Part shown: piece after piece, positions 1 through 64,000 of the stretch
How positions within the stretch are numbered: position 1 is the first letter of the stretch
Layout of the letters: each line of letters begins with the position of its first letter
Source: Kiritimatiellia bacterium
Lineage (GTDB): Bacteria; Verrucomicrobiota; Kiritimatiellia; RFP12; UBA1067
Direction of reading: 5' to 3'
Assembly: GCA_045535455.1 (NCBI GenBank)
Contig: JAZSLQ010000253.1
Location: 906 to 64,905, forward strand
Length of the DNA: 64,000 nt
Program-made: the position numbers and the translations under genes
Notes under the pieces: model-generated
The model's input: the letters and a program-made list of their open reading frames with translations, nothing else
Databases searched by the model: none
What the model was told of the DNA's origin: nothing

Positions 1-1
1 C

Positions 2-1918
2 GATGCGAAGGAATGGGAGTCGGCGAGGCGCGGCGAACTGAAGACGTGGTTTCTCGAAAACGAGTACGGAGTTCCGCCTGCGGCGGCCAAGGTGCCGGAC
101 GTGACGTTCGCGGACGCCGCGCCGCCTCGCCCCGCGTTCGGCGGAACCGCCGTCGAGCGTCGCGTAATGGCGTCGTGCAGGGGGCCTTACGGAACCTTTT
201 CGTTCGAGTTCACGGCGTACATCCCCGTGAAGAAAGGTCCCTCCCCCGCGTTTCTCCTCATCGCCACGCGCGACATCAAGGACAAGGACAGAGACCTTGC
301 GAGGATGCAGAAGACAGGATACTGGCCGGCGAAGGAGATCGTCAGGCGCGGCTATGCGGCGGTGGCGTTCGTCAACTACGACGTGGCGGCCGATACCTAC
401 ACGTCCGAGACGGCGCTTGCAAGCGGCGTGTTCGCCGCATACGAGAGGCCGTCCGAGCGCACGCCGAAGAGCTGGGGCGCGCTGCGCGCCTGGGCGTGGG
501 GCGCGAGCCGGGTGATGGACTGGATCGAATGCGAACCGGCGATCGACGCGTCGCGCGTCGCGGTCGTCGGACATTCCCGCGGCGGAAAGGCCGCGCTTGT
601 CGCGGGCGTCACGGATGAGCGCTTCGCGATGGTGTGCTCCAACTGCTCCGGCACGGGCGGCGCGCGCATCATGCACATCGATCTCCCGAAAAGCGAGCCT
701 TGGACGAGCTGGGCGCATTTCGGCGTGCAGTACTGGTTCGCCCCGGCGGCGACCGAGCCGGGCTTTTCGTGGGAGAAGCACGACCAGCACCAGTTCCTCG
801 CGCTCATCGCTCCGCGGCTTCTTTGCGTCCGCTCGAAGACGCTGGACGACTGGGCGGGACCGGACGGCGAGCGCGAATGCGTCCGTTTTGCAAAGCCAGC
901 TTGGGATCTCTACGGAGCAGGCGACAACATCGGATACGCGCTTGCAAAGGGCAGGCATTCGCTCGATGCGCGCGACTGGTCCCGCTATATGGACTTTGCC
1001 GACAAGCGCATGACGACAGCATACGCCGAGTCAATGCGCGGCGCATTTGCCGCGGAATCGGGAGCAGGGGAGATCGTCCTCTGCGACCAGCTGAAGCAGA
1101 CGATCGACATCTACGACGCCGGCGGATCGAACGTCTGGCGCTGGTGCGCGAAGGACGACCCTGGACTGCAGGGCGGGGACAAGGGGGCCTTCATGAACAA
1201 TGTCGCGGAGTCCAAACCGTTTTGGGGCGGGTCAAAGATCGGCATGGTGTCGTGTGGCGGACGCTGGGCGGTGATCGACCGCGAGAAGTGCGCGGCTGTT
1301 GCGTGGGGCAGGAGCAAGGGACTTGCGCACTCAATTGAGCTTGTCGGCCCCGATGTCGTCGCAGTCGTCACGACTGACGGCGGCAATTCGCTCTACCTCT
1401 TCGACATCTCCGGCGATGCGGCGATGAATCCGTATAGGCAGAAGCAGTCTGCGCTTCTCTTCGACTCGCCGCACGGACTCCACTACGACGGCAGAAACCT
1501 CTGGCTTGTCGACACTCCAGGGCTCCACCGCTGCTCGATCTCGCGCGATGCGGACGGCACTCCTGTCGCAAAGGTCGAGAAGACGTGGCCATTCGCGGAA
1601 CTTGGCGTGATTCACGGACACGACCTCAGGCCCGTGCCGCGCACGACGCTCCTCGCAATGACGACGCACGAGAAGGTGCTGTTCTTCGACATGAAGACGG
1701 AGAGCTGGCGCGAGGACATGTTCATCGAGAGGCGGGACGTCAAGGCGTTCGATCCCTCGCCCGACGGAAAAAGCTTCCTCGTGACGACGGCGAAGACGAA
1801 GTGGTGGACAGATTCGCTCGAAGTCTGTACGCCGGGGGAAAAGGGCGGCGAGGCGGTCTTCGCCCCGTCCCTCGTCCTCCCGGGCGCGAAGATATACAAG
1901 GCCCGCTGGGTGAAATGA
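2..1918 (+). CDS. CE15-like glucuronoyl-esterase-type alpha/beta hydrolase with extra C-terminal domain (5' end outside window)
   Basis: The frame is open from base 2 (DAKEWESARRGELKTWFLENEYGVPP...), so the GTG at 92 in the ORF track is probably internal. Nucleophile motif VVGHSRGGKAALVAG resembles the CE15 G-[CH]-S-R-x-G-K motif. The C-terminal ~280 aa has no motif I can name. Confidence 0.6.
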   Translation, partial: DAKEWESARRGELKTWFLENEYGVPPAAAKVPDVTFADAAPPRPAFGGTAVERRVMASCRGPYGTFSFEFTAYIPVKKGPSPAFLLIATRDIKDKDRDLARMQKTGYWPAKEIVRRGYAAVAFVNYDVAADTYTSETALASGVFAAYERPSERTPKSWGALRAWAWGASRVMDWIECEPAIDASRVAVVGHSRGGKAALVAGVTDERFAMVCSNCSGTGGARIMHIDLPKSEPWTSWAHFGVQYWFAPAATEPGFSWEKHDQHQFLALIAPRLLCVRSKTLDDWAGPDGERECVRFAKPAWDLYGAGDNIGYALAKGRHSLDARDWSRYMDFADKRMTTAYAESMRGAFAAESGAGEIVLCDQLKQTIDIYDAGGSNVWRWCAKDDPGLQGGDKGAFMNNVAESKPFWGGSKIGMVSCGGRWAVIDREKCAAVAWGRSKGLAHSIELVGPDVVAVVTTDGGNSLYLFDISGDAAMNPYRQKQSALLFDSPHGLHYDGRNLWLVDTPGLHRCSISRDADGTPVAKVEKTWPFAELGVIHGHDLRPVPRTTLLAMTTHEKVLFFDMKTESWREDMFIERRDVKAFDPSPDGKSFLVTTAKTKWWTDSLEVCTPGEKGGEAVFAPSLVLPGAKIYKARWVK

Positions 1919-1938
1919 TGCCGTCGTGATTTGTGTGA

Positions 1939-1968
1939 TTGCAAGGTAGGTAGGATTTTTGGTAAAAT
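1939..1968 (+). promoter_or_regulatory. Putative promoter TTGCAA-N18-TAAAAT with TGG extension, ending 7 nt before the GH2 ATG
   Basis: TTGCAA 1939-1944, TGG 1960-1962, TAAAAT 1963-1968, ATG 1976. The 7-nt gap has no Shine-Dalgarno sequence, so a leaderless or near-leaderless transcript is predicted. Confidence 0.45.
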
Positions 1969-1975
1969 ACCTAAA

Positions 1976-4693
1976 ATGAACACGACAAAGAAAACGTCAA
2001 TATTGATGCTGGTCGCACTTGCGGCGTTTATTTCCTGCGCCGGGGCGATTCCGCTCCCTGAGCATCCGCGTCCCGACTGGGAGCGCGCCGAGTGGGTAAA
2101 CCTGAACGGCGAATGGGACTTCGCCTTCGAAGCGAAGGGCACGCCAGTCGACGCGCCGGCGCGTCCGGAGAAGTTCGACCAGAAGATCGTCGTTCCGTTC
2201 GGATGGGCCGCGCCGCTTTCGGGAGTGAAGGGCGAGGGGGACAGCGCGTGGTACAGGCGCGAGGTTGAGATTCCGGCGGACTGGAAGTCGCCGCGATTCT
2301 TCCTCGTTGTCGGCGCGTGCGACTGGCAGACCGACGTCTTCGTGAACGGGAAGTTCGTCGACAGGCATCAGGGCGGCTACGTTCCGTTCGAGGTAGAGCT
2401 CACCCCCTTCGCGAAGAAGGGCGGGAAGGCGACGGTCGAACTGCGCGTGTGGGACGCGCCTGCGCCCGTGGCCAACAAGGACTGGCGGCTTTACGGCAAG
2501 CAGGGCTACGGCAACGCGCGCGGCATCTGGCAGACGGTCTATCTCGAAGGACGCGGCGACAGCTATATCGAGTCCGTGCGCTTCGAGCCCTATTTCGCGA
2601 CGAGCCTCTGCGAAGACCACGTCCTTGTCAGCGTCACGCTGGGCGCGCCTGCGAAAGCGCCCCTCGATGTCACGATCGCCTTCAAACCGGAGGACGGCGG
2701 CGCGAAAGTCAGCGAGACTTTCGGAGTCGGGGAAATGGAGAGGGACATCAGCATACCAATAAAGGATGCGAAGGTCTGGGATCTCGACAATCCCTATCTC
2801 TACGAAGTGACGGTGAAGGCGGGCGACGACGAGGTGTCCACGTATTTCGGATTCCGCGAAATCGGCGTGGGGAAGAATCCGAACGGACACCCCTACGTGA
2901 CGCTGAACGGCAAGCCGGTCTATCTCCAGCTCACGCTCGACCAGAGCTACCACCCGGATGGATTCTACACCTTTCCGACGGACGAGTTCATGAAGAACGA
3001 GATACTTATTTCCAAGAAGCTCGGGCTGACCGGCAACCGCGTCCACATCAAGGCGGAGATTCCGCGCAAGCTGTACTGGGCCGACAAATTGGGGCTTCTC
3101 ATAATGGCCGACGTGCCGAACTGGTGGGGGCATGCAAGCGAGACTGCGTTCCGCGAGCATTGGGCGTGCTTCGAGGGAATGCTCAAGCGCGACTTCAACC
3201 ATCCGTCCGTCTTCGCGTGGGTGCTGTTCAACGAGACGTGGGGACTCTTCTCCGAGGGCCACGTCTACTCGGACGCAACGAAGCGCCGCGTGGCGGACGT
3301 GTGGCGCAGGGCGAAGGAGGCCGATTCGACGCGCATTATCGAGGACAATTCTCCGTGCAACAACGACCATGTCGTAACCGACATCAACACATGGCACTCC
3401 TATCTGCCGGGATGGAAGTGGGAGTCGAGGCTCGACGAATTCTGCTCGAAGACGTTTCCCGGCTCGAAGTGGAACTACAAGGGCGGTTTTGTTCAAAGGA
3501 CATTCGAGCCGATGATGAACTCCGAGTGCGGCAATGTCTGGGGTTACGATGGTTCGACGGGAGACTGCGATCTCACGTGGGACTACCACATGATGATCAA
3601 CGCTTTCCGCCGCCACATGAAATGCGCGGGATGGCTCTACACCGAGCACCACGACGTCATCAACGAATGGAACGGATACGTCCGCTTCGACCGCACCGAG
3701 AAGGAGTTCGGCATTGAGGAGCTCTTCCCCGGGATGACCTTCCGCGATTTCCACGCGGACGCATACATGCCGCTCGACAAGGAGCTCTGCCGCGAATTCA
3801 AGGCGGGCGACACATACGTCGTCCCTGTCGACATCTCGCTGACGACCGACCGCTATGCAGGGAAGAGGATTTCGGTTGGTTTTTCGGTCCGGTACATCAA
3901 CGGCGAGGGTGTGGCGCGCGACGGCCAGTGCGGCGGCATTCTGCCGAGTTCGTTTGTGGCGAAGGCGTGGCAGGAGGGGCATCTCGCGTTCCTTCCCGTG
4001 AAGCTCCCGGACTGCGACGCGTGCGGAACCGTGAACGTCACGCTCTATGCGGACGACGAGCCGATTGCGCGCAACTTCACGTGCTTCATCACGCGAAAGG
4101 CCGAGCCGAAGGAGGTGCGTCCGGTTAAGGCCGAGTGGTCGCTCGGTCGGTGGGATGTTCTCGGCGGCAAGAAGGACTGCGGCGCGGGCACGGGGTTCTT
4201 CGAGTACGAGTTCGACGCGCCGAAGGGCGAGTGCGTGTTCCGCGCCGAGGTCTCTTCCAAGCGTCTCAACGCGAAGGACTTCAAGAAGGACGCGTCCTCT
4301 GACACGGACATCGACTACATGCTCGGCGGACTCGCAGACCGCTCGCAGAACCCCAACAGCTATCCGCAGACGTCCGTCGCGCACAAGTATCCGGGCTCGG
4401 TCAAGGTGTACGCCAACGGCACGCTTGTCGCGACGGTCGAGCTTCCGGACGATCCCGCGGACCACCGCGGCATCCTGTCGTGGTTCTCGCAGGAACGCGC
4501 GAAGGACGGCAAGAACAGGCTCCACGAGGCGGGCAGCTACGGCTATCTCGTCGAGGCGAAGATACCGGCCGAAGTCGCCGCCGCGTCGAAGGACGGGAAG
4601 ATGACGATTCGGCTTGCGGCGGAGAAGACGGGGCTTGCCGTCTACGGCCCGCGCTTCGGCCGCATGCCGTTCGGTCCGCATCTCGCAGAGTAA
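1976..4693 (+). CDS. Glycoside hydrolase family 2 (beta-galactosidase/beta-glucuronidase-like), secreted
   Basis: 905 aa starting at MNTTKKTSILMLVALAAFISCAG (signal-like), 15 codons downstream of the track start. GH2-type sugar-binding region (WYRREVEIPADW..., VNGKFVDRHQGGYVPFEVELT) and catalytic-barrel pattern NHPSVFAWVLFNE. Confidence 0.85.
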   Translation: MNTTKKTSILMLVALAAFISCAGAIPLPEHPRPDWERAEWVNLNGEWDFAFEAKGTPVDAPARPEKFDQKIVVPFGWAAPLSGVKGEGDSAWYRREVEIPADWKSPRFFLVVGACDWQTDVFVNGKFVDRHQGGYVPFEVELTPFAKKGGKATVELRVWDAPAPVANKDWRLYGKQGYGNARGIWQTVYLEGRGDSYIESVRFEPYFATSLCEDHVLVSVTLGAPAKAPLDVTIAFKPEDGGAKVSETFGVGEMERDISIPIKDAKVWDLDNPYLYEVTVKAGDDEVSTYFGFREIGVGKNPNGHPYVTLNGKPVYLQLTLDQSYHPDGFYTFPTDEFMKNEILISKKLGLTGNRVHIKAEIPRKLYWADKLGLLIMADVPNWWGHASETAFREHWACFEGMLKRDFNHPSVFAWVLFNETWGLFSEGHVYSDATKRRVADVWRRAKEADSTRIIEDNSPCNNDHVVTDINTWHSYLPGWKWESRLDEFCSKTFPGSKWNYKGGFVQRTFEPMMNSECGNVWGYDGSTGDCDLTWDYHMMINAFRRHMKCAGWLYTEHHDVINEWNGYVRFDRTEKEFGIEELFPGMTFRDFHADAYMPLDKELCREFKAGDTYVVPVDISLTTDRYAGKRISVGFSVRYINGEGVARDGQCGGILPSSFVAKAWQEGHLAFLPVKLPDCDACGTVNVTLYADDEPIARNFTCFITRKAEPKEVRPVKAEWSLGRWDVLGGKKDCGAGTGFFEYEFDAPKGECVFRAEVSSKRLNAKDFKKDASSDTDIDYMLGGLADRSQNPNSYPQTSVAHKYPGSVKVYANGTLVATVELPDDPADHRGILSWFSQERAKDGKNRLHEAGSYGYLVEAKIPAEVAAASKDGKMTIRLAAEKTGLAVYGPRFGRMPFGPHLAE

Positions 4694-4757
4694 ACCGCGA
4701 GACCCTGGATCCGCCGTGTGAAGCTGTCCATTCTGTCCATTCTGGGCGCGGCAATTA

Positions 4758-4766
4758 TGGTATAAT
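4758..4766 (+). promoter_or_regulatory. Extended -10 element TGGTATAAT, 8 nt upstream of the argJ ATG
   Basis: TATGGTATAAT at 4756-4766, ATG at 4775, no SD in between. I found no good -35. Confidence 0.45.
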
Positions 4767-4774
4767 ATCTGCAA

Positions 4775-5995
4775 ATGGCAGTTTGCAGGAAAGTCAAGGG
4801 CGGCGTCTGTTCCGCCAAGGGGTTCCGCGCGGCGGGAGTCGCGGCGGAGATCAAGTACAAGGGGCGCAACGACGTGGCGCTGATCGTTGCCGATGCACCG
4901 TGCTCGGCGGCCGCGGTATTCACCACTAACAAGGTGGCCGCCGCGCCGGTCGTCTACGACCGCTCGGTCGTGAAGGGTGGCAAGGTTCAGGCGATTCTCG
5001 CCAATTCCGGCTGCGCGAACGCATGCACCGGCGAGCAGGGGCTCGAGGACGCTCGCCTCTCGGCGCTCGTCACCGCGGGCGAACTTGGGCTTGACCCGCA
5101 CCACGTGCTCGTCGCGTCCACCGGCGTTATCGGCCGTCGTCTTCCAGTCGATCGGCTTCTTGCTGGCATGAAAGCGGCTACCAAGGCGCTTGGACGCACC
5201 GGCGCTCATGGGCTTGCGGCGGCGAAAGCCATCATGACTACCGACACGCGTTCGAAGGAGGCGTGCGCTACCGTCACTATCGGTGGCAAAAAGGTGACAG
5301 TCGGCGGCATGTCGAAGGGTTCCGGGATGATCGAGCCAAACATGGCGACGATGCTCGGCTTTATCACTACCGACGCGGCGGTTTCGCCGCGGATGCTGAA
5401 ACGCGCCCTCCAGCTCGCTGTTGGCCGCAGCTTCAACCGCCTCGTAGTCGATGGCGACGAATCGACGAACGACTCCCTTTTCATCCTCGCGTCGGGCAAG
5501 GCGGGAAACCGCGAGATCGACGCCCCCGGCAAGGACTTCGACGCTTTCCGCGCCGCGCTTGAGACGGTGTGCATCTCGCTCGCCCGCCAGATGGCGACTG
5601 ACGGCGAGGGCGCGACGAAGTTCGTGACCGTCACCGTGAAGGGCGCGAAGACGGAGCGCGACGCCGAGCGCGCCGCGCGTGCCGTCGCGAAGTCGCCGCT
5701 TGCAAAGACGAGCTGGTTCGGCAAAGATCCCAATTGGGGACGCGTTCTCGCGGCCGTCGGCTACTCGGGCGCGGAAGTCGTGGACATGAAGTCGGAAGTC
5801 TTCTACGACGGCGTCTGGGCGTTCCGCTTCGGGAAGGTCGCAGACGAGAAGCAGCTCGCGCGGCTCGCGAAGGTCATGGAGAAGGATGCTTTCTCGGTCG
5901 TCGTCAATCTGCACCTCGGTTCGGCCGAGAGCACGATCTACACTTGCGACCTCTCGCTTGACTACGTACATATCAACGCCGACTATACGACGTAA
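4775..5995 (+). CDS. argJ: Bifunctional ornithine acetyltransferase / N-acetylglutamate synthase
   Basis: 406 aa. ArgJ self-cleavage/active-site context PNMATMLGFITTDA, and N-terminal KGFRAAGVAAEIKYKGRNDVALI typical of ArgJ. Confidence 0.92.
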   Translation: MAVCRKVKGGVCSAKGFRAAGVAAEIKYKGRNDVALIVADAPCSAAAVFTTNKVAAAPVVYDRSVVKGGKVQAILANSGCANACTGEQGLEDARLSALVTAGELGLDPHHVLVASTGVIGRRLPVDRLLAGMKAATKALGRTGAHGLAAAKAIMTTDTRSKEACATVTIGGKKVTVGGMSKGSGMIEPNMATMLGFITTDAAVSPRMLKRALQLAVGRSFNRLVVDGDESTNDSLFILASGKAGNREIDAPGKDFDAFRAALETVCISLARQMATDGEGATKFVTVTVKGAKTERDAERAARAVAKSPLAKTSWFGKDPNWGRVLAAVGYSGAEVVDMKSEVFYDGVWAFRFGKVADEKQLARLAKVMEKDAFSVVVNLHLGSAESTIYTCDLSLDYVHINADYTT

Positions 5996-6066
5996 AGTTT
6001 AAAGTTTAAAGTTGAAAGTTGAAAGTTTGAAGAGCAAAGTTTAAAGCAGAAGTTGAAAGGGGAAAG
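5994..6066. repeat. Tandem heptamer array AAAGTTK (about 10 units, degenerating 3') filling the argJ/tolB-like intergenic region
   Basis: aaagttt aaagttt aaagttg aaagttg aaagtttg aagagc aaagttt aaagcag aagttg aaagggg aaagac, then ATG at 6069. Confidence 0.9.
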
Positions 6067-6068
6067 AC

Positions 6069-7238
6069 ATGACAAATAAATTCTTGGTTTTTGCATGTGT
6101 GGTTGCGGCGGCGATTGCGGGGAACTGCGCTACCGTCGTCGACGTTACCGGCATAGGTGCGCACGACAAGCAGTCCGTCTCGATCAGTGTAAGCGGCAGT
6201 GGCGCAGATGCGTATATGAAGACGCTTAAGCGCAACCTCGAGCTCACAGGTTGCTTCAAGGTCGAGAACGGCGGCGCGATCAAGGTGTCCGGCGCGATCG
6301 GCGGGACGATCGTCGCCTCCGGAGCCGGCAAGACGATCAGCGTGATGACCCCTGCGGGCGACGACAAGGCGATAAGGATGGCCGCGCGTCGCATGAGCGA
6401 CGATATCTGCGCGGCGATGTCCAAGGACGGGCAGAAGGGCTTCGCATGCGACCGCGTCGTGTTCGTGTCACGCAAGAGCCCGCAGTCTTCCGAACTTTGC
6501 ATGTGCTATCCCGACGGACAGGATGTCCGCCAGCTTACGAGCGACGGCAAGGTGGCGGTCGGTCCTCGCTGGAAAGACGCGAAGACAGTTTACTACATCG
6601 GCTACCTGAACGGCGGCCAGCAGATCTTCGAGCACAACGTCGAGACCGGGGAGCGCAAGCTTGCGTTCAACCTGAAGGGAATCTCGTCGCCCGCGGCGAT
6701 TTCGCCCGACGGCACCAAGGTAGCGATTGCGGCGTCCTTCCAGGGCAATCCAGAGCTCTACATCCTCTCGGGCGGGCGCTATACGCGTCTTACGAACACC
6801 AAGACCGCGAGCGAGGGCCAGCCGTCGTGGAGCCCCGACGGCACGAAGATAGCGTACGTCTCCGACGAAACACGCCATCCGCAGATCTACGTCGTCGACG
6901 TCGCGACGAAGGCGAGCCGCCGCCTCACGGCAAAGGGCTCGCAGAACGTCGACCCCGACTGGGGCGCCGACGGCCGCATCGCGTACATCACGAAGCGCGG
7001 CGGGCTCGCCCAGGTGGCCGTCATGGATCCAAAGGTCGGCGACTCCTCAGCGAAGCTCGTGACGTCGCCCGGCAGCTGGGAGCATCCCGTGTGGTCGCGC
7101 GACAGCCGCCACCTCGTCGCGGGGCGCGACAAGGCGCTTTTCGTCGTTGACTCAGTAGAGGCGGCGGAGGGCGGCGACGAACCGCGGCAGATGTTCCGCG
7201 CCGCCGGAAACTGGATCACTCCGACATGGATTAGGTAG
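6069..7238 (+). CDS. TolB-like periplasmic beta-propeller protein
   Basis: Signal-like N-terminus MTNKFLVFACVVAAAIAGNC. Repeated TolB/WD40-like blades: AISPDGTKVAIAAS, PSWSPDGTKIAYVSD, DPDWGADGRIAYIT, HPVWSRDSRHLV. Confidence 0.75.
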   Translation: MTNKFLVFACVVAAAIAGNCATVVDVTGIGAHDKQSVSISVSGSGADAYMKTLKRNLELTGCFKVENGGAIKVSGAIGGTIVASGAGKTISVMTPAGDDKAIRMAARRMSDDICAAMSKDGQKGFACDRVVFVSRKSPQSSELCMCYPDGQDVRQLTSDGKVAVGPRWKDAKTVYYIGYLNGGQQIFEHNVETGERKLAFNLKGISSPAAISPDGTKVAIAASFQGNPELYILSGGRYTRLTNTKTASEGQPSWSPDGTKIAYVSDETRHPQIYVVDVATKASRRLTAKGSQNVDPDWGADGRIAYITKRGGLAQVAVMDPKVGDSSAKLVTSPGSWEHPVWSRDSRHLVAGRDKALFVVDSVEAAEGGDEPRQMFRAAGNWITPTWIR

Positions 7239-7254
7239 GAGTTAGGGGTCAGTA

Positions 7255-7545
7255 ATGAAAATTGATGTTGCGTATGTGGCGGAGCTTGCGCGGCTCGAGC
7301 TCACCGACGGGGAAAAGTCGGTGTTCCAGCCTCAGCTCGAGAACATCGTCAAGTACGTCGAGAAGATTTCGGAGGTCGACGTCGAGGGTGTGGAGCCGAT
7401 GATGCACGGGCGTACGCTCGTCAACGCGTTCCGCGAAGACGTGGTGCGTCCCTCGCTTGCGGTCGAAACCGCGCTTGCCAACGCGCCAAAGCGCGTGGGC
7501 GACGAATTCCTCCTACCCAAGATCGTCGAAGGAGCGGAGAGCTGA
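7255..7545 (+). CDS. gatC: Asp-tRNA(Asn)/Glu-tRNA(Gln) amidotransferase subunit C
   Basis: 96 aa with a GatC-like sequence (MKIDVAYVAELARLELTDGEK...), immediately upstream of gatA. Confidence 0.9.
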   Translation: MKIDVAYVAELARLELTDGEKSVFQPQLENIVKYVEKISEVDVEGVEPMMHGRTLVNAFREDVVRPSLAVETALANAPKRVGDEFLLPKIVEGAES

Positions 7546-7546
7546 C

Positions 7547-8962
7547 ATGGAACTCTACGAACTTGGAATCAAGGCGGCGCAGGACGGAATCGCGAAGGGC
7601 GAGTTCTCGTCGATCGAGCTGACTCAGGCGATTATCGACCGCTACCACGCGAAGAACGCCGAGATCGGCGCGTACCTCACGTTCGACGAGGAACAGGCGC
7701 TTGCGCTTGCGCGCGAGAACCCGAAGGCGGTGCCGATCGCGGTAAAGGATTTGATCAACGTCGCGGGCCAGCCCTGCACATGCGCGTCCAAGATATTGAA
7801 AGGGTATGTATCTCCCTACGACGCGACTGTTATCAAGAACATGAGGGCGCATGGGTTCATCCCCGCGGGGCGCGTCAACATGGACGAGTTCGCAATGGGC
7901 TCTTCGACCGAGAACTCTGGTCTTGGCGTGACGCGCAACCCCTACGACCTTGGGCGCGTTCCAGGCGGCAGCTCCGGTGGCAGCGCGGCGGCGGTCGGCG
8001 GTAATCTTTGCATCGCGGCGCTTGGCACCGATACGGGCGGCTCCATTCGCCAGCCGGCGAGCTTCTGCAATTGCGTTGGCGTGAAGCCAAGCTACGGGCG
8101 CGTGAGCCGCTATGGCGTCACGGCGTTCGCGAGTTCGCTCGACCAGGTGGGCCCGATGACGAAGTCCGTCGAGGACGCTGCGATACTCCTTGGGGCGCTC
8201 GCAGGCCACGACGAGATGGACGGCACGACGCCTAAAGACCCTGTTCCTGACTACGCATCTGCGCTTGAGGGCGCGTCGATGAAGGGCGTCCGGCTCGGCG
8301 TCGCGAAGGAGTATTTCGACGTCAAGGGGCTCGATCCCGAAGTGAAGCGCATTACCGAAGAGGCGATTTCGATGTGCGAAAAGGCGGGCGCGGAGCTCGT
8401 CGAGGTGTCGCTCCCGCACACCGAGTACGCGATGGCGGTTTACTACATCATCGCGCCGGCCGAGGCGAGCGCGAACCTTGCGCGGTTCGACGGCGTGCGC
8501 TATGGGCACCGCTCCGCCGAGGCGAAGGACGTCTTTTCCCTCTATACGAAGTCGCGCGCCGAGGGCTTCGGGCCCGAGGTAAAGCGCCGCATAATCATGG
8601 GGACTTACGTTCTCTCGAGCGGCTACTACGATGCGTACTACGGGCGCGCCCAGAAGGTCAGGACGCTCATAACGCGCGACTTCACCGAGGCGTTCGGGAA
8701 GTGCGACGCGCTTCTCTCGCCCTGCGCCCCGACGCCGGCGTTCAAGTTCAACGAACTTCAAGACCCGCTTACGATGTACCTCAACGACCTCTTCACGATC
8801 CCGTCGGCGCTCGCAGGCGTCTGCGCCTCGTCGGTCCCTGCGGGCTTCTCGCGCGACACGAAGATGCCGGTCGGCGTCCAGTTCATCTGCGGCGCGTTCG
8901 AGGAGGCGAAGCTCCTGAAAATTTCAAAAGCATTTGAAGAACTGCGGGGAAGTTTGGTATAA
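7547..8962 (+). CDS. gatA: Asp-tRNA(Asn)/Glu-tRNA(Gln) amidotransferase subunit A
   Basis: Start moved to [12 protein letters not shown] (ATG 7547, 1 nt after the gatC stop). Amidase signature [11 protein letters not shown] and [12 protein letters not shown]. Confidence 0.93.
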
Positions 8963-8963
8963 T
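8934..8963 (+). promoter_or_regulatory. Putative promoter TTGAAG-N18-TATAAT (TGG-extended) inside the 3' end of gatA, 7 nt before the cyclophilin ATG
   Basis: TTGAAG 8934-8939, TGG 8955-8957, TATAAT 8958-8963, ATG 8971, no SD. Leaderless configuration. Confidence 0.5.
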
Positions 8964-8970
8964 CTCGGCC

Positions 8971-9465
8971 ATGAAAGCTACCATCGAGACTTCAAAGGGC
9001 ACGATAACCCTCGAACTTGACGGAGAGAAGGCCCCGGCGACTGTGGCGAATTTCGCGCAATACGCGAAAAGCGGTTTCTACGACGGCACCATTTTCCACC
9101 GCGTCATCGACGGGTTCATGATCCAGGGCGGCGGTTTCACCCGCGACATGAACCAGAAGGAGACGCGCGAGCCGATCATGATCGAGTCGATGAACGGGCT
9201 TTCAAATGTGCGCGGCACGATTGCCATGGCCCGCACGATGAACCCGAACTCCGCGACGAGCCAGTTCTTCATCAACGTCGTGGACAACGGCTTCCTCGAC
9301 TTCACGGCGCCCACGGTGCAGGGGTACGGATACGCCGTGTTCGGCCGCGTAACCGACGGTCTCGACGTGGTCGACGCCATCGCGAAGTCGCGCACGAGGT
9401 CGGTAGGCCCCTACGAGAATGTGCCCGAGGAAGCCGTCGTGATACGCAAGGTTGTCGTAGATTGA
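8971..9465 (+). CDS. ppiB: Peptidyl-prolyl cis-trans isomerase, cyclophilin type
   Basis: 164 aa. Cyclophilin motifs [15 protein letters not shown] and [10 protein letters not shown]. Confidence 0.9.
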
Positions 9466-9468
9466 CGG

Positions 9469-9497
9469 TTGCCAAGTCGGCTGGGAAAGTTTATAAT
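9469..9497 (+). promoter_or_regulatory. Putative promoter TTGCCA-N17-TATAAT
   Basis: TTGCCA 9469-9474 and TATAAT 9492-9497, followed by SD AGGAG (9520-9524) and ATG 9531. Confidence 0.4.
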
Positions 9498-9530
9498 AAC
9501 CACAATACCACCAATATCCAGGAGTGACAA

Positions 9531-10142
9531 ATGAAGAAACTTATCGCAATAGCAGCGCTCGCCATTTTCGCGCTTCCCTTGTGTGCTGCGACCGCGGCGT
9601 CAGACATGGTGACGGCCGATGACGTCGCCGACGACCTCTTGGTCGACGAGAACAACGGGCTCGAAGTCAAGGTTGACGCGCCGCGCAAGAACGTCGCGCT
9701 GTGGCCGGCCTTCATCGCTATCTGGGACTTCCCCGAGACCCCAGATCTCGTTGGGCTCCGCATCACCGTCCCCTACTCCACAAAGCAGGAGAACGTGACG
9801 GGCATCGACGTCGGCTTCTGGGGCAGGTCCGAGTATTTCGAGGGCATCCAGGTTAACGTGCTCAGGAACGACGTCAGGGATTCCTGCGCTGGCATCCAGG
9901 TCGGCCTGTACAACTCGGTCGCCCGCGGGGACCTCTTCGGCATCCAGGTCGGCCTCTGGAACGAATCCCTGAGCCATCGCGGCTTCCAGGTTGGCTTGAT
10001 CAACGTCTCCGGCGACTCGCAGGGCTTCCAGATCGGCCTCATCAACCGCAGCGAGACGATGTACGGTTTCCAGGTCGGAGCCATCAACATAATCCGTGAC
10101 GCGGAATTCCAGTTCCTGCCGTTTCTCAACATCGGCTTCTGA
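9531..10142 (+). CDS. Secreted repeat protein with six G-[IF]-Q-[VI]-G-x-x-N repeats
   Basis: Signal peptide MKKLIAIAALAIFALPLCAATAA. Repeats GIQVNVLRN, GIQVGLYNS, GIQVGLWNE, GFQVGLINV, GFQIGLINR and GFQVGAINI at about 20-aa spacing. Confidence 0.7.
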   Translation: MKKLIAIAALAIFALPLCAATAASDMVTADDVADDLLVDENNGLEVKVDAPRKNVALWPAFIAIWDFPETPDLVGLRITVPYSTKQENVTGIDVGFWGRSEYFEGIQVNVLRNDVRDSCAGIQVGLYNSVARGDLFGIQVGLWNESLSHRGFQVGLINVSGDSQGFQIGLINRSETMYGFQVGAINIIRDAEFQFLPFLNIGF

Positions 10143-10148
10143 TAAAAA

Positions 10149-11342
10149 ATGAAGATACAGCCATTTGCGGCCGTCAGGCCGAACAAGGAGGACGCGGCGC
10201 TTGTCGCGTCCGTTCCTTATGATGTAGTCGACACAGCCGAGGCGAAGGCCCTCGCCGCAGGCAACCCCAAGAGCTTCCTGCACGTCTCGCGCCCCGAGAT
10301 CGACCTCCCCGAGGGGACTGACTGTTCGTCGCCCGAGGCGTATGCGCAGGCGCGTAAGGCGCTCGACCAGCTTATCGCCGACGGCGTCCTCGTGCGCGAC
10401 GCCGAGCCGAAGTTCTACGCCTACCGGCAGACGATGGGCTCGCACTCGCAGACGGGCATCGTCGCGACGTTCGACACCCAGGACTACCTCGCCGGCGTCC
10501 TGAAGCAGCACGAGAAGACGCGCAAGGACAAGGAAGACGACCGCACTCGCCACATCGAGACGCTTTCTGCGCACACGGGGCCTGCGTTCCTCACCTACCG
10601 CGACGACAAGGCGATAGACCTCATCGTGGCCGATGCTTGCCGCCGCGAGCCCCTGTACGACTTCGTCGCGCCCGACGGCATCGGGCACACGGTCTGGGAG
10701 ATCGCGTCTGGCTCTTCATGCGCGGCCGACGAGCTCCAGGAGCTCTTCGCGCGCATTCCCGTCGCCTACATTGCCGACGGCCACCACCGCAGCGCTGCGG
10801 CGTCGCGCTATGCAAAGGAACACGGCTTCGAGGGCGAGAGCCGCTGGTTCCTCGCAGTCGCCTTCCCAGCGAGCCAGCTCAAGATACTTGCCTACAACCG
10901 CCTCGTCGCCGACCTGAACGGGCTCTCGCCGTATGAATTCATGTCGCGCATCAGCGAGAACTTCACCATCGGCCAGAAGGGCGCTCGCAACTGCCGCATG
11001 TACTTCAACGGCCGTTGGACCGATCTCTCGTGGGACATCCCGTCCGGCGCGGATGTCGTCTCGTCTCTCGACGTCAGCTATCTCCAGGACAAGCTGCTCG
11101 CCCCCGTCCTCGGGATTGGCGATCCGCGCACCGACCAGAGGATTTCCTTCATGGGCGGGATCCGCGGTGACGCGGCGCTTGCTGCAAAGGTCGACTCGGG
11201 CGAAGCCGCCGTCGCGTTTGCGATGGAGCCAGTCACGGTCGAGGAGATGATGGCGATTGCCGACGCGGGGGCGATAATGCCGCCCAAGTCAACCTGGTTC
11301 GAGCCGAAGCTCCGCTCGGGGCTCTTTGTGCACACCGTCTGA
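10149..11342 (+). CDS. DUF1015 family protein
   Basis: 397 aa. N-terminal IQPFAAVRP and the ADGHHRSAAA motif are characteristic of DUF1015. Confidence 0.8.
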   Translation: MKIQPFAAVRPNKEDAALVASVPYDVVDTAEAKALAAGNPKSFLHVSRPEIDLPEGTDCSSPEAYAQARKALDQLIADGVLVRDAEPKFYAYRQTMGSHSQTGIVATFDTQDYLAGVLKQHEKTRKDKEDDRTRHIETLSAHTGPAFLTYRDDKAIDLIVADACRREPLYDFVAPDGIGHTVWEIASGSSCAADELQELFARIPVAYIADGHHRSAAASRYAKEHGFEGESRWFLAVAFPASQLKILAYNRLVADLNGLSPYEFMSRISENFTIGQKGARNCRMYFNGRWTDLSWDIPSGADVVSSLDVSYLQDKLLAPVLGIGDPRTDQRISFMGGIRGDAALAAKVDSGEAAVAFAMEPVTVEEMMAIADAGAIMPPKSTWFEPKLRSGLFVHTV

Positions 11343-11345
11343 CGT

Positions 11346-11858
11346 ATGGACGTGCGTGGCTATTTCCGGCGACTCCGCGAGAAGATGATTCGCGATCCTC
11401 TTCCGCCGGAGGACATAGCCGCCGGATGGGCCCTTGGCGTTTTCGTCGGGTGCGCGATTCCGTTTGGGCTGCAGCTCATCATCTCGATTCCGCTTGCAAT
11501 GATGATGCGCGTCAGCAAAATTGGCGCGACGCTCGGCACCTTCGTCACCAACCCGGTCAGCATATTCTTCATCTATCCCGCGCAGACGTTCGTCGTGAAC
11601 AAGCTTCTGTTTGACGGCTCGCTTACGTATTCTCGGCTTGCGGAGACAGAGTGGACGTGGGCGGCAGTACGGCGGCTCGGCGCGGAGGCGATGGCGTCGT
11701 TCTTTCTCGGGGGCTTTCTCCTCGCGATAGTGATGACGCCGATAGCGTACTTCACGGTCAAGCGTCTTGTCGTTCGCGCCCGCGCGTTTCGCGCAAAACT
11801 TGCCGCACGCAGGGCGGAGAAAGCGGCTGCGGCTCCTTCGGGGGCTGTCGCGCAATGA
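11346..11858 (+). CDS. DUF2062-like membrane protein
   Basis: 170 aa with several TM segments. GWALGVFVGCAIPFGLQLIISIPLA pattern. Confidence 0.6.
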   Translation: MDVRGYFRRLREKMIRDPLPPEDIAAGWALGVFVGCAIPFGLQLIISIPLAMMMRVSKIGATLGTFVTNPVSIFFIYPAQTFVVNKLLFDGSLTYSRLAETEWTWAAVRRLGAEAMASFFLGGFLLAIVMTPIAYFTVKRLVVRARAFRAKLAARRAEKAAAAPSGAVAQ

Positions 11859-12259
11859 TTTCCCCCGAGACGATAGAGCGCATCAAGGCGCTGATGGAAG
11901 AGGCGTCTGTCTTTGATGAAGACCTTGAGGAGAGCTTCATCCTCGGCGGCGGCCCGGGCGGGCAGAAGACGAACAAGACTTCGAACGTAGTGCGGCTTTC
12001 GCACGAGCCGAGCGGCCTCATGGTGCGTTGCGGCGAGACGAGGAGCCGCGAGACCAACCGCTGGCTTGCGCGGCGCATGCTCGCCGAGCTTATCCTCGAG
12101 CGGGAGAGAGGTCGCAAGTCAGCCGCGCGTCAGGCCGCCGAGAAGATTCGCCGCCAGAAGCGCCGCCGCAGTCGCCGCCAGAAGCAGAAGATGCTCGACG
12201 ACAAGCACGCGCACTCCGAAGTCAAGCGACTTCGCAGGACAATCCCGAGCGACGACTGA
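11855..12259 (+). CDS. ArfB-like GGQ-domain peptidyl-tRNA hydrolase (ribosome rescue factor type)
   Basis: Start moved to MISPETIERI (ATG 11855, ATGA overlap with the upstream stop). GGQ motif in GGPGGQKTNKTSN. Long basic C-terminal tail KIRRQKRRRSRRQKQK. Confidence 0.75.
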   Translation: MISPETIERIKALMEEASVFDEDLEESFILGGGPGGQKTNKTSNVVRLSHEPSGLMVRCGETRSRETNRWLARRMLAELILERERGRKSAARQAAEKIRRQKRRRSRRQKQKMLDDKHAHSEVKRLRRTIPSDD

Positions 12260-12264
12260 ATTTA

Positions 12265-12273
12265 TGGTATAAT
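12265..12273 (+). promoter_or_regulatory. Extended -10 TGGTATAAT upstream of tRNA-Pro
   Basis: TTATGGTATAAT at 12262-12273. The tRNA 5' end is 20 nt downstream. Confidence 0.5.
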
Positions 12274-12292
12274 ATAGCCCGTCTTCCCTACA

Positions 12293-12369
<77 letters not shown>

Positions 12370-12421
12370 TTCCCGTAGCAATATTAGGTTTTTCGTTTGC
12401 TACCATCGGAAACTATATATA

Positions 12422-12430
12422 TGGTATAAT
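12422..12430 (+). promoter_or_regulatory. Extended -10 TGGTATAAT at the start of the accessory region
   Basis: ATATGGTATAAT at 12419-12430, about 85 nt upstream of SD GGGAGAGG and ATG 12517. Confidence 0.4.
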
Positions 12431-12516
12431 GTCACCACATTGGCATTATGAATCTTTTTGCCCAGCTACTTGGAAACGGAAAGAATTACTTTGAATGAAG
12501 ACGGATAAGGGAGAGG

Positions 12517-13374
12517 ATGATGCGCAAGAAACTCAAGTTGCTCATGTTTTTCTTAGCCGGGTTTGCCGTTAGCGCCGGCGTGACATTTGTTACTCGGCCC
12601 GAGGCGATTGTCTCCCGTTGTCCGGAATGGGCCTTACCTTACATCAACCCCGTAAATTGGTCAATCCGGCATTTTGTTAAGGCGTTGGTGGCGGGGGATG
12701 CCGCGGCGCTGGCTGAGCATGTGATACTGCCGTTCGAGCGCCAATATCCCATTCCGAAGATTAATACAATGGATGAGTTCGTGGCGGCGATACCGTCGCT
12801 TTTGGGCAAAGATGCCGTGAAGCGACTCTCCGACTCAAGCGCATTTCGCGATTGGAGCCAGATTGGGGCAGGTTACGGGCACGATTCTGTTGGGATCTGG
12901 GTGACTGACGATATGCCAGTGCAATTAGAGGCCATAACCGAACTGACGCCGGCGGAAGCAGCACTTTGGGAAGAGTGTGCCAAGCGCGAAGTCGCCTCGT
13001 TGCATTCTTCGCTTCGGGACGGTGTGGCGCGTCCGATCCTGAGTTTCGTGACGGAAGACACGGCCTTTCGCGGGAGAATCGACTTGCTTGGCGAGAAGCT
13101 GGATGTCCGAGCAAGCGAGGCAGGGTTCAAATATCGTCTGGCCATATACAAGGCAGGGAATGCCATAACGAACGCCCCAGACAAGATTGTGATGTGCAAA
13201 TACGGGCATGACGGTTCTCCCGGCTATGACAGCTACACTAGCGAAGACGAGCAGTATCAAGTGACCGTGAACTATTGCGGACCTCTTGATTTCGCCGAGA
13301 TGGATTTCTACCGCCCTGGCATCGCCGAAGACGATGACAAGGCCCATCGCGCAAAATCCTGCGAATGGAAATAG
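12517..13374 (+). CDS. Hypothetical membrane-anchored/secreted protein
   Basis: 285-aa ORF with N-terminal hydrophobic helix LKLLMFFLAGFAVSAGVTFV and an SD upstream. No recognisable domain. Confidence 0.6.
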   Translation: MMRKKLKLLMFFLAGFAVSAGVTFVTRPEAIVSRCPEWALPYINPVNWSIRHFVKALVAGDAAALAEHVILPFERQYPIPKINTMDEFVAAIPSLLGKDAVKRLSDSSAFRDWSQIGAGYGHDSVGIWVTDDMPVQLEAITELTPAEAALWEECAKREVASLHSSLRDGVARPILSFVTEDTAFRGRIDLLGEKLDVRASEAGFKYRLAIYKAGNAITNAPDKIVMCKYGHDGSPGYDSYTSEDEQYQVTVNYCGPLDFAEMDFYRPGIAEDDDKAHRAKSCEWK

Positions 13375-13387
13375 GCAATGTCATCCT

Positions 13388-13675
13388 ATGAGTAAAAGGA
13401 AAATGCTATATTACCTTGGAATGAAATACCGAATCGTCATGTCGAGCGTACAACGTGAGTTCGCAATGGAGCGAAAGTCCCCTGCGTGTTACATCCGCCT
13501 CCACTCCAAGACAAAGACCTTCGTCCTTACCCACGAAAACTCCGACCTCGTCGTCGACAAGCGCGTTTACATGACGGCGGTTCTACGCACCCGCAACGAC
13601 AAGATCAAGGACGATGCGCAGAAAGAAGTAAAAACGCAGAAAAGCATCGCGTCCATGCCGAAGCTAAAGTTTTGA
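13388..13675 (+). CDS. Hypothetical small protein (95 aa, start uncertain)
   Basis: ORF between two better-supported genes. Local GC is higher than its neighbours, so it may be a fragment. No motif recognised. Confidence 0.3.
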   Translation: MSKRKMLYYLGMKYRIVMSSVQREFAMERKSPACYIRLHSKTKTFVLTHENSDLVVDKRVYMTAVLRTRNDKIKDDAQKEVKTQKSIASMPKLKF

Positions 13676-13690
13676 AAAGGAGATCAAGAA

Positions 13691-16006
13691 ATGGAACAAA
13701 GGAATAAAGATGCAGCAAATCAAATGAACTATGAGCAGAAGAATGTCTTCGAAATAATACGTCGCTCGATAAGAAGATTACTTGAATGGAAGTTCATGTA
13801 TGGGGTAAGCTTTAGCTCTGCTTTTTTGGGTATGTGTCTTGATTCTGTGGCGAATGTTGTTAAAAATGCTTATTGGTTTCAACGTGTTGCGTATGTTGTT
13901 GTCTTTTGTATAGTAGTAAGCATTTTGTTGTCAACGTTGGCATATGGGCGTAGAAGCATTAGTGACCGTTTGAAAAATGCGTTGCAGGAATTTTCTCGAT
14001 TTGGGCTATGCATGGCATGTGTTGTGGCTGGAGGGTTGGCGGCTTTGTGTGTTTCTAGTGTGCGTTCTCACATTGACAAAGAAACGACCGACTATGTGTA
14101 TTGTGAGAATGTAATAGACAACTATGGGATGTTTAAAGTGGCTGGCAAACAAAGCAATACGCCAATTTCTGGGTGGTATCGGTTTACATACAAAGGAACG
14201 CATTCCATAAATGAGAAGCATATACACAGGTATGATGCTAATAAAAGACTGTATGGATTTCTACCGTGGAGATACAGAACACTGCATAGTGTAGAACTTA
14301 TCGATGGTGCGAAGCATACGCTTCCTCCAGCGTTGTGCGCAGATATACCACCGGCGCGTATCATTTATAAATACAGACAAGATGGGCTTGACGTTGAAAT
14401 GTGGGAGTTTTCAATGCTGGATGCGGTCCTTGACAACGGTTTCAATCTTGAATTTGTACAGAAGTGGTACGATTCTGGGGATAATATTAATGTGGAATGC
14501 AGGATGGTTGATGGGAAAAATAGACGAGTATTCGCCCCGAGTTCCAGTACGGCGTCTTGGAATGAGATGGTGCCACTTGACGTTGTGTTGCCGCATAGTA
14601 AGTTTTCGTCATACAAGGTTGTTCGTGACGGATTGGGGCGGATGTCATCAGTATTAACCAGTGTCCCTGATCATGATGGTATCAAAAGGGTTGACTTTGA
14701 GTATGCCGACAATGATGAATATGAGCTTCCATACTTGAGGCGTGAGATGTACAACACAATAAATGCCGATGGAATCCAGCAGATTGAAAAAGAGTATAAT
14801 GGGACGTCGATTGACCTTAGGTATACAGGAGATTCACGGTTTGACATAAGGATAGATGCCATTTCTAGAAATGAGAATGCGTGGACAAACATGGTGGTTT
14901 CGCACTATAGCAATGGGATTGGAAATACAAATTATGTCATAAGGTACATGAGAAAAATCGATGACTTGGGGCGTGTTGTAAATGATGAGATATTTAGGCG
15001 AACGGAAAGCGGGGAAGTGCGTCTGGCGGAAAACAGATATTGTTGGACGGTCATGAACGAGGTTAATGTCGTGTCGGACATTGAATACAGGGATGGCGAG
15101 GGGAATTTGATTGAAAGACCGTTTTTACCACTTTCTGATGTGTTTGGCGCTTCAAGTACTAATATGCCGATGGCGGCAAGAATCAGATATGTTCAAGGCA
15201 AAGGACATGTTGATGTTATGCTGTTTGACGCGACAGGGACGAATGTTACGGATAGAATACGATTTTATGGAGAGAACAATGGCCGTGAACGCATTGAGTG
15301 GCGGAGCCATGATGGCGTGGGAGTCGTGCCTATTGGTATATGGAAGGACAGTGTAGCTGTTGCCTGGGAATCTATATCTTATCAAGATAAAGTTGGCGTC
15401 GCAAAGCCAAATAATGCCGGGCGTCTACAATGCATGGAGGTTCGATGGCTTAGTGCAAGTGGAGACCTTGCACAATGTCCAGCTGGCTGGGCCGTCCGTA
15501 GAATATACACGAATCCAGACTGCAATGATGATGTTGAAGACATTGGATTCTCTGAACAGGTGAGACGCATCGAATATCTTGGAACAGATGGAAAACTATG
15601 CCGTACGTTGGGGCTTGCGCCAATTCAGGAATTTGCCCACGATAAGAGCGGGCGAGTTGTCGAGATACGTAATCAAGACGCTGACGGCATGCCACTGGCA
15701 ACCATCGTCACGCAAAATGGGGGCATGCCGATTTCAGCCTGCATCAAGATAATATATGACAACTTTGGAAGGGTGACGAGGCGGCTTTACCTTGATGAAA
15801 AAGGTGCTCCTTGTGAACAATCGGAACTGGTTTTTGCTTATAATGGAACGTCTCGGATCGCATCCAAGGTTGAGATGGTGGGAAGAAGCGGCTCAAGAGT
15901 AGATGTTACAAAGAACCTATTCTTATTTCGCGAGGATGTAAGCCCACAGTTTAAGTTGCCAGTAGGGACGGGGCCAATAGGGCAAGAAGTCGAAGAACCA
16001 GATTGA
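13691..16006 (+). CDS. Membrane protein with YD/RHS-like repeats
   Basis: 771 aa with SD AAAGGAG upstream. 3-4 N-terminal TM helices. YD-repeat-like motifs YDNFGRVTRRLYLDEKG, HDKSGRVVEIRNQDADG, YLGTDGKLCRT, IDDLGRVVNDE. Low GC (about 40-45%). Confidence 0.6.
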   Translation: MEQRNKDAANQMNYEQKNVFEIIRRSIRRLLEWKFMYGVSFSSAFLGMCLDSVANVVKNAYWFQRVAYVVVFCIVVSILLSTLAYGRRSISDRLKNALQEFSRFGLCMACVVAGGLAALCVSSVRSHIDKETTDYVYCENVIDNYGMFKVAGKQSNTPISGWYRFTYKGTHSINEKHIHRYDANKRLYGFLPWRYRTLHSVELIDGAKHTLPPALCADIPPARIIYKYRQDGLDVEMWEFSMLDAVLDNGFNLEFVQKWYDSGDNINVECRMVDGKNRRVFAPSSSTASWNEMVPLDVVLPHSKFSSYKVVRDGLGRMSSVLTSVPDHDGIKRVDFEYADNDEYELPYLRREMYNTINADGIQQIEKEYNGTSIDLRYTGDSRFDIRIDAISRNENAWTNMVVSHYSNGIGNTNYVIRYMRKIDDLGRVVNDEIFRRTESGEVRLAENRYCWTVMNEVNVVSDIEYRDGEGNLIERPFLPLSDVFGASSTNMPMAARIRYVQGKGHVDVMLFDATGTNVTDRIRFYGENNGRERIEWRSHDGVGVVPIGIWKDSVAVAWESISYQDKVGVAKPNNAGRLQCMEVRWLSASGDLAQCPAGWAVRRIYTNPDCNDDVEDIGFSEQVRRIEYLGTDGKLCRTLGLAPIQEFAHDKSGRVVEIRNQDADGMPLATIVTQNGGMPISACIKIIYDNFGRVTRRLYLDEKGAPCEQSELVFAYNGTSRIASKVEMVGRSGSRVDVTKNLFLFREDVSPQFKLPVGTGPIGQEVEEPD

Positions 16007-16108
16007 AAGATGGACCGGAGGCGCTCACGGAGGTGACGAAAATGGTTGCGGCAGACGATTATTCCTCGCCATCCTCGTCGGTAACTTCATGACATACATG
16101 CAAAGGAA

Positions 16109-18649
16109 ATGATAAAAAAAGGCCATGAAATATCGGGTGTTCCGCTGTGTCTGCGAGGACATTCTGTGAAATCTGAATCTGGTGTCAGAACTGGCAAGAA
16201 AACTGGTGTGAAAGCCGTGTCTAGGCCTCGGTTCTGGGATATCGTGGAGAGTATCCCTGACGAGGTGACGGCGTTTTTCCGGAGACTGGAGGATGCGCGG
16301 AATAGGTTGGCGCTCGGGCCGGAGACCGAGGTGCTCAATGAGGTTGCACATGAAGAATATATTGCATGTGTGGGTAAAGGCGGGAAGTCGGTCGGACGGC
16401 CAACCGCGTTGATGCGGTGGTATGAGGTCTTTCGCGACATCTACATCCTGAGTCGGGCGAAGAAGTCGAACGACGGCGAGATAAGGAAGAACCCCAACGG
16501 ATTCACGACGTTCGCGCGCACTTTCGAACCACTTGCGTTTCTGTCGGATTTCTGGTTCGCGGCGAAGAGGAATGTGTCGTCGAGAGACATCCGCAGCCGT
16601 GGTCATGGGCTGCGGCTATCGTTCGAGAGGTTCCTCTACGAACGCGCTGGGGGTGGCGTCTGGGGGGCAATGGACTGGGAAATGAACCGCTTTCTCCAGT
16701 TGCGCATCTACGAGGCGCTCAAGTCTGATGAACAGGGCGCTCTCCGCCGAATTGCCGCGCTAGCGCTTGCCGCCCGAGCGGTAGCCGCAGGCGAGCTTGG
16801 GCTGTACGTCGAGGAACGCGACGACGTCACGCTCCCGCTTTCGGGGTTCTCCAATGTCCATAACGACTATCGAAAGCGCAATCCGCTTCTGAAGTACTAC
16901 CACTACGACCGCTTTACGCAGCTCTCATTCGCCCGTGAACACGAATTCGCGATGGATCCGAACGTGACTGGTACGCACATGCGCTTCGAGCGCCAGTGGG
17001 TCGCGATGGCGGTTCTCTCTGACGTTATACTCAAGGAGTCGGATGCACATTCGACAAATGCCGCCGCGACGCGCGTTATGCTGGAGTCCGTGGCCCAGTG
17101 CATGGTGCGGATCAAGAACAAGCTTCGCAAGTTGGGGACGCACAAGAAGATACTCAAGGCGGCAAATGTGATTTACGACTGGGTCGTTTCGCGCCCTGAT
17201 GAATTCGCACAAGTCGAGGAAGAGAAGTTGCTAAAGGAGATTGGCGTCTGCGAACGCCCTGTTGAAAGCTCCTTCTACCTTGACAAGTGCGGCTTCGCCA
17301 ATGCTTCTGCATTTTGGGCTGCGGTTATGCCGATTTTCCGTGAACTTGTCTATGCTTGCGATGTCAACCGCGACTGTGTCGTTGCAAAGTACACGGAACA
17401 GCAGCGCCGCGAAGCCTTCAATGACGCGAACTCGACTGTGCAGTTCGTGCGTGGCGTGCTCGACAGGGGCAACATCTCCGATCTGCCCGGATCGGTCGGC
17501 AAGACAGGTGTGCGCGATGCGCTGATGACCCTTATGTTGGAGGGGGCTGCGTCACTCCAGTACGCGGTGATGGACAAGGTGCTTACGGGGAACAAAAAGG
17601 CCTCGATGTCTCGAGTTTCATTCTTGAACGAGGAACGCTGTGCTGTGCGCGTCTTGCCGGAACGGATGCCTTTCTCCGGCGAAGAGACGCCGCAGTTCCG
17701 CGACTGGATAGTGCGATATCTTGCAGGCCTCTCAGCAAAATGCGCTGAAGAAAGGAACTCTGGACTTCAGGTGGAACGCGACGAATGGCTGCAGAACTGG
17801 CGGAAGAAGAACGGTGCTCTTGCGGCGCCGAAGCGAACCCCATTCCCGTCCGTAAGCCCGATTTCGTACAATGGCATTGATTTCAAGGAAGTCTGCGACA
17901 AGGCAGACGTGCTCTGGAATCTCTACTTTACGAGGGACGATATCTGCCTCGGGCGCTGGATCATGTCTATGGCCAAGGCGCTTGAAATCCTGCACGACAT
18001 GGACGCCAATCGCTATGTCAAGCATGCCTTCGCCGCCAATCTCACCTGGACGTGTACGCCAGAGATGCGCAGCGGATTGATTGCCCGCCTTGAGGCCGAA
18101 AAGGCGGAGCTCGTAGAGCGTGAACTCTGGCCGGACAACCTGGACGAACTCAAGGCGAAGCTCAAATCTGAGCCCCCATGCACGATAGACAACCAGCTTT
18201 CCGGCGAGTCGCGGATTCTTGTCATGATTGCCGTGTTCGCGCGCCTCATGGTGCATACTGCCGTGGCGCACGCCGCGCTCTGGGAGAGGAAAGCAGACCT
18301 CTTCGCATTCTTCACGCACATCCTCATCGCCTCTAATCACGATTTTGACTTCCCGTTCCCCTGGCATCTGGATATTGCGTCCGCGAGCTATCTTCGCACC
18401 GGGCGCACCCATGCGCGACAGACGAACGTTGTCGACGACATCGTCGGCGGGGCATTTTTCGACGAGTCTGAAAGGGCGCTTTTCATCGCCTTCGTCGCCC
18501 ACTATCTCGCTGGGCGGGCGGATGCGAGCGGTATTCTCGAAGCGATCCTCTCGAGCCCCCATATGACGGCTTATTTCGCGGATCACGATACGGATTTGGC
18601 CAAGCGCCGCGTCAAATTCCTTAAAACCCACTTCGACGGAATTCCTTGA
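16109..18649 (+). CDS. Large hypothetical protein (846 aa), no recognisable domain
   Basis: Long uninterrupted ORF with protein-like, mainly helical-looking composition. Start assigned to the first ATG after AAAGGA. No catalytic motif identified. Confidence 0.6.
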   Translation: MIKKGHEISGVPLCLRGHSVKSESGVRTGKKTGVKAVSRPRFWDIVESIPDEVTAFFRRLEDARNRLALGPETEVLNEVAHEEYIACVGKGGKSVGRPTALMRWYEVFRDIYILSRAKKSNDGEIRKNPNGFTTFARTFEPLAFLSDFWFAAKRNVSSRDIRSRGHGLRLSFERFLYERAGGGVWGAMDWEMNRFLQLRIYEALKSDEQGALRRIAALALAARAVAAGELGLYVEERDDVTLPLSGFSNVHNDYRKRNPLLKYYHYDRFTQLSFAREHEFAMDPNVTGTHMRFERQWVAMAVLSDVILKESDAHSTNAAATRVMLESVAQCMVRIKNKLRKLGTHKKILKAANVIYDWVVSRPDEFAQVEEEKLLKEIGVCERPVESSFYLDKCGFANASAFWAAVMPIFRELVYACDVNRDCVVAKYTEQQRREAFNDANSTVQFVRGVLDRGNISDLPGSVGKTGVRDALMTLMLEGAASLQYAVMDKVLTGNKKASMSRVSFLNEERCAVRVLPERMPFSGEETPQFRDWIVRYLAGLSAKCAEERNSGLQVERDEWLQNWRKKNGALAAPKRTPFPSVSPISYNGIDFKEVCDKADVLWNLYFTRDDICLGRWIMSMAKALEILHDMDANRYVKHAFAANLTWTCTPEMRSGLIARLEAEKAELVERELWPDNLDELKAKLKSEPPCTIDNQLSGESRILVMIAVFARLMVHTAVAHAALWERKADLFAFFTHILIASNHDFDFPFPWHLDIASASYLRTGRTHARQTNVVDDIVGGAFFDESERALFIAFVAHYLAGRADASGILEAILSSPHMTAYFADHDTDLAKRRVKFLKTHFDGIP

Positions 18650-18783
18650 TGGGCGACAGAACGACAGTTTCGACCACTCCGCTGGAATGGCGTTCGCGTG
18701 TTCGCGCTGCCGCGCAGGCTCGCCCTGTCGTGTTTAACGAGCGAGACATTGGACGAAGGATCCTTCTCTTGCGCAAAAGCATC

Positions 18784-19230
18784 CTAAGGGATTTCGCCGT
18801 CTCCCGGCGACGAAATAAAGTCAAGGTCGAGCTGGATCGCCTCGAGTCCGGCTGAGGCGTCACTTTCCTCCTGCCCGAACAGCTCTTTGGGGAGTCTGTC
18901 GATGTGATAGACCTTTACTGCGTGGTGCTTGATTGACGAGGTTGTGCATAGGAGAAGCGTCGCGGAGGTCCTTTTACAGATGTTGGCGCAGTTGTCCGGG
19001 TCGTCGTTGGAAATCTTGTACCACAGACCCCAGTCATAGCGGAGATAGAGGTGCATTTCGTCTATCCAGAATATCGCGGCATCCACTGGATACGGATTGT
19101 CGTCCGTTCCCACCTGCATCATGACGCCGTATTCGTTCCGCGCCGAGCATTGCGTCGACAGTTCGCATGACGACAGGAAGGCCCTGCCCTCTGACCAGTC
19201 CTCGAATTCTGGTTCCCACATTTTATTCAT
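18784..19230 (-). CDS. Hypothetical 148-aa protein translationally coupled to the upstream AAA+/M41 protease gene
   Basis: Start moved to MNKMWEPEFEDW. ATG 19230-19228 overlaps the protease stop (TAA 19225-19223) by 8 nt. No known motif. Confidence 0.55.
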   Translation of the reverse strand: MNKMWEPEFEDWSEGRAFLSSCELSTQCSARNEYGVMMQVGTDDNPYPVDAAIFWIDEMHLYLRYDWGLWYKISNDDPDNCANICKRTSATLLLCTTSSIKHHAVKVYHIDRLPKELFGQEESDASAGLEAIQLDLDFISSPGDGEIP

Positions 19231-22180
19231 TGCCGTGACTTCCTTTCCCTTTGACGACGGTGCCTCTCCTGCGGTGAAGTGCAGCTTCAACGTCTTCCTG
19301 GAAGAGAGTCCCGCACTGGACGAGGTCGTTGGCGACGATCTTCAGCGCGGTCTTGTGCTTTGTGAGAAGAGAGGACACGATCTTCATCCGGTCTGCGAGG
19401 ATTGCGTTTACCTTGGGGCGTATGCGCTCCCAGTAACGGCCTCCTTCGGCGAAGTTTGGCGTCACGGCAAGTTCGTCGCCTTCGCAGAAGCCGCCGCAGA
19501 CGATCCTCCTCGCGTAGCCGGTCGCGGCCACGAAGTCGCTTTTGCTCCCCTCTGAGACCGTTCCGAGAATTCGTTCTGCGGCGTTCCCCGCAAGAGCGAC
19601 GTCAATCTTCTCCTTGAGTTTCTCCATGGATTTTCCGATGCAACCGTCGTCCAGGTGCTCGAGGAATCCGAGGGTGTCTGCAAAGCCGTTTATCGTTACC
19701 TGAAACCAGTTTTGCTTGCGGAGGGTGGCGACGAGCGCGTGGCCCGCCTCATGGGTTGCCACATGCAGCTTTTCCTCGTCCGTCAGCTGCGGGCGCTGCG
19801 TTTCCTCGCCTGCAAATTCCGTGTTCCTGGCCTGCGCGAACATGCGGCGCGTTGGCGTTTCGTCGCCCGCGATGTCGAACATCTCGCGCAGGACGCTCAG
19901 GATGTTTGCCGGCGCCCATCCGTCCGTGGCCAGCGCGATAAGGGTCTTTAGCTTTTCTGGCATAGTGCGCTTTGCCTTTCGGCAGAAGATGTCGATGAGC
20001 TTCAGGCGGTCGTCGGGGCTGCGCAGGACATCAACCTTGATTCGGGTATGGAGGCGTCCTGGGCGCGTCAGGGCGGGGTCGAGCATGTCGGGCCGATTGG
20101 TCGCGCCGATTACGAGTACGTTGCTGTCCTCAAACCCGTCCAGCAGAGTTAGAAGCGTGTTGATGACAGGGGCCTGCGAGGCATTTGAATGTTCCCGCGA
20201 GCCGATGGCGTCGCATTCATCTATGAAGATTATGGACTGCGTTCTTTCCGCCGTTGCGAAAAGGTTCTGTATCCACCTGACGGCACGGTTGTCGTTGCGG
20301 GATGTCGTGAACTTTGCCGCATTGACGCAGATGAAGCTGCGGTTGAGCGTGTGGGCGATTGCCTTGGCAAAGGCGGTCTTGCCTGTGCCTGGGGGGCCAT
20401 ACAGGAGAATGTGGTCGGGCTTGAAACCCTCGGCTTTGTTGTTGTGCGTGCTTGCCAGGAACTTCCGTACGCGCGCCCATGCGGCTTCCAGCCCTACGAG
20501 GTCTTCTGGCCGTGTGTTTGGCGGACAGACGCTGAACCAGCCGGCATCTTCAATGGCCGGCATGACAGTGTGCCTGAGGTTTGTGATGCGCAATGTAGTT
20601 GCGCCGTCGGCGAAGGTCACTTTGATGTCGTATTCGAGCTGCAGTGCTTGCCGAAGTCTGGCCCACGTGCGCTTCTCCAGCGTCGAGAGCGCGCCATTGG
20701 ATTTCAGCGCGGGCGGGATGTCGAGCTCGGGAAGGTCGTCAACGACAATGGAGATTCGCGCGCCGTCGAGGTCTTTTGGGTCTGACGTGTCCAGCAGTTC
20801 CCTTTCAAGGCGCGTGACGAGGGTGTCCTCTATCACCTGTGCAATGCCGTGCGCCGAATCAAGATTCTGGAGCGTCTCGATGAAGAAGGCGATGAGCTTC
20901 TCTCGGTCGGCCTCGATTTCCGCCTTGAACAGTGACTTCACTTGCGCGAGCGTATTGTCGATGGCGTCGCCGATGATTGCAGACATCGAACGGACGTCAT
21001 GGCGCTTGAAGAGGATGGGGACATCTGCCTTCTTGAGGATTTCGGCGAGGATGCCGGCCTTCTCGGGCGTTTCCGTCTCAAGCGCGGCGGTTATGCCCTC
21101 GACGAGCTTTTCCCGTGGAATCGTCCCGCCATTGCGCGAGCAGAGATGGGCGAACTTCCCAGATTCGATGTAGGTTGTTCCCTGATTGGTTGTCAGGATT
21201 ACGATGTTCCTTGCAAACGAGACCTCCTTTGCTGTAAATTCATCAACAAGCTTTCCCGTGGTTAGCATGTTCGCTATTGGCACGAGGGCTCCTGGATGGG
21301 CCTTGTCTATGTTTTCGAGGATGATGACGCCATGCGGGAACTTAGCGGCGAGCCTGGTGACTTGTCCTTCCTTCCCGCCGTCTTTCCAGCAGGGGTCGCG
21401 TCCGCATATCTCAGTTATGAGCTGTTCTACAGAGAAGCGGCTCATATCGACGATGTCTGGCTTTCCGCCGCCGAACGCATGCGCCCATGCGTCGCGGAAG
21501 GCCGTGGCCATCATGGACTTGCCCGTTCCCGAGCCGCCAATAAAGGCCGCAGAGATGGGGCGGAAGCCTCGTGCCGACGGCGGTTCGATCATCGCTGTCG
21601 CGACATGGGCAATAAGCGCCTCGATGGCCTTGTCCTGCCCGCGGCAAGTTTTGGAGAGATCGGTCTTTATCTGCTTGAGCGTCCTCATCCTGTCTGCGCG
21701 TTCCTTTGCGTAGGACTTCTGAAACTCCGTGTCGGCGAGTTCTTGTGCCCTGGCCATTACGGCGTCAACGTACGAAGCGTTGTCCGACACTATGGCATTT
21801 AGCTGGAGAAGTTCGAGTACGGGGCCGCGGGGTTTGATCAGCATTGCCGCCGCGAGGTGCGGGAGCCCCAGCTCGATTACGGGTCCGAGCGCGTCTGAGA
21901 CGTCGTCCATTCTCCCGCCGTGCAGCGAGAGGATGCGGTTGACTTGAGAAGAGAGAAAGATCTCGCCGTCTTGCTCTCTCGGTTCGAATAAAAGGCTCTC
22001 CGGGCGTATAAGCCGCTTGACGCCGAGTATCTCGCGAAAGATGTCCGCATCAGTGTCGAGAAATGCCGCAAGAAGGTGCTTGAGGCGGAGGACGTTGTCG
22101 TCAGTCCCCGCTGCATAGCGAGTCGCGAGAGCGAGGATTTTTGAGTAGGCCTCTGAATACAATGGTTGCATTTCGCACAT
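19223..22180 (-). CDS. Soluble chimeric AAA+ protease: Clp-N-like domain + ClpA/B D2-like AAA module + FtsH-type AAA module + M41-like zinc protease
   Basis: 985 aa with no TM segment. D2-like module: GQDKAIEALIAHV..., Walker A GGSGTGKS, atypical Walker B VIILENIDKAH. FtsH-like module: LLYGPPGTGKT, IIFIDECDAIG, SRH VIGATNRPDMLDPALTRPGRL. Protease: HEAGHALVA plus GSKSDFVAATGYARRIV. Strong SD AAAGGAG 7 nt before the ATG. Confidence 0.8.
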   Translation of the reverse strand: MCEMQPLYSEAYSKILALATRYAAGTDDNVLRLKHLLAAFLDTDADIFREILGVKRLIRPESLLFEPREQDGEIFLSSQVNRILSLHGGRMDDVSDALGPVIELGLPHLAAAMLIKPRGPVLELLQLNAIVSDNASYVDAVMARAQELADTEFQKSYAKERADRMRTLKQIKTDLSKTCRGQDKAIEALIAHVATAMIEPPSARGFRPISAAFIGGSGTGKSMMATAFRDAWAHAFGGGKPDIVDMSRFSVEQLITEICGRDPCWKDGGKEGQVTRLAAKFPHGVIILENIDKAHPGALVPIANMLTTGKLVDEFTAKEVSFARNIVILTTNQGTTYIESGKFAHLCSRNGGTIPREKLVEGITAALETETPEKAGILAEILKKADVPILFKRHDVRSMSAIIGDAIDNTLAQVKSLFKAEIEADREKLIAFFIETLQNLDSAHGIAQVIEDTLVTRLERELLDTSDPKDLDGARISIVVDDLPELDIPPALKSNGALSTLEKRTWARLRQALQLEYDIKVTFADGATTLRITNLRHTVMPAIEDAGWFSVCPPNTRPEDLVGLEAAWARVRKFLASTHNNKAEGFKPDHILLYGPPGTGKTAFAKAIAHTLNRSFICVNAAKFTTSRNDNRAVRWIQNLFATAERTQSIIFIDECDAIGSREHSNASQAPVINTLLTLLDGFEDSNVLVIGATNRPDMLDPALTRPGRLHTRIKVDVLRSPDDRLKLIDIFCRKAKRTMPEKLKTLIALATDGWAPANILSVLREMFDIAGDETPTRRMFAQARNTEFAGEETQRPQLTDEEKLHVATHEAGHALVATLRKQNWFQVTINGFADTLGFLEHLDDGCIGKSMEKLKEKIDVALAGNAAERILGTVSEGSKSDFVAATGYARRIVCGGFCEGDELAVTPNFAEGGRYWERIRPKVNAILADRMKIVSSLLTKHKTALKIVANDLVQCGTLFQEDVEAALHRRRGTVVKGKGSHGNE

Positions 22181-22388
22181 GATTTTTCTCCTTTCTGTCT
22201 TTTATTCTTTCTCGGGTGCTTTGTCGTCTATTGATTCTCTATTGCAGATTCCTTTTCGATGACGAGGCGCCAAAAGCGTCGGTTTCGCCTTGCGCAAGCT
22301 ACCTCGTCAGGGTCGGATGTTATTTTCAGCTTTATGTAGCGAGAGTCGGCTCGTGACATCGCATTGCTGACAAAGCCGTAGTCGAGGT

Positions 22389-22715
22389 TTAGTTTTTTGG
22401 AGATGGCTTGCGTAACGCGGGCGGCTGTCCAGAGATTTGTGCACCCAAGGTGTCCTTGCGGATCGAGGGAGATTCTCCATCGCTCGCCAGTAACTGATGA
22501 TTCTGGTGTGGTGCTGCCGCCAGTCGGTGGCTTGAAGACAAGTGTGAATTCGTCTTCATAAAGGTCGCGGCAAGTATCGCCCAGCCCGCCGTCAATGCGA
22601 TTGCGTGGCTCGTCGTCAGTGCGGGCGCTGCAGCATGGACTGTTGCCATTCCGACAAGGCAGCACATCCTGGCCAGCGCGATCATAGCAGCCATTAGCTT
22701 TGTGTTGGTGTTCAT
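22389..22715 (-). CDS. Hypothetical small membrane protein (possibly the 5' part of a frameshifted gene)
   Basis: Strong SD GAAAGGAG 5 nt before ATG 22715. MNTNTKLMAAMIALARMCCLVGMATV... is hydrophobic, but the C-terminal half looks non-protein-like. The overlapping frame 22228.. looks globular. Confidence 0.3.
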   Translation of the reverse strand: MNTNTKLMAAMIALARMCCLVGMATVHAAAPALTTSHAIALTAGWAILAATFMKTNSHLSSSHRLAAAPHQNHQLLASDGESPSIRKDTLGAQISGQPPALRKPSPKN

Positions 22716-22858
22716 AGACTCTCCTTTCTGTGCGTTTCGTGTTATATTTTCCCATGAGTTTTTCACAAAGGCAATACGGATAACCTCTACACGGTCTTGC
22801 ACGTTTTAAAGGACCAATTTTTTGCCGTGCGTGCATGGAAGTGCGAGTGCGAGACGCA

Positions 22859-22887
22859 TTGTTGTCGGGCTTGTTATATTGTATAAT
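22859..22887 (+). promoter_or_regulatory. Putative promoter TTGTTG-N17-TATAAT
   Basis: TTGTTG 22859-22864 and TATAAT 22882-22887, upstream of the mini-lipoprotein ORF. Confidence 0.3.
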
Positions 22888-22932
22888 AGCGGCGTTCAAG
22901 GAACCGAGGTGTCGAAATGAAAGGAGTGTATC

Positions 22933-23058
22933 ATGGTGCATGAAACTAGAATTGGCAGAGCGACAATAGTCCGAAACCTTGTTCTGGCGGTCGGCTTTGG
23001 CGGTATGGCTGTCGCAGGATGCGGATTCAACGCCGCGTGGGAGGAAAGACAATGTTAA
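22933..23058 (+). CDS. Mini-lipoprotein (41 aa; predicted mature lipopeptide of 12 aa)
   Basis: Absent from the ORF track (<60 aa). SD AAAGGAG at 22919-22925, ATG 22933. MVHETRIGRATIVRNLVLAVGFGGMAVAGC has a lipobox VAGC. Mature part is CGFNAAWEERQC. The stop overlaps the next ATG (ATGTTAA). Confidence 0.45.
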   Translation: MVHETRIGRATIVRNLVLAVGFGGMAVAGCGFNAAWEERQC

Positions 23059-24299
23059 AGGTTCGTATTGGCAGGATTTGTTCCTGTGTTATTCTGCTGT
23101 TGTGTGCCGCGTGTTCGCGAGAGCAGGAAGAAATCGATCAGGCACTATGCGCAGATCAGGAAGATGCGGTCGCGCAGGCATCGGGAAACTCCGATTCCGT
23201 TGACCAGCAAGATGGACAGGATTCTGAGGGACCAGACGACCTCTATAAAGACCCATACGCCAATCCGAATGACAAGGTTGGACAGCAAATCTCGGAAAGT
23301 TTCGAGCCGGATGTTCTGCATGAGGGTCGGTATTCTGTATACTCCTATGAGTTCAATGGGAAAGGCCCTGCTCATAAGATGTCAGAAGTCAGGAAATACG
23401 GGTTGGATCATGCTGGGAGTCGCGGATCTGATGTGTCCGTCAAAGTGCACATCGAATGGCCTGAGGAACGTTCTGGTCTGACAAAGGATGCGCTCGCCAA
23501 GGTGCGGAAAGCAATTCTTTGGATGAATTTCGTAGCCGTGCCAATGACATGCCCGTATGTCAGCCCGGAGGCACTTGGCGAAACTCAGGAGACGCTTGAA
23601 AAGCTCAACAAGGAATTATGGGCAAAAGAAGGTGAAGACAGGGATCTGGAAGGCTTCGGCCTACAGCCTGCCGACTGGGCAACATTGTGTTGCGGCGTGC
23701 TGTCGTATGAAGCGGGGCGGCTTCCGGCAATAGATGACGGACGCGTTACAACCAAGTCGCTTGAATTGGGACTTGCTGATATTAAGACGTATGCTCGGGC
23801 TTGCTACAAATGCGAGTTACCGGAAACCAAGAATGACAGTGGGTGGCATTGCTGCAGCCAATGGTCTTATGACGTAGATCAGCATATTGACATGCCGTTT
23901 GGTCTTACAGCCAAGGAGAATCCCAAGTGGTACGAGCGTCCGGTTCTCTGCGTCTGGGTCGATGGATACGACAACGACGGTGGGAATGGATGCCATTCAA
24001 AATACTGCTCAAAGGTGTACAGTCTGCCAGATGGCACAGAACTTAGGTTGAAGGACTATTTTGCGGCTGGAAAGTTGAAGAAGCTGTCGGCGTTTGTCAC
24101 GAAGCGGCTTTGCAAGGAACTGCTGGAAGAGGACGAAGCGAAGGAGATATCGAAACATCCTCTTGATCTTGATGAAGCGTACATGCTGGTATCCAAGGAT
24201 GGCGTAAAGTGGACTTGGGGTGCGTATTCGATTCTTCCGGGATGCTACGGTACGCCGTCGGTATTTATCAAGTGGGAAGAACTCGAATCCTTCAAATGA
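23052..24299 (+). CDS. Probable lipoprotein with DUF3298/RsiV-like C-terminal region
   Basis: Start moved to MLKVRIGRICSCVILLLCAAC (SD GGGAGG 7 nt upstream). The C-terminal pattern (...YMLVSKDGVKWTWGAYSILPGCYGTPSVFIKWEEL) resembles DUF3298. The assignment is tentative. Confidence 0.5.
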   Translation: MLKVRIGRICSCVILLLCAACSREQEEIDQALCADQEDAVAQASGNSDSVDQQDGQDSEGPDDLYKDPYANPNDKVGQQISESFEPDVLHEGRYSVYSYEFNGKGPAHKMSEVRKYGLDHAGSRGSDVSVKVHIEWPEERSGLTKDALAKVRKAILWMNFVAVPMTCPYVSPEALGETQETLEKLNKELWAKEGEDRDLEGFGLQPADWATLCCGVLSYEAGRLPAIDDGRVTTKSLELGLADIKTYARACYKCELPETKNDSGWHCCSQWSYDVDQHIDMPFGLTAKENPKWYERPVLCVWVDGYDNDGGNGCHSKYCSKVYSLPDGTELRLKDYFAAGKLKKLSAFVTKRLCKELLEEDEAKEISKHPLDLDEAYMLVSKDGVKWTWGAYSILPGCYGTPSVFIKWEELESFK

Positions 24300-24311
24300 G
24301 GGGGTAAACCT

Positions 24312-24761
24312 GTGGGCGATGTAATCGACAGACCAAGGCCAACCTGTCTTCTGAAGATCCATCAAAAGTATTGCGACAAGATACTGTCAGGAGAGAAGAC
24401 GTACGAATACCGCAAGCGCTGCCCGGAATGGATTGTGCCTGGAAGCGAAATGGTGTTGTGCAGTTCAGACGAGCCCGCCGTATTGCTGGCCGTGTTTGAA
24501 GTCGGCAAAATCATCACTGGTACGCCCGAAGAGGTATGGGAACAGACGTGCAAGGCAGATGGTGTGAAGCGCGACGCCTTTCTCTCGGGTTACTATGAGA
24601 GCGAGCCGCAGGCGGTAGCGTTTGAGGTTCTGAATCCTCGGCCTCTGTCTGTTGACAAAATGGTCGCATCGGTATTCGGGGAGGACTATGTTCCTCATTC
24701 GTTCAAGCGCCTGTCCGACGAGGAAATCGTCAAAGTACAGGAACTTGCGAAAGGAGGGTGA
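24312..24761 (+). CDS. ASCH (PUA-like) domain protein
   Basis: 149 aa, GTG start. LLKIHQKYCDKILSGEKTYEYRKR... is the typical ASCH N-terminal pattern. Confidence 0.6.
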   Translation: MGDVIDRPRPTCLLKIHQKYCDKILSGEKTYEYRKRCPEWIVPGSEMVLCSSDEPAVLLAVFEVGKIITGTPEEVWEQTCKADGVKRDAFLSGYYESEPQAVAFEVLNPRPLSVDKMVASVFGEDYVPHSFKRLSDEEIVKVQELAKGG

Positions 24762-24909
24762 CGCTATGAGTAAGACCTACGAGCGAATAAAAAGCGTGGC
24801 CGCACACTGCGGATCCAGGCCACATCTTATAGGCGCAATAGTCAGCGACGGAACTCTCCACACCCCTGATTCCGATTGATATGCCATGCGGCTTGCGGCA
24901 TTATATCCT

Positions 24910-24940
24910 TCTGCAGACAGGCAATAGTGCCTGTCGCAGA
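24910..24940 (+). promoter_or_regulatory. Bulged 13-bp hairpin abutting the recombinase SD
   Basis: TCTGC-A-GACAGGCA atag TGCCTGTC-GCAGA (24910-24940), followed at once by AAGGAAAG and ATG 24952. No U tract. Confidence 0.3.
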
Positions 24941-24951
24941 AAGGAAAGTTC

Positions 24952-26220
24952 ATGGCAAGAAGAAAAGGAAGTCTCCAGTTAGAGAAGAATGGGATATGGA
25001 CGGCACGGGTTCGCGTCGACGGCAGAATGGTCTGCCGCTCGACGGGGACGGCGCTGCGTTCCGAGGCGGAGGAGTCGCTCGCACGCCTCGTAATCATCGC
25101 GGAGTGCGGGCGCAGACGGACGCTCGAATGCTCTGCCCTCCTGAAGGCGTGGCCGCGCTACGAGGCGTCGGCGGTGGCAGCACGGCTTGCGCCCGCGTCC
25201 CGCAAGACGAAATACAGGGTGTGGCTTCATTTCTCAGTGTGGATGCACGAGACCCATCCGAATGTGCGCGAGCCGCAGGAAGTCACGCGCTCGATGGCCG
25301 AGGAGTACCTGACGTTTTTTCAGGGCGGTCATGCCCCCGTCACGTGCAATCTGCGCATCTGCTACCTCCGCGAGATGTTCCGCCTCATGCTCGGCGAGGA
25401 CGGCGCGGCGGAATCCAACCCCTGGGAGGGAGTTCGGCTCCGCGCAAGCGACGGCTATACGCGGCGAGAGCTTTCGCTGGACGAGGTGAGGCGGCTCATT
25501 TTCGTTTCCGAGGCCTGCGGACGCGAGTGGAGGATGCTCTTCTCGCTTGCCGTTTATACAGGCATGCGCCTTGGCGACTGCTGCTGCCTTACTTGGGAGG
25601 CAGTGAACCTCTCATCGTCGATAATCCAGATTGTCCCTCGCAAGACGCGCCGCTATCTTGCGGCACGCCCAGTCACCATACCGCTGCACCCGGAGCTCGC
25701 CGACATGCTTAGGAAGACGCCGCCAGAGTTGCGCAACGGCTTCGTCATGGATTCCATCGCCAAGGACTTCACTCAGCGCCGCTGGGTCGTGAGCCGCACG
25801 CTCGAGAGGATATTCGAAAAGGCGGGCATAGAGACGAGTGTTATGCTGGAAGGTCGCGAGCGGAGAACTCCGTCTGCGACGTTTCACTCACTTCGCCACA
25901 CCTTCGTCTCAATTGCCGTGAACGCCGGTGTTCCGCTCGCCACCGTCCAGTCAATCGTCGGTCATACATCGACTGCGATGACACGGCATTACTACCATCC
26001 AAGCGAAGTCGCCTTGCGGCAGGCGGTGAACGCAATCCCTCCAATCGGCTCTGGCGTCGCGAATTTGCCGCGCCCGCGACCGAGAGGAGCCCGCTTGGCA
26101 GCGCCCCCTGCGCCGACATTTTGCTCGCGGCTCAGGGAGCTCGAAAAGGCGAAGAGTCGAGGGCTCATAAGCGCGGACGAGTTCCTGTCGCTTCGGCAGA
26201 AAGTTCTCGCAGAGGCATAG
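24952..26220 (+). CDS. Tyrosine site-specific recombinase with SHOCT-like C-terminal tail
   Basis: 422 aa. Catalytic signature residues in YTGMRLGD (R), HSLRHTF (H-x-x-R), VGHTSTAMTRHYYH (H...Y). The C-terminal LRELEKAKSRGLISADEFLSLRQKVL resembles a SHOCT motif. Confidence 0.88.
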   Translation: MARRKGSLQLEKNGIWTARVRVDGRMVCRSTGTALRSEAEESLARLVIIAECGRRRTLECSALLKAWPRYEASAVAARLAPASRKTKYRVWLHFSVWMHETHPNVREPQEVTRSMAEEYLTFFQGGHAPVTCNLRICYLREMFRLMLGEDGAAESNPWEGVRLRASDGYTRRELSLDEVRRLIFVSEACGREWRMLFSLAVYTGMRLGDCCCLTWEAVNLSSSIIQIVPRKTRRYLAARPVTIPLHPELADMLRKTPPELRNGFVMDSIAKDFTQRRWVVSRTLERIFEKAGIETSVMLEGRERRTPSATFHSLRHTFVSIAVNAGVPLATVQSIVGHTSTAMTRHYYHPSEVALRQAVNAIPPIGSGVANLPRPRPRGARLAAPPAPTFCSRLRELEKAKSRGLISADEFLSLRQKVLAEA

Positions 26221-26262
26221 CCATTTGACGGCAGAAAGCGGATCTTTACTGCACGAGAAAAG

Positions 26263-26428
26263 ATATACCACTTAGTTAGCAAGTTCTTTCCTGCCAACAC
26301 CCCTGATTTTATGGGGTTTACTACACTTTTGCGCGCACGTGGAAAACGAAACGAGAGCGAAGATTTCGGCAAGATATGGGCAGTTTTAAATGTTTCTACT
26401 TGCCAGCGCCGCTAACTAAGTGGTATAT
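26263..26428. promoter_or_regulatory. Putative invertible promoter segment (inverton): 130 bp bounded by perfect 18-bp inverted repeats
   Basis: IR-L ATATACCACTTAGTTAGC at 26263-26280 and IR-R GCTAACTAAGTGGTATAT at 26411-26428 are exact reverse complements. The recombinase gene ends 43 bp upstream and the NusG-like gene starts 135 bp downstream. Confidence 0.6.
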
Positions 26429-26429
26429 T
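26400..26429 (+). promoter_or_regulatory. Promoter TTGCCA-N18-TATATT (TGG-extended), -35 inside the invertible segment and -10 inside IR-R; ON orientation toward the polysaccharide locus
   Basis: TTGCCA 26400-26405, TGG 26421-26423, TATATT 26424-26429. This is the same TTGNNN-N18-TGGTATAAT architecture as at 8934, 28155 and 1939. Confidence 0.5.
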
Positions 26430-26562
26430 ATACACTTGTAACCCACAATAGGTTATGTATGGAATCTACTCCTTACCGGCACCCACAGGATGGGCAGACG
26501 TGAATTACGGTGAGTATTTGACGGGCACGGAGTGCTTTCTTTAATCATTTTGGGCAAATGCA

Positions 26563-27048
26563 ATGAGTGAAAGTTGGTACATTGTTTGCACAAAGTCGCG
26601 GTCGGAGAAGAAGTTGCAGGCCATATTGCGGACATTGCATGTGCTTAATGTCATGCCGACGTATGTGAAAGTTCGCAAGGTGCAGCGCCGCACGGTAAAG
26701 ACGGAAATCCCGATCTTCCCCGGCTACCTCATGGCGCGGCTTAGCGCCGAAAAACGGCTCACCGTCATCAAGACCAACCTAACGACGGCCGTCTTGCCAC
26801 TGCAAAACGCGCGTGCCGTCCTGAGGCAACTTCATCAGCTCGTCAAGGCGGCGATGCAGACGGAGGAATTCCGCCTCGTGGTGCCGACGGTGGCTGGCGA
26901 CGCCGTGCGTATCGTAAACGGGCCAATGAAGGGGCTCGAAGGCAGGGTCAAGACCGTGGATGGCAAGACGCTTTTGACCGTGGGCGTCGAGGCGTTTGGC
27001 GGCGCAATCGAGGTGCAGGTTTCGCCGGAAGACTGTGTCGCTGCCTGA
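26563..27048 (+). CDS. NusG-family (UpxY/RfaH-like) transcription antiterminator
   Basis: 161 aa. NGN-like N-terminus WYIVCTKSRSEKK...IPIFPGYLMARL and KOW motif GDAVRIVNGPMKGLEGRVKTVDG. First gene of a long co-directional polysaccharide locus. Confidence 0.8.
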   Translation: MSESWYIVCTKSRSEKKLQAILRTLHVLNVMPTYVKVRKVQRRTVKTEIPIFPGYLMARLSAEKRLTVIKTNLTTAVLPLQNARAVLRQLHQLVKAAMQTEEFRLVVPTVAGDAVRIVNGPMKGLEGRVKTVDGKTLLTVGVEAFGGAIEVQVSPEDCVAA

Positions 27049-27071
27049 TATAACGTTCTCTATACTCGTAA

Positions 27072-28007
27072 ATGGTCACTCAACTAAAGCTTCAGAACTT
27101 CAAGGTCGGCGAGCAGCGCACATTCTCCTTTGACAACAGGATTTCGTTTGTCGAAGGAGACGTCGGTGCTTCAAGGGCGCTTGCGATTGACGCGTTCCGG
27201 TTGCTCCTGATGGCCTCTCGAAGCGAAGACACCACGTCGTTCCCAAGCTCTTGGATTGCTGCGAGCGGCCCGACGCGGCTTTCCGTGTCCATTGCCAATT
27301 ACGACTTCTCGGAGCTCACCTATTCCGTCACCCTACGGCGTTTCGGCGGCGAGACGCAGATACTTGACGAGCAGCTCACCTCCGGGGAGAAGCAGATGCT
27401 GTCCCGCTTCGGGGGCTGGTATCACGCCGGCCCGCCGACTACCGACAAGAGGCGAATAGGCGACACTCGGCTCGCCTTTGCTGACGCGATTAGGTATCTG
27501 TCGAACAAGGACCCGGTACATGACATGAGGCGGGAGCTTCAGGACCTGTGGCTCGTCGCGCCAGACGCGTTTCGGATGGGAAGCGTCCTGAACGGCGATG
27601 TCGTCAATCCCAACGACGGCAGTTTTTCGCATCTCGCCACCTGCATCGCAGTCCAGGCCTATGCGAGAGAGTCGGTGCGGCGTTCGATGATTGACCATCT
27701 AAGGCGGCTTCAGTCGGCGGGGATAACTGGTTTCTCCGTAAGGGGCGATGCGGAAGGGAAGCTCGTGCTCATCGTCCACCACCGCAACGACCTTGATTCG
27801 AACGGGGTGCCGTTCGGGCGTCTCGACAACAGCGAGAAGATGCTTTTCCTCGCCGCGTTCGTCTGCGCGGTGAACGAGCATTCGCTCCCGCTTTCCGTCG
27901 TGTGGGACTCCCCGAGCAACTGGCTTGGCGGGCGTGGCGGCTCGGCGGTCGTCAAGATGCTCTGCCGCTCTTTCGTCCGTCGCGGCCAAATCGTCATGCT
28001 CTCGTAG
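27072..28007 (+). CDS. Degenerate ABC/SMC (RecF-like AAA_15/21-type) ATPase-fold protein, predicted catalytically inactive
   Basis: N-terminus LKLQNFKVGEQRTFSFDNRISFVEGDVGASRALAIDAF has the fold pattern, but Walker A is GDVGASRA (no GK[ST]). The signature/Walker B region LDNSEKMLFLAAF...LSVVWDSPSNWL lacks the D-E pair. Confidence 0.5.
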   Translation: MVTQLKLQNFKVGEQRTFSFDNRISFVEGDVGASRALAIDAFRLLLMASRSEDTTSFPSSWIAASGPTRLSVSIANYDFSELTYSVTLRRFGGETQILDEQLTSGEKQMLSRFGGWYHAGPPTTDKRRIGDTRLAFADAIRYLSNKDPVHDMRRELQDLWLVAPDAFRMGSVLNGDVVNPNDGSFSHLATCIAVQAYARESVRRSMIDHLRRLQSAGITGFSVRGDAEGKLVLIVHHRNDLDSNGVPFGRLDNSEKMLFLAAFVCAVNEHSLPLSVVWDSPSNWLGGRGGSAVVKMLCRSFVRRGQIVMLS

Positions 28008-28154
28008 AAAATGGAAAAGTGTTCCCTCTCGATTTGTGCAGATATGTGTGGATTTGTGGTTAAAAGTAAGTACAATCCAAGACCCTAAGTAACTCTAAAT
28101 CACCCTAACATCACTGTTTTGGATCGATTGATGAATGGTTAATCGAATTCGCGC

Positions 28155-28184
28155 TTGAATCAAACATCCGGGCTATGGTATAAT
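28155..28184 (+). promoter_or_regulatory. Putative promoter TTGAAT-N18-TATAAT (TGG-extended)
   Basis: TTGAAT 28155-28160, TGG 28176-28178, TATAAT 28179-28184, followed by SD GGAGG 28198-28202. Confidence 0.5.
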
Positions 28185-28208
28185 ATACTCGTAGATTGGA
28201 GGGTGCTT

Positions 28209-28508
28209 TTGACAGTCAGTTACACAGACTTTTCGCCGAATCTTTTTTGGGACGCCAATCCCAATGAAATTGATTTCGACAGAAACAAGAAATATGTCGT
28301 TCAGCGGGTAATTGAGCGAGGCACGTTGGATGATATGCGGCATATCTTCGCGCTTTATGGTTTTGACGATGTGGTTGATATTTCAAAGACCTTGCGCACT
28401 TTGGATCCGATGTCACTTTCATTCATTGCCAACCTTTCTGGTCAGCCGAAAGAATCATTTCGATGCTACACATTGAAACAGTCAGCCCAAGCACCTTGGA
28501 TTTATTGA
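28209..28508 (+). CDS. DUF6922-like small protein (the type usually found upstream of AbiEii-family nucleotidyltransferases)
   Basis: Start moved to TTG 28209, downstream of the promoter and SD. NLFWDANPNEIDFDRNKKYVVQRVIERGTLDDMRHIFALYG...LDPMSLSF...FRCY matches my recollection of this family. Confidence 0.5.
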   Translation: MTVSYTDFSPNLFWDANPNEIDFDRNKKYVVQRVIERGTLDDMRHIFALYGFDDVVDISKTLRTLDPMSLSFIANLSGQPKESFRCYTLKQSAQAPWIY

Positions 28509-28620
28509 CTAGGTTGCAGAAGAAGACCCAATGCCGGAGATGTTTGATGTGAATTTGACTTGGAAGTTTGTGAAGAACAAAGTAATCTCAGCGACTCGAG
28601 AAGTGATTCTGAACGCTTGA
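28463..28620 (+). pseudogene. Internally deleted remnant of an AbiEii/AbiGii-type nucleotidyltransferase gene
   Basis: N-terminal piece MLHIETVSPSTLDLLTRLQKK (ATG 28463). After a frame change comes a C-terminal-like tail PEMFDVNLTWKFVKNKVISATREVILNA (to 28620). The NTase core is missing. Confidence 0.45.
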
Positions 28621-29001
28621 CCATCTAAACTCTTAACCGGCGGTTCTGCCGCCACACTCTAATCAAATTCCGGCGACTGGTTCGCCACCCAAGCATGTAT
28701 CGCTACATGCATAATCGGTTTGTATCTTCGCTACACCCCGTCCTGCGCACCGTTGGAGGTTTTGGTGCGCAGCAAAAGTGATGAAAGGTAATCGAAAGGT
28801 TTGTGCCCAGCTGACTCACACCAGCACCACTTTGAGAAAAGGGTTGTATTTGTTGGGCGCGGCGTGAGGGCGGTGGGAACGAATGAATCGAATACGTATC
28901 GACGAACTGAACGGAAGGACATGATTTTTCGGAGTGCGAATCAACGCCCACGGACACAATGACCACAGACGAACGCAACAAAGATTTCAAAAGGAATACT
29001 A

Positions 29002-30069
29002 ATGATAGAAGTATCTAGATTTGTAGCAACACTCAAGGAGTCGGGAGTTGATTTCTTCACCGGTGTGCCGGATTCGCTGCTGAAGAGTTTCTGCGCGTAT
29101 GTTACGGATAATTGCGGCGAGAACCACGTGATTGCCGCAAACGAGGGTGGGGCGGTTGGATTGGCCGCCGGGCATTACCTCGCAACAGGCAAACCTGCGC
29201 TCGTCTATATGCAGAACTCGGGACAGGGCAATGCGGTGAATCCGCTCTGCTCGCTCGCTGATCCGGATGTCTACTCCATTCCGATGGTGTTGTTGGTCGG
29301 ATGGCGCGGCGAGCCAGGCGTGAAGGACGAGCCGCAGCATGTCAAGCAGGGCAAGGTAACGGTTTCGCTCTTCGAGACGCTGGGCATTCCGACGGAGATT
29401 CTGCCTGACGATGAAATTGCCGCGCTTGAATTAACGAGGAAGATGGTTGAGAGGGCTAAGGCAGAATCCCGCCCTGTCGCGCTCATCGTCCGCAAGGGGC
29501 TCTTTGCAGAATACAAGCTCCAGAACAAGAAACCCGACATCTCGGCGCTTCCACGTGAGCAGGCGATTGAAGAGATATTAAAGTCGCTTCCTGAAGAAGC
29601 GGTTGTCGTTTCAACCACCGGCATGATCTCCCGCGAAGTCTACGAGACGCGCGAACGCCTCGGACAAGACCATTCGTGCGACTTCCTGACGGTTGGTTCG
29701 ATGGGCCACGCAATCATGATCGCGCTCGGAATCGCCAAGGCGCAGCCGAGCCGTCGAGTCTTATGTCTCGATGGTGACGGCGCAAGCATCATGCAAATGG
29801 GCAACATGGCAATTGCCGGACAGTCTGGCTGCGCGAACCTAACGCATATAGTCCTCAATAACGCGGCGCATGATTCCGTCGGCGGCCAGCCGACAGTTGG
29901 CGGATCAATCAATCTCTCAGAAATCGCGGCGTCATGTGGCTACAATCGCCCTGGGGCGCCAGTGTTCAAGGAAATCAAGGTCGCCAAAGGTGCCCGCAAG
30001 GATCTTGGCCGTCCGAAGGAGCCGCCGCAAGTCAATAAGAAGCTCTACATGGGAACGCTTTCGAAGTGA
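29002..30069 (+). CDS. aepY: Phosphonopyruvate decarboxylase (ThDP-dependent)
   Basis: 355 aa. N-terminus VDFFTGVPDSLLKSFCAYV and ThDP motif LDGDGASIMQMGNMA...IVLNNAAHDSVGGQ. Clustered with PEP mutase and AEP transaminase. Confidence 0.85.
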   Translation: MIEVSRFVATLKESGVDFFTGVPDSLLKSFCAYVTDNCGENHVIAANEGGAVGLAAGHYLATGKPALVYMQNSGQGNAVNPLCSLADPDVYSIPMVLLVGWRGEPGVKDEPQHVKQGKVTVSLFETLGIPTEILPDDEIAALELTRKMVERAKAESRPVALIVRKGLFAEYKLQNKKPDISALPREQAIEEILKSLPEEAVVVSTTGMISREVYETRERLGQDHSCDFLTVGSMGHAIMIALGIAKAQPSRRVLCLDGDGASIMQMGNMAIAGQSGCANLTHIVLNNAAHDSVGGQPTVGGSINLSEIAASCGYNRPGAPVFKEIKVAKGARKDLGRPKEPPQVNKKLYMGTLSK

Positions 30070-30770
30070 AAGAAATTGCGATATTGATGGCAGCAGGATT
30101 AGGAAGCCGCATGAGACCGCTAACTGACACAACGGCAAAGCCGCTCGTGGAAGTGAACGGCATCCCGCTGATTGAGACGGTTCTTGCGGCGCTGAAGAGA
30201 CGTGGGGTGGAAGAGATTTATATCGTTACCGGATATAAGGCGGAACAGTTCAAGTCACTAGCAGACAAGGATGGCGCGGTTCGCCTTATCCATAATTCAG
30301 AATATGCTACAAAGAACAATATTAATTCTATTGCCGTTGTTGCCGACAGGATGATGAATGCTGATTGTTTCATCTGCGAGGCTGATTTGTTTGTTGCCAA
30401 CGATGCGGTTCTTTGCCGTGACTTGTCGCGGTCTGGTTATTTCGGGAAGATGGTGAAGGGGCATTCCGACGATTGGGTGTTTGATACAGATTCAGCAGGC
30501 CGTGTAACGCGCGTCGGAAAAAATGGTGACGATTGCTTCAACATGGTTGGCGTCAGCTACTTCCAGGCAACGGATGCTGCGAAGATCGCGGTTGCCGTTC
30601 TAGAAGATGTCAAGAGGCCCGAGAATGCCCAGCTTTTCTGGGATGAAGTCGTTGATCGACTTGTGAAACAGAGGGAACTTGATTTAGTTGTTCACGAAGT
30701 CTCGACAGATGAGATTGTCGAATGTGACACTGTAGAAGATTTACAGATATTGGAGGCAAGGTTAAGATGA
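30066..30770 (+). CDS. LicC-like nucleotidyltransferase (candidate phosphonate cytidylyltransferase)
   Basis: 234 aa. NTP_transferase motif AILMAAGLGSRMRPLTDTTAKPLV. ATGA overlap with the upstream gene. Confidence 0.75.
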   Translation: MKEIAILMAAGLGSRMRPLTDTTAKPLVEVNGIPLIETVLAALKRRGVEEIYIVTGYKAEQFKSLADKDGAVRLIHNSEYATKNNINSIAVVADRMMNADCFICEADLFVANDAVLCRDLSRSGYFGKMVKGHSDDWVFDTDSAGRVTRVGKNGDDCFNMVGVSYFQATDAAKIAVAVLEDVKRPENAQLFWDEVVDRLVKQRELDLVVHEVSTDEIVECDTVEDLQILEARLR

Positions 30771-31888
30771 CGATAAAGAGAAACATTTTGCTTAACCCGG
30801 GCCCGGCGACAACGACAGATACAGTGAAGCTCGCCCAGGTTGTTCCCGATATTTGCCCACGCGAAAAGGACTTTGCCGGGTTGATGAAGGGCCTTCGCCG
30901 CGACCTTGTAAAAATTGTGCATGGCGATGACCGCTACACCAGCGTTCTCTTCTGTGGGTCTGGGACGCTAAACATGGACGTGTGCCTCAATTCCCTCCTC
31001 CCGTCAGGTAAGAAGATCCTTGTGGCAAACAACGGAGCCTATTCGTCTCGTGCCGTCGAGATATGCAAGGCATACGGGATGCCGCATATAAATTTATCGA
31101 TGCCGATTGAACAGCCGATTGATGCTGCGGCGGTAGAGAAGGCCCTTGTTGAGAATCCCGACGTTGCCGTTGTATATACGACGCACCATGAGACAGGTTC
31201 TGGCGTTCTCAATCCAATACGCGAAATTGGGGCGGCAGCGCATCGCCACGATTGCACATTTATTGTTGATACGACTTCTACCTATGCGATGCGCCCAATT
31301 AACATCATCGATGACAATGTCGACTTCTTGATGGCAAGCGCACAGAAGGGCTTGCAGTCCATGACAGGGCTGTCCTTCGTCGTTGGCCGCGAGGACAAAA
31401 TACGCGAATCGGCTGCATTCCCAAAGCGTTCATACTACTGTAACCTCTTTTTTCAGTATGACTATTTCGAGAAGACAGGTGAGATGCACTTCACGCCGCC
31501 GGTCCAGACGGTTTATGCTACGATCCAGGCGTTGAAAGAATATTTCGCAGAAGGGGAGGTCGCGAAGTGGGCACGCCACACTCGCGTGTTTGAGGCCATT
31601 CATAAAGGGCTTGAAGGCCTTGGCTTCCGAAATCTAATCAAACGCGAATATCAAAGCGGGCTTGTCGTGTCCGTCTGCTATCCCGACGATCCGAACTGGA
31701 ACTTCGAGAAGGTCCACGACTACTGCTACGAGAGGGGCTTCACGATCTATCCCGGCAAGGTCGGCTCCGCCAAGACGTTCCGCCTCTGTGCGCTGGGGCA
31801 GATCGACGAACAGGATATAACGGATTTCTTCAAGGTTTTCAAGACGGCTTTGGACGAATATGGAATCGAGGTCAGATACAATGGCTAA
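30767..31888 (+). CDS. phnW: 2-aminoethylphosphonate:pyruvate aminotransferase
   Basis: 373 aa. LLNPGPATTTDTVK N-terminus and the PLP lysine context SAQKGLQS, typical of PhnW/AepZ. Confidence 0.85.
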   Translation: MTIKRNILLNPGPATTTDTVKLAQVVPDICPREKDFAGLMKGLRRDLVKIVHGDDRYTSVLFCGSGTLNMDVCLNSLLPSGKKILVANNGAYSSRAVEICKAYGMPHINLSMPIEQPIDAAAVEKALVENPDVAVVYTTHHETGSGVLNPIREIGAAAHRHDCTFIVDTTSTYAMRPINIIDDNVDFLMASAQKGLQSMTGLSFVVGREDKIRESAAFPKRSYYCNLFFQYDYFEKTGEMHFTPPVQTVYATIQALKEYFAEGEVAKWARHTRVFEAIHKGLEGLGFRNLIKREYQSGLVVSVCYPDDPNWNFEKVHDYCYERGFTIYPGKVGSAKTFRLCALGQIDEQDITDFFKVFKTALDEYGIEVRYNG

Positions 31889-33185
31889 AAAGGTATATAC
31901 GTGTTTTTGCACGGCGGTGATTCACAAAGGGCACCGTAACATTATAAATGAGGCGCGGAAACTGGGTGAAGTGACAGTTGGCGTTCTCTCCGACGAGGCG
32001 ATGATCCGCTACAACCGCTTTCCGTCCTGTTCGCTGGAGGAACGGATTTCCGCCGCACGATCAATTGATGGCGTTGCCAATGTCGTTGTCCAGAAGGACA
32101 TGTTCTATGACGAGGTGATTGCGGAAGAGCGCCCCGACTACGTCATCCACGGCGACAACTGGTGCAGTCCGGAAGCACCCGAATACGCCATCCGTCAGAA
32201 TGTCGAGAAATGCCTTGCCGAATACGGCGGCAAGGTCGTCGATGTCCCCTATACGTTCGACCCAGAGATACAGAAGATAGACGAAATCGAACGCGAGCGT
32301 CTTGCAATGCCGGAGTTCCGCCGCAAGCGCCTGCGCCAGCTCATAAAGCTGTGTCCCATCGTCAAGACGATAGAGGCTCATTCGGGGCTAACGGGGCTTA
32401 TTGCTGAGAAGACGGTTGCCCGTCAGGAGGACGGACGCCTCGACCAGTTCGACGCGATGTGGGTCTCTTCGCTCTGCGATTCCACGGCGAAGGGCAAGCC
32501 GGACATCGAGCTTGTCGACATGTCGTCTCGGCTCCGTACCATTGATGATATCATGGAGGTTACGACAAAACCCATCATCCTTGACGGAGATACCGGTGGA
32601 TTGACTGAGCATTTCGTGTATAACGTCCGGACGCTCGAGCGCATTGGCGTTTCGGCCGTTATCATTGAAGACAAGTGCGGATTAAAGAAGAATTCGTTGT
32701 TTGGAACAGAGGTCAAGCAGACGCAGGATACGATAGAGAACTTCTGCGCGAAGATTGCCGCCGGAAAGGATGCGCTTCGCACGAAGGAATTCATGATCAT
32801 TGCACGTTGCGAGTCTCTGATTTTGGAGCAGGGGATGGACGATGCCTTGACGCGCTGCCACGCATACGTCAAGGCCGGTGCGGACGGCATCATGATCCAT
32901 TCGCGCAAGAAAGACCCTGCCGAGATACTGGAGTTTTGCGACAAGTTCCGTGCGGCCGATCCGACAACGCCAATCGTCGTCGTTCCGACTTCGTTCAACT
33001 CGGCTACGGAGAGCGAGCTTGCCGCGCACGGCGTCAACATCTGTATCTATGCGAACCATCTCACCCGCGCCGCATTCCCCGCTATGCAGTCAGTCGCGCA
33101 GGACTTGCTGAAATACCATCGGGCGCAGGAGGTCGATTCGCGGCTTATGCCTTTCAAGAAGATCATAACACTGATAGACGGTTGA
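31881..33185 (+). CDS. aepX: Cytidylyltransferase-like domain fused to phosphoenolpyruvate phosphomutase
   Basis: Start moved to MAKKVYTC (ATG 31881, 8-nt overlap). N-terminal HxGH-type motif VIHKGH. C-terminal PEP mutase signature IIEDKCGLKKNSL and FMIIARCES. Confidence 0.85.
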   Translation: MAKKVYTCFCTAVIHKGHRNIINEARKLGEVTVGVLSDEAMIRYNRFPSCSLEERISAARSIDGVANVVVQKDMFYDEVIAEERPDYVIHGDNWCSPEAPEYAIRQNVEKCLAEYGGKVVDVPYTFDPEIQKIDEIERERLAMPEFRRKRLRQLIKLCPIVKTIEAHSGLTGLIAEKTVARQEDGRLDQFDAMWVSSLCDSTAKGKPDIELVDMSSRLRTIDDIMEVTTKPIILDGDTGGLTEHFVYNVRTLERIGVSAVIIEDKCGLKKNSLFGTEVKQTQDTIENFCAKIAAGKDALRTKEFMIIARCESLILEQGMDDALTRCHAYVKAGADGIMIHSRKKDPAEILEFCDKFRAADPTTPIVVVPTSFNSATESELAAHGVNICIYANHLTRAAFPAMQSVAQDLLKYHRAQEVDSRLMPFKKIITLIDG

Positions 33186-33189
33186 ATCC

Positions 33190-35085
33190 ATGGAATATCT
33201 TGTAAAATTCTTCGCGTGGTTGATGGAATGGTGTCACTCGTGGTGCCCCAACTACTGGGCTGATATCGTCATCTTCACATTCCTTACCAAAGTTCTCCAA
33301 TTCCCGGTATCGCTTTGGTGCCAGGTGAATTCCCTCAAGATGGTTTCGCTCATGCCGGCGACGAACCGTATCAAGATGGAGCGTTACGGCGACAATGACG
33401 CAATTGGAGAAGAAACGGCGGCATTGTTTAAACGCGAGAAGTACCATCCGATGCTTTCACTTGTGCCGCTGGCGATTCAGATTGTCATTCTGATGGCATT
33501 CGTCAAGGTCATTTATGGAATTGGCGATAAGCTCACAATCCCAAACGCGGCGAAACCGCTTATCGCTTGTGTTCCGTGGACGGATGGTGGTCTTGCATGG
33601 TTCATGCCGCTTTTTGCAGGCGCGGCGGCGTGGCTCCTTGGCTATACACAGAATATTTTCAATCCGCTCCAACACGAGCAGACGCGGACGCAGCAGATCA
33701 TAACGAACGGTATCTCCATCTGCATCTCGCTCTTTCTCGGCTGTTTCGTCGCGGCTGGCGTCGGCCTCTATTGGGCGACAAGTAATTTGTTCTCCATCCT
33801 CGTGCAGCTCTGTGAGAACGTTGTCATTCCGCCAAAGAAACATGTGGACTATCATGCGCTTCGCCGCTCTCAGGCCGAGCTGAAGAAGTTTGAAGAGAGC
33901 ATCAAGAAGAAGGCAGTTGTGTCGCCAGAGGACCGGAAGCGAGAGAAGATGGACTACAAACGCTTTTTTCATGTTGCCAACAAGCACCTTGTATTCTATG
34001 CCGAGGGCGGTGGCTACTATAAATATTTTCAGAGTGTTGTGGAGTGGCTCCTTGCACATTCGAACGTGACGATCCATTATGTGACAAACGACCCGAAGGA
34101 TGGTGTCTTTGCGTTGGCTGAGAAGAATCCGCACATTCGTGCCTATTACATTGGACAGGTAAAGATTATTCCGCTCATGATGAAGATGGATGCTGACATG
34201 GTTGTGATGACGACGCCAGATTTGAACACATACCAATTGAAGCGTTCGTATGTGAAGAAAGATGTGGAATACGTGTATCTCGACCATGGTCCGACGAGTG
34301 TCCATATGTGCTATCGCAAGGGGGCGTTTGACCACTTTGACACCATTATGGCGAATGGCCCATTTCAGGTTGCCGAACATCGTGCGACCGAGAAACTTTA
34401 CGGATTGAAAGCGAAGAAGATGGTCGAATCGGGGTATCCGATTTTGGATCTTCTGCTGTCAGTGCCGGCCTCCAAGAGGACGGAATCTGGTAGTCGCCGC
34501 ATAATGATTGCGCCGTCCTATCAGGCTGACTGCATTCCGGACTCGTGCCTTGATGCACTCGTTGATACTATAACATCTGCGAATCTGGGTTGCACGGTCG
34601 TATTCCGTCCGCATCCGCAGTATGTCAGGCGCTTCCCAGCGAAGATGCAAGCCATTGTGGAACGTTACAAAGACCGCGCGGATGTCGTGTTGGAGGACGA
34701 CTTCTCGAAGCCCTCGACGATGGATCAATCGGACGTCCTTGTGACTGACTGGTCGGGAATTGCCTACGAATACGCTTTTAAAACGAAACGTCCGGTCGTA
34801 TTCATCAACACGCCGATGAAGGTCATAAATTCAGAATGGAAGAAGATTGGTCTTGAGCCGACGGATATTTCCTTCCGTGACGAGGTTGGAGTGTCTGTTC
34901 CGCTTGACGATATTCTGGCGGCGGGTCGTGCTGTCGCCGACATGTTGGCAGATCCCGGTAAGTTCGCCGAAAAGATTGAGTCGCTTCTGCAGACACAATT
35001 CTACAATCCGGGACATGCGGGAGAAGTTGTTGGAAAGTATATTCTTGAAACACTCATTAACAAGAAAAAAGGAATAATGAAATGA
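33190..35085 (+). CDS. YidC/Oxa1-like membrane domain fused to a TagF-type (CDP-glycerol glycerophosphotransferase family) domain
   Basis: 631 aa. N-terminal part has YidC-like motifs (IFTFLTKVLQFPVSL..., GVGLYWATSNLFSILVQ). C-terminal part has the TagB/F-like motif SDVLVTDWSGIAYEYAFKTKRPVVF. Confidence 0.65.
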   Translation: MEYLVKFFAWLMEWCHSWCPNYWADIVIFTFLTKVLQFPVSLWCQVNSLKMVSLMPATNRIKMERYGDNDAIGEETAALFKREKYHPMLSLVPLAIQIVILMAFVKVIYGIGDKLTIPNAAKPLIACVPWTDGGLAWFMPLFAGAAAWLLGYTQNIFNPLQHEQTRTQQIITNGISICISLFLGCFVAAGVGLYWATSNLFSILVQLCENVVIPPKKHVDYHALRRSQAELKKFEESIKKKAVVSPEDRKREKMDYKRFFHVANKHLVFYAEGGGYYKYFQSVVEWLLAHSNVTIHYVTNDPKDGVFALAEKNPHIRAYYIGQVKIIPLMMKMDADMVVMTTPDLNTYQLKRSYVKKDVEYVYLDHGPTSVHMCYRKGAFDHFDTIMANGPFQVAEHRATEKLYGLKAKKMVESGYPILDLLLSVPASKRTESGSRRIMIAPSYQADCIPDSCLDALVDTITSANLGCTVVFRPHPQYVRRFPAKMQAIVERYKDRADVVLEDDFSKPSTMDQSDVLVTDWSGIAYEYAFKTKRPVVFINTPMKVINSEWKKIGLEPTDISFRDEVGVSVPLDDILAAGRAVADMLADPGKFAEKIESLLQTQFYNPGHAGEVVGKYILETLINKKKGIMK

Positions 35086-35273
35086 TGTTTGCATACGTTG
35101 ATCCGTCTGTCATGTCGTACACCGTCCAGGCGATTGCGGGAGTCGCTATTGCGCTTGGCGTTGTATTCGGTGTCGTCTGGCGGAAGGTCAAGAAGGGGGC
35201 GAACAAAGCTCTCGGTCGAGATGAGAATTCAGGTAAGGAAGTTGAGGAAGATATCGTTGCCAAAGAGGATTAA
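35082..35273 (+). CDS. Small single-pass membrane protein (63 aa)
   Basis: ATGA overlap with the upstream stop. One TM helix (VQAIAGVAIALGVVFGVVW) and a charged tail. Confidence 0.45.
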   Translation: MMFAYVDPSVMSYTVQAIAGVAIALGVVFGVVWRKVKKGANKALGRDENSGKEVEEDIVAKED

Positions 35274-35276
35274 GAG

Positions 35277-36944
35277 ATGGACAGGTTGAAGGCAAGATTT
35301 TCACAATTGCATTTTGTTCAGGCGGTGCTTTGCGCATTGGCCTTTTCGTTCTTCTTTACACTCGCATTGCCGTTGCAAAGTTATATTAGCAATAGGTTGA
35401 TGTTTGAATATGACCTTGGAGATTTGCTCTCGGAAGTTATTTTGATATTTTTTGTTAGTTTTATTGTGCTAACAATGTTATTGCTTGTGGCGGAGTACAT
35501 TTTTGGAAGGTTCCCGATTTTGCTAATGTTAATTGCAGGAATTTGTGGATATCTTGAGGTTGGAATCTTATCTATATGGCTGCCGCAATTAAATGGAGAA
35601 CTGTGGCTGTTTGCGAGACCGTCAATTCGCCTTTATTTAGATGTGATTGTTTTTATATTGCTTTTGGTTTTGGGGATATGGTATCGGAAAAGATTGTATG
35701 GATGGATGACATGGGGAGCCATAGGTTTCATTATTATGAGTATAGCGTTCATTATGGATACGAGTAGCGCAAGGTGTCAGAAAGTGATAAGGACAGCATT
35801 TGATGACGGATTTTGTCCTGCGTATGACATGGTGCGAAGTGTAGTATTCTCAACAAACCGCAATGTTATAGTGATAAGCATTGATTCTGCCCCAGCAGAT
35901 CTTACAGCGGAAATCATAGAGGAAGATAAAAACCTTAAAAGTCAGTTCCCTGGTTTTATAGAGTTTAAAAACAACATAGGTATGCATGATTGTACAACGC
36001 GAGGGACGCCAGCATTTGTAACTGGTAATTATCTTGAAAAAGAGACTTCGCTTCAAGAGAACGAAGCCTCATTCTGGGGCGATAACTCAGTTGTAAAGAG
36101 TTATCTTGATGCCGGGTACAATATGTTTGTTCGAATGGGTGCGGGGAAGAGCTACACAAACAGGAGAACTTTTGTATATTCTACCCCTAGCCACGATGAA
36201 TCTAAATGGCATCTGCTTCGGTATACAAAAGACACCCCATACATAACCCTTCTGGATGTACTTTGTTTTAGAATTGTTCCTTATCGTCGTAAGTTATGTG
36301 TTATAAACAAGGCAATTTGGCGAGGTGAAGCGATTAAGGGTAATGGTTTAAATATGGTTTATCGGGAGTGGCAGGTATATCCGATTTTGAAGAGTGCAGA
36401 AATTCTTAAAGAGCCAAAGGGAAAATGTTTTTGTTTGTTGCACACGGAGGGGGTTCATGTGCCAATCATAAAAGGTCGTCATGGTGAGGATTTTGTAGGG
36501 GATTCAAATTCTCGTGAGGCAATCAAAGCGGCATTACATTACATTCTTGATCAGTTTGCGGACCTGATGCGCACTTTTAGAGAAAGAGGAATATATGATA
36601 ATTCAATGATTGTATTTTCAACGGATCATGGTATTGTAAGAACGCCCAAATCTGCACTGCTGTGGGTTAAGCCATTTAATGACCGGGGCGAATTTTATTC
36701 CAGTGGCATTCCTACGAGTCACAGCAAGATATCTAATCTTTTGAAGAAATCTGTATCGGGTGATTTGTCGCGGGAGCAGATTATAGATGCCCTATCGCAA
36801 AAGGAAAGGAAACTTCGTATCAAGCAGCCATCGCCGGAGAAATGGTGGTATTTTGGACGAGTGATTGATACATACGATATTATATATGACGAGTTTGGAA
36901 ATGAAACCAAGAGGGAGAATCTTGGTGAGTTTAAGATAAACTAA
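35277..36944 (+). CDS. LtaS/EptA-like membrane sulfatase-family transferase
   Basis: 555 aa with about 5 N-terminal TM helices, then an alkaline-phosphatase-superfamily region (VIVISIDSAPAD, HTEGVHVPI, VFSTDHG). Low GC. Confidence 0.65.
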   Translation: MDRLKARFSQLHFVQAVLCALAFSFFFTLALPLQSYISNRLMFEYDLGDLLSEVILIFFVSFIVLTMLLLVAEYIFGRFPILLMLIAGICGYLEVGILSIWLPQLNGELWLFARPSIRLYLDVIVFILLLVLGIWYRKRLYGWMTWGAIGFIIMSIAFIMDTSSARCQKVIRTAFDDGFCPAYDMVRSVVFSTNRNVIVISIDSAPADLTAEIIEEDKNLKSQFPGFIEFKNNIGMHDCTTRGTPAFVTGNYLEKETSLQENEASFWGDNSVVKSYLDAGYNMFVRMGAGKSYTNRRTFVYSTPSHDESKWHLLRYTKDTPYITLLDVLCFRIVPYRRKLCVINKAIWRGEAIKGNGLNMVYREWQVYPILKSAEILKEPKGKCFCLLHTEGVHVPIIKGRHGEDFVGDSNSREAIKAALHYILDQFADLMRTFRERGIYDNSMIVFSTDHGIVRTPKSALLWVKPFNDRGEFYSSGIPTSHSKISNLLKKSVSGDLSREQIIDALSQKERKLRIKQPSPEKWWYFGRVIDTYDIIYDEFGNETKRENLGEFKIN

Positions 36945-37012
36945 ATAGTTTGCTTTGCAGACAGAAGTGCTTGCTTGTAGACATTTATTGATGCAATATA
37001 TGTAGGGTAGAA

Positions 37013-37138
37013 ATGTCACCCAGCCGTCGAATATTCTTGAACATTGTTGCTACGTACGGGCGGAGTTTGTATGCGCTTGTGTGTGGGCTGTTCATTGGTC
37101 GGTGGGTGTTGGTAGCGTTAGGCGACGTAGCAGGTTGA
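37013..37138 (+). pseudogene. N-terminal remnant of a second Wzx-type flippase gene
   Basis: MSPSRRILLNIVATYGRSLYALVCGLFIGRWVLVALGDVAG* aligns by eye with the N-terminus of the intact flippase at 39795 (TRIILNAVATYGRSVIAVILGLFSVRWIFMGIG). Only 41 codons, with higher GC than the surroundings. Confidence 0.6.
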
Positions 37139-37181
37139 AACTCATGATGGTCATCAACTCATAAGGTGAGGAAAATTTATA

Positions 37182-38039
37182 ATGCTTGGGAGAATTCGAT
37201 CAAAATTGGTTAGCGCATTTCGCAGGTTTTCATTAATGTTTAAAGTGCGCGTTCCTGTTTATGTGCCCGTATTGAAGAATGATCTTCTATCTGGCCGAAA
37301 AGCACTTATCACAGGAGGTACAGGGGGAATTGGCTATGCAATAGCAAAGGCCTTTCTTGAATGTGGCGCGATAGTTTGCATAACAGGACGAAGTGAGGAG
37401 CGGGTTAATTGTGCGATAAGGCTTTTGCAAGAGGATTTTACTATAGTTGGTGATGTGAAACGAAGGATCTATGGTATAGCGATGGACAATCTTGATGTCA
37501 TGGCATTCCCTGAAAAAGTTAAGACAGTTTGTGAGATGATGCAAGGGTTAGATATTTTAGTCAATAATGCAGGTGTGGTAGGAAGCGATGGCTCGGAGTC
37601 TAGTTATGACTTGGTTTTAGCAACCAATACGAAAGCGCCATATTTTTTATCAAATATAATAGCTAAGGACTGGATTTCAAAAGGAATTAAGGGGAATATA
37701 TTAAATGTTTGTTCGTCATCTAGCCTTAGGCCAGGGCAGAATCCATACATTATATCCAAATGGGGACTTCGTTCTATAACACTTGGCTTGGCTAGGTCAT
37801 TTGCAGCAAAAGGTATTGTTGTCAACGGGATTGCACCGGGACCGACAGATACTGAATCCATGAGAAAACTTTCTGGCATAGGCATAGATTGGACCAAGAA
37901 TCCGACAGGGCGCTTAGTGACAAAGCAAGAAATTGCAAATTTGGCGGTTGTTCTTGTCAGCGACTTGAGCCGAATGGTTATAGGTGATATTCTATATGTA
38001 TCTGGAGGTGCAGGAGTTGTCACCTTTGATGATGTTTAA
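37182..38039 (+). CDS. Short-chain dehydrogenase/reductase (SDR)
   Basis: 285 aa. TGGTGGIGYAIA cofactor motif and YIISK (YxxxK) catalytic motif. Confidence 0.85.
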   Translation: MLGRIRSKLVSAFRRFSLMFKVRVPVYVPVLKNDLLSGRKALITGGTGGIGYAIAKAFLECGAIVCITGRSEERVNCAIRLLQEDFTIVGDVKRRIYGIAMDNLDVMAFPEKVKTVCEMMQGLDILVNNAGVVGSDGSESSYDLVLATNTKAPYFLSNIIAKDWISKGIKGNILNVCSSSSLRPGQNPYIISKWGLRSITLGLARSFAAKGIVVNGIAPGPTDTESMRKLSGIGIDWTKNPTGRLVTKQEIANLAVVLVSDLSRMVIGDILYVSGGAGVVTFDDV

Positions 38040-38052
38040 GGAGATCCCCATC

Positions 38053-39798
38053 ATGCCCCACTATTCAGATGAAAAGAATGTACAGATTACGCTTTCACTT
38101 CTAAAAGCACATGGAATAAAGCGTATTATCGCAAATCCAGGATCGTCTAATTTTTCATTTGTAGGTAGCGTTCAGTCAGACCCCTACTTTTCGGTCTATT
38201 CTGGAGTGGATGAACGACACTCGGCGTATATGGCATGTGGAATGGCTGCGGAAAGCGGTGAGCCTGTTGTCCTTAACTGTACTGGTGCAACTTCAAGCCG
38301 TGATTATATGCCGGCGCTGACAGAGGCTTATTATCGAAAATTGCCGATTCTTGTCATCACGTCTTCACAAGTGAATTCCCATTTGGGACAACTTTGGGCA
38401 CAAATGACTGATCGCCTGCACCCCCCTTCGGATGTCGTCAAGTTGACTGTTGACTGCCCTGTGGTCAGAACTATTCAAGATGAACAAGATTGTGCACGCT
38501 TTATCAATCAGGCGATTTTGGAATTAAAACATCGTGGTGGTGGCCCTGCGCACATCAACCTTCAGATAAGCCACTGCACGAGTTTTTCAACGACCGATTT
38601 GCCCAAAGTTCGGAAGATAGATCGTGTGACGGTCTGTCAGGCTGACTGGCCTAATTTACCAAGGAACGCAAAGATACTGATATGGATTGGCACCCACAAG
38701 TGTTTTTCGCATGATGAAACCGCCGCAATGGCTGATTTTGTTACTAATCACAATGCTGTGGTTCTGTGTGATCATACGAGTTCGTATACGGGAAAGGGAG
38801 CGGTTACGTCGGCGATTGTTTGTTCGCAAGGAGTTCGCAATGTTCCTAAGTTCCATAAATTGACGCCTGATTTGATTATACATATTGGAGAAGTATCAGG
38901 AGACGCTCCAACCAATGGATATCTTGCAAGGCTTGCTCCCGTTTGGAGAATTAGTGAAGATGGGGAGATACGAGATCGTTTAGGTAAACTTGAATTTGTT
39001 TTTGAGATGCCAGAGAAGTTCTTTTTTGAAAAATATAAAGAGCAAGAACCTTGTGAAGGTTCATATTTCCAATCTTGGCGGGATGCGGTTGAATCATTAA
39101 GGAATTCAGTTCCAGAATTACCTTTCTCAAATCCATGGATGGCGCAGCGCTTGTGCGGTTCTCTGCCAAGAAACAGCACAATTCATTTCTCAATTCTTAA
39201 TAGCTTGAGAAGTTGGAATTACTTTGATAAAGATTTTTCTATTTCATCAATGTGCAATGTCGGTGGATTTGGAATTGACGGATGTACTTCCGCATTGGTT
39301 GGCGCATCACTCATTAATTCGAGGCGAATATACTTTTTAGTTACTGGCGATTTAGCATTTTTCTATGATTTGAATGCTCTTGGGAATCATCATATAGGAA
39401 AGAATGTCAGAATCTTGCTGATAAACAATGGTGCAGGAGGAGAGTTTCATATGTATAATAATGCTACTTCTCAGTTTGGTGAACATACAAGTGACTATAT
39501 CTCGGCCGGTGGGCACTTCGGTAATAAGTCGCGGACTTTTGTAAAACACATAGCAGAAGATCTTGGGTTTAAGTATATGACTGCATCCACAAAGAAAGAG
39601 TTCGATGAGTCCATGGAAGAGTTTCTTTCTTTAGATCTGGATAAATCGATAATATTAGAATGTTTTACAAAATTGGAAGACGAGTCTAAGGCATTGTTGG
39701 TTCTGAATACGTTAGATGAGGATGCCCAGCGCAAGGCGAAATTGTCACGGTATGTACCTACTCCTATCAAGAGTGTTGTTAAAAAGATATTGGGATGA
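38053..39798 (+). CDS. Thiamine-diphosphate-dependent enzyme (acetolactate synthase/MenD-like fold)
   Basis: Start moved to MPHYSDEKNV (ATG 38053, SD AAGGAG). N-terminal ThDP-pyrimidine domain pattern IIANPGSSNFSF and C-terminal GDLAFFYDLNAL...LLINNGAGGEF. Confidence 0.75.
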   Translation: MPHYSDEKNVQITLSLLKAHGIKRIIANPGSSNFSFVGSVQSDPYFSVYSGVDERHSAYMACGMAAESGEPVVLNCTGATSSRDYMPALTEAYYRKLPILVITSSQVNSHLGQLWAQMTDRLHPPSDVVKLTVDCPVVRTIQDEQDCARFINQAILELKHRGGGPAHINLQISHCTSFSTTDLPKVRKIDRVTVCQADWPNLPRNAKILIWIGTHKCFSHDETAAMADFVTNHNAVVLCDHTSSYTGKGAVTSAIVCSQGVRNVPKFHKLTPDLIIHIGEVSGDAPTNGYLARLAPVWRISEDGEIRDRLGKLEFVFEMPEKFFFEKYKEQEPCEGSYFQSWRDAVESLRNSVPELPFSNPWMAQRLCGSLPRNSTIHFSILNSLRSWNYFDKDFSISSMCNVGGFGIDGCTSALVGASLINSRRIYFLVTGDLAFFYDLNALGNHHIGKNVRILLINNGAGGEFHMYNNATSQFGEHTSDYISAGGHFGNKSRTFVKHIAEDLGFKYMTASTKKEFDESMEEFLSLDLDKSIILECFTKLEDESKALLVLNTLDEDAQRKAKLSRYVPTPIKSVVKKILG

Positions 39799-41378
39799 CG
39801 GATAAAACAAGGATAATTCTAAATGCCGTTGCGACATATGGCCGCTCTGTTATTGCGGTCATATTGGGCCTATTTAGTGTTCGGTGGATATTTATGGGAA
39901 TAGGTCAGGTTGATTGGGGGTTATATGGAGTTGTTGGAAGTTTGATTGTATTTATCACGTTTCTCAATACAACAATGGCAGGAGCCGTTTCTAGATTCTA
40001 TGCCTATTCTATTGGTTATGGAAAAACTGTCGCAAAGGAAATTGGGGATGCGGACATTTGCAGGTGGTTTAACACGGCTGTGACGATTCATTCAGCCCTT
40101 CCTATAATGCTTGTGTTGGTTGGATATCCTATCGGTGTTTATGCTATTAATAATTGGTTGGTAATCCCTGCCGAACGAACAATTGCGTGTCTTTGGGTTT
40201 TTAGGCTATCATTAATCTCGGCATTTGTAAGCATGATTTCTGTTCCATATATTGCAATGTTTCAGGCACACCAATTGATTTGGGAAGTGTCCATAATAGG
40301 AATCGTTCAAAGCTTCGTTTCGTTTGCATTTGCATATTCAATCTCTTTCGTTCCCAATGATAAGTTGATTTACTACGCTGGCTACATGTCGACAGTGACT
40401 ATCTTCTTTTCGGTTGCTCAGATTGTATGGGCATATGTGCGGTTTGATATGTGCCGAATAAGAAAAACATATTTATTTGATAAGAGTCGGCTAAGATCTT
40501 TTTTTACCTTTGCAGGGGCAAAGGTGTTTGGTGCGATATGCGTCATAGCTCGAACACAAGGTGGGGCACTATTGTTGAATATATTCTTTGGACCTCAGAT
40601 AAATGCGGCATATTCACTTTCAACGCAAGTCTCGGGGCATACGGCGGCACTATCTCAAGCATTGGTGGGCGCGTTGCAACCTGCAGTTGCTACGCGTGAG
40701 GGGGCTCAAAATCGAACAGGCATGATGCGACTTGCCGAATCCGCCTGTAGGATTTGTGTCGTTCTGGTCTTAGTTTTTGCGGTGCCGCTGATGGTTGAGA
40801 TTGATTGGGTTTTGAAGACTTGGTTGAATGATCCCCCCCAGTACGCTGCGGTTTTCTGTTCAAGCATGTTGATCATGCTTTTGTTTGACAAGTTGTCTGT
40901 TGGCTATATGCTTGCGGCGAATGCGTATGGAAAGAGAATAGTAGTTTATGAAATAACAAACGGTATCATTTTGGTAAGCGCAATCCCAATCTCATATTTC
41001 CTATTCAAGTATGGATTGCCGCCATATTGGTTGCCGTTAATCTTATGTGCGACCATGTTGCTATATGCTGTAGCAAGGGTTAACTTTTGTAGATGGCAGC
41101 TGAATGTGTCAGTTCGAAAGTGGTTGGAGTCAGTTGTTATTCCTGTTTGCATTCTGTCTTTCCTTGCAATTGTTCTTGGAATTTTTGTTTCAAGACAGGT
41201 GTCCCCGTCGTTTCTGCGAGTTTGCCTTGTTAGTCTTCTGACCGGTTTATTGATAATTGTGGGTGGAGTGTGGGGCGTTTTTAAGAGCGATGAGCGTGCG
41301 GCATTATTCGGTATTTTGAGGAGGCTTCCTTGCAGATTTTACCGAAATGGAGCAGCAAGGAATGGGCATGTCGAATGA
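39795..41378 (+). CDS. wzx: Wzx-type polysaccharide/oligosaccharide flippase
   Basis: 527 aa, polytopic membrane protein (12+ hydrophobic segments). ATGA overlap with the upstream gene, in a polysaccharide locus. Confidence 0.7.
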   Translation: MTDKTRIILNAVATYGRSVIAVILGLFSVRWIFMGIGQVDWGLYGVVGSLIVFITFLNTTMAGAVSRFYAYSIGYGKTVAKEIGDADICRWFNTAVTIHSALPIMLVLVGYPIGVYAINNWLVIPAERTIACLWVFRLSLISAFVSMISVPYIAMFQAHQLIWEVSIIGIVQSFVSFAFAYSISFVPNDKLIYYAGYMSTVTIFFSVAQIVWAYVRFDMCRIRKTYLFDKSRLRSFFTFAGAKVFGAICVIARTQGGALLLNIFFGPQINAAYSLSTQVSGHTAALSQALVGALQPAVATREGAQNRTGMMRLAESACRICVVLVLVFAVPLMVEIDWVLKTWLNDPPQYAAVFCSSMLIMLLFDKLSVGYMLAANAYGKRIVVYEITNGIILVSAIPISYFLFKYGLPPYWLPLILCATMLLYAVARVNFCRWQLNVSVRKWLESVVIPVCILSFLAIVLGIFVSRQVSPSFLRVCLVSLLTGLLIIVGGVWGVFKSDERAALFGILRRLPCRFYRNGAARNGHVE

Positions 41379-41393
41379 ATAATTCATATCTGT

Positions 41394-42500
41394 ATGAAAA
41401 AGATTGCAATATTAACAACTCATCGTGCCAATAACTTCGGGGCGATGTTGCAGGCATATTCTCTTGTTATGGCTTGCCGTGAATTAGGAGCCGATGCTGA
41501 AATTCTTGATTGGCGTTGTCCTTTTTTCGAGTGGTTGTATCATCGCGCGTGGCGGATTTATAGGAATCCTATCCCCGCAGTTAAGCATCTTCTTTGGTAT
41601 ATGGGAGCAGAACGTGAGTCAAGGAAACTTTTTAACTGTTTTCGCACGCGTTTCCCAATTAGTAGACCGATTTTTAGACATGAAGAACTCCTCGGAGTAA
41701 ATGGTGAATATGACGTGTTTATTGCAGGTAGTGATCAGATTTGGAATCCGCTGAACTCTGCAATCAACCCTAAAGATTGTGATCGTACATATCTTCTAGA
41801 TTTTGTGAAATCGCGGAAAAAGTATGCATATGCAGCGAGCATTGGGAAAAGAGAACTTTCACCGCCGGAATTGGAGGCAGAGTTTGTAGAGCTATGGAAA
41901 TCCTTTGATCGGATAACAATGCGTGAGATTGCAGGTTCTGATTATATAGGAAGGTGCCTTAATAGAAAAATTGAGACTGTTGTTGACCCAGTTCTTTTAC
42001 ATAATTATGAATATTGGCGAAAAGTTGCTGTGCGAAAAGACACCAATGGAGAATATGTTCTGATGTATAATATCAGGCGGTCTTCGTTGCTTCAGATGCT
42101 TGCGCATAGAGTTGCTAAAGAACGAGGCTTGCGAGTGATTGATTTACTTGTTCCCGGACAAGGGGAGGACAGTGGGGGTGGAAAGAGCAAGTTTGCTGCG
42201 GGGCCAAGTGAATTTCTATATTTAATAGATGGTGCGGAATGTGTATTTACCGGATCGTTCCATGCTTCAGCATTTTCTCTGATATTCGGTAAAAAACTAT
42301 ATGTTCAATTTCCATTGAGTCACGACAACACGAACTCCCGTATGGAGACCTTGTTCTCGTGGGCGATGTTGACTGGCAAAAATGTCGTAGAGGATGATCG
42401 CAGCCGTGTAATATTCTATGACTGTGCTGAAAAGAATAATAAAGTGCTCGACAATGAAATTTCCAGGTCGCGGAGAGTGTTGTCTGAAATGGTTTGTTGA
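41394..42500 (+). CDS. Polysaccharide pyruvyl transferase family protein
   Basis: 368 aa. The N-terminus MKKIAILTTHRANNFGAMLQAYSL and internal VFIAGSDQIWNP are typical of PS_pyruv_trans. Confidence 0.75.
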   Translation: MKKIAILTTHRANNFGAMLQAYSLVMACRELGADAEILDWRCPFFEWLYHRAWRIYRNPIPAVKHLLWYMGAERESRKLFNCFRTRFPISRPIFRHEELLGVNGEYDVFIAGSDQIWNPLNSAINPKDCDRTYLLDFVKSRKKYAYAASIGKRELSPPELEAEFVELWKSFDRITMREIAGSDYIGRCLNRKIETVVDPVLLHNYEYWRKVAVRKDTNGEYVLMYNIRRSSLLQMLAHRVAKERGLRVIDLLVPGQGEDSGGGKSKFAAGPSEFLYLIDGAECVFTGSFHASAFSLIFGKKLYVQFPLSHDNTNSRMETLFSWAMLTGKNVVEDDRSRVIFYDCAEKNNKVLDNEISRSRRVLSEMVC

Positions 42501-42588
42501 TATGTCCGATGTAAGGGGCACAGATCATGATGTGAGAGCCAGTCAATTGGGTTTGCAAATACGATTCTAAATAGGCAAGAGGTCTAAG

Positions 42589-43716
42589 ATGAAAAAAAAG
42601 ATTGCAGTGATTTTTGGTACACGTCCAGAAGCAATTAAGCTTTGCCCGGTTGTGTTGGCATTAAAGGCCGCCCCGACCTTTGATTGCAAGGTCTGCGTGA
42701 CAGGCCAGCATCGGGAGATGCTGCAGCAAGTACTGGATGTTTTTGGAGTCGCGCCAGATAAGGATTTGGCGCTAATGCGCCCAAATCAGACGCTCGGAGG
42801 ATTGACGAGCCGCGCAATTGCCGCGATAGATGAGTATCTTGCCGAAGAGAAGCCGGACATCGTGATGGTGCAGGGAGATACAACGACTGTCCTTGCCGGT
42901 GCGTTGGCGGCGTTCTATCACCACGTTCCCGTTGCGCATGTCGAAGCAGGACTTCGCACTTGGAATATGGAAAGCCCATGGCCGGAGGAGGCAAACCGCG
43001 TGCTGACGACACGCCTGGCCAAATGGCACTTCTGCCCTACGGAAAACAACAAGGCGAATTTGCTGAAAGAGGGTGTGCCCGAGAAAGATATTTATGTGAC
43101 GGGCAACACGGTAATAGACGCACTTTTGATGGCGAAAGAGAAAGTGAATGTTACCCCGCCTGCAATTGGTGACTTGCCAAATGACTTGATGGCATCTGGC
43201 GAGCGCATGGTGCTTGTCACTGGTCATAGACGCGAGAACTTTGGCGAGGGGTTCGAGAACATCTGCACGGCAATCAGGAATCTTGCCGAACGGTTCCCTG
43301 AGACACACTTTGTCTATCCAGTTCACCTTAACCCGAATGTGCGTGAACCAGTTGAACGTATCCTTGGTGCGTGTCGCGGCAAAAATGTCCATCTGATCGC
43401 TCCGCAAAGTTATCTTCCATTTGTTGCGTTGATGAATAGATCCTATCTTATTCTTACCGATTCGGGTGGAGTTCAGGAAGAAGCCCCCTCCCTTGGCAAA
43501 CCGGTGCTTGTTATGCGTGACACGACAGAGCGACCGGAAGCAGTGACGGCAGGAACCGTAAAGATAATTGGAACCATGCGGGAGACAATTGAGAAAGAGA
43601 CTGCAAAGTTGCTTGGTAATGTGAAGGAATACAAAAAAATGGCTGCTGCTGTCAATCCCTATGGTGACGGTCGTGCGGTCGGCTGTATAGTTCGGACTCT
43701 GGAGGCGACACGATGA
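42589..43716 (+). CDS. wecB: UDP-N-acetylglucosamine 2-epimerase (non-hydrolysing)
   Basis: 375 aa. FGTRPEAIKLCPV, VAHVEAGLRTWN, TDSGGVQEEAPSLGKPVLVMRDTTERPE. Confidence 0.92.
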   Translation: MKKKIAVIFGTRPEAIKLCPVVLALKAAPTFDCKVCVTGQHREMLQQVLDVFGVAPDKDLALMRPNQTLGGLTSRAIAAIDEYLAEEKPDIVMVQGDTTTVLAGALAAFYHHVPVAHVEAGLRTWNMESPWPEEANRVLTTRLAKWHFCPTENNKANLLKEGVPEKDIYVTGNTVIDALLMAKEKVNVTPPAIGDLPNDLMASGERMVLVTGHRRENFGEGFENICTAIRNLAERFPETHFVYPVHLNPNVREPVERILGACRGKNVHLIAPQSYLPFVALMNRSYLILTDSGGVQEEAPSLGKPVLVMRDTTERPEAVTAGTVKIIGTMRETIEKETAKLLGNVKEYKKMAAAVNPYGDGRAVGCIVRTLEATR

Positions 43717-44819
43717 AGGTTTTGTTTCTCATAACAGAGAATTTCCGCGATAGTCAGACGGGAGCAGGAACGCAGGTCCGTGAGACGGTCAATGCATTGA
43801 AAGTTATTGGTGTTGACGTTGCGCGTATTTATGTATCCTTTAGGCCGACTCGATTTATTGCCGAGGATGGAAGTGAATTGAGCCATGCTCATGTTGCTAT
43901 GATTAGCAAGGAGTACGATGTTGTTCACTTGATACATTGTTCACGATGGCTCGCCGAAGTCTGGCGCGCATTTCCGAAGATGCCGACCGTGGGATCAACA
44001 ATATACTGGGGAGGATGGGAGCGTGTCCAACTGGCTTTCAAGACGCATCCTTTTAGTTGGGAAGGTGCAAAAGCGGCATTAAATTATATCCGGGCGATGA
44101 TGTCATGCTATTTGGATCTACGCGGTGTTGATGTCTTATTACCTAACTCCCATGCGGAGGCTTCGAATTTGCGGAAATATGCAAGATTATCAAAGGGAGC
44201 GGTAGTGTTCCCCGTCAACAATGGATTCTTGCCGCCGTCATTCTCTTTGTCTGGGCTTGCACGATATGATTTGCTCCCTAATGGTGAATATATCGTGGTT
44301 CCTGGGATTTTTGTTAGTCGCAAAAACCAGTTGGGACTAATAAAGGCACTTAGGAATTCTCCGTATGAAATTGTTTTTGTGGGTGGTTATAACAAAGAAG
44401 ATTGGTATTTTCATGAATGTAAGAAATACGCAACTGATAAAATGCGGTTTGTTGGGTATGTGCAGCATGATTCGCAGGAATACTGGTCAATATTATATCA
44501 TGCAAGGTGTGCTGTTCTGGCCTCTGACTGCGAGACGCCTGGTATTGCGATGATTGAGGCAGCGTATGCTGGAGCTAGGCCGATTATAACAAAGTTTGGT
44601 GGAACGGTAGAGTACTACGGATTTGATGCTGAATATTTTGACCCACGGAGTAAGAAAGAGATATACGAAGCGGTCGAACGTGGGTGGAAGCGAGGCCGAC
44701 TACAGGCGGAACAGGCGGTATCATATTCAAGGTTTACATGGCAGTATTGTGCATCTCTAACTAGACAGGCATACGAGACGGCTTTGGGAATCACAAAAAG
44801 GCGGAGCAATGAAATATAA
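43713..44819 (+). CDS. Glycosyltransferase (GT4-like)
   Basis: 368 aa. C-terminal GT-B pattern ASDCETPGIAMIEAAYAGARPI. ATGA overlap. Confidence 0.7.
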   Translation: MKVLFLITENFRDSQTGAGTQVRETVNALKVIGVDVARIYVSFRPTRFIAEDGSELSHAHVAMISKEYDVVHLIHCSRWLAEVWRAFPKMPTVGSTIYWGGWERVQLAFKTHPFSWEGAKAALNYIRAMMSCYLDLRGVDVLLPNSHAEASNLRKYARLSKGAVVFPVNNGFLPPSFSLSGLARYDLLPNGEYIVVPGIFVSRKNQLGLIKALRNSPYEIVFVGGYNKEDWYFHECKKYATDKMRFVGYVQHDSQEYWSILYHARCAVLASDCETPGIAMIEAAYAGARPIITKFGGTVEYYGFDAEYFDPRSKKEIYEAVERGWKRGRLQAEQAVSYSRFTWQYCASLTRQAYETALGITKRRSNEI

Positions 44820-45441
44820 TTTCCCGGCGATATTTCCTGCTGTAATGGATAGGATATTATGCAAGGTCGTGTGCTGGTGGTTTAGATTGCGTTCGCCGAT
44901 TCTTTGCTGGCTGTGGGGAGTTGAAGTCGGGAGGAGCGTATCATTCCTTGGAAAGACAATTATTAGAACGCATGGAGGCGGAATTAAGATCGGGAATTAT
45001 GTTGTCTTTAATTCTGTCCCGCGAGCCAATCTGGTGGGCATGACTAACCCGACAATACTTGAAAATAGAGGAGGCGGAAAGATAAGGATAGGTAATAATT
45101 GTGGCTTTTCTTCGGTGATTATTCATTCTCGAAGTTCTGTAACAATTGGCAACAATGTGCTTTGCGGTGGAAATGTTCGAATTTACGACCATGACTTCCA
45201 TTCGCTTGAGGCGGATTATAGAAGGGGCGAAGAAGACGGGAAGCATATTCGCACAAAGGGGGTCTCAATAGATGACGATGTTTTTATCGGAACAAATGTG
45301 ACAATATTAAAGGGTTCTCATGTTGGAGCGCGCTCAATTATAGCTGCAGGCAGCGTTGTTTTTGGTATTGATATCCCACCAGACTCGATGGTGAAGGGGA
45401 ATCCTGCTCAAATTATCACAAGGAAGTCAAATAATGATTAA
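44809..45441 (+). CDS. Hexapeptide-repeat O-acetyltransferase
   Basis: 210 aa with left-handed beta-helix repeats (IGNNCGF..., IGNNVLCGGNVRIYD, IGTNVTILKGSHVGARSIIAAGSVV). Confidence 0.8.
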   Translation: MKYNFPAIFPAVMDRILCKVVCWWFRLRSPILCWLWGVEVGRSVSFLGKTIIRTHGGGIKIGNYVVFNSVPRANLVGMTNPTILENRGGGKIRIGNNCGFSSVIIHSRSSVTIGNNVLCGGNVRIYDHDFHSLEADYRRGEEDGKHIRTKGVSIDDDVFIGTNVTILKGSHVGARSIIAAGSVVFGIDIPPDSMVKGNPAQIITRKSNND

Positions 45442-46789
45442 CCAGTCGAGGCGTCATAGTGCGTTGTGGCTTTTCCTGATAGGGCTTGGTTCTATGACGC
45501 AAATTCATGTCGTAGGAAGCATAGGAATTTCAGAACTTGCAATATTTCTCATTGCACCATTTGTCTTCATTAAGGATTATAGGATATTGAAGAGCGATGG
45601 CTTTATGCCTTTTCTTGGCTTATCGCTTCTTACATGCATGGGGTGTATCGTGTCAAGTTGTGCAAATAAAACGCCACTAATATTTGCACTAAAAGGTTTT
45701 GCGCACCCTTATGCGATATTTGCAGTGACAGTTTTGATTCATCGGCTTCTAAGAAATGATTTCTATGCGTTTAAATGGTGTTTGCTTGGCTCTTTTCTCA
45801 CTAATATTGTAAGCGTGTTTGTGTTTCGCCCAGATACGTATACAGTTTCTGCGGGAGGAAGGCTTGAAGGAAATGAAGCAACTGCACATATGATGACAAA
45901 TCCTCTTTTCTGGACTGGACGAATTAAACAAGCGTTGCTACTTCCTTTTCAGATGTTTTATCTCAAAGTTCCTATTCTGTGCACGATGTTTTGCATTTTT
46001 GTGACTGTTGGTGTAGCACTTATGTTTTCTCATGGTAGTGGACGCGCACAAGCAATTGTATCGTTTTTAACATTCCTTTTTATTCTTATCGGAGGGAAGG
46101 CTAGAAGGCAAATGAAGCAAATCGGAAAGAATTTCATCTTTGTAATTCTCGTTATGGCTGTTGCACTGGTAGCATTTAAGTCTGTTTACGCTTATGCGGC
46201 AAAAAATGGGATCCTCGGTGTTGAAGCACAGCAAAAATATTACAGGCAAACCCGAGAAGGAACTTCTATCCTGAGAATACTTATGGCGGGGCGCATGGAG
46301 TTTTTTTGCGGAGTGGGCGCTTGTCTTCATCATCCATTATTAGGGTTTGGCCCAAAGGGCGAAGATAGAGAAGGGTATGTCGAGACGTATTTGAATGAAT
46401 ACGGTTCTTCCGAAGATTATTCTAATTTTGTGCAAGATATTGCGAATAGACGTAAAAGGGGTGAAAGTGTATATATTGCCATACCTGCGCATTCGCATAT
46501 TGCTATGTTTTGGATATATTATGGAATCATTGGGCTCATACTATGGCTATATGTTTACTATCTTATGTTTAAGGCAATTAATGGCTGGATTTCCGCAGTT
46601 CCACAGTGGTATGGTTTTATGGCATTTGGGATTTCTAGCGCATTTTGGGATATTCTTTTTAATCCATTCTCAAATAGGATTGGCATGCCACTTTTGGTTT
46701 CATGTATTTTGTTTTCAAAGATGGTAGTTGAGAAAAAGATGTTTTTGCCAGTAGATATGGAGATGGAGGCGCAAAAATATGGACGATAA
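45434..46789 (+). CDS. Wzy-like O-antigen/polysaccharide polymerase (polytopic membrane protein)
   Basis: 451 aa with about 10-12 TM segments and one larger loop. The call rests on position and topology only. Confidence 0.55.
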   Translation: MINQSRRHSALWLFLIGLGSMTQIHVVGSIGISELAIFLIAPFVFIKDYRILKSDGFMPFLGLSLLTCMGCIVSSCANKTPLIFALKGFAHPYAIFAVTVLIHRLLRNDFYAFKWCLLGSFLTNIVSVFVFRPDTYTVSAGGRLEGNEATAHMMTNPLFWTGRIKQALLLPFQMFYLKVPILCTMFCIFVTVGVALMFSHGSGRAQAIVSFLTFLFILIGGKARRQMKQIGKNFIFVILVMAVALVAFKSVYAYAAKNGILGVEAQQKYYRQTREGTSILRILMAGRMEFFCGVGACLHHPLLGFGPKGEDREGYVETYLNEYGSSEDYSNFVQDIANRRKRGESVYIAIPAHSHIAMFWIYYGIIGLILWLYVYYLMFKAINGWISAVPQWYGFMAFGISSAFWDILFNPFSNRIGMPLLVSCILFSKMVVEKKMFLPVDMEMEAQKYGR

Positions 46790-47624
46790 ACCGCTTCTTA
46801 GTATTGTTATTGCAAACTACAATTATGGGCGATTCCTTGAGGCGGCTATACGGTCGGTCCTTGATCAACAATGTCCAGAGGTGGAGTTGATTGTCGTTGA
46901 TGGAGGGTCGAAGGACGATTCTGTCAACATAATCAAGCAGTATGCTGATCGATTGGCGTGGTGGGTGAGTGAGCCGGATAGCGGCCAATCAAATGCTTTC
47001 AACAAGGGATTTGCGCATGCGAAAGGCAAGTATCTGACATGGGTGAATGCCGATGATATAATGGTGCCAGGTTGTTTGAAGAAAGTAGTGGCATCATTGG
47101 CGCGTTATTCCCAAACGGAATGGTTCACTGGAAACTTCTTAAGGTTTGATTCGCACGGGCACATTTTGGAAATTGGTTGGGGGCCGCATTTGTATCCCAA
47201 TTTCTTGCAGCGGAAGAACTCTCCGATTGTAGCGTTTGGGCCATCGACAATCTTCGCCAAGGCGCTTTGGGAGAGAGTAGGACGAATTGATGAATCGCTT
47301 CATTATATTATGGATACAGAGATGTGGATGCGCTTTATCGTAAAAGGCGTCAAGCAAAGACGTATCAATTGTTTCTGCTGGGCTTTTCGGATGCATGAAG
47401 ATTCAAAGACTGCGGAGTTTGGTGAACATACTCTTTCGAACACAGTAGCAGAGAAGATGAAGAACGAATTCGAGAGAGCGGTAGAGAAGAATGGATACAA
47501 CATGTCGAAGATAATGCATTTGATGCTTAATCTTTGGCGGATATTTGATGGTTCCTTGATTAGGCGATTCTTGTTGCGTTACAGATTTAGACATCTTCAT
47601 GCTATGATAGGGGAGGCGGTATGA
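46779..47624 (+). CDS. Glycosyltransferase family 2
   Basis: LLSIVIANYNYGRFLEAAIRSVLDQ and VVDGGSKDDS, with the DxD-type region WVNADD. Confidence 0.85.
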   Translation: MDDKPLLSIVIANYNYGRFLEAAIRSVLDQQCPEVELIVVDGGSKDDSVNIIKQYADRLAWWVSEPDSGQSNAFNKGFAHAKGKYLTWVNADDIMVPGCLKKVVASLARYSQTEWFTGNFLRFDSHGHILEIGWGPHLYPNFLQRKNSPIVAFGPSTIFAKALWERVGRIDESLHYIMDTEMWMRFIVKGVKQRRINCFCWAFRMHEDSKTAEFGEHTLSNTVAEKMKNEFERAVEKNGYNMSKIMHLMLNLWRIFDGSLIRRFLLRYRFRHLHAMIGEAV

Positions 47625-48646
47625 TTTGTTTTTGTTGGGTACAACTCCCGCAGTATGCGGCGCGGTGTATAGGGGCGTTCGTTAAAAGCACAACTGAAAA
47701 GGTAGTGGTCGTTGCGACACGTCCAAAGGTGCCGATTGAGGGAATGGATAATGTTGTGGGGTGCGATATAAAGTGGATCAATAGTGAATTGGAGGGACCA
47801 AGTCTTAAAGACCTTCTTGGCGAAGCACCGCGGGTTCTGTTCGTTTCTGGCTGGGCCATTCCAATTTTCAATCGCTATCGTGATGAGGTGCGCGCTACCG
47901 GAGGTAGGGTGTTTGCGATGTCCGATGGAAATGCAGCGTCGTGGTGGGTGACGGCAATGAGGGCGGTCAGGTTCCGGCTGAAGTATCGGGCCAAATACGA
48001 TGGGTATTTTGTTCCTGGAGAGTCTGGGTCTCGATTGTTTCGGGTGTTCGGCGTGAAACCACAGAAAATCGCCACAGGGCTCTATTCGGCCGATGCAAGT
48101 CTGTTTCATGATGGATTGCCGTTGCAACAACGTGAGAAACGTATGATATTTGTTGGTCGTTTTGAGGCAGTGAAGAATGTTATTGCGCTTTGCAAAGCAT
48201 TTCGAGATGCGGGGGGGGAGAGCAATGGATGGCGGCTTGACCTTTATGGGTGCGGTTCACTCCGAGACTACTTGAGAGATGGTGAAGGTGTGTCCATACA
48301 TGATTTTCTTCAACCCGCACAACTCGCGGATGCGTATCGTGGCGCGAGAGTATTTGTCCTGCCGAGCGTCCGCGAACCATGGGGGCTTGTGGTGCATGAA
48401 GCAGCATTAAGTGGATGTGTTTTACTTTTAAGTAATTGCATTGGCGCGGCGGAAGACCTGATGGGCACGCATAATGGCTTTCGGTTCAATCCTAAGAAAA
48501 TGCAAGAGATTGCAGAAGCTATGCGACGGACATTTAGAATGACCGATGGTGAGCTTGAAATCGCGCATCGCGAATCGCTGGAAAGGGCGGCAGGGATCAG
48601 TTTGGATAGGTTTGTTGATGGGGTGAAGGAACTTATGTCTCTATAA
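47621..48646 (+). CDS. Glycosyltransferase (GT4-like)
   Basis: 341 aa. FVLPSVREPWGLVVHEAALSGCVLLLS, an E-x7-E-type GT-B C-terminal motif. Confidence 0.75.
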   Translation: MICFCWVQLPQYAARCIGAFVKSTTEKVVVVATRPKVPIEGMDNVVGCDIKWINSELEGPSLKDLLGEAPRVLFVSGWAIPIFNRYRDEVRATGGRVFAMSDGNAASWWVTAMRAVRFRLKYRAKYDGYFVPGESGSRLFRVFGVKPQKIATGLYSADASLFHDGLPLQQREKRMIFVGRFEAVKNVIALCKAFRDAGGESNGWRLDLYGCGSLRDYLRDGEGVSIHDFLQPAQLADAYRGARVFVLPSVREPWGLVVHEAALSGCVLLLSNCIGAAEDLMGTHNGFRFNPKKMQEIAEAMRRTFRMTDGELEIAHRESLERAAGISLDRFVDGVKELMSL

Positions 48647-48655
48647 AGGCTGCCT

Positions 48656-49792
48656 ATGAAAGTCTTACAAGTTGTTCCAGGGATTGCCCATGAATCAAGC
48701 GGCGTGTCGCTCTATATGACAGCGCTTTGCAAGGGGCTGTATGCCGCTGGGTGCGACGTGACGCTATATTCGACGGGGCTTCCGAAGGATATAACTTTCC
48801 CCTGTAGGGCGGTTGAATGTGCCGTCAAATCTTTCCCAACGCCGAAGTTGGGTCGTTCTCCTGATATGTTCAGACGGTTGAAAGTGGCATGTAAGGATGC
48901 TGATATTGTCCACAATAACTCTCTATGGATGATGCCGAATGTCTATCCTTATTGGGCGGCGAGGGGGCAACGGATAAAGGTCGTGACCAGTCCGCATGGG
49001 ACAATGAACAAATGGGCATTGAAGCGCGGGTGGTTGAGGAAGACTATCTTTGGATGCATTCAATATCCTGCATTAAAACGCACTGATATGTTTCATGCGA
49101 CATGCGAGAAGGAACACGATGAGATACGTGCGCTGGGGTATAGTCAGCCGATAGCCATAATACCGATTGGTGTGGATATTCCACCTGAAGTAAGAACCGA
49201 TGTGCAATCTGGGGGAGGACTGCGGAAATTGGTTTTCTTTGGTCGCATTCATAAGGTAAAGGCCGTTGACAATCTCGTCAGAGCTTGGGGGCGCGTGGCG
49301 AATCGGTTTGACGGATGGGAACTTGTCATTGCTGGGCCTGATTGCGGTTTTAGACCAGAGCTGGAGACCATTATTTCAGAGGGTGGAATTCCGCGAGTAA
49401 GGTTTGCTGGGGAGATCAACGGGAACGCGAAGTATGAGTTCTTGTCAAATGCAGATTTGTGTGTGTTGCCTTCCCACACCGAGAATTTCGGTGCGACAGT
49501 TGCCGAGGCGTTGGCTTGCGGGACTCCTGCCATTGCCAGTCATGGAACCCCGTGGAAAGGGTTGATGGAAAATGGTTGCGGCTGGTGGATCCCAATCGGG
49601 GTGGAACCATTGGTCACGCAGTTGAACGAATCGCTTGCAATGGACGATGTCAAACTTCGGTCGATGGGCGCGAAAGGCCGCGAGTGGATGAAGCGTGATT
49701 TTGATTGGAATGCGATAGGCCGAGAAATGAAAGTTGCATACGAATGGTTGTTGGGTATGGCCGAGAGGCCAGAATGGGTTAGGGTGGATTGA
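48656..49792 (+). CDS. Glycosyltransferase family 4
   Basis: 378 aa. CVLPSHTENFGATVAEALACGTPAIAS motif. Confidence 0.8.
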   Translation: MKVLQVVPGIAHESSGVSLYMTALCKGLYAAGCDVTLYSTGLPKDITFPCRAVECAVKSFPTPKLGRSPDMFRRLKVACKDADIVHNNSLWMMPNVYPYWAARGQRIKVVTSPHGTMNKWALKRGWLRKTIFGCIQYPALKRTDMFHATCEKEHDEIRALGYSQPIAIIPIGVDIPPEVRTDVQSGGGLRKLVFFGRIHKVKAVDNLVRAWGRVANRFDGWELVIAGPDCGFRPELETIISEGGIPRVRFAGEINGNAKYEFLSNADLCVLPSHTENFGATVAEALACGTPAIASHGTPWKGLMENGCGWWIPIGVEPLVTQLNESLAMDDVKLRSMGAKGREWMKRDFDWNAIGREMKVAYEWLLGMAERPEWVRVD

Positions 49793-49841
49793 TATTTTCA
49801 AATGGTTTGAGTTAAAGATTATGGTAAAGAAGGGGAACTAA

Positions 49842-50267
49842 ATGGACGCAAAGATTCAGGACATTAAATTAATCCCACATGGTGACAGCAGAGGCCAATT
49901 GATTGCACTTGAGGCATTATCGGAGGAAATTCCTTTCGAGGTGAAACGTGTATATTACATCTATGATACTACCCCTGGTACAGTGCGCGGAAAGCATGCA
50001 CACAAAGCGCTTAAACAGGTTTTGATATGTGTATCGGGGGCTTGCACAATCGAGTGCGAACTGCCGAATGGCAGCAAGACCCAACACCGCCTTGATTGGC
50101 CCGATCATGCCTTGTTAATTGAAGGGTTAGTCTGGCGAGAGATGAAAGACTTCTCAAAAGATGCCGTCTTATTGGTGTTTGCAAGTGAGCATTATGATGA
50201 GAAGGATTACATTCGTGATTACGAGACATTCAAGACGGAATCACAAAAGGAGGTTCGTAATGTCTGA
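49842..50267 (+). CDS. fdtA: FdtA/WxcM-type dTDP-4-keto-6-deoxyhexose 3,4-ketoisomerase (cupin)
   Basis: 141 aa. HGDSRGQLIALEA...FEVKRVYYIYDT...VRGKHAHKALKQVLICVSG. Confidence 0.8.
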   Translation: MDAKIQDIKLIPHGDSRGQLIALEALSEEIPFEVKRVYYIYDTTPGTVRGKHAHKALKQVLICVSGACTIECELPNGSKTQHRLDWPDHALLIEGLVWREMKDFSKDAVLLVFASEHYDEKDYIRDYETFKTESQKEVRNV

Positions 50268-50718
50268 TTTGATACACCTATCGGCAGAGGTCCAATCTAA
50301 GGCGATCGGGGTAGATACGCGCATTTGGCAATTTGCAATTGTATTGAAAGGTGCTAAGATTGGTAAAGGCTGCAATATATGTGCCCATACATTTATTGAG
50401 AACGATGTAGTTATTGGAGATAATGTTACTGTAAAATGTGGAGTGCAATTGTGGGATGGCCTTAGAATCGGGAATAATGTCTTCATTGGTCCCAATACTA
50501 CATTCTGCAATGATAAGTATCCAAAGAGCGGAAACAAAAATTTTGATTGTCTTAAAACAATTGTTGAGGATGATGTTTCTATCGGTGCCAATGCAACAAT
50601 TCTTCCTGGTCTTCGTCTTGGTAAGGGCTGTGTCATAGGTGCTGGTGCAGTTGTGACCGAAGACGTGAAACCAGAAACAACGGTTGTTGGAAATCCTGCA
50701 AAGGAGATTTCAAAGTGA
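50260..50718 (+). CDS. fdtC: Hexapeptide-repeat N-acetyltransferase (FdtC-like)
   Basis: Start moved to [11 protein letters not shown] (ATG 50260, 8-nt overlap). LbH repeats, located between the FdtA-like and FdtB-like genes. Confidence 0.7.
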
Positions 50719-51824
50719 TTAAGTTTCTTGATTTAAAGAAGGTCAATGAGCGTTTCCGTACCGAATTGGATGCGGCGGTTAAACGCGTACTTGACGCTGG
50801 CTGGTATTTGCTCGGAAGAGAGGTTGAAAGGTTTGAAGAAGACTTTGCCGCGTACTGCGGCGTAAAGCATTGTATCGGTGTAGCGAATGGGCTTGATGCG
50901 CTCAACCTGATAATCAAAGCGTATGGTTTTGGACCAGGAGACGAGATTATTGTCCCGGCGAACACATATATTGCTAGCATACTTGCCATCAGTGAAAATG
51001 GATGCACGCCTGTTCTTGTTGAACCTAATTGGACAACACGTCTCATGGACGAAGATCTAATCGAGCAGGCGATTACGCCGCGGACGAAGGCAATCATGGT
51101 CGTTCACCTGTATGGGCGTGCCATGAACATGAAGAAGGTTTGGGCGTTGGCAAAAAAGTACAATCTTAAGGTGATAGAGGATTCGGCGCAGGCGCATGGC
51201 GCGAAGTTTGAAGGGCGCCGGTGTGGTAATCTGGGCGACGCGAGTGGGTTCTCCTTCTATCCGGGTAAGAATCTTGGTTGCCTTGGAGATGGCGGGGCGG
51301 TGACAACAAACGACGATGATCTCGCCACAAAGATACGTGCCATTCGCAATTATGGCAGCGATTACAAGTATCATCACATCTACAAGGGTACAAACTCGCG
51401 TCTTGATGAAGTTCAGGCGGCGTGGTTGGGGGTGAAGCTTCCGCATCTGGATGAAGACAATGCGATTCGCGCTAGAATCGCTGCGCGATATTGCGCGGAG
51501 ATAAAGAATCCGTTGATTGAGTTGCCGGATGACCCTAACAGCACAATGGAGATTGGGAACTCGTCCCATGTCTGGCATGTGTTTGCGGTCACTTGCAAAG
51601 AGCGGGAGCGGTTAAACAAATGGCTAACGGATCATGGCATTCAGACCAACATCCACTATCCAACGCCGCCCCATAAGCAAGGTGCGTATGCAGAGTTGTC
51701 GAACCTCAGCTACCCCGTCTCGGAGCGGATGCATCGGGAAATATTGAGCTTGCCGTTGAGTCCGGTCTTGACAGATAGTGAGATAGACGAGGTTATTCAA
51801 TGCATGAACTCTTTTGAGGGATGA
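50715..51824 (+). CDS. fdtB: DegT/DnrJ/EryC1-family sugar aminotransferase (FdtB-like)
   Basis: 369 aa. [14 protein letters not shown]-terminus and the PLP-lysine context [17 protein letters not shown]. Confidence 0.85.
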
Positions 51825-51827
51825 TTT

Positions 51828-52739
51828 ATGGATAAATTACCTATAACTGTTTTGATCCCAACGCTAAATGCGGCTGGGCATCTGGATGAGTTGCTTGACT
51901 CAATTGTGCCGTATGTCCAAGATATATATATTGTTGATAGTCTTTCGATTGATCGAACAGTGGGGATTGCACTTGAAAGAGGCATAAAGATTGTTCAAAG
52001 GAAGTATATTACGTCTAGCGATCAGTTCGGATGGATGTTTAAAGCCATCCCAGTGTCAACTCAATGGATATTCTTTATGGCTCAAGACGAGCGATTCTCT
52101 TTGTCGCTTGTGGAGGCATTGTCTGCTCTTTTCCGGAATGGCATCGCAGATGATGTGGACGGTTTTACAGTTGACTGGCGCCTCTGGTTTATGGGGGCGC
52201 CTTTGCATGCGGTTGTTCCAAATCTGCGCTTGATGCGCGTTGGACAATGTGGCGTTACTAATGTTGCATGTAACGAGCACTTTGTGGTAAGTGGGAAGGT
52301 TAGACATGTTGCAGGGATCTTGGAACATAAGGATACTCTTAATCTTCATGAATGGTATGAAAAGCAAAACTTGTGGACGACCCGTGAAGCAATACAGCGG
52401 ATTAGACCGCCAAGTGATGATGAATTGCCGAGATTTTTTGGGACTCGGCGGCAACGTAAAGCATTTGTCAAGCAGTTTCTAATCCACATGCCCATTGGCG
52501 AGACTATTCTGTTTTGGTATTATTATCTCAAATTTGGTGCATGGCGTGATGGCCGGACTGGTTGGGTTTGGGCTTCTCTTAGGGTTTGGGTGCATCATGC
52601 GACTACGTTAAAAGAAAAGGAGATGCGTAAATTTGGCATCCCGAAGAAGATGCCAGAAGGGCGACATGGCGAGTTTGATCCCCGCATTCTCGCGAGCGAC
52701 TTGCAACGCCAGTTGCTTCCAGAGACGATGGGGGAGTAG
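51828..52739 (+). CDS. Glycosyltransferase family 2
   Basis: 303 aa. ITVLIPTLNAAGHLDELLDSI and YIVDSLSIDRT. Confidence 0.75.
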   Translation: MDKLPITVLIPTLNAAGHLDELLDSIVPYVQDIYIVDSLSIDRTVGIALERGIKIVQRKYITSSDQFGWMFKAIPVSTQWIFFMAQDERFSLSLVEALSALFRNGIADDVDGFTVDWRLWFMGAPLHAVVPNLRLMRVGQCGVTNVACNEHFVVSGKVRHVAGILEHKDTLNLHEWYEKQNLWTTREAIQRIRPPSDDELPRFFGTRRQRKAFVKQFLIHMPIGETILFWYYYLKFGAWRDGRTGWVWASLRVWVHHATTLKEKEMRKFGIPKKMPEGRHGEFDPRILASDLQRQLLPETMGE

Positions 52740-52805
52740 TGGGCGGGAAGAGATGCGATGTGTAGCGTTTCGTGTAACGGGAATGAATGGGCGGCGAATG
52801 GATGA

Positions 52806-52982
52806 ACCACGATTTTAGCGGAGCAGGGTAAAGCGACCCTTTATGTGACGGCGAAGGATGGTGTGGTCGCAAGCGATCTTGCAGAGTTGTTTGAGCTTAC
52901 GAATGTTGATATCGATTTTGATTTCAAGATCATTGATAAACCGATAAGAACGGCTATGGGGAAGCTGAAGTTGAGGGTTTAG
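52806..52982 (+). pseudogene. C-terminal remnant of an adenylate-forming (CapK/PaaK-like) enzyme gene
   Basis: A 58-codon open stretch without a start: ...GKATLYVTAKDGVVASDLAELFELTNVDIDFDFKIIDKPIRTAMGKLKLRV*. It resembles the C-terminal lid of CapK/phenylacetate-CoA-ligase-type proteins, and lies at a GC-block junction. Confidence 0.35.
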
Positions 52983-52984
52983 GG

Positions 52985-53944
52985 ATGAGAATAGTTGGGA
53001 TAGATTTATTGAGAGGGGTGGCGGCGTTCGGGATTGTGGGATGTCATTTGTCGCTTGCGCCCCGGACGGAGTGCGGCAATTTGGTTACGGCGCTGTGTGA
53101 TTTTAATGTTGCGGTGTTTGCGGCGGTGGCGGGATTCCTTATGTGTCGTAGTGATAAAACAGATCAGATCGGATTTGCTGCATATATAGCGAAGAGGGCG
53201 AAGCGGCTGCTGCCGACATACTTCTTCTGGAGTCTTGTCTTTGTGTTTGCGACGGTTTCGTTTGATCTTCTTTTCGATGGCGGACAGCTGAATCCCAAAT
53301 ATGGCACTGTGCCGTTCTGGGTGCGTGTTGTTTTCGGCGGCGATGCGTCGACGCACCTGTGGTTTCTGGTGTGCTTGTTCTACGCCCAGGTGGTTTTGTG
53401 GCGGGGCTTCAAGGGTTGTTGCGGCATGTGGTGTGGCGTAATGTGGATTGCGTTAGGTGGGGTGGCTATTGGCGGAAGCGTGATGATAGGTGGCTGGTTT
53501 GGACGGTACCCTTTGCGCTTGGTGGCGTTCATGATGACGGGGCATGGCCTCAGATGTTGTCTGCGTGAAGGGATGGTGGATTTCGTTAATAGGCACAGGG
53601 CAAGTGTCTGTTGCCTTGCGGGTGTTGCGCTTGTTGCCCATGTGATGTCCAGAGGGATCGCGCCGGGATTCATACGAGACTGGATTGCGGTTATTCCTGT
53701 TCTGATGGCGTTTGTGGTGCTTGATGCGCGGAGCGAGAGGTTCGTGAAAATCGCGGCATTCTTTGGCGCATCAAGCATGGGCGTCTATCTTATTCATCCG
53801 CTTATAACGCGTGGATTGTCTGTTGTCGTTACTCGGCTTGTTCAGCCGCCGTATTCCGCGCAGGTCGTCTTGTTTGAATGGATGGTTGCTGGGGGGGGCT
53901 TCGCTATCCGCAGCGTATTTGCTGGGGCACACGCCGTATGTTAA
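52985..53944 (+). CDS. Acyltransferase family 3 (membrane O-acyltransferase)
   Basis: 319 aa. IVGIDLLRGVAAFGIVGCH N-terminus and about 10 TM segments. Confidence 0.8.
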   Translation: MRIVGIDLLRGVAAFGIVGCHLSLAPRTECGNLVTALCDFNVAVFAAVAGFLMCRSDKTDQIGFAAYIAKRAKRLLPTYFFWSLVFVFATVSFDLLFDGGQLNPKYGTVPFWVRVVFGGDASTHLWFLVCLFYAQVVLWRGFKGCCGMWCGVMWIALGGVAIGGSVMIGGWFGRYPLRLVAFMMTGHGLRCCLREGMVDFVNRHRASVCCLAGVALVAHVMSRGIAPGFIRDWIAVIPVLMAFVVLDARSERFVKIAAFFGASSMGVYLIHPLITRGLSVVVTRLVQPPYSAQVVLFEWMVAGGGFAIRSVFAGAHAVC

Positions 53945-53987
53945 GCGGTTTATGCAATGAATTGATCGCAAATTATGAAGGAAACAT

Positions 53988-56204
53988 ATGAAACAGATAT
54001 TGCAATCATTCAAGACAGGTGAAATGTGGCTCGCTGAAGTGCCGGCGCCGCTTTGCAAGGGCAAAGGGGCGGTGGTGCAGACAGCCGCAAGCTTCGTGAG
54101 CGCGGGGACGGAGCGTATGCTCGCCGAGTTCGCCAAGAAGGGACTCGTCGGCAAGGCGCTGCAAATGCCAGACCAAGTGAAAAAGGTCATCCGCAAGATG
54201 AAGACGGAGGGCGTCTTCGCCACTCTTGAGAAAGTGCAGGCGAAACTCGATCAGCCGATTCCGCTTGGCTACTCATCGGCGGGTGTTGTCGTTGAGGCGG
54301 GACGAGATTCGGGCTTCAATGTTTGCGACCGTGTTGCCTGTGGTGGCGCGGGATTCGCAAATCACGCGGAGTTCAACTATGTGCCGCGCAACTTGATGGT
54401 TAAGATTCCGGATGGCGTGAGCTTCGAGGACGCGAGCTGCGCGACGGTCGGATCGATCGCGCTGCAGGGCGTTAGGCAGTGCGAGGTGAATCTCGGAGAG
54501 ACGGTCGCGGTGATCGGACTGGGGCTTATGGGCATTCTTGCCGTCCAGATGCTGAAGGCGAGCGGATGTCGAGTAATCGGGTTCGATCCGAATTCAGGGC
54601 GTTGCAAGCTCGCGGAGGAGATGGGCTGCGATAGGGCGGTCAGCGACAATTTTGCCGCGGAGTGTATGGCGTTCTCGGGTGGCTTCGGCGTCGATGCGGT
54701 GCTTATTACTGCGGCGACGCATTCTGACGAGCCGGTGACAGTCGCGGCGGAGATCAGCCGCAAGAAGGGCAAGGTCGTTGCGACGGGGCTTGTGGGGATG
54801 AATTTGCCTCGCGACCAATACTACAAGAAAGAAGTTGATTTCCGGCTTAGCTGCTCCTACGGCCCTGGACGCTATGACCCTGTGTATGAGGAGCAGGGTA
54901 TTGATTATCCGTTTGGCTATGTTCGTTGGACGGAGCAGCGAAACATGGCGGCATTTTTGCAGCTTGTCGCGGAAGGGAAGGTTACACCGTCGAAGCTTGT
55001 GACGCATAGATTCAAGTTTGATGACGCGCTTGATGCCTACCAGGTGCTGCTGGGAATCAAGAAGGAGCCGTATCTTGGTATCGTCTTGGAGTATGGAGAT
55101 GTTTTAACGCAGAGGCGCGAAGGCGCAGAGGACGCAGAGATTTGCAGGAGGGTAGATTTTGGTCGCCCCTCTGCACTAAAAACAGAAAATGTAGGCGTGT
55201 CGTTTATAGGGTGCGGGAATTTTGCGAAGGCGGTGCTGCTTCCGACGCTAAAGAAAACGAAGGGAGTAGCCTTCCGCGGCGTTTCCACCGCGACAGGAAT
55301 GAGCGCCACAGACACCGCAAAGAAGTACGGCTTTGCATTCGCCGCAACGGATCAGGCCGAGGTGCTGAAGGATGCGGAAACGAACCTCGTTATGGTGACA
55401 ACACGCCATGATATGCATGCCACACAGATCAAGGCGGCGCTTGATGCCGGGAAGTACGTATTCTCCGAAAAGCCACTTTGTATCAATGAGGAACAGTTAG
55501 AGAAACTTTTAGCCACAAAGGACACAGAGATCACAAAAGAGTCCTCTGCAACTCTGCGACTCTGCGACTCTGCGTTAAAAAATCGCGTTATGATCGGCTT
55601 CAATCGCCGCTTCTCGCCTCATGCCAAGTTGCTGAAGGAGTATTTCTCGAAGCGGACGCTGCCGCTTGTGATGCACTATCGCGTCAACGCGGGGTCGATT
55701 CCGAAGGACATCTGGCTTCAGGACCCGGAAGTTGGCGGCGGACGTATGGTTGGCGAAGGATGTCACTTCATTGACTTCATGAGCTATGTCTGCGGTGCGC
55801 CGGTTGAGAAGGTTCAGGCGATGTGCATCAAGACGGCAAATGGGGCCGAGACGCCGGAGGACTCGATTAGCGTCAATCTCCAGTTTGCGGACGGCAGCGT
55901 GGGAACGCTTGAGTATGTCGCTCTCGGCGACACGACGCTGCCGAAGGAGTTCTGCGAAATACACGGCGAGGGCTCGACGGCGACGATGGACAACTTCTGC
56001 AAGACCGTCTGCTCCGGCAAGCTTGGAAAGCGCAAGCTGAAAGGCAAGCAGCAGAAGGGGTTCAGGGAGGAGTTGGAGGCGACGATTGAGGCGGTGAAGA
56101 ATGGGAAAGCGATGCCGATTCCGTTTGACCAGATTCTCAATGTCACGAAAACAACTTTTGCTGTACTCAAGGCCGTCAAGTCTGGGCAGAGCGAAGAAGT
56201 CTAA
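53988..56204 (+). CDS. Bi-domain oxidoreductase: MDR/alcohol-dehydrogenase-like N-domain + Gfo/Idh/MocA C-domain
   Basis: 738 aa. The N-terminal half has an MDR pattern (GYSSAGVV..., VAVIGLGLMGILAVQ). The C-terminal half has VSFIGCGNFA Rossmann and GFNRRF motifs. Carries two heptad-array repeats in linker regions. Confidence 0.8.
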   Translation: MKQILQSFKTGEMWLAEVPAPLCKGKGAVVQTAASFVSAGTERMLAEFAKKGLVGKALQMPDQVKKVIRKMKTEGVFATLEKVQAKLDQPIPLGYSSAGVVVEAGRDSGFNVCDRVACGGAGFANHAEFNYVPRNLMVKIPDGVSFEDASCATVGSIALQGVRQCEVNLGETVAVIGLGLMGILAVQMLKASGCRVIGFDPNSGRCKLAEEMGCDRAVSDNFAAECMAFSGGFGVDAVLITAATHSDEPVTVAAEISRKKGKVVATGLVGMNLPRDQYYKKEVDFRLSCSYGPGRYDPVYEEQGIDYPFGYVRWTEQRNMAAFLQLVAEGKVTPSKLVTHRFKFDDALDAYQVLLGIKKEPYLGIVLEYGDVLTQRREGAEDAEICRRVDFGRPSALKTENVGVSFIGCGNFAKAVLLPTLKKTKGVAFRGVSTATGMSATDTAKKYGFAFAATDQAEVLKDAETNLVMVTTRHDMHATQIKAALDAGKYVFSEKPLCINEEQLEKLLATKDTEITKESSATLRLCDSALKNRVMIGFNRRFSPHAKLLKEYFSKRTLPLVMHYRVNAGSIPKDIWLQDPEVGGGRMVGEGCHFIDFMSYVCGAPVEKVQAMCIKTANGAETPEDSISVNLQFADGSVGTLEYVALGDTTLPKEFCEIHGEGSTATMDNFCKTVCSGKLGKRKLKGKQQKGFREELEATIEAVKNGKAMPIPFDQILNVTKTTFAVLKAVKSGQSEEV
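55104..55148 (+). repeat. Heptad-array repeat, type A (CGCAGAG orientation)
   Basis: TTAACGCAGAGgcgcgaagGCGCAGAGgaCGCAGAGatttgcagg, translated in frame as LTQRREGAEDAEICR. Confidence 0.85.
55543..55578 (-). repeat. Heptad-array repeat, type A (CTCTGCG orientation), convergent partner of 55104-55148
   Basis: cctctgcaaCTCTGCGaCTCTGCGaCTCTGCGTTAA, translated as SSATLRLCDSALK. Its reverse complement shares TTAACGCAGAG plus further heptads with 55104-55148. Confidence 0.85.
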
Positions 56205-57688
56205 TGGCGATCGGTAGATTAGTTAGAACGTTGCAATATCTGAAGCTCCGTCAGATCTGGTATCAGGTTTGGCGTAGGATTCAGAAGGGGCTTGAAGCAC
56301 ATCCGAAGTGTGGAGGCGAAGAGCTGCCGGAGTTTACATTTCTCAATCTGACGGCGAAGCCGAAGGGATGGAATGACGAGTCACTGGATATGCTGTGGAG
56401 GTATAACCTGCATTACTTCGATTGGGTTTTAACGCAGAGGCGCAGAGACGCGGAGTACGCAGAGAATCTACTGGAGAGGTGGATAAAAGATAATCCTAAA
56501 GGTTGCGTCCCTGGTTGGGATCCATACCCCACGAGCCTTCGTATTGTCAATTGGGTTAAATATCTACAAACCCGCTCTGCGCACTCAGCGTCTCTGCGCC
56601 TCTGCGTTGAAAACTCCTTGCGCGCTCAGCTCGATTACCTCGCTAAGCACATAGAATGGCACATCCTTGCGAATCACCTCCTCGCCAACCTCAAGGCACT
56701 TGTAATCGGGAACAGGTTTCTTGGACGTGATTGTGATAAATGGATGCGGCTCTACGAGAAACAGATTGGTGAGCAGGTGTTGCCAGATGGTGGACACTAC
56801 GAGCGTAGCGTCATGTACCATGCAATCATCCTGGAGGATGTGTTGGATGTAATCAAGTTCTGCGGCGAAGATGCCGCTTGGCTAAGGCCGGTTGCGGCGA
56901 AGATGCTGCGCTATCTAGTCAACATGACCGGTCCGGACGGAAAGATTGCCATGTTCAACGATGCTGCCGATGCTATTGCCAAGCCTACAGATTGGATTGT
57001 CAGTTACGCAAATAAACTTGGCTTTGAAGCACCGATTGCAGAGCCGTTTGTCGATTTTCCTGATACGGGCTACACGCGAATGACTGTGGGAGATTTCGTT
57101 TTATTTGTAGATACTGCTCCGATAGGTCCCGACTACCAGCCGGGGCATGCGCATGCCGATACGCTCACCTACGAGTTGTATTACAAGGGGCGGAAGGTTG
57201 TGACAGATTCCGGTACTAGCGAATATCGCGGCAAAAGACGTGCATTCGAACGTTCGACCGCCGCCCACAATGTCGTGGAGGTCGGCGGACGCAATTCAAG
57301 CGAGGTTTGGAGTTCGCACCGTGTCGGGGCGAGAGCGAGAATTGTGAAGCGCGGGGTCGAACAGGGACGAATTTTCGCCGCGCACGATGGATACGGGTTT
57401 GAGGTCGGAAGGGAATGGCGACTCACGAATGAAGGACTTTCTGTAACGGAGCGGGTAAAGAGCTCGGGCAATTGTGTCACGAGGGTCCACATGAGTTTAG
57501 CCGCAAAGGACGCAAAGTTAGCAAAGGAAGAAATTTGTTTTGAGACTACTGGGATTAATGTCAAAGGGCTTGTTGATTTTAAAGAGTATGAATATGCTGT
57601 TGAGTTTGGCAAGTCGGAAAAAGGTGTGTGTATGTCTAGTGCTTTCAATGGAGGAGAGTTCTCGTATTCAATAATCCCTACGGTTTAG
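56204..57688 (+). CDS. Heparinase II/III-like family protein (polysaccharide-locus type)
   Basis: 494 aa. LWRYNLHYFDW, GWDPYPTSLRIVNWVKY and WHILANHLLANLKAL match my recollection of this family. TAATG overlap with the upstream gene. Confidence 0.75.
   Translation: MAIGRLVRTLQYLKLRQIWYQVWRRIQKGLEAHPKCGGEELPEFTFLNLTAKPKGWNDESLDMLWRYNLHYFDWVLTQRRRDAEYAENLLERWIKDNPKGCVPGWDPYPTSLRIVNWVKYLQTRSAHSASLRLCVENSLRAQLDYLAKHIEWHILANHLLANLKALVIGNRFLGRDCDKWMRLYEKQIGEQVLPDGGHYERSVMYHAIILEDVLDVIKFCGEDAAWLRPVAAKMLRYLVNMTGPDGKIAMFNDAADAIAKPTDWIVSYANKLGFEAPIAEPFVDFPDTGYTRMTVGDFVLFVDTAPIGPDYQPGHAHADTLTYELYYKGRKVVTDSGTSEYRGKRRAFERSTAAHNVVEVGGRNSSEVWSSHRVGARARIVKRGVEQGRIFAAHDGYGFEVGREWRLTNEGLSVTERVKSSGNCVTRVHMSLAAKDAKLAKEEICFETTGINVKGLVDFKEYEYAVEFGKSEKGVCMSSAFNGGEFSYSIIPTV
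56429..56464 (+). repeat. Heptad-array repeat, type A (CGCAGAG orientation), left arm of a 36-bp inverted repeat
   Basis: TTAACGCAGAGGCGCAGAGACGCGGAGTACGCAGAG, translated as LTQRRRDAEYAE. Confidence 0.9.
56575..56610 (-). repeat. Heptad-array repeat, type A, right arm (33/36 reverse-complement match to 56429-56464)
   Basis: CTCTGCGCACTCAGCGTCTCTGCGCCTCTGCGTTGA. Its reverse complement TCAACGCAGAGGCGCAGAGACGCTGAGTGCGCAGAG differs from the left arm at 3 positions. Translated as SAHSASLRLCVE. Confidence 0.9.
57500..57527 (+). repeat. Heptad-array repeat, type B (CGCAAAG orientation)
   Basis: GCCGCAAAGgaCGCAAAGttaGCAAAGG in the 3' part of the heparinase-like gene (LAAKDAKLAKE). Confidence 0.8.
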
Positions 57689-57698
57689 GAAACCGTAG
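57678..57698 (+). other. Perfect 9-bp hairpin overlapping the heparinase-like gene stop codon
   Basis: CTACGGTTT agg AAACCGTAG. The stop TAG is at 57686-57688. There is no U tract, so it is not a canonical intrinsic terminator. Confidence 0.4.
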
Positions 57699-57725
57699 GT
57701 CGTGTGTGTCGCATATTGTAAAATT

Positions 57726-57752
57726 CTTTGCGACCTTTGCGTTCTTTACGGC
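57726..57752 (-). repeat. Heptad-array repeat, type B (CTTTGCG orientation) in the 5' UTR of the GT4 gene
   Basis: CTTTGCGACCTTTGCGTTCTTTACGGC. Its reverse complement GCCGTAAAGAACGCAAAGGTCGCAAAG matches 58981-59007 at 25/27 positions. Confidence 0.9.
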
Positions 57753-57765
57753 TAAAACCAAAACA

Positions 57766-59016
57766 ATGAAAATCCTATTTTTTTCTCATTACTATACTCC
57801 TGAGGGCAATGCCCCGGCAACGCGAGTGAGCGCATTGTGTGAGCGCTGGGTAAAGGCCGGGCACGATGTCACGGTCGTGACATGTCCGCCGAATGTTCCG
57901 AATGGAATCGTCTATGACGGCTACGCCAACAGGCGTACTAGCGAAGTCATCAACGGCGTCAAGGTCGAGCGCGTGAAGCTCTACATCGCCGCCAACAAGG
58001 GTGCGGTCAAGCGCATGTTCAACTTCGTCAGCTACTTTCTGAAGGCGCTCTTAGCAGCGTTGCGGTTGCCGAAGCCGGATGTCGTCGTTGCGACGAGTCC
58101 GCAGATATTCTGTGGCTATGCTGGAGTATGGTACAAGCGATTGAGGCATGTACCGTTGGTGATTGAGATACGTGATATCTGGCCTGAGTCGATGGGCGCG
58201 GTTGGCGCGAACATCCCGAAGATCGCCTACTGGAATCTCGAGCGAATAGAGAAGGCGATGTACAAGAAATGCGACCGGCTCGTTACGCTTGGACAAGGAT
58301 ACTATGACCGCCTTGCCGAAAAGGGTGTGCCGAAGGAGAAGATGTCCATTGTCATGAACGGCACCGACCTCGCGGTATATTCGCCGCGAGAGAAGAATGC
58401 AGAGCTGCTGAAGAAGTTTGGCCTAGAGGATAAGTTTGTTGTGAGCTACATCGGGACTGTTGGCATGGCCTGCGGACTGGAGGTTGTATTGGATGCGGCG
58501 GAAATTATTAGCCGCAAAGATCGCAAAGAGGTAGTGTTTGTGGTTGTGGGAGACGGTGCACACAGGGAGCGATTGGAGTCGGAGGCGAAAAAGCGTGGAC
58601 TGGCAAATGTAGTATTCACGGGACGACAGCCGAAAAGTTCGATGCCGGATTGGGTGAGTTCGAGCGATGCAAGCCTCGTTCATTTGAAGAAGACCGAGCT
58701 GTTTACGACGGTGATGCCGAGCAAGATATTCGAATCAGCAGGGTGCAAGCGACCGATCATAATGGGCGTGGACGGTTTTGCGAAGAAGCTTGTGATGGAT
58801 GCGAATGCTGGACTCGACATGACACCCGAAAACGCCGATTCGCTTGTTGAGTGCGTTGAGAAGTTGGTCGGAGACCCTGAGCTTTGTAAGCAGCTGGGTG
58901 AAAACGCCTACAACAACATCGCCAAAGTCCATAACCGCGACAAGCAGGCAGAAGATTATCTGAAGACTCTTGAGATGTTAGCCGCAGAGAACGCAAAGGT
59001 CGCAAAGCCTTTGTGA
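57766..59016 (+). CDS. Glycosyltransferase family 4 (WbuB-like)
   Basis: Start moved to MKILFFSHYYTPEGNAPATRV (ATG 57766), the typical WbuB-type N-terminus. C-terminal GT-B motif region. Confidence 0.85.
   Translation: MKILFFSHYYTPEGNAPATRVSALCERWVKAGHDVTVVTCPPNVPNGIVYDGYANRRTSEVINGVKVERVKLYIAANKGAVKRMFNFVSYFLKALLAALRLPKPDVVVATSPQIFCGYAGVWYKRLRHVPLVIEIRDIWPESMGAVGANIPKIAYWNLERIEKAMYKKCDRLVTLGQGYYDRLAEKGVPKEKMSIVMNGTDLAVYSPREKNAELLKKFGLEDKFVVSYIGTVGMACGLEVVLDAAEIISRKDRKEVVFVVVGDGAHRERLESEAKKRGLANVVFTGRQPKSSMPDWVSSSDASLVHLKKTELFTTVMPSKIFESAGCKRPIIMGVDGFAKKLVMDANAGLDMTPENADSLVECVEKLVGDPELCKQLGENAYNNIAKVHNRDKQAEDYLKTLEMLAAENAKVAKPL
58511..58530 (+). repeat. Heptad-array repeat, type B (short copy) inside the GT4 gene
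   Basis: GCCGCAAAGatCGCAAAGAG, translated as SRKDRKE. Confidence 0.55.
58981..59007 (+). repeat. Heptad-array repeat, type B, at the 3' end of the GT4 gene
   Basis: GCCGCAGAGAACGCAAAGGTCGCAAAG, translated as AAENAKVAK. Inverted partner of 57726-57752 and of 59022-59035. Confidence 0.9.
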
Positions 59017-59021
59017 TCTGT

Positions 59022-59035
59022 GCGTTCTTTGCGGC
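59022..59035 (-). repeat. Half-copy of the type B repeat forming a 14-bp stem with 58981-58994 across the GT4 stop codon
   Basis: GCGTTCTTTGCGGC is the reverse complement of GCCGCAAAGAACGC, with one G-U position against 58981-58994. The loop is 27 nt and contains the stop at 59014-59016. Confidence 0.8.
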
Positions 59036-59048
59036 AAAAGGAATATTT

Positions 59049-60203
59049 ATGAAAATAGTATCAGTAGTAGGGGCGCGGCCGAACTTCATGAAGGTTGCGC
59101 CGTTCTGTCGTGCGCTTAAGGCATATCCTGACGTAAAGCACGTACTGGTCCATACGGGGCAGCACTATGACGTCAGGATGAGCGAGCAGTTCTTCAAGGA
59201 GCTGGACATCCCCAATCCCGACATCAATCTCGAGATTGGTTCTGGGTCTCATGCCGAGCAGGTCGGGCGCACGATGATTGCGTTCGAGAAGGTGCTACGC
59301 GAGGGGAAGCCCGATTGGGTTGTGGTGCTGGGCGATGTCAATGCGACGTGCGCGTGTTCCATTACGGCGAAGAAGGAGCATATCAAATGTGCTCATATTG
59401 AGGCGGGTTTGCGAAGCCGCGACATGGACATGCCTGAGGAGATAAATCGACTCGTGACAGACCGACTCAGCGACCTTCTGTTGACGCCCGATCGGCTGAG
59501 CAATGCAAATCTCAAGGCAGAGGGTGTGCCAGATGAGAAGGTCAAGTTTGTCGGCAACATCATGATCGACACTCTTGAACGCGAGCGTGAGAAGGCGGCG
59601 GCGCTTGATCTGTCCAAGATTGTAGCAGACAATCTTATAGATGAATATCCAACCTCCGCCTCTCTGCGCCTCTGCGCCTCTGCGTTAAAAGATAGAAAAT
59701 ATGTTGCAATGACGATGCATCGTCCGAGCAATGTGGATCAACGCGAGACACTGGAGCCGGCAATGAGGTTCTTTCTCGACGAGATTACGAAGGAATATCC
59801 GATTGTCTGGGCGATACACCCGCGCGCGCAGAAGATGCTGAAGGAGTTTGGGCTCTGGGACGAGGTTGTGGCTAATGAGAATATGATCCTTGTCAAGCCG
59901 CTTGGCTATCATGCGATGCTGCGGCTCAACATGGGTGCGCGGCTCTTCATGACCGACTCCGGTGGCCTTCAGGAGGAATGTTGCGTACTTGGGACGCCAT
60001 GTCTCACGATGCGGTGGAACACCGAGCGTCCGATCACGCTGATGGAAAATGGCGGCGCATCCATCCTCGTCGGCAATGCGGTCGGGAAGATGCGCGATGC
60101 CTATCGGTCGCAGATTGATGCGCCACGTCATGCGATGCGCCCCGAACTTTGGGACGGACATACGGCGGAAAGAATCGCGGAATGCATTGTAAAAGGAATG
60201 TAA
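59049..60203 (+). CDS. UDP-N-acetylglucosamine 2-epimerase (non-hydrolysing), second paralog
   Basis: Start moved to MKIVSVVGARPNFMKVAP (ATG 59049). CAHIEAGLRSRD and TDSGGLQEECCVLGTPCLTMRWNTERP. Carries a type A repeat in the interdomain linker. Confidence 0.88.
   Translation: MKIVSVVGARPNFMKVAPFCRALKAYPDVKHVLVHTGQHYDVRMSEQFFKELDIPNPDINLEIGSGSHAEQVGRTMIAFEKVLREGKPDWVVVLGDVNATCACSITAKKEHIKCAHIEAGLRSRDMDMPEEINRLVTDRLSDLLLTPDRLSNANLKAEGVPDEKVKFVGNIMIDTLEREREKAAALDLSKIVADNLIDEYPTSASLRLCASALKDRKYVAMTMHRPSNVDQRETLEPAMRFFLDEITKEYPIVWAIHPRAQKMLKEFGLWDEVVANENMILVKPLGYHAMLRLNMGARLFMTDSGGLQEECCVLGTPCLTMRWNTERPITLMENGGASILVGNAVGKMRDAYRSQIDAPRHAMRPELWDGHTAERIAECIVKGM
59653..59688 (-). repeat. Heptad-array repeat, type A (CTCTGCG orientation), solo copy
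   Basis: cctccgcCTCTCTGCGcCTCTGCGcCTCTGCGTTAA, translated as TSASLRLCASALK. I saw no convergent partner within the gene. Confidence 0.85.
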
Positions 60204-60216
60204 AGGAGAAACAACA

Positions 60217-60972
60217 ATGGTAAAAGTAGGAATAGTTGGCTGTGGTTTTGTGGGCGGAGCCCTAAAGGCATGGCTTGAAGAGAACAACAAGGACGCCCAA
60301 ATCTTTGTGAGTGATCCGCCAAAGGGATATAATGACGACCTTTCGCAGATCGACATCGCGTTTCTGCAGATACATGTCCCTACCGAGGATGACGGAACAC
60401 AGGATCTGACTCTGATGAAGCAGCTCATCAAAGGGCTGCCGAATGTCCCAGTGTTCGTCAGAACGACGATTCTCCCAGGAACGAGCGATATGCTTTCGAA
60501 GGAGACTGGACATCAAGTCTGCTATATGCCGGAGTTCTTAACGGAGAGGACGCATATCGAGGACTTCAAGAAGCAGACGATGGTGTTCACCGGAGCGGTA
60601 GACCTGCTGGTGAAAGTTTTCCCAGGCAAGAAATTCACCGTGATGAGTCCGTTGGAGGCAGAACTTACGAAGTACATCCACAATGTCTTCGGGGCGTACA
60701 AGGTCACCTACTTCAACGCGGCGAAGGAGTATGTCGAGAAGATGGGTGGCGATTGGGCGAAGGTCCACACAGGTGTTCTCCTCTCTGGCTACATCAACGA
60801 CACGCATACATATGTTCCTGGCCCAGATGGAAAGTGCGGATATGGCGGCAAGTGCTTCCCTAAGGACGTCAATGCGTTTGCGAAGATGACGAAGGGTACG
60901 TCGATGGGAACGCTACTGGCTCCGCTCCACGAGTTGAACGTCCACTTCCGAGGCTTTGAAGAGCACATCTAA
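60217..60972 (+). CDS. Short UDP-glucose/GDP-mannose-dehydrogenase-family-like NAD-binding protein
   Basis: 251 aa. Rossmann motif VGIVGCGFVGGAL and catalytic-Cys context GYGGKCFPKD. Appears to lack the C-terminal UDP-binding domain of full-length enzymes. Confidence 0.6.
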   Translation: MVKVGIVGCGFVGGALKAWLEENNKDAQIFVSDPPKGYNDDLSQIDIAFLQIHVPTEDDGTQDLTLMKQLIKGLPNVPVFVRTTILPGTSDMLSKETGHQVCYMPEFLTERTHIEDFKKQTMVFTGAVDLLVKVFPGKKFTVMSPLEAELTKYIHNVFGAYKVTYFNAAKEYVEKMGGDWAKVHTGVLLSGYINDTHTYVPGPDGKCGYGGKCFPKDVNAFAKMTKGTSMGTLLAPLHELNVHFRGFEEHI

Positions 60973-60974
60973 AG

Positions 60975-61808
60975 ATGTACTATCTCAACAAGATAATCGG
61001 TTTTCTTGTAAGTCCAATTGGGGGTGCGATTGCAGGAGGCATTGCCGCGGTTGTCTGTGCGCGGCTGGGGCGTAAGCGTCTCGCCAAATGGCTCGGTGGG
61101 CTTACGGTCGCATGGTTGTGGCTCTGGATGACGCCGATCATGACATGGGTTGTCGGCGTGCCGCTTGAGCGCGAATTTCTTGTCGACGGAAGGGTGCCGG
61201 CGGTTGAGACATTTTCGGAGACTGACGCTATCGTGCTTCTTGGCGGAAGCATGGGAGTCGAGACGAATCTAAGCCAGTATGCCGAGATGTGGACAAGCGC
61301 GGATCGTGTATGGCAGGCGGCGCGGCTCTACAAGGCAGGGAAGTCGAGTAAGATTATCGCGACTGGAGACTATGCGAAGGATACGACGCTGCCGCTGCTG
61401 AAGGAGTTTGGAGTGGGGGAAGAGACGGTGTCGTTTCTCGATGCGAGGACTACGGAGGAAGAGGCGAAGGGGATTAGGGAATTATTTAGCCGTGTAGAAC
61501 ATGTAGATCGTGTAGATGGGGGGATTGGCAGCCGCAAAGAACGCAAAGATGATAGTCGTGTAGAAGGGGGAGAGGTGAAGGTATTTTTGGTGACGAGTGC
61601 GTGGCACATGAAGCGAGCGAGGTTGATGTTCAATAAGTATGCGCCAGAGATTGAGGTTGTCTGTGCGCCAGCGGACTTCGAGAATACTTTTATGGCATGT
61701 CAGACGCCTTTCTTTAAGGTTGTCCTACCTGACTCAACAATATTTTACTTGAACTCCGTTGCTTTTCACGAGTGGGTAGGTATTGTTGGGTATTCGATTT
61801 TCAGATAA
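60975..61808 (+). CDS. DUF218 (YdcF/ElyC-like) protein with an in-frame repeat insertion
   Basis: 277 aa with N-terminal TM helices and the DUF218 motif FLVTSAWHMKRA. A 9-bp-periodic repeat block sits just upstream of this motif. Confidence 0.75.
   Translation: MYYLNKIIGFLVSPIGGAIAGGIAAVVCARLGRKRLAKWLGGLTVAWLWLWMTPIMTWVVGVPLEREFLVDGRVPAVETFSETDAIVLLGGSMGVETNLSQYAEMWTSADRVWQAARLYKAGKSSKIIATGDYAKDTTLPLLKEFGVGEETVSFLDARTTEEEAKGIRELFSRVEHVDRVDGGIGSRKERKDDSRVEGGEVKVFLVTSAWHMKRARLMFNKYAPEIEVVCAPADFENTFMACQTPFFKVVLPDSTIFYLNSVAFHEWVGIVGYSIFR
61488..61575 (+). repeat. Composite 9-bp-periodic repeat block (CGTGTAGA units plus a type B CGCAAAG array) inside the DUF218 gene
   Basis: CGTGTAGAaCATGTAGAtCGTGTAGAtgg (61491-61519), GCCGCAAAGAACGCAAAG (61531-61548), CGTGTAGAagg (61557-61567). 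Translated as SRVEHVDRVDGGIGSRKERKDDSRVEGG. Confidence 0.8.
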
Positions 61809-61843
61809 AATTCTCAGAGTACAGTGCGATACTGCCCTAATAC

Positions 61844-62596
61844 ATGTTGAGCTCTCCTTTATTCAGCTGCGTAATTCCAGTGAAAGGCGAAAGGCCTTTC
61901 TTTGGTGACGCTATTGATTCGCTTAAAGCTCAGGGGCTTGGCGATGGACTTGAAATCATCATTCAAGATGCAGATGTTGAACCAGATGAAGGTCAGAGCG
62001 ATGCGTTGAATAAGGGATTCGCAAAGGCGAAGGGCGCGTGGCTGTTTTGGTTGAATGCGGATGATGTCCTGCTTCCGGGAACATTGAAAAAGGTTTTGGA
62101 CAGGATTAACAAGACCGACCGTATTGAATGGATTGCAGGGAATCAGTTGTTGATCGATGATAGGGGTAGGATTCTAAAGTGTTCCATTGGTAACAAGTGG
62201 CATGATTGGCTGTACCGTCATGCGGTACCGCATGTGTATGGACCGAGCAGTTTCTTTAGGCGGGAATTGTTTGATCGTGCTGGTGGGTTTGATGTTAGCC
62301 TCAAATATTGCATGGATTGGGACCTGTGGATAAAGTTCAAGAAGGCGGGCGCACGTTTCGAGCGAATGCCAGACTATCTTTGGGCACAGCGCCAATGGGC
62401 AGGGAGCAAGACGCAACGCAAGCTAACGGTTGAAGAACTACAGGAACATCTTGCAGAAGTGAAACGCATGGCCAACTCCAATAAGTTTGAGATTACAAGT
62501 AGCGGTGTGTGGTGTACGCGAGGGGTGAGACTTTTCGGCGGCTGTTATTTGCGCGAGTTCATGGACGGCATTCGGTTGAAAGGCAAGACTCTGTGA
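61844..62596 (+). CDS. Glycosyltransferase family 2
   Basis: 250 aa. FSCVIPVKG... and WLFWLNADDVLLPG. Paralogous in pattern to the GT2 at 46779 (YLTWVNADDIMVPG). Confidence 0.75.
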   Translation: MLSSPLFSCVIPVKGERPFFGDAIDSLKAQGLGDGLEIIIQDADVEPDEGQSDALNKGFAKAKGAWLFWLNADDVLLPGTLKKVLDRINKTDRIEWIAGNQLLIDDRGRILKCSIGNKWHDWLYRHAVPHVYGPSSFFRRELFDRAGGFDVSLKYCMDWDLWIKFKKAGARFERMPDYLWAQRQWAGSKTQRKLTVEELQEHLAEVKRMANSNKFEITSSGVWCTRGVRLFGGCYLREFMDGIRLKGKTL

Positions 62597-63651
62597 AAGC
62601 GGCTGTCATACTGACTCATCCCGCACCTTACAGGGAGGCGGTGCTAAAAAGAATTAAGGAGGATACTCGCATCCAAATCGATTCTCCGTCCATTTTCTCT
62701 TGCGATTTCGGGCATCATGACATGGGGCTAGGCGAGGATTCTGCAGCAATAGCAGCAGATGTGCAGACTTTGTATCCAAGATTTTGCGATGGGCTTAAGG
62801 TTGCTTGGCGGTTGATTCGTCGATTTTCAGGGCGAAAATATGATTTTGTGGTATGGCCGGCTTATGCTCCCTGGTGGCTGACTTTTCCCGTTGCTGTACG
62901 AGCGGCATTTGGTAGGCGCTATGCCATTGCTCTTGATACGGTGAGGGAGGCGGGCGGGTTGTTCTCGCGAGCCGTAAAAAGCTGGTTTTTCCGAAAGGCC
63001 GACTTCTTGTGGGTCCCTGGACTTGCCGCGCGAAAGTATCTCGTCGGCCACTATGGAGTGCCGGGGAAGAAAATCGTTGGAGGCCTTTACATTCAAGAGT
63101 TCGTGCCACATCAACGTAGGTGCATGTGTAGTGAAGGCCCAGTCTTTTTAATGGTGGCGAATAATCGTCCGTTCCGAAGGATGGATGCCGTAGCTGATGG
63201 ATTTCGGAAATATCTTACTGAAGGCGGGAAGGGCCGTCTGATCTTTTGCGGAATGGGTACAACAGCATTTGCCAGTAGCGGCATTGAGGCGATTGAGGGT
63301 GTGTCAAGTTCTGAGCTCCCAGAGCTGTATTCAAGGGCTGATGTTTATGTGCATAATGGAGATGAGCAGTTTTCAGTAGCACTTCTTATGGGTGCTATGA
63401 CGGGATTGCCAATTCTCGCCGGGACGGATGTCGGCGCTGTTGCAGATATTTTACCCGATGACGGCAGTGCTGGTTTTAAGGTGAGCGATTGGAGTAGTCC
63501 AGATTCATGGGCTATAGCATTTAGATCTATGACAGAAAAAGCCACTTGCTGGTCTTCGATGTCCGAGGTTTCCAGCAGTCGGGCTGCGGCCTTTAATCCA
63601 AAGCGCGTGGCCGCCGAGGTTGTAGCGCTTATTTCCCAAGACAATCACTAA
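62593..63651 (+). CDS. Glycosyltransferase (GT-B, GT4-like)
   Basis: Start moved to GTG 62593 (GTGA overlap with the upstream stop), giving VKAAVILTHPAPYRE.... C-terminal pattern RADVYVHNGDEQFSVALLMGAMTGLPILAG. Confidence 0.6.
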   Translation: MKAAVILTHPAPYREAVLKRIKEDTRIQIDSPSIFSCDFGHHDMGLGEDSAAIAADVQTLYPRFCDGLKVAWRLIRRFSGRKYDFVVWPAYAPWWLTFPVAVRAAFGRRYAIALDTVREAGGLFSRAVKSWFFRKADFLWVPGLAARKYLVGHYGVPGKKIVGGLYIQEFVPHQRRCMCSEGPVFLMVANNRPFRRMDAVADGFRKYLTEGGKGRLIFCGMGTTAFASSGIEAIEGVSSSELPELYSRADVYVHNGDEQFSVALLMGAMTGLPILAGTDVGAVADILPDDGSAGFKVSDWSSPDSWAIAFRSMTEKATCWSSMSEVSSSRAAAFNPKRVAAEVVALISQDNH

Positions 63652-63663
63652 GTTTTGCTCCCG

Positions 63664-64000
63664 ATGTCTATTCTTCATATAGTGTCTGGTATGTCTGACG
63701 TCGCGAATGGAATGGTCGTCGTGGCGAAGTTGCTTGCGAAGGAACAGGGTGATGCAGAGGTGATCGATCTGAACCATGGAATACACAGAATACACGGAAG
63801 TGATGTTGAAGAAATCTGGGTGCATGGTATGTGGCTTCCGAAAGAATGGTTTGCATGCCGGAATGCATTCAAGCTTGGTAAGAAACTTGTGCGCATGACA
63901 CATGGCAGTCTGAGTCCTATTTATCTCACGCAACAGAGCCCGTTGAAAAAGCGGCTTGTTTCTTCCATTGAACGCCATTTCCTACGAAAGGCCGACAAAG
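63664..64000 (+). CDS. Glycosyltransferase family 4 (3' end outside window)
   Basis: Not in the ORF track because it runs off the window. ATG 63664, MSILHIVSGMSDVANGMVVVAKLLAKEQ...WVHGMWLP... is a GT4 N-terminal-domain-like sequence, open to base 64000. Confidence 0.6.
   Translation, partial: MSILHIVSGMSDVANGMVVVAKLLAKEQGDAEVIDLNHGIHRIHGSDVEEIWVHGMWLPKEWFACRNAFKLGKKLVRMTHGSLSPIYLTQQSPLKKRLVSSIERHFLRKADK

Follow-up and report, generated by a model that had tools for sequence, protein, structure and literature searches.

We read the protease locus of the window (the whole stretch of 64,000 nucleotides analysed here, from a Kiritimatiellia bacterium) as one allele of a conserved, horizontally exchanged module that is organised around a soluble, self-compartmentalised AAA+ zinc protease and serves regulated proteolysis in an accessory conflict or stress-signalling system; to this reading as a whole we give about even chances. 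The protease frame of 985 aa at 19223–22180 on the minus strand and the 148-aa frame overlapping its stop by 8 nt, both described in an earlier note made from the sequence, were borne out. The two-gene unit proposed there has to be enlarged, because two more genes, the convergent 846-aa gene and a 68-aa ORF that had been missed, are conserved beside it, giving a compact four-gene module of about 6.1 kb. The features are as follows.

12293..12369, plus strand: tRNA-Pro, left edge of the variable region (ARAGORN)
16109..18649, plus strand: mostly helical protein P0003, 846 aa (relatives and AlphaFold)
18649..18855, plus strand: 68-aa ORF coupled to the 846-aa gene (conservation in relatives)
18784..19230, minus strand: partner, 148 aa, short allele, with a beta-rich N-domain (about aa 1–120) and an acidic tail
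19223..22180, minus strand: soluble two-ring AAA+ zinc metalloprotease P0001, 985 aa (ORF call and domain matches)
21701..22180, minus strand: protease N-terminal domain, aa 1–160, divergent Clp_N-like (family profile against PDB)
20783..21697, minus strand: protease D1, aa 162–466, Clp D2-type AAA module (Pfam AAA_2 and NCBIfam)
19871..20470, minus strand: protease D2, aa 571–770, FtsH/Cdc48-type AAA module (Pfam AAA)
19286..19786, minus strand: protease M41 zinc peptidase domain, aa 799–965 (Pfam Peptidase_M41)
22249..22650, minus strand: stump of a SEDS-like membrane protein gene, last ~134 codons (identity to the L102 protein)

The partner start lies inside ATGAATAA, which forms the 8-nt overlap with the protease stop, and a purine-rich stretch, AAGGGAAAGGAAG, is located 8–20 nt upstream of it; judged from the sequence, the two genes are translationally coupled. 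On the opposite strand, the 68-aa ORF is joined to the 846-aa gene by a TGATG stop/start, and its 3' end overlaps that of the partner by 72 nt. The convergent orientation of the 846-aa gene and the mixed GC content of the region agree with the earlier description. Synteny with the same-genus genome G531 stops just past the DUF2062 gene that precedes tRNA-Pro.

A chimeric protease with two dissimilar rings

The chimeric architecture is real: Pfam placed AAA_2 (residues 209–343, E 1.7e-20), AAA (residues 591–717, E 1.1e-38) and Peptidase_M41 (residues 799–965, E 4.3e-16) in a single chain, so that a profile search of the domain borders did match the M41 protease fold. NCBIfam aligned residues 162–466 to ClpV, ClpA and ClpB, in each case to the D2 half, and residues 571–963 to FtsH with 179.6 bits, below the cut-off of 600; the best full-span match among solved structures is the FtsH structure 2dhr (residues 559–965, E 8e-39). 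All motifs quoted previously are present, namely GGSGTGKS (215), PCWKDG (263), VIILENIDKAH (285), GPPGTGKT (595), SRNDN (627), DECDAIG (654) and HEAGHA (810). The Clp-N-like N-terminus is weakly confirmed. The window protease itself has no Pfam match in this region, but a 22-member profile of residues 1–165 found only Clp/Hsp104 N-domains in the PDB, with weak scores (best E 3.7e-4), and six of the 22 members match Pfam Clp_N (best E 2.6e-4). As the note had stated, no transmembrane segment is present: the highest 19-residue Kyte–Doolittle mean is 1.61 and falls inside the N-domain, no hydrophobic segment occurs elsewhere in the protease, and an FtsH-type membrane anchor is absent.

The protease is not an orphan. 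At least 81 full-length relatives with 28–98% identity were found, and residue conservation was counted over 81 of these (sequence clusters). In D1, the Walker A residues G215, G218, G220 and K221 are invariant (81/81), and position 290, where Clp D2 modules have the Walker-B Glu, is Asn in 79 of 81, so that Walker B reads E/D-N. By analogy to Walker-B mutants, D1 is predicted to bind ATP without hydrolysing it. The note had PCWKDG replacing PGYVGY in the pore loop; the motif is there, but the aromatic residue is retained as W265, which aligns to the ClpB D2 tyrosine and is invariant (81/81), followed in all 81 by K or R at position 266. The D1 Arg finger and sensor-2 could not be mapped in the Clp alignment.

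D2 has the hallmarks of a classical AAA module, with GPPGTGKT, D654/E655, N695, R706 and R709 invariant in all 81 relatives. Its pore-1 position, however, reads S-R-N-D-N, no aromatic residue is conserved there among the 81 members, and R632 is present in 60 of them. Judging by these residues, D2 is catalytically complete yet lacks an aromatic pore-1 loop. In the M41 domain, H810, E811 and H814 as well as G878, D882, A886 and A890 are invariant (81/81), and motif analogy with FtsH makes D882 the presumed third zinc ligand.

The protease shares with FtsH, Yme1 and AFG3L2 (MEROPS M41) a classical-clade AAA module (Walker A and B, sensor-1 and two arginines in the second region of homology) and a fused M41 peptidase that has HEXXH and, further downstream, an Asp. 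It differs from FtsH, which has two transmembrane helices, in lacking a membrane anchor and a periplasmic domain, in the additional N-terminal Clp_N-like domain and Clp-D2-type ring, in S-R-N-D-N instead of the pore-1 MFVG, and in having a dedicated, coupled partner. With the class I Clp/Hsp100 proteins it shares D1, whose alignment to the Clp D2 module extends over the pore-loop and Walker-B regions. Whereas those proteins contain two Clp-type modules, only one, D2-like, is found here; the Clp D2 Walker-B Glu and pore tyrosine are replaced by Asn and Trp, and instead of a separate ClpP the FtsH-type second ring and the peptidase are fused in cis. A literature search found no published description of such a Clp–FtsH hybrid protease, in agreement with the earlier note.

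Partner, conserved neighbours and alleles

Nearly all loci examined have the partner N-domain (about 120–125 aa) encoded after the protease. Of the first 14 loci, 12 have an HMM match to it in the gene immediately downstream; in a thirteenth (L016) that gene shares only the partner C-domain, and in L007 the protease is followed only by a 65-aa ORF. Conversely, 20 metagenome loci were anchored on the partner, and all 17 that hold enough upstream sequence have the protease directly upstream. Start/stop overlaps between the two genes recur in several loci. Identity of the window N-domain to the genes following the protease elsewhere ranges from 70% down to 25%, and the partner family comprises 63 representatives at 50% clustering. 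For a relative of 334 aa AlphaFold predicted two domains with a disordered acidic linker between them (pLDDT 82.6), and across 99 partners the 35 residues past the N-domain have a mean net charge of −6, with negative values in 90%. The N-domain and the acidic, predicted-disordered segment that follows it are the conserved parts of the partner. Despite the confident fold, the partner matched none of the solved and viral structures compared, and no similarity to ClpS or MecA was detected.

The 846-aa gene, previously regarded as an orphan, has 71 relatives, none with a Pfam domain. Its product is 76% identical to that of the convergent gene in L001, and a homolog lies beside the protease in most loci; as a rule, an ~820-aa helical protein and a ~70-aa protein accompany the protease–partner pair. 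The AlphaFold model (pLDDT 82.6) drops below 50 at residues 1–37, and the true start is probably near codon 28–40; comparison with solved and viral structures yielded no structural match. The N-terminal ~45 aa of the 68-aa ORF are conserved with 38–62% identity in L001, L005 and L006, and according to HMM searches its family follows the 846-aa gene in many loci. As neither the partner nor the 846-aa protein has a recognisable fold or family, the roles of adaptor, substrate and effector cannot be told apart for either of them.

Compared with its relatives, the window carries a reduced "short" allele in which the SEDS-like gene, the C-domain of the partner and a YbaB-like gene are missing. Two deletions, one of about 1.1 kb and one of about 1.4 kb, show up against L001 and L102. 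The ~1.1-kb deletion cost the locus the partner C-domain together with the YbaB-like gene; in the comparison with L102, blastn shows a deletion that took most of the SEDS-like gene and left a stump that is 73% identical to aa 440–569 of the 593-aa L102 protein. These losses, to which the end of the small ORF has to be added, and a partner much shorter than the usual length of about 330 aa would fit a decaying remnant without current function in this genome. We regard such decay as very improbable, because all four remaining ORFs are intact, relatives with 94–98% identity occur in other samples, near-identical DNA is present in many gut metagenomes, and the same short allele, with a complete partner gene, was found in at least nine further loci. 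On the protease tree, carriers of short and of long partner alleles are intermixed, and in one protease pair with different partner alleles the C-terminal regions are nearly identical.

The module is rare: the partner was found in five of 401 genomes of the phylum and in two of four sampled genomes of the window's genus, the window's own included, and the 846-aa protein in two of 301 genomes of the class. In G049, a genome of another family, the module proteins are 71–78% identical to those of the window, whereas core proteins reach only 52–68%; in G556, of the same genus, the module proteins are 28–51% and the core proteins 64–84% identical. Rarity, variation within the genus and a phylogeny at odds with the core genes together indicate a transferred accessory unit, and the earlier assignment to accessory DNA holds in this respect. 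In two lineages, L009 and L018, the protease–partner pair stands alone among ordinary metabolic genes, which counts against the preferred reading. No module copies were found on plasmids. On viral contigs 248 stretches matched, and the best 80 of them proved to be generic FtsH-like without exception, with no module copy among them. In gut RNA libraries a few short contigs match the module, and DNA carry-over is a possible source of these.

Possible functions of the module

Since the module is rare, mobile and polymorphic, regulated proteolysis in a conflict or stress system is the most likely function, ahead of housekeeping proteostasis; an anti-phage or stress role, as proposed in the earlier note, is unproven. 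Several neighbors are of a conflict type and hint at such a role. TCAD9 kinase-like proteins occur in five loci of relatives, a TIR protein gene lies upstream of the 846-aa homolog and in its operon in L006, and L008 has a Pkinase/PP2C/VWA trio in the neighborhood. PADLOC assigned only generic AAA models to the protease (IetA and TRIP13 on D2, PDC-M37B on D1) and none to the partner, the 846-aa protein or the flanking ORF. PADLOC-DB v2 likewise gave no match for the tested neighbors in relatives except one TIR protein, and no known defence system adjoins the module in any locus examined with PADLOC.

Two known systems invite comparison. The anti-phage pair IetAS combines an AAA ATPase with an S8 protease and in this respect resembles the module, but its subtilase is a separate protein whereas here an M41 domain is fused in cis, and no IetS-like S8 subtilase is encoded among the window neighbors. 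The IetA model of PADLOC matches D2 at residues 554–768 with 88 bits, and the IteA model of NCBIfam gives 74.5 bits against a cut-off of 510; both scores reflect the generic AAA core alone, the latter falls far short of its cut-off, and identity with IetAS was rejected. The FtsH-containing MoxR–vWA ternary conflict systems, from which the TCAD9 domain was named, combine MoxR and vWA partners with a protein that has two FtsH-type AAA copies, the N-terminal one having lost its P-loop (Kaur et al., 2020; PMC7159879). They share with the module the FtsH-type AAA preceded by a catalytically impaired N-terminal AAA copy, and the occurrence of TCAD9 near the module in the five relatives. Here, by contrast, the N-terminal module is of the Clp D2 type with an intact P-loop, an M41 domain is part of the protein, and the window ORFs include neither MoxR nor vWA genes.

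Other neighbors are of an envelope type (SEDS-like, transpeptidase and TerB–DnaJ genes) and point to biology other than conflict. In L099, L101 and L102 the gene immediately upstream of the protease encodes a SEDS-like 10-segment membrane protein; in L017 a SEDS-like gene comes after the partner, as does a PBP_dimer gene in L011, and genes with transpeptidase domains recur next door in five loci. The protease and its partner could accordingly regulate a non-canonical cell-wall synthase by controlling the turnover of the SEDS-like protein, the PBP-dimer-like domain and the transpeptidase. That SEDS-like or PBP_dimer neighbors occur in three divergent lineages with differing gene orders speaks for such a role, as do the transpeptidase genes and the stump retained in the window. 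We nevertheless judge it quite unlikely: only about five of some 30 loci have a SEDS-like gene, the window has lost it, further loci with short or long alleles keep the four core genes intact without it, and the PBP neighbors could result from synteny among closely related genomes. Moreover, the protease is soluble, and the full-length SEDS-like relatives, with about 10 hydrophobic segments, match FtsW/RodA only weakly (21–26 bits, cut-off 26.4).

Transmissible heat-resistance loci carry extra copies of ClpK/ClpG and FtsH. The module could similarly provide an accessory quality-control protease, an extra soluble FtsH/Clp machine for proteotoxic stress in some gut strains with the partner as a ClpS-like adaptor. 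A canonical FtsH is also encoded elsewhere in the same genome, making this a second M41 protease, and the Clp_N-like domain with a Clp-type ring, the TerB–DnaJ (J-domain) gene recurring nearby in five loci and the failure to find a defence hallmark are all consistent with stress protection. On the other hand, genes for small heat-shock proteins, ClpK/ClpG, DegP and thioredoxin are absent from all neighborhoods examined. AAA+ proteases combine ATP hydrolysis and aromatic pore loops in one ring, and general unfolding normally requires such a loop; here, the only ring predicted to hydrolyse ATP lacks one. That the protease is tightly linked to two fold-orphan proteins and that its partner evolves fast further suggest a specific client rather than bulk substrates, and we therefore consider a general stress protease rather unlikely.

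Under the preferred reading of regulated proteolysis, the protease would form a stacked hexamer in which D1 remains in the ATP-bound state and serves assembly and substrate gripping, and D2 would provide the power stroke and feed the M41 chamber. An unfoldase gene beside a small dedicated partner recalls clpS–clpA; ClpS and MecA are adaptors that dock on the N-domains of ClpA and ClpC, respectively. In a similar manner, the N-domain of the partner may dock on the protease, with the Clp_N-like domain as the most likely site. The partner would serve as a dedicated adaptor or, alternatively, as a pro-substrate that inserts its acidic tail into the basic-lined pore (K/R266, R632). Its controlled degradation might then switch the state of the linked proteins. 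A bolder version, which we think doubtful, is a hitherto unrecognised protease-gated conflict or signalling system where a gripping ring without hydrolysis (W265, K/R266) and a hydrolysing ring without an aromatic paddle would accomplish a non-canonical translocation tuned to the acidic tail of the partner, with the 846-aa and 68-aa proteins as the sensor/effector set by partner degradation.

By separating ATP hydrolysis and the aromatic pore loop between its rings, this protease family offers a natural experiment on translocation force, and it represents an FtsH-type protease that has been detached from the membrane and tied to a private partner. The partner and the 846-aa protein fold confidently and match nothing solved, which together with rarity, variation within the genus and horizontal transfer makes the module a candidate uncharacterised accessory system, possibly for defence or stress, in Kiritimatiellia of ruminant and other guts and in more distant lineages.

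Architecture and conservation of the protease

The window has a 100% match in JAFQYM010000009.1, from a Kiritimatiellae metagenome-assembled genome of goat duodenum. The genes of the module discussed here are:

19223-22180, reverse strand: protease, 985 aa (from ORF reading)
18784-19230, reverse strand: partner, 148 aa
16109-18649, forward strand: 846-aa protein
18649-18855, forward strand: small ORF, 68 aa, starting where the 846-aa gene stops (TGATG)

Profile matches within the protease
Residues 162-466: D2 halves of ClpV, ClpA and ClpB (NCBIfam, E 2.7e-23 to 1.4e-14)
Residues 209-343: AAA_2 (Pfam, E 1.7e-20)
Residues 571-963: FtsH (NCBIfam, 179.6 bits; cut-off 600)
Residues 591-717: AAA (Pfam, E 1.1e-38)
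Residues 799-965: Peptidase_M41 (Pfam, E 4.3e-16)

This domain architecture is established. Every motif that the earlier note had quoted for the protein is present in the sequence, and its statement that a transmembrane anchor is lacking agrees with a prediction of zero transmembrane segments. The Clp-N-like N-terminus fared less well: the window protein alone has no Pfam match, and some backing comes from the family, in that a profile built on residues 1-165 of 22 members matched only Clp/Hsp104 N-domains among PDB sequences (best E 3.7e-4) and six of the 22 members reached Pfam Clp_N (best E 2.6e-4). Because the protein's own match is absent and the profile and family matches are weak, the label appears plausible but weakly supported.

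A search of 5.8 billion proteins yielded ~85 full-length protease clusters (28–98% identity), nearly all unnamed and the majority from metagenome assemblies; residue conservation was counted on an alignment of 81 of them. In D1, the Clp-D2-type AAA module, the Walker A residues G215, G218, G220 and K221 are invariant, and the Walker-B pair is Glu or Asp followed by Asn in 79 of the 81 members, whereas Clp D2 modules have D-E. The D1 pore-loop segment reads G-R-D-x-x-W-[KR]-D-G-G-x-E-G, and its invariant W265 is aligned to the pore tyrosine of the D2 modules of ClpB, ClpC and ClpE. Since the alignments to Clp D2 end near sensor-1, the Arg finger and sensor-2 of D1 lie beyond the aligned part and cannot be mapped. 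In D2, the FtsH-type module, GPPGTGKT, D654/E655, N695, R706 and R709 are invariant, and pore-1 is S-R-N-D-N, with no conserved aromatic, at the position of FtsH M-F-V-G. The M41 site has invariant H810, E811 and H814; D882, also invariant, lies in the context G-x-x-x-D-x-x-x-A-x-x-x-A like the third zinc ligand of FtsH and, by this motif analogy, would be the third zinc ligand here.

Mutants of AAA+ proteins with a Walker-B Glu-to-Gln exchange act as traps. Since D1 resembles these mutants, the ring that carries the gripping residue is predicted not to hydrolyze ATP. Judged by its residues, D2 is a ring competent for ATP hydrolysis without the usual gripping residue, because the ATPase residues are invariant but the pore-1 aromatic is missing.

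In its predicted working the protein resembles an FtsH-family protease, but three features that define FtsH are missing: it has no membrane anchor, its pore-1 loop has no aromatic, and its score stays below the equivalog cut-off. Its only Clp-type module is of the D2 type and has no catalytic Glu, which also places it outside the definition of Clp class I. The FtsH ternary systems differ from it in containing two FtsH-type AAA copies together with MoxR and vWA partners (Kaur et al., PMC7159879), and IetAS differs from the module because the generic AAA core alone matches. A literature search found no publication on a Clp-FtsH-M41 fusion.

The partner, its alleles and the conserved module

The ATG of the partner is located at 19230, on the same strand as the protease and within ATGAATAA, and the two genes therefore overlap by 8 nt at the protease stop, as had been read earlier; a purine-rich stretch lies 8–20 nt 5' of this ATG. 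The description of the two genes as an orphan pair has to be abandoned, as partner and protease recur together, with two more conserved genes, across loci. Gene neighborhoods were taken from 14 distinct assembly loci and 20 metagenome loci found with a partner-specific pattern, and purpose-built HMMs were applied to all ORFs of these loci. The partner N-domain (~125 aa, 70% down to ~25% identity) is encoded directly 3' of the protease in 12 of the 14 assembly loci; in a thirteenth (L016) the gene resembles the partner in the C-domain instead, and L007 is the sole locus among the 14 with only a 65-aa ORF at this position. In all 17 metagenome loci with enough upstream sequence (20 scanned), the protease lies immediately 5' of the partner, and start and stop of the two genes frequently overlap across loci. 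The genetic coupling is thus obligate.

Only 63 relatives of the partner came out of an exhaustive search across 1.84 billion representatives, with the domain N-terminal in essentially all of them. Partners are mostly long alleles of ~330 aa, and the AlphaFold model of the 334-aa partner of assembly locus L001 (mean pLDDT 82.6) consists of:

Residues 15-120: N-domain, beta-rich
Residues 121-155: acidic linker, disordered
Residues 160-330: C-domain, alpha/beta

Over the 35 residues that follow the N-domain the net charge averages −6 and is below zero in 90% of 99 partners, compared with −2.7 per 35 residues for whole partner proteins. As this linker is strongly acidic and basic residues are conserved in the pore loops of the protease (K/R266 in 81 of 81 members, R632 in 60 of 81), we infer that the acidic partner tail may be engaged by the basic pore, which would fit both features.

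The partner in the window ends just past the linker and lacks the C-domain. Nucleotide comparison with L001 revealed a ~1.1-kb deletion that takes out the partner C-domain and a YbaB-like gene and shortens the small ORF by its final ~25 codons; because of this deletion the convergent partner and 68-aa ORFs overlap by 72 nt. The YbaB-like gene (123–126 aa; e.g., L001:13978-14352) has a weak match to the YbaB/EbfC DNA-binding family (E 5.8e-5, under the Pfam cut-off), is always found 3' of the long partner allele (eight loci: L001, L013, L099-L102, L104, and L105) and is missing whenever the partner is short. The short arrangement occurs in at least nine further loci that hold a complete partner gene, and next to this recurrence it seems very improbable that the deletion marks the module in the window's genome as a decaying remnant.

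A tree built from the C-terminal region of the protease intermingles short and long alleles, and at least three changes are needed to account for its well-supported branches, although some "short" labels on this tree are unreliable because a contig end cuts the partner. The protease ends of L101 (long) and L109 (short) are almost identical; since the identity of their flanks drops from 98% to 84% across the deletion, the sequences suggest allele exchange by recombination between these lineages. At 14096-17892 on the reverse strand, L101 also has a further, divergent protease of 973 aa with an identical set of domains, together with a partner-like gene (292 aa). This pair has the same orientation and is directly upstream of the 846-aa homolog, so that two paralogous protease/partner pairs flank one 846-aa gene.

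The 846-aa gene, formerly also regarded as an orphan, has 71 relatives and adjoins the protease in most loci. Its product shares 76% identity with that of the convergent gene of L001; among closer relatives the gene is convergent with the protease, and in L008, L015 and L017, the lineages at 40% identity, it lies upstream in divergent orientation. The AlphaFold model (pLDDT 82.6) is mostly helical and multi-domain. None of the 71 relatives contains a Pfam domain, and Foldseek returned no match at E <0.1 for this model against PDB and BFVD or for the partner model against PDB; likewise, profiles of both proteins matched no PDB sequence up to E 1. In many loci the 68-aa ORF, conserved over its first ~45 residues, recurs 3' of the 846-aa gene. 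Searches with Pfam, NCBIfam, PADLOC and PHROGs were uninformative for the partner, for the 846-aa and 68-aa proteins and for numerous neighbors.

Gene neighborhood and variable region

Upstream of the protease, the window retains parts of two genes:

22249-22650, reverse strand: SEDS-like gene stump, 73% identity to the C-terminal 130 aa of a ~590-aa protein
22933-23037, forward strand: 41-codon ORF, 69% identity to the first 35 residues of the 458-aa transpeptidase-domain protein of L001

In L099, L101 and L102 the SEDS-like gene is complete and directly precedes the protease gene; its ~590-aa product has ~10 hydrophobic segments, matches FtsW/RodA weakly and ends in a soluble domain. Only its last ~134 codons are kept in the window, about 1.4 kb being deleted. 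Most of the 274-aa ORF at 22228-23052 (reverse strand) is probably not a gene, because only its 3' part matches the SEDS-like protein and the rest of the SEDS-like gene is deleted. The region of the 41-codon ORF is 96% identical to L102 DNA over 130 nt, and the ORF looks like the kept 5' end of a replaced neighbor gene, not a stand-alone lipopeptide gene. Cell-envelope and chaperone genes that recur near the module encode the SEDS-like protein, a ~450-aa transpeptidase and a TerB-DnaJ protein; in L009 and L018 the protease/partner pair stands alone among metabolic genes. Control of a non-canonical cell-wall synthase is improbable as the role of the module. Accessory proteostasis is a somewhat better candidate, though still an unlikely one; a canonical FtsH is encoded on another contig of the same genome.

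TCAD9 proteins, whose kinase-like domain was named from ternary conflict systems and appears in the literature searched only as a ternary-system and CRISPR-associated domain, are encoded near the module in L001, L005, L006, L017 and L113. The one in L005 (16054-17727, reverse strand), directly upstream of the 846-aa homolog, has weak APH/EcKL kinase-like matches and an N-terminal receiver-domain match under the Pfam cut-off (24.4 vs. 30.2 bits), which hints at a possible phospho-signaling input. The corresponding place in the window, directly upstream of the 846-aa gene, is occupied by a 771-aa gene (13691-16006, forward strand) of low GC content (43–48%) with two N-terminal hydrophobic segments. 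It is preceded by a 285-aa gene (12517-13374, forward strand); near its module, L005 has a relative of this gene at 45% identity. Like TCAD9, other genes of conflict type near the module in relatives encode a TIR protein (L006, just upstream of the 846-aa homolog), Pkinase, PP2C and VWA proteins as a trio (L008), and Sel1-repeat proteins (L008 and L010). A PADLOC run detected no known defense systems in the window or among the tested neighbors in relatives.

The module is accessory, mobile and polymorphic. The 846-aa protein is present in two of 301 sampled genomes of the class, and the partner in five of 401 genomes of the phylum (four of 184 genera), including two of the four sampled from the window's own genus. 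G531, a genome of this genus without the module, is syntenic with the window (4775-11858; G531:C1, L125 and L126; 55–84% aa identity) through the DUF2062 gene that immediately precedes tRNA-Pro; beyond it the two are unrelated. It shares none of the window ORFs at 12.5–30 kb (17.8 kb past the DUF2062 gene covered), and therefore the polysaccharide regulatory cassette also belongs to the variable region. A search for an island integrase and att repeats found, as the only repeat between tRNA-Pro and the far side, the 14-nt word TATGGTATAATATA:

12263-12276: first copy, just before tRNA-Pro
12420-12433: second copy, 157 nt later, 86% match
28174-28187: far-side copy

It is unconvincing as an att repeat and probably a promoter element, because the word is TATAAT-like and resembles a −10 element.

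Identity to the window of the module and of three core proteins
G049, another family: protease 78%, 846-aa protein 76%, partner 71%; core proteins 52–68%
G556, same genus: protease 51%, 846-aa protein 44%, partner 28%; core proteins 64–84%

Such discordance, here based on three core markers only, is what horizontal exchange would produce; old paralogous lineages that were lost differentially would leave it too. Many gut metagenomes contain near-identical DNA; in gut RNA libraries, matches to the protease and the 846-aa gene are limited to a few short contigs, too weak a signal for a claim of co-transcription. Plasmids yielded only generic FtsH matches to at most 55% of the protease and none to the 846-aa protein, and on viral contigs, where 248 stretches matched, the best 80 were all generic FtsH-like, covering only protease residues ~480–980.

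Proposed mechanism

The protease might form a hexameric two-tier machine, in which D1 would be a permanently ATP-bound ring for assembly and gripping, D2 the motor, and the M41 chamber the site where the threaded substrate is broken down. ClpS and MecA dock on ClpA and ClpC; the partner N-domain may dock in the same manner, probably on the Clp_N-like domain, and the partner could then act as an adaptor or, via its acidic tail, as a pro-substrate. The 846-aa and 68-aa proteins would be regulated or sensing components, as would the partner C-domain and the YbaB-like protein in long alleles. That the module serves an accessory conflict or stress system as a dedicated switch working by regulated proteolysis has about an even chance of being correct, and anti-phage defense specifically, within this reading, is at best a tentative possibility. 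The feature itself is real: it is a variant machine within an uncharacterized four-gene mobile module.

Follow-up and report, generated by a model that had tools for sequence, protein, structure and literature searches.

A probable site-specific inversion switch in front of a NusG-paralogue-led polysaccharide operon in a Kiritimatiellia bacterium

The window analysed here, a stretch of 64,000 nucleotides (64 kb) from a Kiritimatiellia bacterium, contains a compact cassette in which a tyrosine recombinase gene is followed by a short segment between two inverted repeats, a leader, a gene for a NusG paralogue and a gene for a 311-aa protein, and beyond the cassette lies a long run of genes for polysaccharide and phosphonate biosynthesis (Table 1). 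The recombinase stop is 42 nt from the left repeat (IR-L) and the NusG-like open reading frame starts 134 nt past the right repeat (IR-R). A preliminary description, made from the sequence alone, had placed the end of the recombinase gene 43 bp from IR-L, a NusG/UpxY-like gene after IR-R, and more than 36 kb of same-strand polysaccharide genes after that; the adjacency, the position of the NusG-like gene and the same-strand run all hold, with the distance corrected as above. The likeness to UpxY, however, stays under the cut-off of that family, and it is not established that the promoter controls the full 36 kb.

Table 1. Coordinates of the features of the switch locus, numbered from the first letter of the window.
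Feature	Position	Strand	Remarks
Tyrosine recombinase gene, 422 aa, presumed invertase	24952..26220	+	Pfam Phage_integrase at residues 174-351, E = 5e-24
ACTGCACGA motif, 6 nt outside IR-L	26248..26256	+	candidate accessory/arm-type recombinase site (inferred)
IR-L, 18 bp	26263..26280	+	conserved crossover core ATATACCAC = 26263-26271
Invertible segment interior, 130 bp (148 bp between the 9-bp cores)	26281..26410	.	found reverse-complemented in relatives
Hairpin CCCC-tgattttat-GGGG, then TTT	26300..26319	+	at the segment end far from the -35; read from the sequence
-35 hexamer TTGCCA	26400..26405	+	carried by the mobile segment
IR-R, 18 bp	26411..26428	+	core GTGGTATAT = 26420-26428
Extended -10 TGGTATATT	26421..26429	+	IR-R core plus one fixed T outside it
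Conserved 5' leader	26430..26562	+	invariant CGGAGTG(C) at 26528-26535, covarying hairpin before it
NusG paralogue gene, 161 aa, NGN + KOW, UpxY-like	26563..27048	+	Pfam NusG and KOW
Third cassette gene, 311 aa	27072..28007	+	SMC/Rad50-head-like fold, degenerate ATPase motifs
Polysaccharide and phosphonate biosynthesis genes	29002..64000	+	presumed regulated cargo (link inferred)

The two repeats, ATATACCACTTAGTTAGC on the left and GCTAACTAAGTGGTATAT on the right, are 18 bp long, 100% complementary and separated by 130 nt, in agreement with the preliminary description, whose perfect 18-bp reverse complements are confirmed in both coordinates and complementarity. The 18-mer occurs at just these two sites in the window even with 3 mismatches allowed, none of 100 dinucleotide shuffles gave any match to the pair, and it is the sole perfect inverted repeat of at least 14 nt within 600 bp across the 64 kb. 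A scan of 185,579 reference genomes returned one unrelated match, upstream of dnaN in a Pseudomonadales MAG, and the JGI metagenome contigs gave none, so that relatives were reached via their proteins instead. In relatives with at least 80% recombinase identity the crossover core is unchanged and the inner 9 nt of the repeat are variable, and an inverted pair of 7-19 bp is found in all related loci of the clade. Inversion junctions fall inside a core of 7-9 bp (ATATACCAC in the window), and in one lineage with a 68%-identical recombinase (P0013) the two segment ends share 9 bp only and the junctions lie within those 9 bp. We conclude that the functional repeat is the 7-9-bp core and not the full 18 bp, which refines the earlier reading. 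The sequence of the core furthermore varies with recombinase lineage (ATATACCAC, ATATAGCAC, ATATAGCAA, ATATATCAA, TCTATCATA and CTACCAT). The ACTGCACGA motif, present in only 2 copies in the window, recurs at a similar offset outside IR-L in most lineages studied, and in the clade of approximately 50% recombinase identity it is also found outside IR-R, with TGCAGT just inside IR-L. A third copy of GTGGTATAT in two relatives (L022 and L024) was considered as a second right-hand site and rejected, since it encodes the residues WYI at the N-terminus of the NusG paralogue.

The segment is found in both orientations among related loci in public metagenome assemblies, flipped contigs amounting to 13 of approximately 41 and coming from four lineages. 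Within the lineage of the window itself, the window and L118 are in the orientation that we call ON, and L002 and L107 are inverted with collinear flanks; the L107 segment is identical to that of the window at 140 of 148 positions when inverted as opposed to 79 when not, and the corresponding figures for L002 are 129 and 75 of 150. The P0013 lineage, comprising an identical recombinase protein in 9 samples plus L025, is ON in L013, L015, L017 and L025 and OFF in L014, L016 and L018-L021, and here 147-148 of the 148 segment positions agree once one copy is inverted, the left flanks are identical at 100 of 100 positions and the right flanks match over the available bases. A more distant lineage (P0162, approximately 54% recombinase identity, 10 samples, a perfect 19-bp repeat) has five ON and four OFF copies, 144-147 of 148 positions being identical after inversion, and the clade of approximately 50% identity has three ON copies and one OFF, L029 being inverted relative to L031 (108/135 versus 82/135). 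The distance from core to core is 147-150 bp in all lineages with at least 54% recombinase identity and 134-136 bp in the clade of approximately 50% identity. Since repeats of 7-19 bp are much shorter than the assembler k-mers (k141 contigs, SPAdes and JGI assemblies), it can be inferred that the inversions are not assembly errors. The two orientations do come from different samples, and no mixture within a sample, i.e. within a clone, has been shown. Lineages with 80-92% recombinase identity were seen in the ON orientation alone (10 contigs), and outside the core their repeats are degenerate. In L008-L012 and L023, a group whose recombinase is 89% identical, the downstream region is different, with a TGGTACAAT promoter and an asparagine-synthase-like gene, no repeat is recognisable and five contigs show a single orientation, so that even closely related recombinases do not always come with the switch. 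The preliminary description had named a lack of flipped copies and a lack of repeat conservation among relatives as outcomes that would refute an invertible promoter; in the public assemblies flipped copies are found, and the core, the -35 and the gene order are kept down to approximately 50% recombinase identity, so that the reading is favoured on both counts. At its end far from the -35 the segment holds a small hairpin, which may possibly act as a terminator for recombinase read-through, a function that is predicted only; equivalent CCCC(G)..(C)GGGG hairpins are found in L003, L005, L024 and L013, and also in the P0162 lineage, there on the opposite strand.

With regard to the promoter, the hexamer TTGCCA, an 18-nt spacer and TATATT (26424-26429), preceded by TG, make up the top sigma-70-like site of the region, matching at 10 of 12 positions. 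The crossover core is the reverse complement of the extended -10 TGnTATAT(T), and the segment therefore carries the -35 only. In lineages with at least 54% identity the base outside IR-R completes TATAT-T, and that outside IR-L gives TATAT-C (TATAT-G in P0162). In every ON locus the -10 is preceded at 17-18 nt by TTGNNN (TTGCCA, TTGTCA, TTGTCT, TTGACT, TTGATT or TTGCTG), and this TTG is kept in all ON copies while the segment interior diverges fast. A promoter scan finds one site in the ON copy of the window and none on either strand in the inverted copy L107. It follows that an essential part of the promoter lies in the segment and faces the gene in one orientation only, albeit at the level of sequence, by consensus matching and without expression data. 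The claims of the preliminary description on this point fared unevenly, since the ON arrangement of TTGCCA, 18 bp and TATATT held at sequence level, as did the left-end TTGGCA with its 24-nt spacer, but leftward firing after inversion is doubtful because the -10 on that side would read TATATC, and the assertion that the TTGNNN-N18 architecture occurs at four other places failed. Indeed TTGNNN at 18-nt spacing accompanies no more than two of the five other TGGTATAAT sites, those at 8955 and 28176, and the common element is the extended -10, of which there are 12 sites where 1.9 would be expected. Promoters with an extended -10 do not always need a -35, and at least three TGGTATAAT sites in the window lack one, for which reason the OFF state may be leaky.

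The promoter is followed by a leader in which hairpins are predicted in every lineage with complementary stems that differ, and the structure predicted by RNAalifold has 17 pairs, of which 4 show compensatory changes. An Rfam scan of 26000-29200 returned no known RNA. The CGGAGTG element and its hairpin are a possible ops-like pause or recruitment site for the NusG paralogue, a function that is inferred. A small hairpin, GGCAC-GGA-GTGCU with a U-run, was considered as a conserved leader terminator and rejected, as it is missing in the clade of approximately 50% identity where CGGAGTG is retained, and what is conserved is therefore the sequence and not that hairpin. The NusG paralogue, which follows the switch in loci across lineages with at least 50% recombinase identity, is the first gene of the polysaccharide cluster and has the hairpin and CGGAGTG leader before it. 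Its best NCBIfam model is UpxY (NF033644), matched over its full length (residues 5-158) at 78.2 bits, where the family cut-off is 100; LoaP (47 bits), RfaH (43) and NusG (41) come after it.

The recombinase matches PF00589 with 85 bits against a cut-off of 27, with a weak C-terminal SHOCT match besides, and its catalytic set is complete, R206, K231, H312, R315, H338 and Y347/Y348 being invariant in 15 relatives of 45-92% identity. The AlphaFold model comprises an N-terminal three-strand sheet with a helix, a helical core-binding domain and a catalytic domain, and in fold it is closest to XerA, Brujita Int and full-length lambda Int. It falls below the subfamily cut-offs for XerC (56 versus 335 bits), XerD (51 versus 330) and integron integrase (33 versus 265), and the NCBIfam search returned no FimB/FimE-type model. 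It belongs to a separate clade, whose few relatives with a named source are Kiritimatiellia/Kiritimatiellae MAGs, and exact-protein look-ups with the recombinase and the NusG paralogue of the window found no identical protein. The order of recombinase, switch, leader and NusG-like gene is kept down to approximately 50% recombinase identity, and relatives of 48% identity or less are found beside unrelated housekeeping genes (PFK, rpoD, mannitol dehydrogenase). A general association of this recombinase family, which has over 1,800 members, with such switches was rejected, since these relatives had no repeat or NusG gene in simple scans. That the adjacent recombinase catalyses the flip is an inference from adjacency, co-conservation and co-variation of core and recombinase; nothing links it directly to the reaction, and an invertase acting in trans remains possible.

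The 311-aa protein has no Pfam hit at an E of 0.1 or better, no NCBIfam family and only 18 relatives, the sole source-named one being from a Kiritimatiellae MAG. Its AlphaFold model (mean pLDDT 86) is matched by Foldseek to the heads of Rad50, SMC, RecN and PtuA at an E of about 1e-10, and its gene co-occurs with that of the NusG paralogue in many relatives (L002-L004, L022, L024, L030, L033, L102, L103 and L108-L117). An equivalence with UpxZ by homology found no support. All long open reading frames from 27072 to the end of the window are on the + strand, and the presumed cargo, in which the GC content drops from about 0.62 to 0.39-0.50, encodes enzymes of aminoethylphosphonate synthesis (phosphonopyruvate decarboxylase, AEP transaminase and PEP mutase), a glycerophosphotransferase, a pyruvyl transferase, a UDP-GlcNAc 2-epimerase, GT1, GT2 and GT4 glycosyltransferases, a DegT aminotransferase, an acyltransferase and a heparinase II/III-like protein. 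The 1-kb gap between cassette and sugar genes holds another promoter-like site (28155-28184), which is why control of the whole 36 kb cannot be taken as established. In L102 the cassette is followed by other sugar genes than in the window, and the genes upstream of the cassette vary between relatives.

Taken together, the locus is in all likelihood a site-specific inversion switch (inverton) that toggles the promoter of a polysaccharide operon led by a NusG paralogue, and since related gut and rumen Kiritimatiellia carry the segment in both orientations, it is very probably an ON/OFF switch for a surface sugar coat. The invertible-promoter interpretation of the preliminary description is in this sense supported, with the window in the ON orientation and the effect on expression inferred. 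In this view the recombinase would recombine the two inverted copies of the 9-bp core ATATACCAC, thereby flipping the 148 bp between them, and the -10 would stay at the right border (TGGTATAT plus T) and a crippled copy of it at the left border (TGGTATAT plus C), the -35 alone being moved. In the orientation of the window TTGCCA lies 18 nt from TATATT and the promoter would be assembled, whereas in the inverted orientation the -35 would be shifted by about 150 bp and face the recombinase gene, leaving no complete promoter aimed at the operon. Transcription in the ON state would cross the leader hairpin and CGGAGTG before reaching the gene of the NusG paralogue, whose product is expected to render RNA polymerase resistant to termination along the long sugar operon.

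It could be argued that the inversion takes place without switching the operon, the fixed extended -10 at IR-R driving transcription in both orientations and the flip tuning something else, such as the fate of the recombinase mRNA or antisense transcription, or being nearly neutral. This notion is in agreement with the facts that TGGTATATT is unchanged by inversion, that no -35 can be recognised at three or more of the other TGGTATAAT sites of the window, and that the recombinase gene reads into the segment so that its 3' end changes with orientation. It is however made unlikely by the TTG found at 17-18 nt in every ON copy across lineages despite drift of the segment, by the lack of any promoter passing the scan in the OFF copy, and by the fact that the -10s of the switch are non-consensus (TATATT, TAGACT and TAGGCT) and therefore expected to depend on a -35. 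Alternatively, the locus might be a mobile polysaccharide island that the recombinase serves as integrase, with att-like or terminal repeats left over from integration and with inversions as by-products. This view could draw on the lambda-Int-like three-domain build of the enzyme, on the integrase-like placement of relatives of 48% identity or less beside PFK, rpoD and mannitol dehydrogenase, on the differing genes upstream of the cassette and on the low GC content of the cargo (0.39-0.50 versus about 0.62). We nonetheless consider it very unlikely, since the sites are inverted, 148 bp apart and bracket half a promoter with a geometry constant to within 3 bp across lineages, since both orientations recur in many samples, and since neither a direct-repeat att pair nor an empty site was seen. 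A MITE with terminal inverted repeats, to which a 166-bp unit with perfect 18-bp ends bears a superficial likeness, a chance repeat or an assembly artefact can be all but excluded. The unit is single-copy in the window, the 18-mer is missing from the 185,579 reference genomes bar the one Pseudomonadales match, and the repeats keep a constant place relative to promoter, leader and genes though they differ in sequence and length between lineages; an assembly at k=141 furthermore cannot create inversions between 9-bp repeats.

Returning to the inversion switch, a bolder reading would be that the locus represents an undescribed family of phase-variation modules in animal-gut Kiritimatiellia, in which a lambda-Int-like three-domain tyrosine invertase is paired with a 7-9-bp core of its own that also serves as the extended -10 in a split promoter. 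Behind these would come the structured leader and the genes of the UpxY-like NusG paralogue and the degenerate SMC-head protein, and each module would head interchangeable polysaccharide loci. With all of these parts taken jointly, we find this slightly more likely to fail than to hold. As core and sigma-factor site coincide, a bound polymerase could compete with the recombinase for access, and the rate of switching could thereby be coupled to promoter use. If the reading is true, the combination of invertase, NusG paralogue and capsule operon arose independently of, or was exchanged with, Bacteroidota of the same habitat.

By analogy the switch is of a known kind, comparable to the capsule switches of Bacteroides and to fimS of E. 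coli, but of a new build with respect to recombinase family, sigma-70 promoter logic and the absence of UpxZ. The capsular polysaccharide (CPS) promoters of Bacteroides (B. fragilis PSA-PSH and B. thetaiotaomicron CPS) are likewise flanked by inverted repeats and placed before a locus-specific NusG paralogue as first gene of a long operon, the habitat is gut or rumen in both, and the Bacteroides leader, with a hairpin and a short conserved element, the approximately 40-bp opsX (PMC11685472, PMC12632263), resembles the leader of the window. Aminoethylphosphonate genes are also known from a Bacteroides capsule locus (B. fragilis PSB). The host here is however of the Kiritimatiellota and not the Bacteroidota, the promoter is a split, sigma-70-type TTGNNN-17/18-TGnTATATT with its -10 inside the crossover core and not a Bacteroides-type promoter, a dedicated adjacent tyrosine recombinase takes the place of the global serine invertase Mpi of B. 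fragilis, and the second gene encodes the 311-aa SMC-head-like protein instead of UpxZ. The lineage-specific repeats of the cassette are likewise unrelated to the shared repeat consensus of Bacteroides. The organisation of phase-variable CPS loci in Bacteroidales, to which the preliminary description likened the locus, is matched only in part, by analogous logic.

The fimS switch of E. coli, which is acted on by FimB and FimE, has 9-bp repeats with a recombinase gene directly upstream and transcribed towards the switch; its outer half-sites differ between the two ends, and inversion orients a sigma-70 promoter, turning type-1 fimbriae ON or OFF. The window is by analogy like fimS in its 9-bp repeats, upstream tyrosine recombinase, unequal outer half-sites, sigma-70 promoter and surface-structure output, but fimS is 314 bp long and carries a whole promoter whereas the 148-bp segment carries the -35 only. 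There is furthermore a single recombinase in place of two, about twice the size of FimB and FimE, to which a beta-sheet domain is added at the N-terminus and a SHOCT-like tail at the C-terminus, and sequence similarity to them is at the general-family level only. At the several paralogous, phase-variable S-layer/lipoprotein loci of B. thetaiotaomicron a tyrosine recombinase adjoins a promoter segment with imperfect 17-nt palindromes, the orientation of which was determined by PCR and sequencing (bioRxiv 10.1101/521070); the short repeat-flanked segment beside a tyrosine recombinase is shared with the window, but the cargo there is lipoprotein/OmpA-like, a NusG paralogue is missing, the 301-bp segment contains a whole promoter and the host is of the Bacteroidota. 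Akkermansia, of the Verrucomicrobia, the phylum formerly including Kiritimatiellota, has many intergenic invertons, 5.55 per genome according to PhaseFinder (bioRxiv 10.1101/2023.03.11.532203, citing Jiang et al. 2019). That report is however a census of repeats with read support; going by its text, it describes no recombinase-NusG cassette or split-promoter anatomy and included no Kiritimatiellia. RfaH with its ops element and LoaP are NGN and KOW proteins that serve long surface-polysaccharide or secondary-metabolite operons and are recruited at a short leader element (PMC11685472, PMC7819879). The NusG paralogue of the window shares the two domains and is likewise encoded with a long polysaccharide operon, but RfaH and LoaP are not coupled to DNA inversion, their NCBIfam models score lower on it than UpxY does, and ops is GGCGGTAGNNTG as opposed to CGGAGTG(C).

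The literature searched contained no report of invertible promoters or phase variation in Kiritimatiellota/Kiritimatiellia, a PVC phylum that is frequent in rumen and hindgut and for the most part uncultured. In gut Bacteroides, capsules subject to phase variation play a central part in the evasion of phages and immunity, and the same regulatory logic assembled from other parts in Kiritimatiellota suggests a recurrent solution for life in the animal gut. The split-promoter design, in which the crossover core is the -10, is compact, and since pairs of recombinase and core differ by lineage they are candidate orthogonal switches for synthetic biology. A practical consequence is that polysaccharide loci in Kiritimatiellota MAGs may be assembled in either state or be broken at the switch. 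Contigs L006, L007, L017, L018 and L019 do end inside the switch and L118 starts inside it; such breaks are what mixed orientations in one sample would cause, a possibility of which they are suggestive but no proof.

We can conclude that the DNA between the tyrosine recombinase gene and the NusG paralogue is very likely, and on good support, a real inversion switch. The repeats themselves are demonstrated, in that ATATACCACTTAGTTAGC on the left (IR-L) and its exact reverse complement on the right (IR-R) enclose 130 nt and form the only perfect inverted repeat of at least 14 nt within 600 bp in the window. No further copy of the 18-mer occurs in the 64 kb with three mismatches allowed, and none of 100 dinucleotide-preserving shuffles of the sequence contained a match. 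A sigma-70-like site with 18 nt between its hexamers and a TG upstream of the -10 lies across IR-R and is the best such match in the region (10 of 12 positions). Under equal criteria a promoter scan returns one site for the window arrangement; both strands of an inverted copy from a relative (contig L107) give none. Extended -10 elements are furthermore enriched in the window, with 12 sites against 1.9 expected; their form is TGNTATAWT and 10 of the 12 are on the plus strand. The preliminary description of the repeats, the flanking genes and the same-strand cargo held apart from two small corrections. The gap it put at 43 bp between recombinase gene and IR-L was slightly off, and its claim that the TTGNNN-N18 architecture recurs elsewhere held only in part, TTGNNN being found at 18 nt in two of five other TGGTATAAT sites.

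Coordinates of the probable switch, its cassette and the downstream features in the window
Feature	Position	Strand	Remarks
Tyrosine recombinase ORF	24952-26220	+	PF00589, E = 5e-24; ends 42 nt before IR-L
Recombinase part 1			N-terminal three-stranded sheet and helix (AlphaFold model)
Recombinase part 2			helical core-binding domain; weak Phage_int_SAM_4 match
Recombinase part 3			catalytic domain (AlphaFold model)
Recombinase part 4			two C-terminal helices, SHOCT match
IR-L	26263-26280		18 bp
-35, TTGCCA	26400-26405		
IR-R	26411-26428		18 bp
-10, TATATT	26424-26429		
Leader	26430-26562		about 135 nt
Invariant CGGAGTGC	26528-26535		in leader
NusG paralogue	26563-27048	+	161 aa, NGN+KOW; best NCBIfam model UpxY
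311-aa protein	27072-28007		third cassette gene; no family assignment
Low-GC gap	28008-29001		1 kb, between cassette and phosphonate genes
TTGAAT-18-TGGTATAAT	28155-28184		strong promoter-like site in gap
DUF6922 ORF	28155-28508		in 1-kb gap
TTAACGCAGAGGCGC(AGAG..)	55098-55584, 56427-56612, 59674-59688		five occurrences

Absence of any flipped orientation had been named beforehand as grounds for refuting the switch, and this was checked in contigs, drawn from many ENA, JGI and Logan metagenome assemblies, that code for near or remote relatives of the three proteins of the cassette. Flipped copies were found, in 13 of about 41 contigs overall, and natural inversion is thereby shown. In the lineage of the window itself (recombinase at least 97% identical, identical perfect 18-bp repeats) the segment is reverse-complemented between collinear flanks in L002 and L107; it matches the window at 129/150 and 140/148 positions when inverted as opposed to 75/150 and 79/148 when not, and the flanks agree at 185-198 of 200. 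A further contig of this lineage, L118, begins within the segment and has the window's right junction, that of the ON state in which the -35 faces the fixed -10 at IR-R. In the P0013 lineage (68% recombinase identity) one identical recombinase protein is encoded by nine contigs from nine samples, with the segment one way in L013, L015 and L017, as also in the additional contig L025, and the other way in L014, L016 and L018-L021; once inverted the segments agree at 147-148 of 148 positions and the left flanks at 100 of 100, and the right flanks agree across every available base. The P0162 lineage (about 54%, 19-bp perfect repeat ATATAGCACATTATTAGCA) was recovered from ten samples as five ON and four OFF contigs, their segments 144-147/148 identical once inverted, and the remaining contig, L117, is rearranged and retains the promoter half without IR-L or the recombinase. 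In the roughly 50% clade L029 carries the segment the opposite way round from L031 (108/135 when inverted versus 82/135), and the lineages at 80-92% were seen ON only.

It could be objected that such flips arise in assembly, but the repeats, at 7-19 bp, are far shorter than assembly k-mers, from which we infer that the inversions are not attributable to assembler error. The opposite orientations did come from separate samples and not from one clone. Several contigs end within the switch, as might be expected of mixed populations, although this is no more than suggestive. As to L117, the ON arrangement persists there in IR-R, the leader, the NusG gene and that half of the segment which bears the -35, while unrelated sequence replaces the recombinase gene, IR-L and the segment's left half; this copy could be a natural allele locked ON.

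Alignment of IR-L with the reverse complement of IR-R at 16 loci reduces the sequence common to both ends to as little as 9 bp (ATATAGCAA, P0013 lineage), or 7 bp in the roughly 50% clade, and the inversion junctions are shown to lie within it. This core varies with recombinase lineage (ATATACCAC, ATATAGCAC, ATATAGCAA, ATATATCAA, TCTATCATA, CTACCAT), and at every locus it is the reverse complement of TGnTAnnn, an extended -10 lacking its final one or two bases. On the right the core is followed by a base that completes TATAT-T (in the distant clade TAGACT/TAGGCT), and on the left every lineage of at least 54% identity reads TATAT-C or TATAT-G. All ON copies carry a TTGNNN in the mobile piece 17-18 nt from the right -10 (TTGCCA, TTGTCA, TTGTCT, TTGACT, TTGATT or TTGCTG), and outside it the segment diverges fast (window and L024, 92/149 identical). 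Core-to-core distance is 147-150 bp in lineages of at least 54% identity and 134-136 bp in the roughly 50% clade; that it is held at all switch loci although the interior drifts rapidly suggests a geometric constraint on synapsis, for example looping or phasing.

The mechanism we propose is that the adjacent recombinase would exchange strands in the 9-bp cores and invert the 148-bp piece, although its identity as the invertase is inferred. In the window orientation the -35 would join the extended -10, which stays in place, and the operon headed by the NusG paralogue would be transcribed; in the other the -35 would face the recombinase gene beside a -10 without its final T, and for lack of that base no complete promoter should exist in either direction after inversion. 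This transcriptional effect is likewise inferred, and since a -35 is not indispensable to extended -10 promoters, the OFF state may be leaky. Recruitment of the NusG paralogue probably takes place in the leader, and the protein would then keep RNA polymerase transcribing along the long sugar operon, both antitermination and reach across the 1-kb gap being inferences. Indeed the second promoter-like site in that gap means that the sugar genes may in addition have transcription that does not depend on the switch.

The catalytic residues of the recombinase are intact, R206, K231, H312, R315, H338 and Y347/Y348 showing no variation among aligned sequences of 45-92% identity, and against curated XerC, XerD and integron-integrase models the protein scores far under the cut-offs. 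Its AlphaFold model (mean pLDDT 77) has four parts and best matches the folds of XerA, Brujita integrase and full-length lambda integrase. In most lineages the motif ACTGCACGA occurs outside IR-L at a distance of 6-9 nt, and in the roughly 50% clade it is also outside IR-R, with TGCAGT immediately inside IR-L; together with the additional N-terminal domain, ACTGCACGA leads us to infer arm-type binding like that of lambda Int. Relatives number more than 1,800, and those with a named source are Kiritimatiellia/Kiritimatiellae MAGs.

The NusG paralogue scores 78 bits with UpxY (cut-off 100) and 41-47 bits with LoaP, RfaH and NusG. Its leader is conserved across all lineages and matches no Rfam family; small hairpins show compensatory changes in 4 of 17 pairs (RNAalifold), and one stem varies among lineages with complementarity kept (GTCAAGT/ACTTGAC, GTCGAGT/ACTCGAC, GTCAGA/TCTGAC, TGCAAA/TTTGCA). 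An invariant CGGAGTG follows the hairpin by 4-5 nt, 12-60 nt upstream of the start codon. This layout resembles Bacteroides opsX, a pause hairpin with a non-template-DNA recruitment element (PMC11685472), and by analogy hairpin and CGGAGTG might form an opsX-like element, which remains a hypothesis. The 311-aa protein has only 18 detectable relatives, is confined to this lineage, and its named relatives are Kiritimatiellia/Kiritimatiellae MAGs. Its modelled fold resembles the ATPase head of SMC, Rad50, RecN and PtuA (pLDDT 86; Foldseek E about 1e-10), but Walker A, Walker B and signature appear degenerate (GDVGASRA, VVWDSP, LDNSEK, as read from the translation and A3 consensus), so that it may be a pseudo-ATPase. 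It is not UpxZ-like, and that assignment was rejected.

By function and layout the nearest known systems are the Bacteroides capsule switches and E. coli fimS. The former share a repeat-flanked promoter and an UpxY first gene (UpxY-like here), but the window's NusG paralogue falls under the UpxY cut-off, UpxZ and a serine invertase are missing, and repeats and promoter type are unrelated; the locus fails the tests for membership. With fimS it shares 9-bp repeats and a tyrosine recombinase gene just upstream, but differs in its split promoter and three-domain recombinase. Invertons are frequent in Akkermansia (bioRxiv 10.1101/2023.03.11.532203), and the literature searched holds no report of invertible promoters, invertons or phase variation for Kiritimatiell*. 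Inversion switching itself is thus known elsewhere, and the split-promoter, three-domain-recombinase version is, within that literature, a new variation in Kiritimatiellia.

Conservation of the order recombinase, switch, leader and NusG paralogue is shown in every examined relative down to about 50% recombinase identity, usually with a 311-aa homologue next. Relatives at or below 48% adjoin genes such as those for phosphofructokinase and mannitol dehydrogenase and rpoD, and simple scans found neither repeat nor NusG gene there, which limits the switch association to one clade of the family. An equivalent cassette precedes another sugar gene set in L102, which is from an NCBI Kiritimatiellae MAG; this fits a regulatory module fronting interchangeable polysaccharide loci.

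Other arrangements were also observed. L008-L012 and L023 encode an 89% identical recombinase followed by a different intergenic region, without recognisable repeat, in which a TGGTACAAT promoter precedes an asparagine-synthase-like gene replacing the NusG cassette; the downstream sequence of L008-L012 (five contigs, five samples) is identical and in a single orientation. L028 (68%) has another candidate switch at 1446-1546, where perfect 16-bp repeats (ATATTATAATATGTGG / CCACATATTATAATAT, 69 nt between) enclose an entire TTGACA-18-TAGACT promoter with TG before the -10; no NusG gene was found downstream on this single contig, which samples one orientation. In L103-L106 (recombinase about 71%, 311-aa protein 64% identical) the recombinase gene is on opposite strands in L103 and L105 as against L104 and L106, the gene being 92% and the flanks 99.5% identical among them. 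In L104 and L106 the NusG gene has disappeared and a PDDEXK_3 gene has been acquired, and the gene borders are marked by a repeat of about 65 bp ending TTCCGTGTATTCCGTGTGCTCCGTGGTTAA that is not in the window.

All long ORFs downstream to the window's end are on the plus strand and encode phosphonate and polysaccharide synthesis enzymes. GC is about 0.62 in 1-12 kb versus 0.39-0.50 in 35-53 kb, and this drop, with the extended -10 enrichment, suggests horizontal acquisition of the polysaccharide cargo. Copies of the GC-rich TTAACGCAGAGGCGC motif (0.1 occurrences expected) pair up in inverted orientation, with 110 and 421 nt between them. The pairs seem to be located inside long ORFs, namely a heparinase II/III-like gene and an ADH/GFO fusion, and the 110-nt interval codes for a conserved portion of the heparinase N-domain; the pairs could be REP-like insertions or intragenic invertons.

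Follow-up and report, generated by a model that had tools for sequence, protein, structure and literature searches.

Paired heptamer arrays in an oxidoreductase gene of a Kiritimatiellia bacterium: probable arms of two small palindromic elements

Described repeat systems with comparable features

Rickettsia palindromic elements (RPEs) form families of 100-150 bp that are limited to Rickettsia and have conserved middles, and their copies differ between close relatives. The repeats described here resemble RPEs in being palindromic insertions that lie in frame, a likeness of behavior and not of sequence membership, the host lineage being Kiritimatiellia/Lentisphaerota; their conserved part, however, is a 30-40-nt arm of tandem heptads, with an arbitrary or native middle, and they occur in more than 10 phyla. 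MITEs (Correia, RUP) and REP/REPIN sequences are small, non-autonomous, non-coding inverted repeats present in multiple copies, and the arms here share with them conserved outer ends and A/T-rich flanks (TTTA..TAAA). As in a MITE, each element is short and has terminal inverted repeats; unlike in a MITE, the middle is not common to the copies, the place of fixed TIRs is taken by tandem arrays that differ in length, and no parent IS with the same ends was found. A REP unit is a 20-40-nt imperfect palindrome with a GTAG or CGTC tag, is extragenic, and has a RAYT in the genome, whereas the heptads here are purine-rich and lack self-complementarity, many copies are intragenic, and no RAYT was found in the window, i.e., the whole 64,000-nt stretch of DNA that was analyzed.

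Eukaryotic Foldback (FB) transposons have long inverted arms made of short tandem sub-repeats; the arms of one element differ in length, the outer end is conserved and the middle varies. By analogy the arms here share that architecture, although FB elements are eukaryotic and of kilobase scale, and we know of no sequence or enzyme link between the two. Mitochondrial hairpin elements (GC clusters, double-hairpin elements and the RHE of sponges) are small mobile hairpins that have invaded repeatedly, sometimes in coding regions; they differ from the arms here in being organellar, GC-rich and without tandem heptad arms, and the two have no sequence relationship. Heptamer direct repeats, namely the TAACTGA arrays of Beggiatoaceae, Cyanobacteria and Bacteroidetes and the STRR of cyanobacteria, have a 7-nt unit that recurs in distant phyla, are mostly intergenic, and have no known mechanism; the TAACTGA sets are perfect tandems of 7 nt that cluster just upstream of starts, with an inverted arrangement in only 1 of 170 (PMC4679880). 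The arms here are likewise short tandem arrays of a 7-nt unit that is the same across distant phyla, but they have a period of 8-9 nt with variable spacers, a terminal cap, a predominance of inverted, cap-outward pairs, and no start-codon bias. A full-text search of the literature found no description of a capped heptad-arm family.

Two probable elements within one oxidoreductase ORF

An oxidoreductase ORF of 738 amino acids (53988-56204; all coordinates below refer to the plus strand) contains two arrays of one heptamer in opposite orientation, as well as the peptides LTQRREGAEDAEICR and SSATLRLCDSALK quoted in the first-pass annotation of this DNA. CGCAGAG occurs three times at 55108-55139 and CTCTGCG three times at 55552-55574, and TTAACGCAGAG caps both arrays. 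Read directly, 55102-55139 is TTTTAAC GCAGAG G CGCGAAG G CGCAGAG GA CGCAGAG, and 55544-55582 is CTCTGCA A CTCTGCG A CTCTGCG A CTCTGCG TTAAAAAA. Counts set against expectation confirmed that these arrays and their common terminal cap, which that annotation had reported, are real and far above chance: the window holds 23 copies of CGCAGAG, against 10.9 +/- 3.5 after shuffling (none of 100 shuffles reached 23), with 16 of the 23 concentrated in 55.1-59.7 kb, and there are six copies of TTAACGCAGAG with at most one mismatch, against 0.78 expected.

Pfam placed ADH_zinc_N at residues 182-297, GFO_IDH_MocA at 404-510, and a C-terminal domain from 569. The first array corresponds to residues 373-384 and the second to 519-531; given these domain limits, the first falls within the linker that joins the domains and the second lies C-terminal to the Rossmann part of Gfo, in agreement with the linker and Gfo-domain loop proposed at the outset. 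Residues 512-527 had a pLDDT below 50 in an AlphaFold2 model that was poor as a whole (mean pLDDT 54.6) and was used for this stretch only. The insert peptides of the oxidoreductase read LTQRREGAEDAE and SSATLRLCDSALK.

Each array is probably the better-kept arm of a small palindromic element of its own, A or B, and the two elements lie in frame in the one gene. The first-pass annotation had joined 55104-55148 and 55543-55578 into a single pair about 395 bp apart. That pairing did not stand, as each array has an adjoining partner of its own; the apparent pair would result from the loss of the right arm of A and the decay of the left arm of B.

Element A (55102-55182) sits where a linker joins the MDR domain to the Gfo/Idh/MocA domain. 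The left arm of A (55102-55139), with a jump in contig word depth across 55092-55155, is the cap TTTTAAC followed by the heptads CGCAGAG, CGCGAAG, CGCAGAG and CGCAGAG, and codes for VLTQRREGAEDAE. The middle (55140-55165) codes for I-C-R-R-V-D-F-G, including the linker motif RRVDF; because this motif is kept in 120 of 120 close homologues and echoed in distant ones (as R-K-V-x-F/L), the middle consists of native codons. The right arm survives as the remnant CCCCTCTGCACTAAAAA (55166-55182), the remainder having gone by a 42-nt deletion relative to L171, an orthologue with 89% nucleotide identity that keeps the whole right arm and reads ...CTCCGCGTCTCTGCGACTCTGCGTTAAAAAC. Alignment of the window, L171 and a second orthologous locus, L119, showed this deletion to be common to the window and L119. 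A complete A hairpin is present in L120, and the homologue P0006 has a complete compact hairpin of the heptad family at the same site. The loop sequence of A recurs in orthologues only.

Element B (55507-55582) lies in a loop at the surface of the Gfo domain, past its Rossmann part. Its decayed left arm (55507-55541) comprises the cap TTTTAGCC with ACAAAG, CACAGAG and CACAAAAG, and codes for LLATKDTEITKE; the decay consists of G>A transitions at CpG. The right arm (55544-55582) comprises CTCTGCA, three copies of CTCTGCG and the cap GTTAAAAAA, and codes for SSATLRLCDSALKN; word depth over it was 230-355, against about 10-60 in the flanks, with loose contig ends at 55544 and 55580-82. The folding energy of B was -33.2 kcal/mol on the minus strand (z -4.35) versus -18.7 on the plus strand. 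In L119, which is 93% identical, A is unchanged and site B holds an unrelated GTTGGAG/CTCCAAC hairpin. The hairpin at this site is GATTGTTT in L120 and a complete CGCAGAG one in P0019 and P0026, and L121, L133 and L137 have nothing there. Judged from these comparisons, in which B changes while A stays (L119) or B is absent, the two elements appear to be independent of each other.

Alignment with homologues, a check proposed together with the original pair, indicated that the arrays are lineage-specific additions. Distant homologues of the oxidoreductase (40-50% identity; Chloroflexota, Nitrospirales, Victivallaceae, Bacteroidota) carry no arrays, and the corresponding codons of close homologues hold a repeat of another family or none. 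No distant-taxon homologue with the same arrays was seen among those at 40-50% identity, and the heptamer proved to be enriched, its arms being multi-copy elsewhere.

Related elements and the family of arms

The first-pass annotation had also reported the same arrangement in the next gene, a heparinase II/III-like ORF, and had argued that the arrays are no coincidence; both points were borne out, and the arrays of the two genes have a common origin. Element C of that ORF has a left arm at 56427-56464 (LTQRRRDAEYAE) and a right arm at 56575-56612 (SASLRLCVE) that are 92% complementary, and the 110 nt between them code for the conserved ERWIxxNPxGxxPGWDPYPTSLRIVNWVK. The order of the two orientations, with CGCAGAG before CTCTGCG, turned out not to be peculiar to these two genes; it is family-wide, neighboring arms in a cross-phylum comparison forming 55 convergent versus 6 divergent pairs.

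Element D belongs to a second family. Its left arm (57496-57526), with the cap TTTAGCC and the heptad CGCAAAG, lies in the 3' part of the heparinase-like ORF, and its right arm (57722-57757; TTCTTTGCGACCTTTGCGTTCTTTACGGCTAAAA) is intergenic, before a GT4 gene. The D right arm, which is absent from L119, is the most over-represented arm in the metagenomes, with word depths of 400-1140 in X1, X3 and X4 (flanks about 10-30) and of about 50 in X2 (flanks 8). Element E (58978-59038), at the junction of the GT4 and epimerase genes, is a compact second-family hairpin (-40.9 kcal/mol, z -8.2), and its site is empty in orthologues. When the flanks of E were compared with the empty site of L119, the sole comparison of an empty with a filled site, there was no clean target duplication of the MITE kind; the flank identity was about 92%, and the TTTA..TAAA flanks are themselves palindromic. 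Element F (59654-59690; SASLRLCASALK), in a UDP-GlcNAc 2-epimerase ORF, is a lone right arm of three CTCTGCG heptads plus TTAAAA, which replaces a loop while leaving its length unchanged. The arrays of element G (61483-61563), in a DUF218 ORF, are TTTAGC plus three copies of CGTGTAGA, followed by two of CGCAAAG.

An arm of the family is about 30-40 nt long and consists of a cap, TTTAAC or TTTAGC, and two to six purine-rich heptads (CGCAGAG, CGCAAAG, CACAGAG and others) at a spacing of 8-9 nt, with TTTA..TAAA as the outer flank. Most arms form convergent pairs, caps outward, around 1-200 nt of unrelated DNA, and inverted arms with outward caps are seen in A, B, C, D and E. The inner flank after the arms shows a weak T-run only (14% versus 3% background). 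Middles are unrelated among copies, even within one genome, and are native sequence in A, C and D. The sequence TTAACGCAGAGNCGCAGAG was found in more than 118 loci from more than 10 phyla, and the TTAGCC/CGCAAAG family in more than 120 loci, some MAGs having many contigs per genome with it; over-representation and cross-phylum spread were both seen in assembled contigs and loci. In four gut metagenomes, word depth, a measure that mixes organisms, rose roughly 5-100 fold exactly over the arms, with heterogeneous flanks. RNA contigs read through an arm and its native middle, so arms are retained in RNA.

The arms expand, contract and get deleted; they are multi-copy and cross-phylum, and they keep the reading frame open. 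L061 and L110, which appear to be orthologous by their reverse-complementary middles and matching flanks, have three against six heptads, as slippage would produce. In Kiritimatiellia, arms colonize permissive protein loops in frame and turn over between orthologues. Arrays with a period of 7-9 numbered 2.5 per 10 kb in Kiritimatiellia loci versus 0.66 in distant loci, in line with a lineage-specific origin. In other strains the peptide of one ATTTGTG-family hairpin, KPQIGTNQHKSGDGICEDKCGFVV, recurs in the linker of the oxidoreductase and in each of the two heparinase loops; together with the empty site of E, this points to movement as a unit. Identical spacers were found in 33% of partner arms and 24% of non-partners. 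Partner arms are therefore scarcely more alike than non-partners, and simple copying of one arm to the other is unsupported; the idea that partners are exact copies of each other was also considered and found weak.

Origin of the arms

On balance we favor reading the arms as selfish, non-autonomous, foldback-type palindromic repeats, similar to MITEs, REPINs or RPEs. A candidate trans-acting activity would install the arms, possibly assisted by replication slippage and by template switching between arms; inside genes, selection would leave only in-frame, stop-free copies in tolerant loops, and the retained copies would be translated as hydrophilic filler (LTQRR..AE / ..LRLC.SALK). Searches for a described family or a partner gene were negative. 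Rfam returned no family, at the gathering score or at permissive E-values, its one match in the window being a tRNA; in 54.8-62 kb the best matches were chance miRNA and sRNA hairpins far below threshold. The window contains no transposase, RAYT, reverse transcriptase or Y1 transposase. Among the 118 loci there was no recurrent neighbor gene, only generic domains, and inspection of 8-kb loci gave no convincing transposase between long-range arm pairs or recurring nearby. A BLAST search with element C found no match in plasmids, and among viral contigs there were only nine hits.

Three readings take the arms as one long-range pair or as recombination sites. If 55104-55148 and 55543-55578 were the arms of one long-range inverted repeat, they would enclose some 395 bp of the Gfo Rossmann fold and act as a unit, either as an RNA or DNA stem or as recombination sites; their complementarity across 33 nt is 85%, 421 nt separate them, and the minimum-energy fold of a 506-nt RNA pairs the two arrays with each other (z -3.45). 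We consider this very unlikely. Apart from the adjacent partner of each arm, the orthologues already contradict it, since L119 retains the left arm of A with a B of another family, and L121, L133 and L137 lack B altogether; moreover, the spacer letters differ (G, G, GA versus T, T, TT), inversion of 55104-55578 yields five stops, and the joints observed in contigs belong to compact copies elsewhere and do not represent variants of the oxidoreductase locus. That the tyrosine recombinase at 24952-26220 recombines the arms to invert segments within genes, giving phase variation of polysaccharide genes, seems more improbable still. The polysaccharide locus does contain this recombinase, a separate perfect 18-nt inverted repeat and an upstream NusG/UpxY-like gene, and inversion of 56429-56610 would leave the heparinase-like ORF open. 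However, the arms are unlike the 18-nt repeat, the family is widespread beyond polysaccharide loci, inversion of 55104-55578 gives stops as noted, and no inverted form appeared in the contigs of four DNA and four RNA runs, in which minor forms are invisible because contigs drop them. Integron attC sites have L boxes, extrahelical bases and the core-site consensus RYYYAAC / GTTRRRY, to which first-family caps such as RTTTAAC and GTTAAAC conform, but we regard a relationship of the arms to attC as almost certainly incorrect: the second-family caps are TTAGC/GCTAA, long tandem repeats make up the stems, conserved ORFs contain the arms, and there are no same-orientation arrays of sites parted by cassettes. 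In addition, the recombinase at 24952-26220 scores 24-33 bits on two NCBIfam integron-integrase models with cut-offs of 265 and 435, and a tyrosine recombinase is not recurrent near the 118 loci.

Two further readings were weighed. Replication errors alone might produce and spread the arrays in place by slippage and short-range template switching, with neither a mobile element nor a dedicated enzyme, the switch copying an arm in reverse complement onto a nearby stretch while the loop keeps its native codons. Hairpins are documented to arise by template switching (PMC8794818, PMC8604942), and the native middles of A, C and D, the replacement of the loop at site F without a change in length, and the differing heptad numbers of orthologous copies would all fit. 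We nevertheless hold this to be unlikely, as it leaves unexplained the near-identical 19-mers and caps in more than 10 phyla, the many copies per genome with unrelated flanks, and the caps common to unrelated heptad families, and partner arms are not exact copies. Alternatively, the hairpins could be selected cis-acting mRNA or DNA structures, in which turnover with retained pairing represents covariation; examples would be ribosome pausing at the domain boundary, RNase III or stability determinants in a polysaccharide operon, or protein-binding arrays. Hairpins of at least three unrelated heptad families bracket the same RRVDF codons among homologues, which may also be read as selection for structure; in homologues of the heparinase a left arm tends to come with a right one (odds ratio 10.8, p 2.5e-4, uncorrected for relatedness), folding z-scores reach -8, and arms are present in RNA contigs. 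This too we rate as distinctly unlikely. Many orthologues have no hairpin or have unpairable arrays (AAKNAESAK + RVEHVERVDRV), the same arms turn up across many phyla between genes and in unrelated surroundings, and A and B are both visibly decaying. The structure is also strand-symmetric, with G:U pairs favoring the minus strand in B and the plus strand in E, and the orientation of arms shows no bias relative to downstream start codons. A 5'-UTR or Shine-Dalgarno role of lone arms was rejected on the same lack of orientation bias.

The reading as selfish foldback-type repeats would still need more than plain hairpin cut-and-paste, which does not account for unrelated or native middles. It is conceivable, if a long shot, that a dedicated, widespread and hitherto undescribed enzymatic system, e.g., a repeat-adding polymerase or a structure-specific recombinase, makes the arms or acts on them and places cap-outward arrays on either side of short DNA segments. 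If so, protein loops and intergenic spacers would be rewritten in place, and the caps shared by unrelated families, the native middles and the 55:6 polarity would be accounted for. The puzzle is that a 35-nt arm, and not the whole element, is the dispersed unit, yet arms occur as oriented pairs around native DNA.

For annotation, the arrays are best masked as repeats and not treated as gene-specific signals. If the foldback reading is true, one family of tiny foldback elements has spread through many bacterial phyla and, in gut Kiritimatiellia, remodels linkers and surface loops of housekeeping enzymes as a matter of routine. The consequences would be that metagenome assemblies break or yield chimeric contigs, that databases acquire spurious low-complexity ORFs (LTQRRR..., ...LRLCASALK), and that proteins vary in length.

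Two arrays in the oxidoreductase ORF

The first array (55102-55139, plus strand) reads TTTTAAC-GCAGAG-G-CGCGAAG-G-CGCAGAG-GA-CGCAGAG and the second (55544-55582, plus strand) CTCTGCA-A-CTCTGCG-A-CTCTGCG-A-CTCTGCG-TTAAAAAA, i.e., heptamer arrays in opposite orientation, as the first-pass annotation had described them. CGCAGAG occurs 23 times in the window, compared with 10.9 expected and a total reached in no shuffle, and 16 of the 23 copies fall within 55.1-59.7 kb; the capped form TTAACGCAGAG occurs six times with up to one mismatch (0.78 expected). Both arrays are contained in a 738-aa oxidoreductase ORF (53988-56204). According to Pfam, its MDR part is ADH_zinc_N (aa 182-297), and its Gfo/Idh/MocA part comprises aa 404-510 together with a C-terminal domain starting at 569. 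By these bounds the first array occupies the inter-domain linker and the second lies directly after the Gfo Rossmann part, matching the placement originally proposed. An AlphaFold2 model, poor overall, had pLDDT values below 50 at aa 512-527, flanked by better-predicted segments.

The arrays had been interpreted as a single convergent pair about 395 bp apart. Although the two strong arms are able to pair thermodynamically over 420 nt, comparative data rule them out as mutual partners, because each has an adjacent partner and the orthologous locus L119 (protein 93% identical) keeps the window's element at the first site (A, 55102-55182) together with an unrelated hairpin of similar length at the second (B, 55507-55582; heptad GTTGGAG/CTCCAAC). 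Directly 5' of the second array, TTTTAGCCACAAAGGACACAGAGATCACAAAAGAG (55507-55541) is another such arm, altered by G>A changes; these give G:U pairs when the 84-nt stretch is folded on the minus strand (-33.2 kcal/mol, z -4.35). Similarly, CCCCTCTGCACTAAAAA (55166-55182) sits 26 nt 3' of the first array. The right arm at site A is entire (...CTCCGCGTCTCTGCGACTCTGCGTTAAAAAC) in the orthologue L171 (89% nucleotide identity), and a 42-nt deletion common to the window and L119 took away most of it. At site A the compact hairpin of the orthologue L120 is complete, and at site B this orthologue carries a different hairpin again, GATTGTTT/AAACAATC; L121, L133 and L137 have nothing at site B, and the homologues P0019 and P0026 carry complete TTAACGCAGAG hairpins there, one with an extra arm-like insert nested within its loop. 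Sequence comparison shows the two arrays to be survivors of two independent elements, each in part decayed; the dispersed family to which they belong is probably of the foldback type. The earlier view that an element with a common mechanism, not coincidence, lies behind them is supported.

Turnover, reading frame and expression

We aligned 120 oxidoreductase homologues (78-100% identity, 711-806 aa). Length varied mostly at sites A and B, other gap-rich stretches lying near aa 211-216 and 424-429. The variable segments at A and B read as translations of many differing heptad arrays, giving peptides that include LTQRR..AE, AAKNAESAK, RVEHVERVDRV, LDRIDKIDRI / NPDNPVNPV and GVGELGVGEL / NSQTLNSQTL. 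The adjacent heparinase-like protein showed the same variability in two loops around a conserved ERWIxxNPxGxxPGWDPYPTSLRIVNWVK, as did loops of GT4 and epimerase proteins, and site E (58978-59038) was empty in several orthologues. The relatives are gut Kiritimatiellia/Lentisphaerota MAGs; homologues 40-50% identical (Chloroflexota, Nitrospirales, Victivallaceae, Bacteroidota) had short plain loops and no arrays. The alignment called for by the first-pass annotation therefore showed the array segments to be lineage-specific. Arrays of period 7-9 numbered 2.5 per 10 kb at Kiritimatiellia loci versus 0.66 at distant loci. On this comparative evidence, the arrays are a fast-turnover phenomenon of this lineage.

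The reading frame is open through every intragenic copy. In gut and bovine metatranscriptomes, RNA contigs (56431-56581 and 56376-526) span arm and native middle, so the arms are not excised from RNA. Inversion of 56429-56610, the segment that the arms of element C delimit, would leave the heparinase-like ORF stop-free. With about 36 codons involved this is probably coincidental, and none of the metagenome contigs examined showed the inverted form.

Dispersal and anatomy of the arms

When contigs of four gut metagenomes were mapped on the region, word depth rose exactly where the arms lie, by about 5-30 fold at 55092-55155, 55540-55603, 56372-56499 and 56564-627, and by 6-100 fold, depending on the run, at 57722-57757 and 59654-59690; loose contig ends at arm borders were heterogeneous. 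A scan for TTAACGCAGAGNCGCAGAG in one genome per species (2 x 596 Gb) yielded at least 118 loci, in Herpetosiphon, Acidobacteriota, Verrucomicrobiota, Kiritimatiellia, Victivallales, Planctomycetota, Gemmatimonadota, Desulfuromonadales, Nitrospinia, Bacteroidota and Chlamydiales. By our own arithmetic a random 18-mer would give about 17 matches; the actual matches had extra heptads and mirrored partners alongside. The window's second family (TTAGCC + CGCAAAG) was dispersed in the same way, and some MAGs carried it on many contigs of a single genome. Viral contigs carried nine copies and plasmids none. The arms are a dispersed, cross-phylum family.

The first-family cap is T-TTAAC (T at -1 in 81%). 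By strict count, arms had 2-4 heptads among the 118 matches listed, and up to six at L110, with spacers mostly of 1 nt (G or A), at times 2-3 nt. Same-family neighbours up to 300 nt apart among the matches listed were convergent, caps outward, in 55 cases versus 6 divergent, with inner distances of 11 to 176 nt between paired arms. Middles were unrelated from locus to locus, and copies inside one genome had the arm alone in common, the downstream sequence differing every time. Partners had unequal heptad numbers in half of the pairs. L061 has 3 heptads and L110 has 6, although the two loci appear to be orthologous, their middles being reverse complements and their flanks matching; slippage therefore occurs.

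Entire arm-bearing units are tandemly duplicated at L069 5970-6260 (Acidobacteriota MAG), L035 1584-2150 (Herpetosiphon llansteffanensis) and L239 (rumen MAG), with periods of 70, 187 and 71 nt. Small GC-rich palindromes, some GTAG-tagged and REP-like (e.g. GTAGGGGCGGGTTTGAAACCCGCCC, CGGACGGGACAGAGCCCGTCC), lie beside or inside heptad arms at L138 (6001-8316, site A), L028, L032, L223 and L227; those in frame at L138 indicate that the linker accepts several repeat classes. In the window, a lone intergenic ATTTGTG-family arm, GATTTGTGCAGATATGTGTGGATTTGTGGTTAAAAG (28031-28066, cap GTTAAAA), is followed by a CCCTAA-like array (28082-28114); this family encodes KPQIGTNQHKSGDGICEDKCGFVV inserts in homologues of two different proteins. 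A nearly pure (TAAAGTT) x7.7 array (5993-6046, between argJ and a PD40-repeat gene) is of a different kind, without cap or inverted partner.

G+C falls from about 0.62 (1-12000) to 0.42-0.57 (12000-64000) after a tRNA gene (12293-12366); heptad arms number zero in the low-GC polysaccharide part (36-52 kb) versus seven sites in 54-62 kb. The polysaccharide locus is headed by a tyrosine recombinase gene (24952-26220) and a NusG/UpxY-like gene (26563-27048). Directly between them, 130 bp are enclosed by a perfect 18-nt inverted repeat, ATATACCACTTAGTTAGC / GCTAACTAAGTGGTATAT (26263-26280 / 26411-26428), a layout that looks like an invertible promoter. The cluster also contains a phosphonate-type module (29002-41378). 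Two of its genes are fusions, one of PEP mutase with a cytidylyltransferase (31860-33185) and one of a glycerophosphotransferase with a YidC-like domain; the module further includes an aminotransferase gene and a pair of TPP-dependent decarboxylase-like genes. A UDP-glucose/GDP-mannose dehydrogenase-like ORF (60217-60972) is only 251 aa long and matches the N-terminal and central domains in part. Because it is 94-96% identical in two relatives, the short form is conserved and does not reflect a truncation particular to this sequence.

Routes of spread and known systems

In other strains, a compact ATTTGTG-family hairpin encodes one identical peptide at three places, the linker of the oxidoreductase and the two loops of the heparinase-like protein, so hairpins are able to move whole. 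Plain cut-and-paste does not explain every copy, because a hairpin moved in this way cannot put native codons into its own loop: the element A arms flank native I-x-RRVDF codons, around which at least three unrelated heptad families form hairpins in different orthologues; those of C (56427-56464 / 56575-56612) flank 110 nt of conserved coding sequence; and those of D (57496-57526 / 57722-57757), both missing from L119, flank the 3' end of the heparinase-like gene. No transposase was found in the window, no recurrent gene neighbour among the 118 matches listed, and no clean target duplication in the one comparison of a filled with an empty site (site E against L119). Among homologues of the heparinase-like protein, left and right arms tended to occur together (odds ratio 10.8, p = 2.5e-4, with no correction for relatedness). 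Exact templated copying of one arm was not supported, spacer letters agreeing in 33% of partners versus 24% of non-partners, only a slight excess.

Eukaryotic Foldback elements have tandem sub-repeat arms, unequal arms and a heterogeneous middle, an architecture to which that of the present arms seems similar. In behaviour, as palindromes that are inserted in frame and translated into peptides of loops, the elements resemble Rickettsia RPEs; in size and absent coding capacity they resemble MITEs and REPINs. The caps are similar to the attC core consensus, but the integron context is absent here. TAACTGA arrays are alike in having a heptamer common to several phyla (PMC4679880). Rfam held no matching family, and a full-text literature search found no paper containing the repeat strings. 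Template switching is a documented way of making and maintaining hairpins (PMC8794818), and may contribute to those described here. We file the family under small palindromic selfish repeats.
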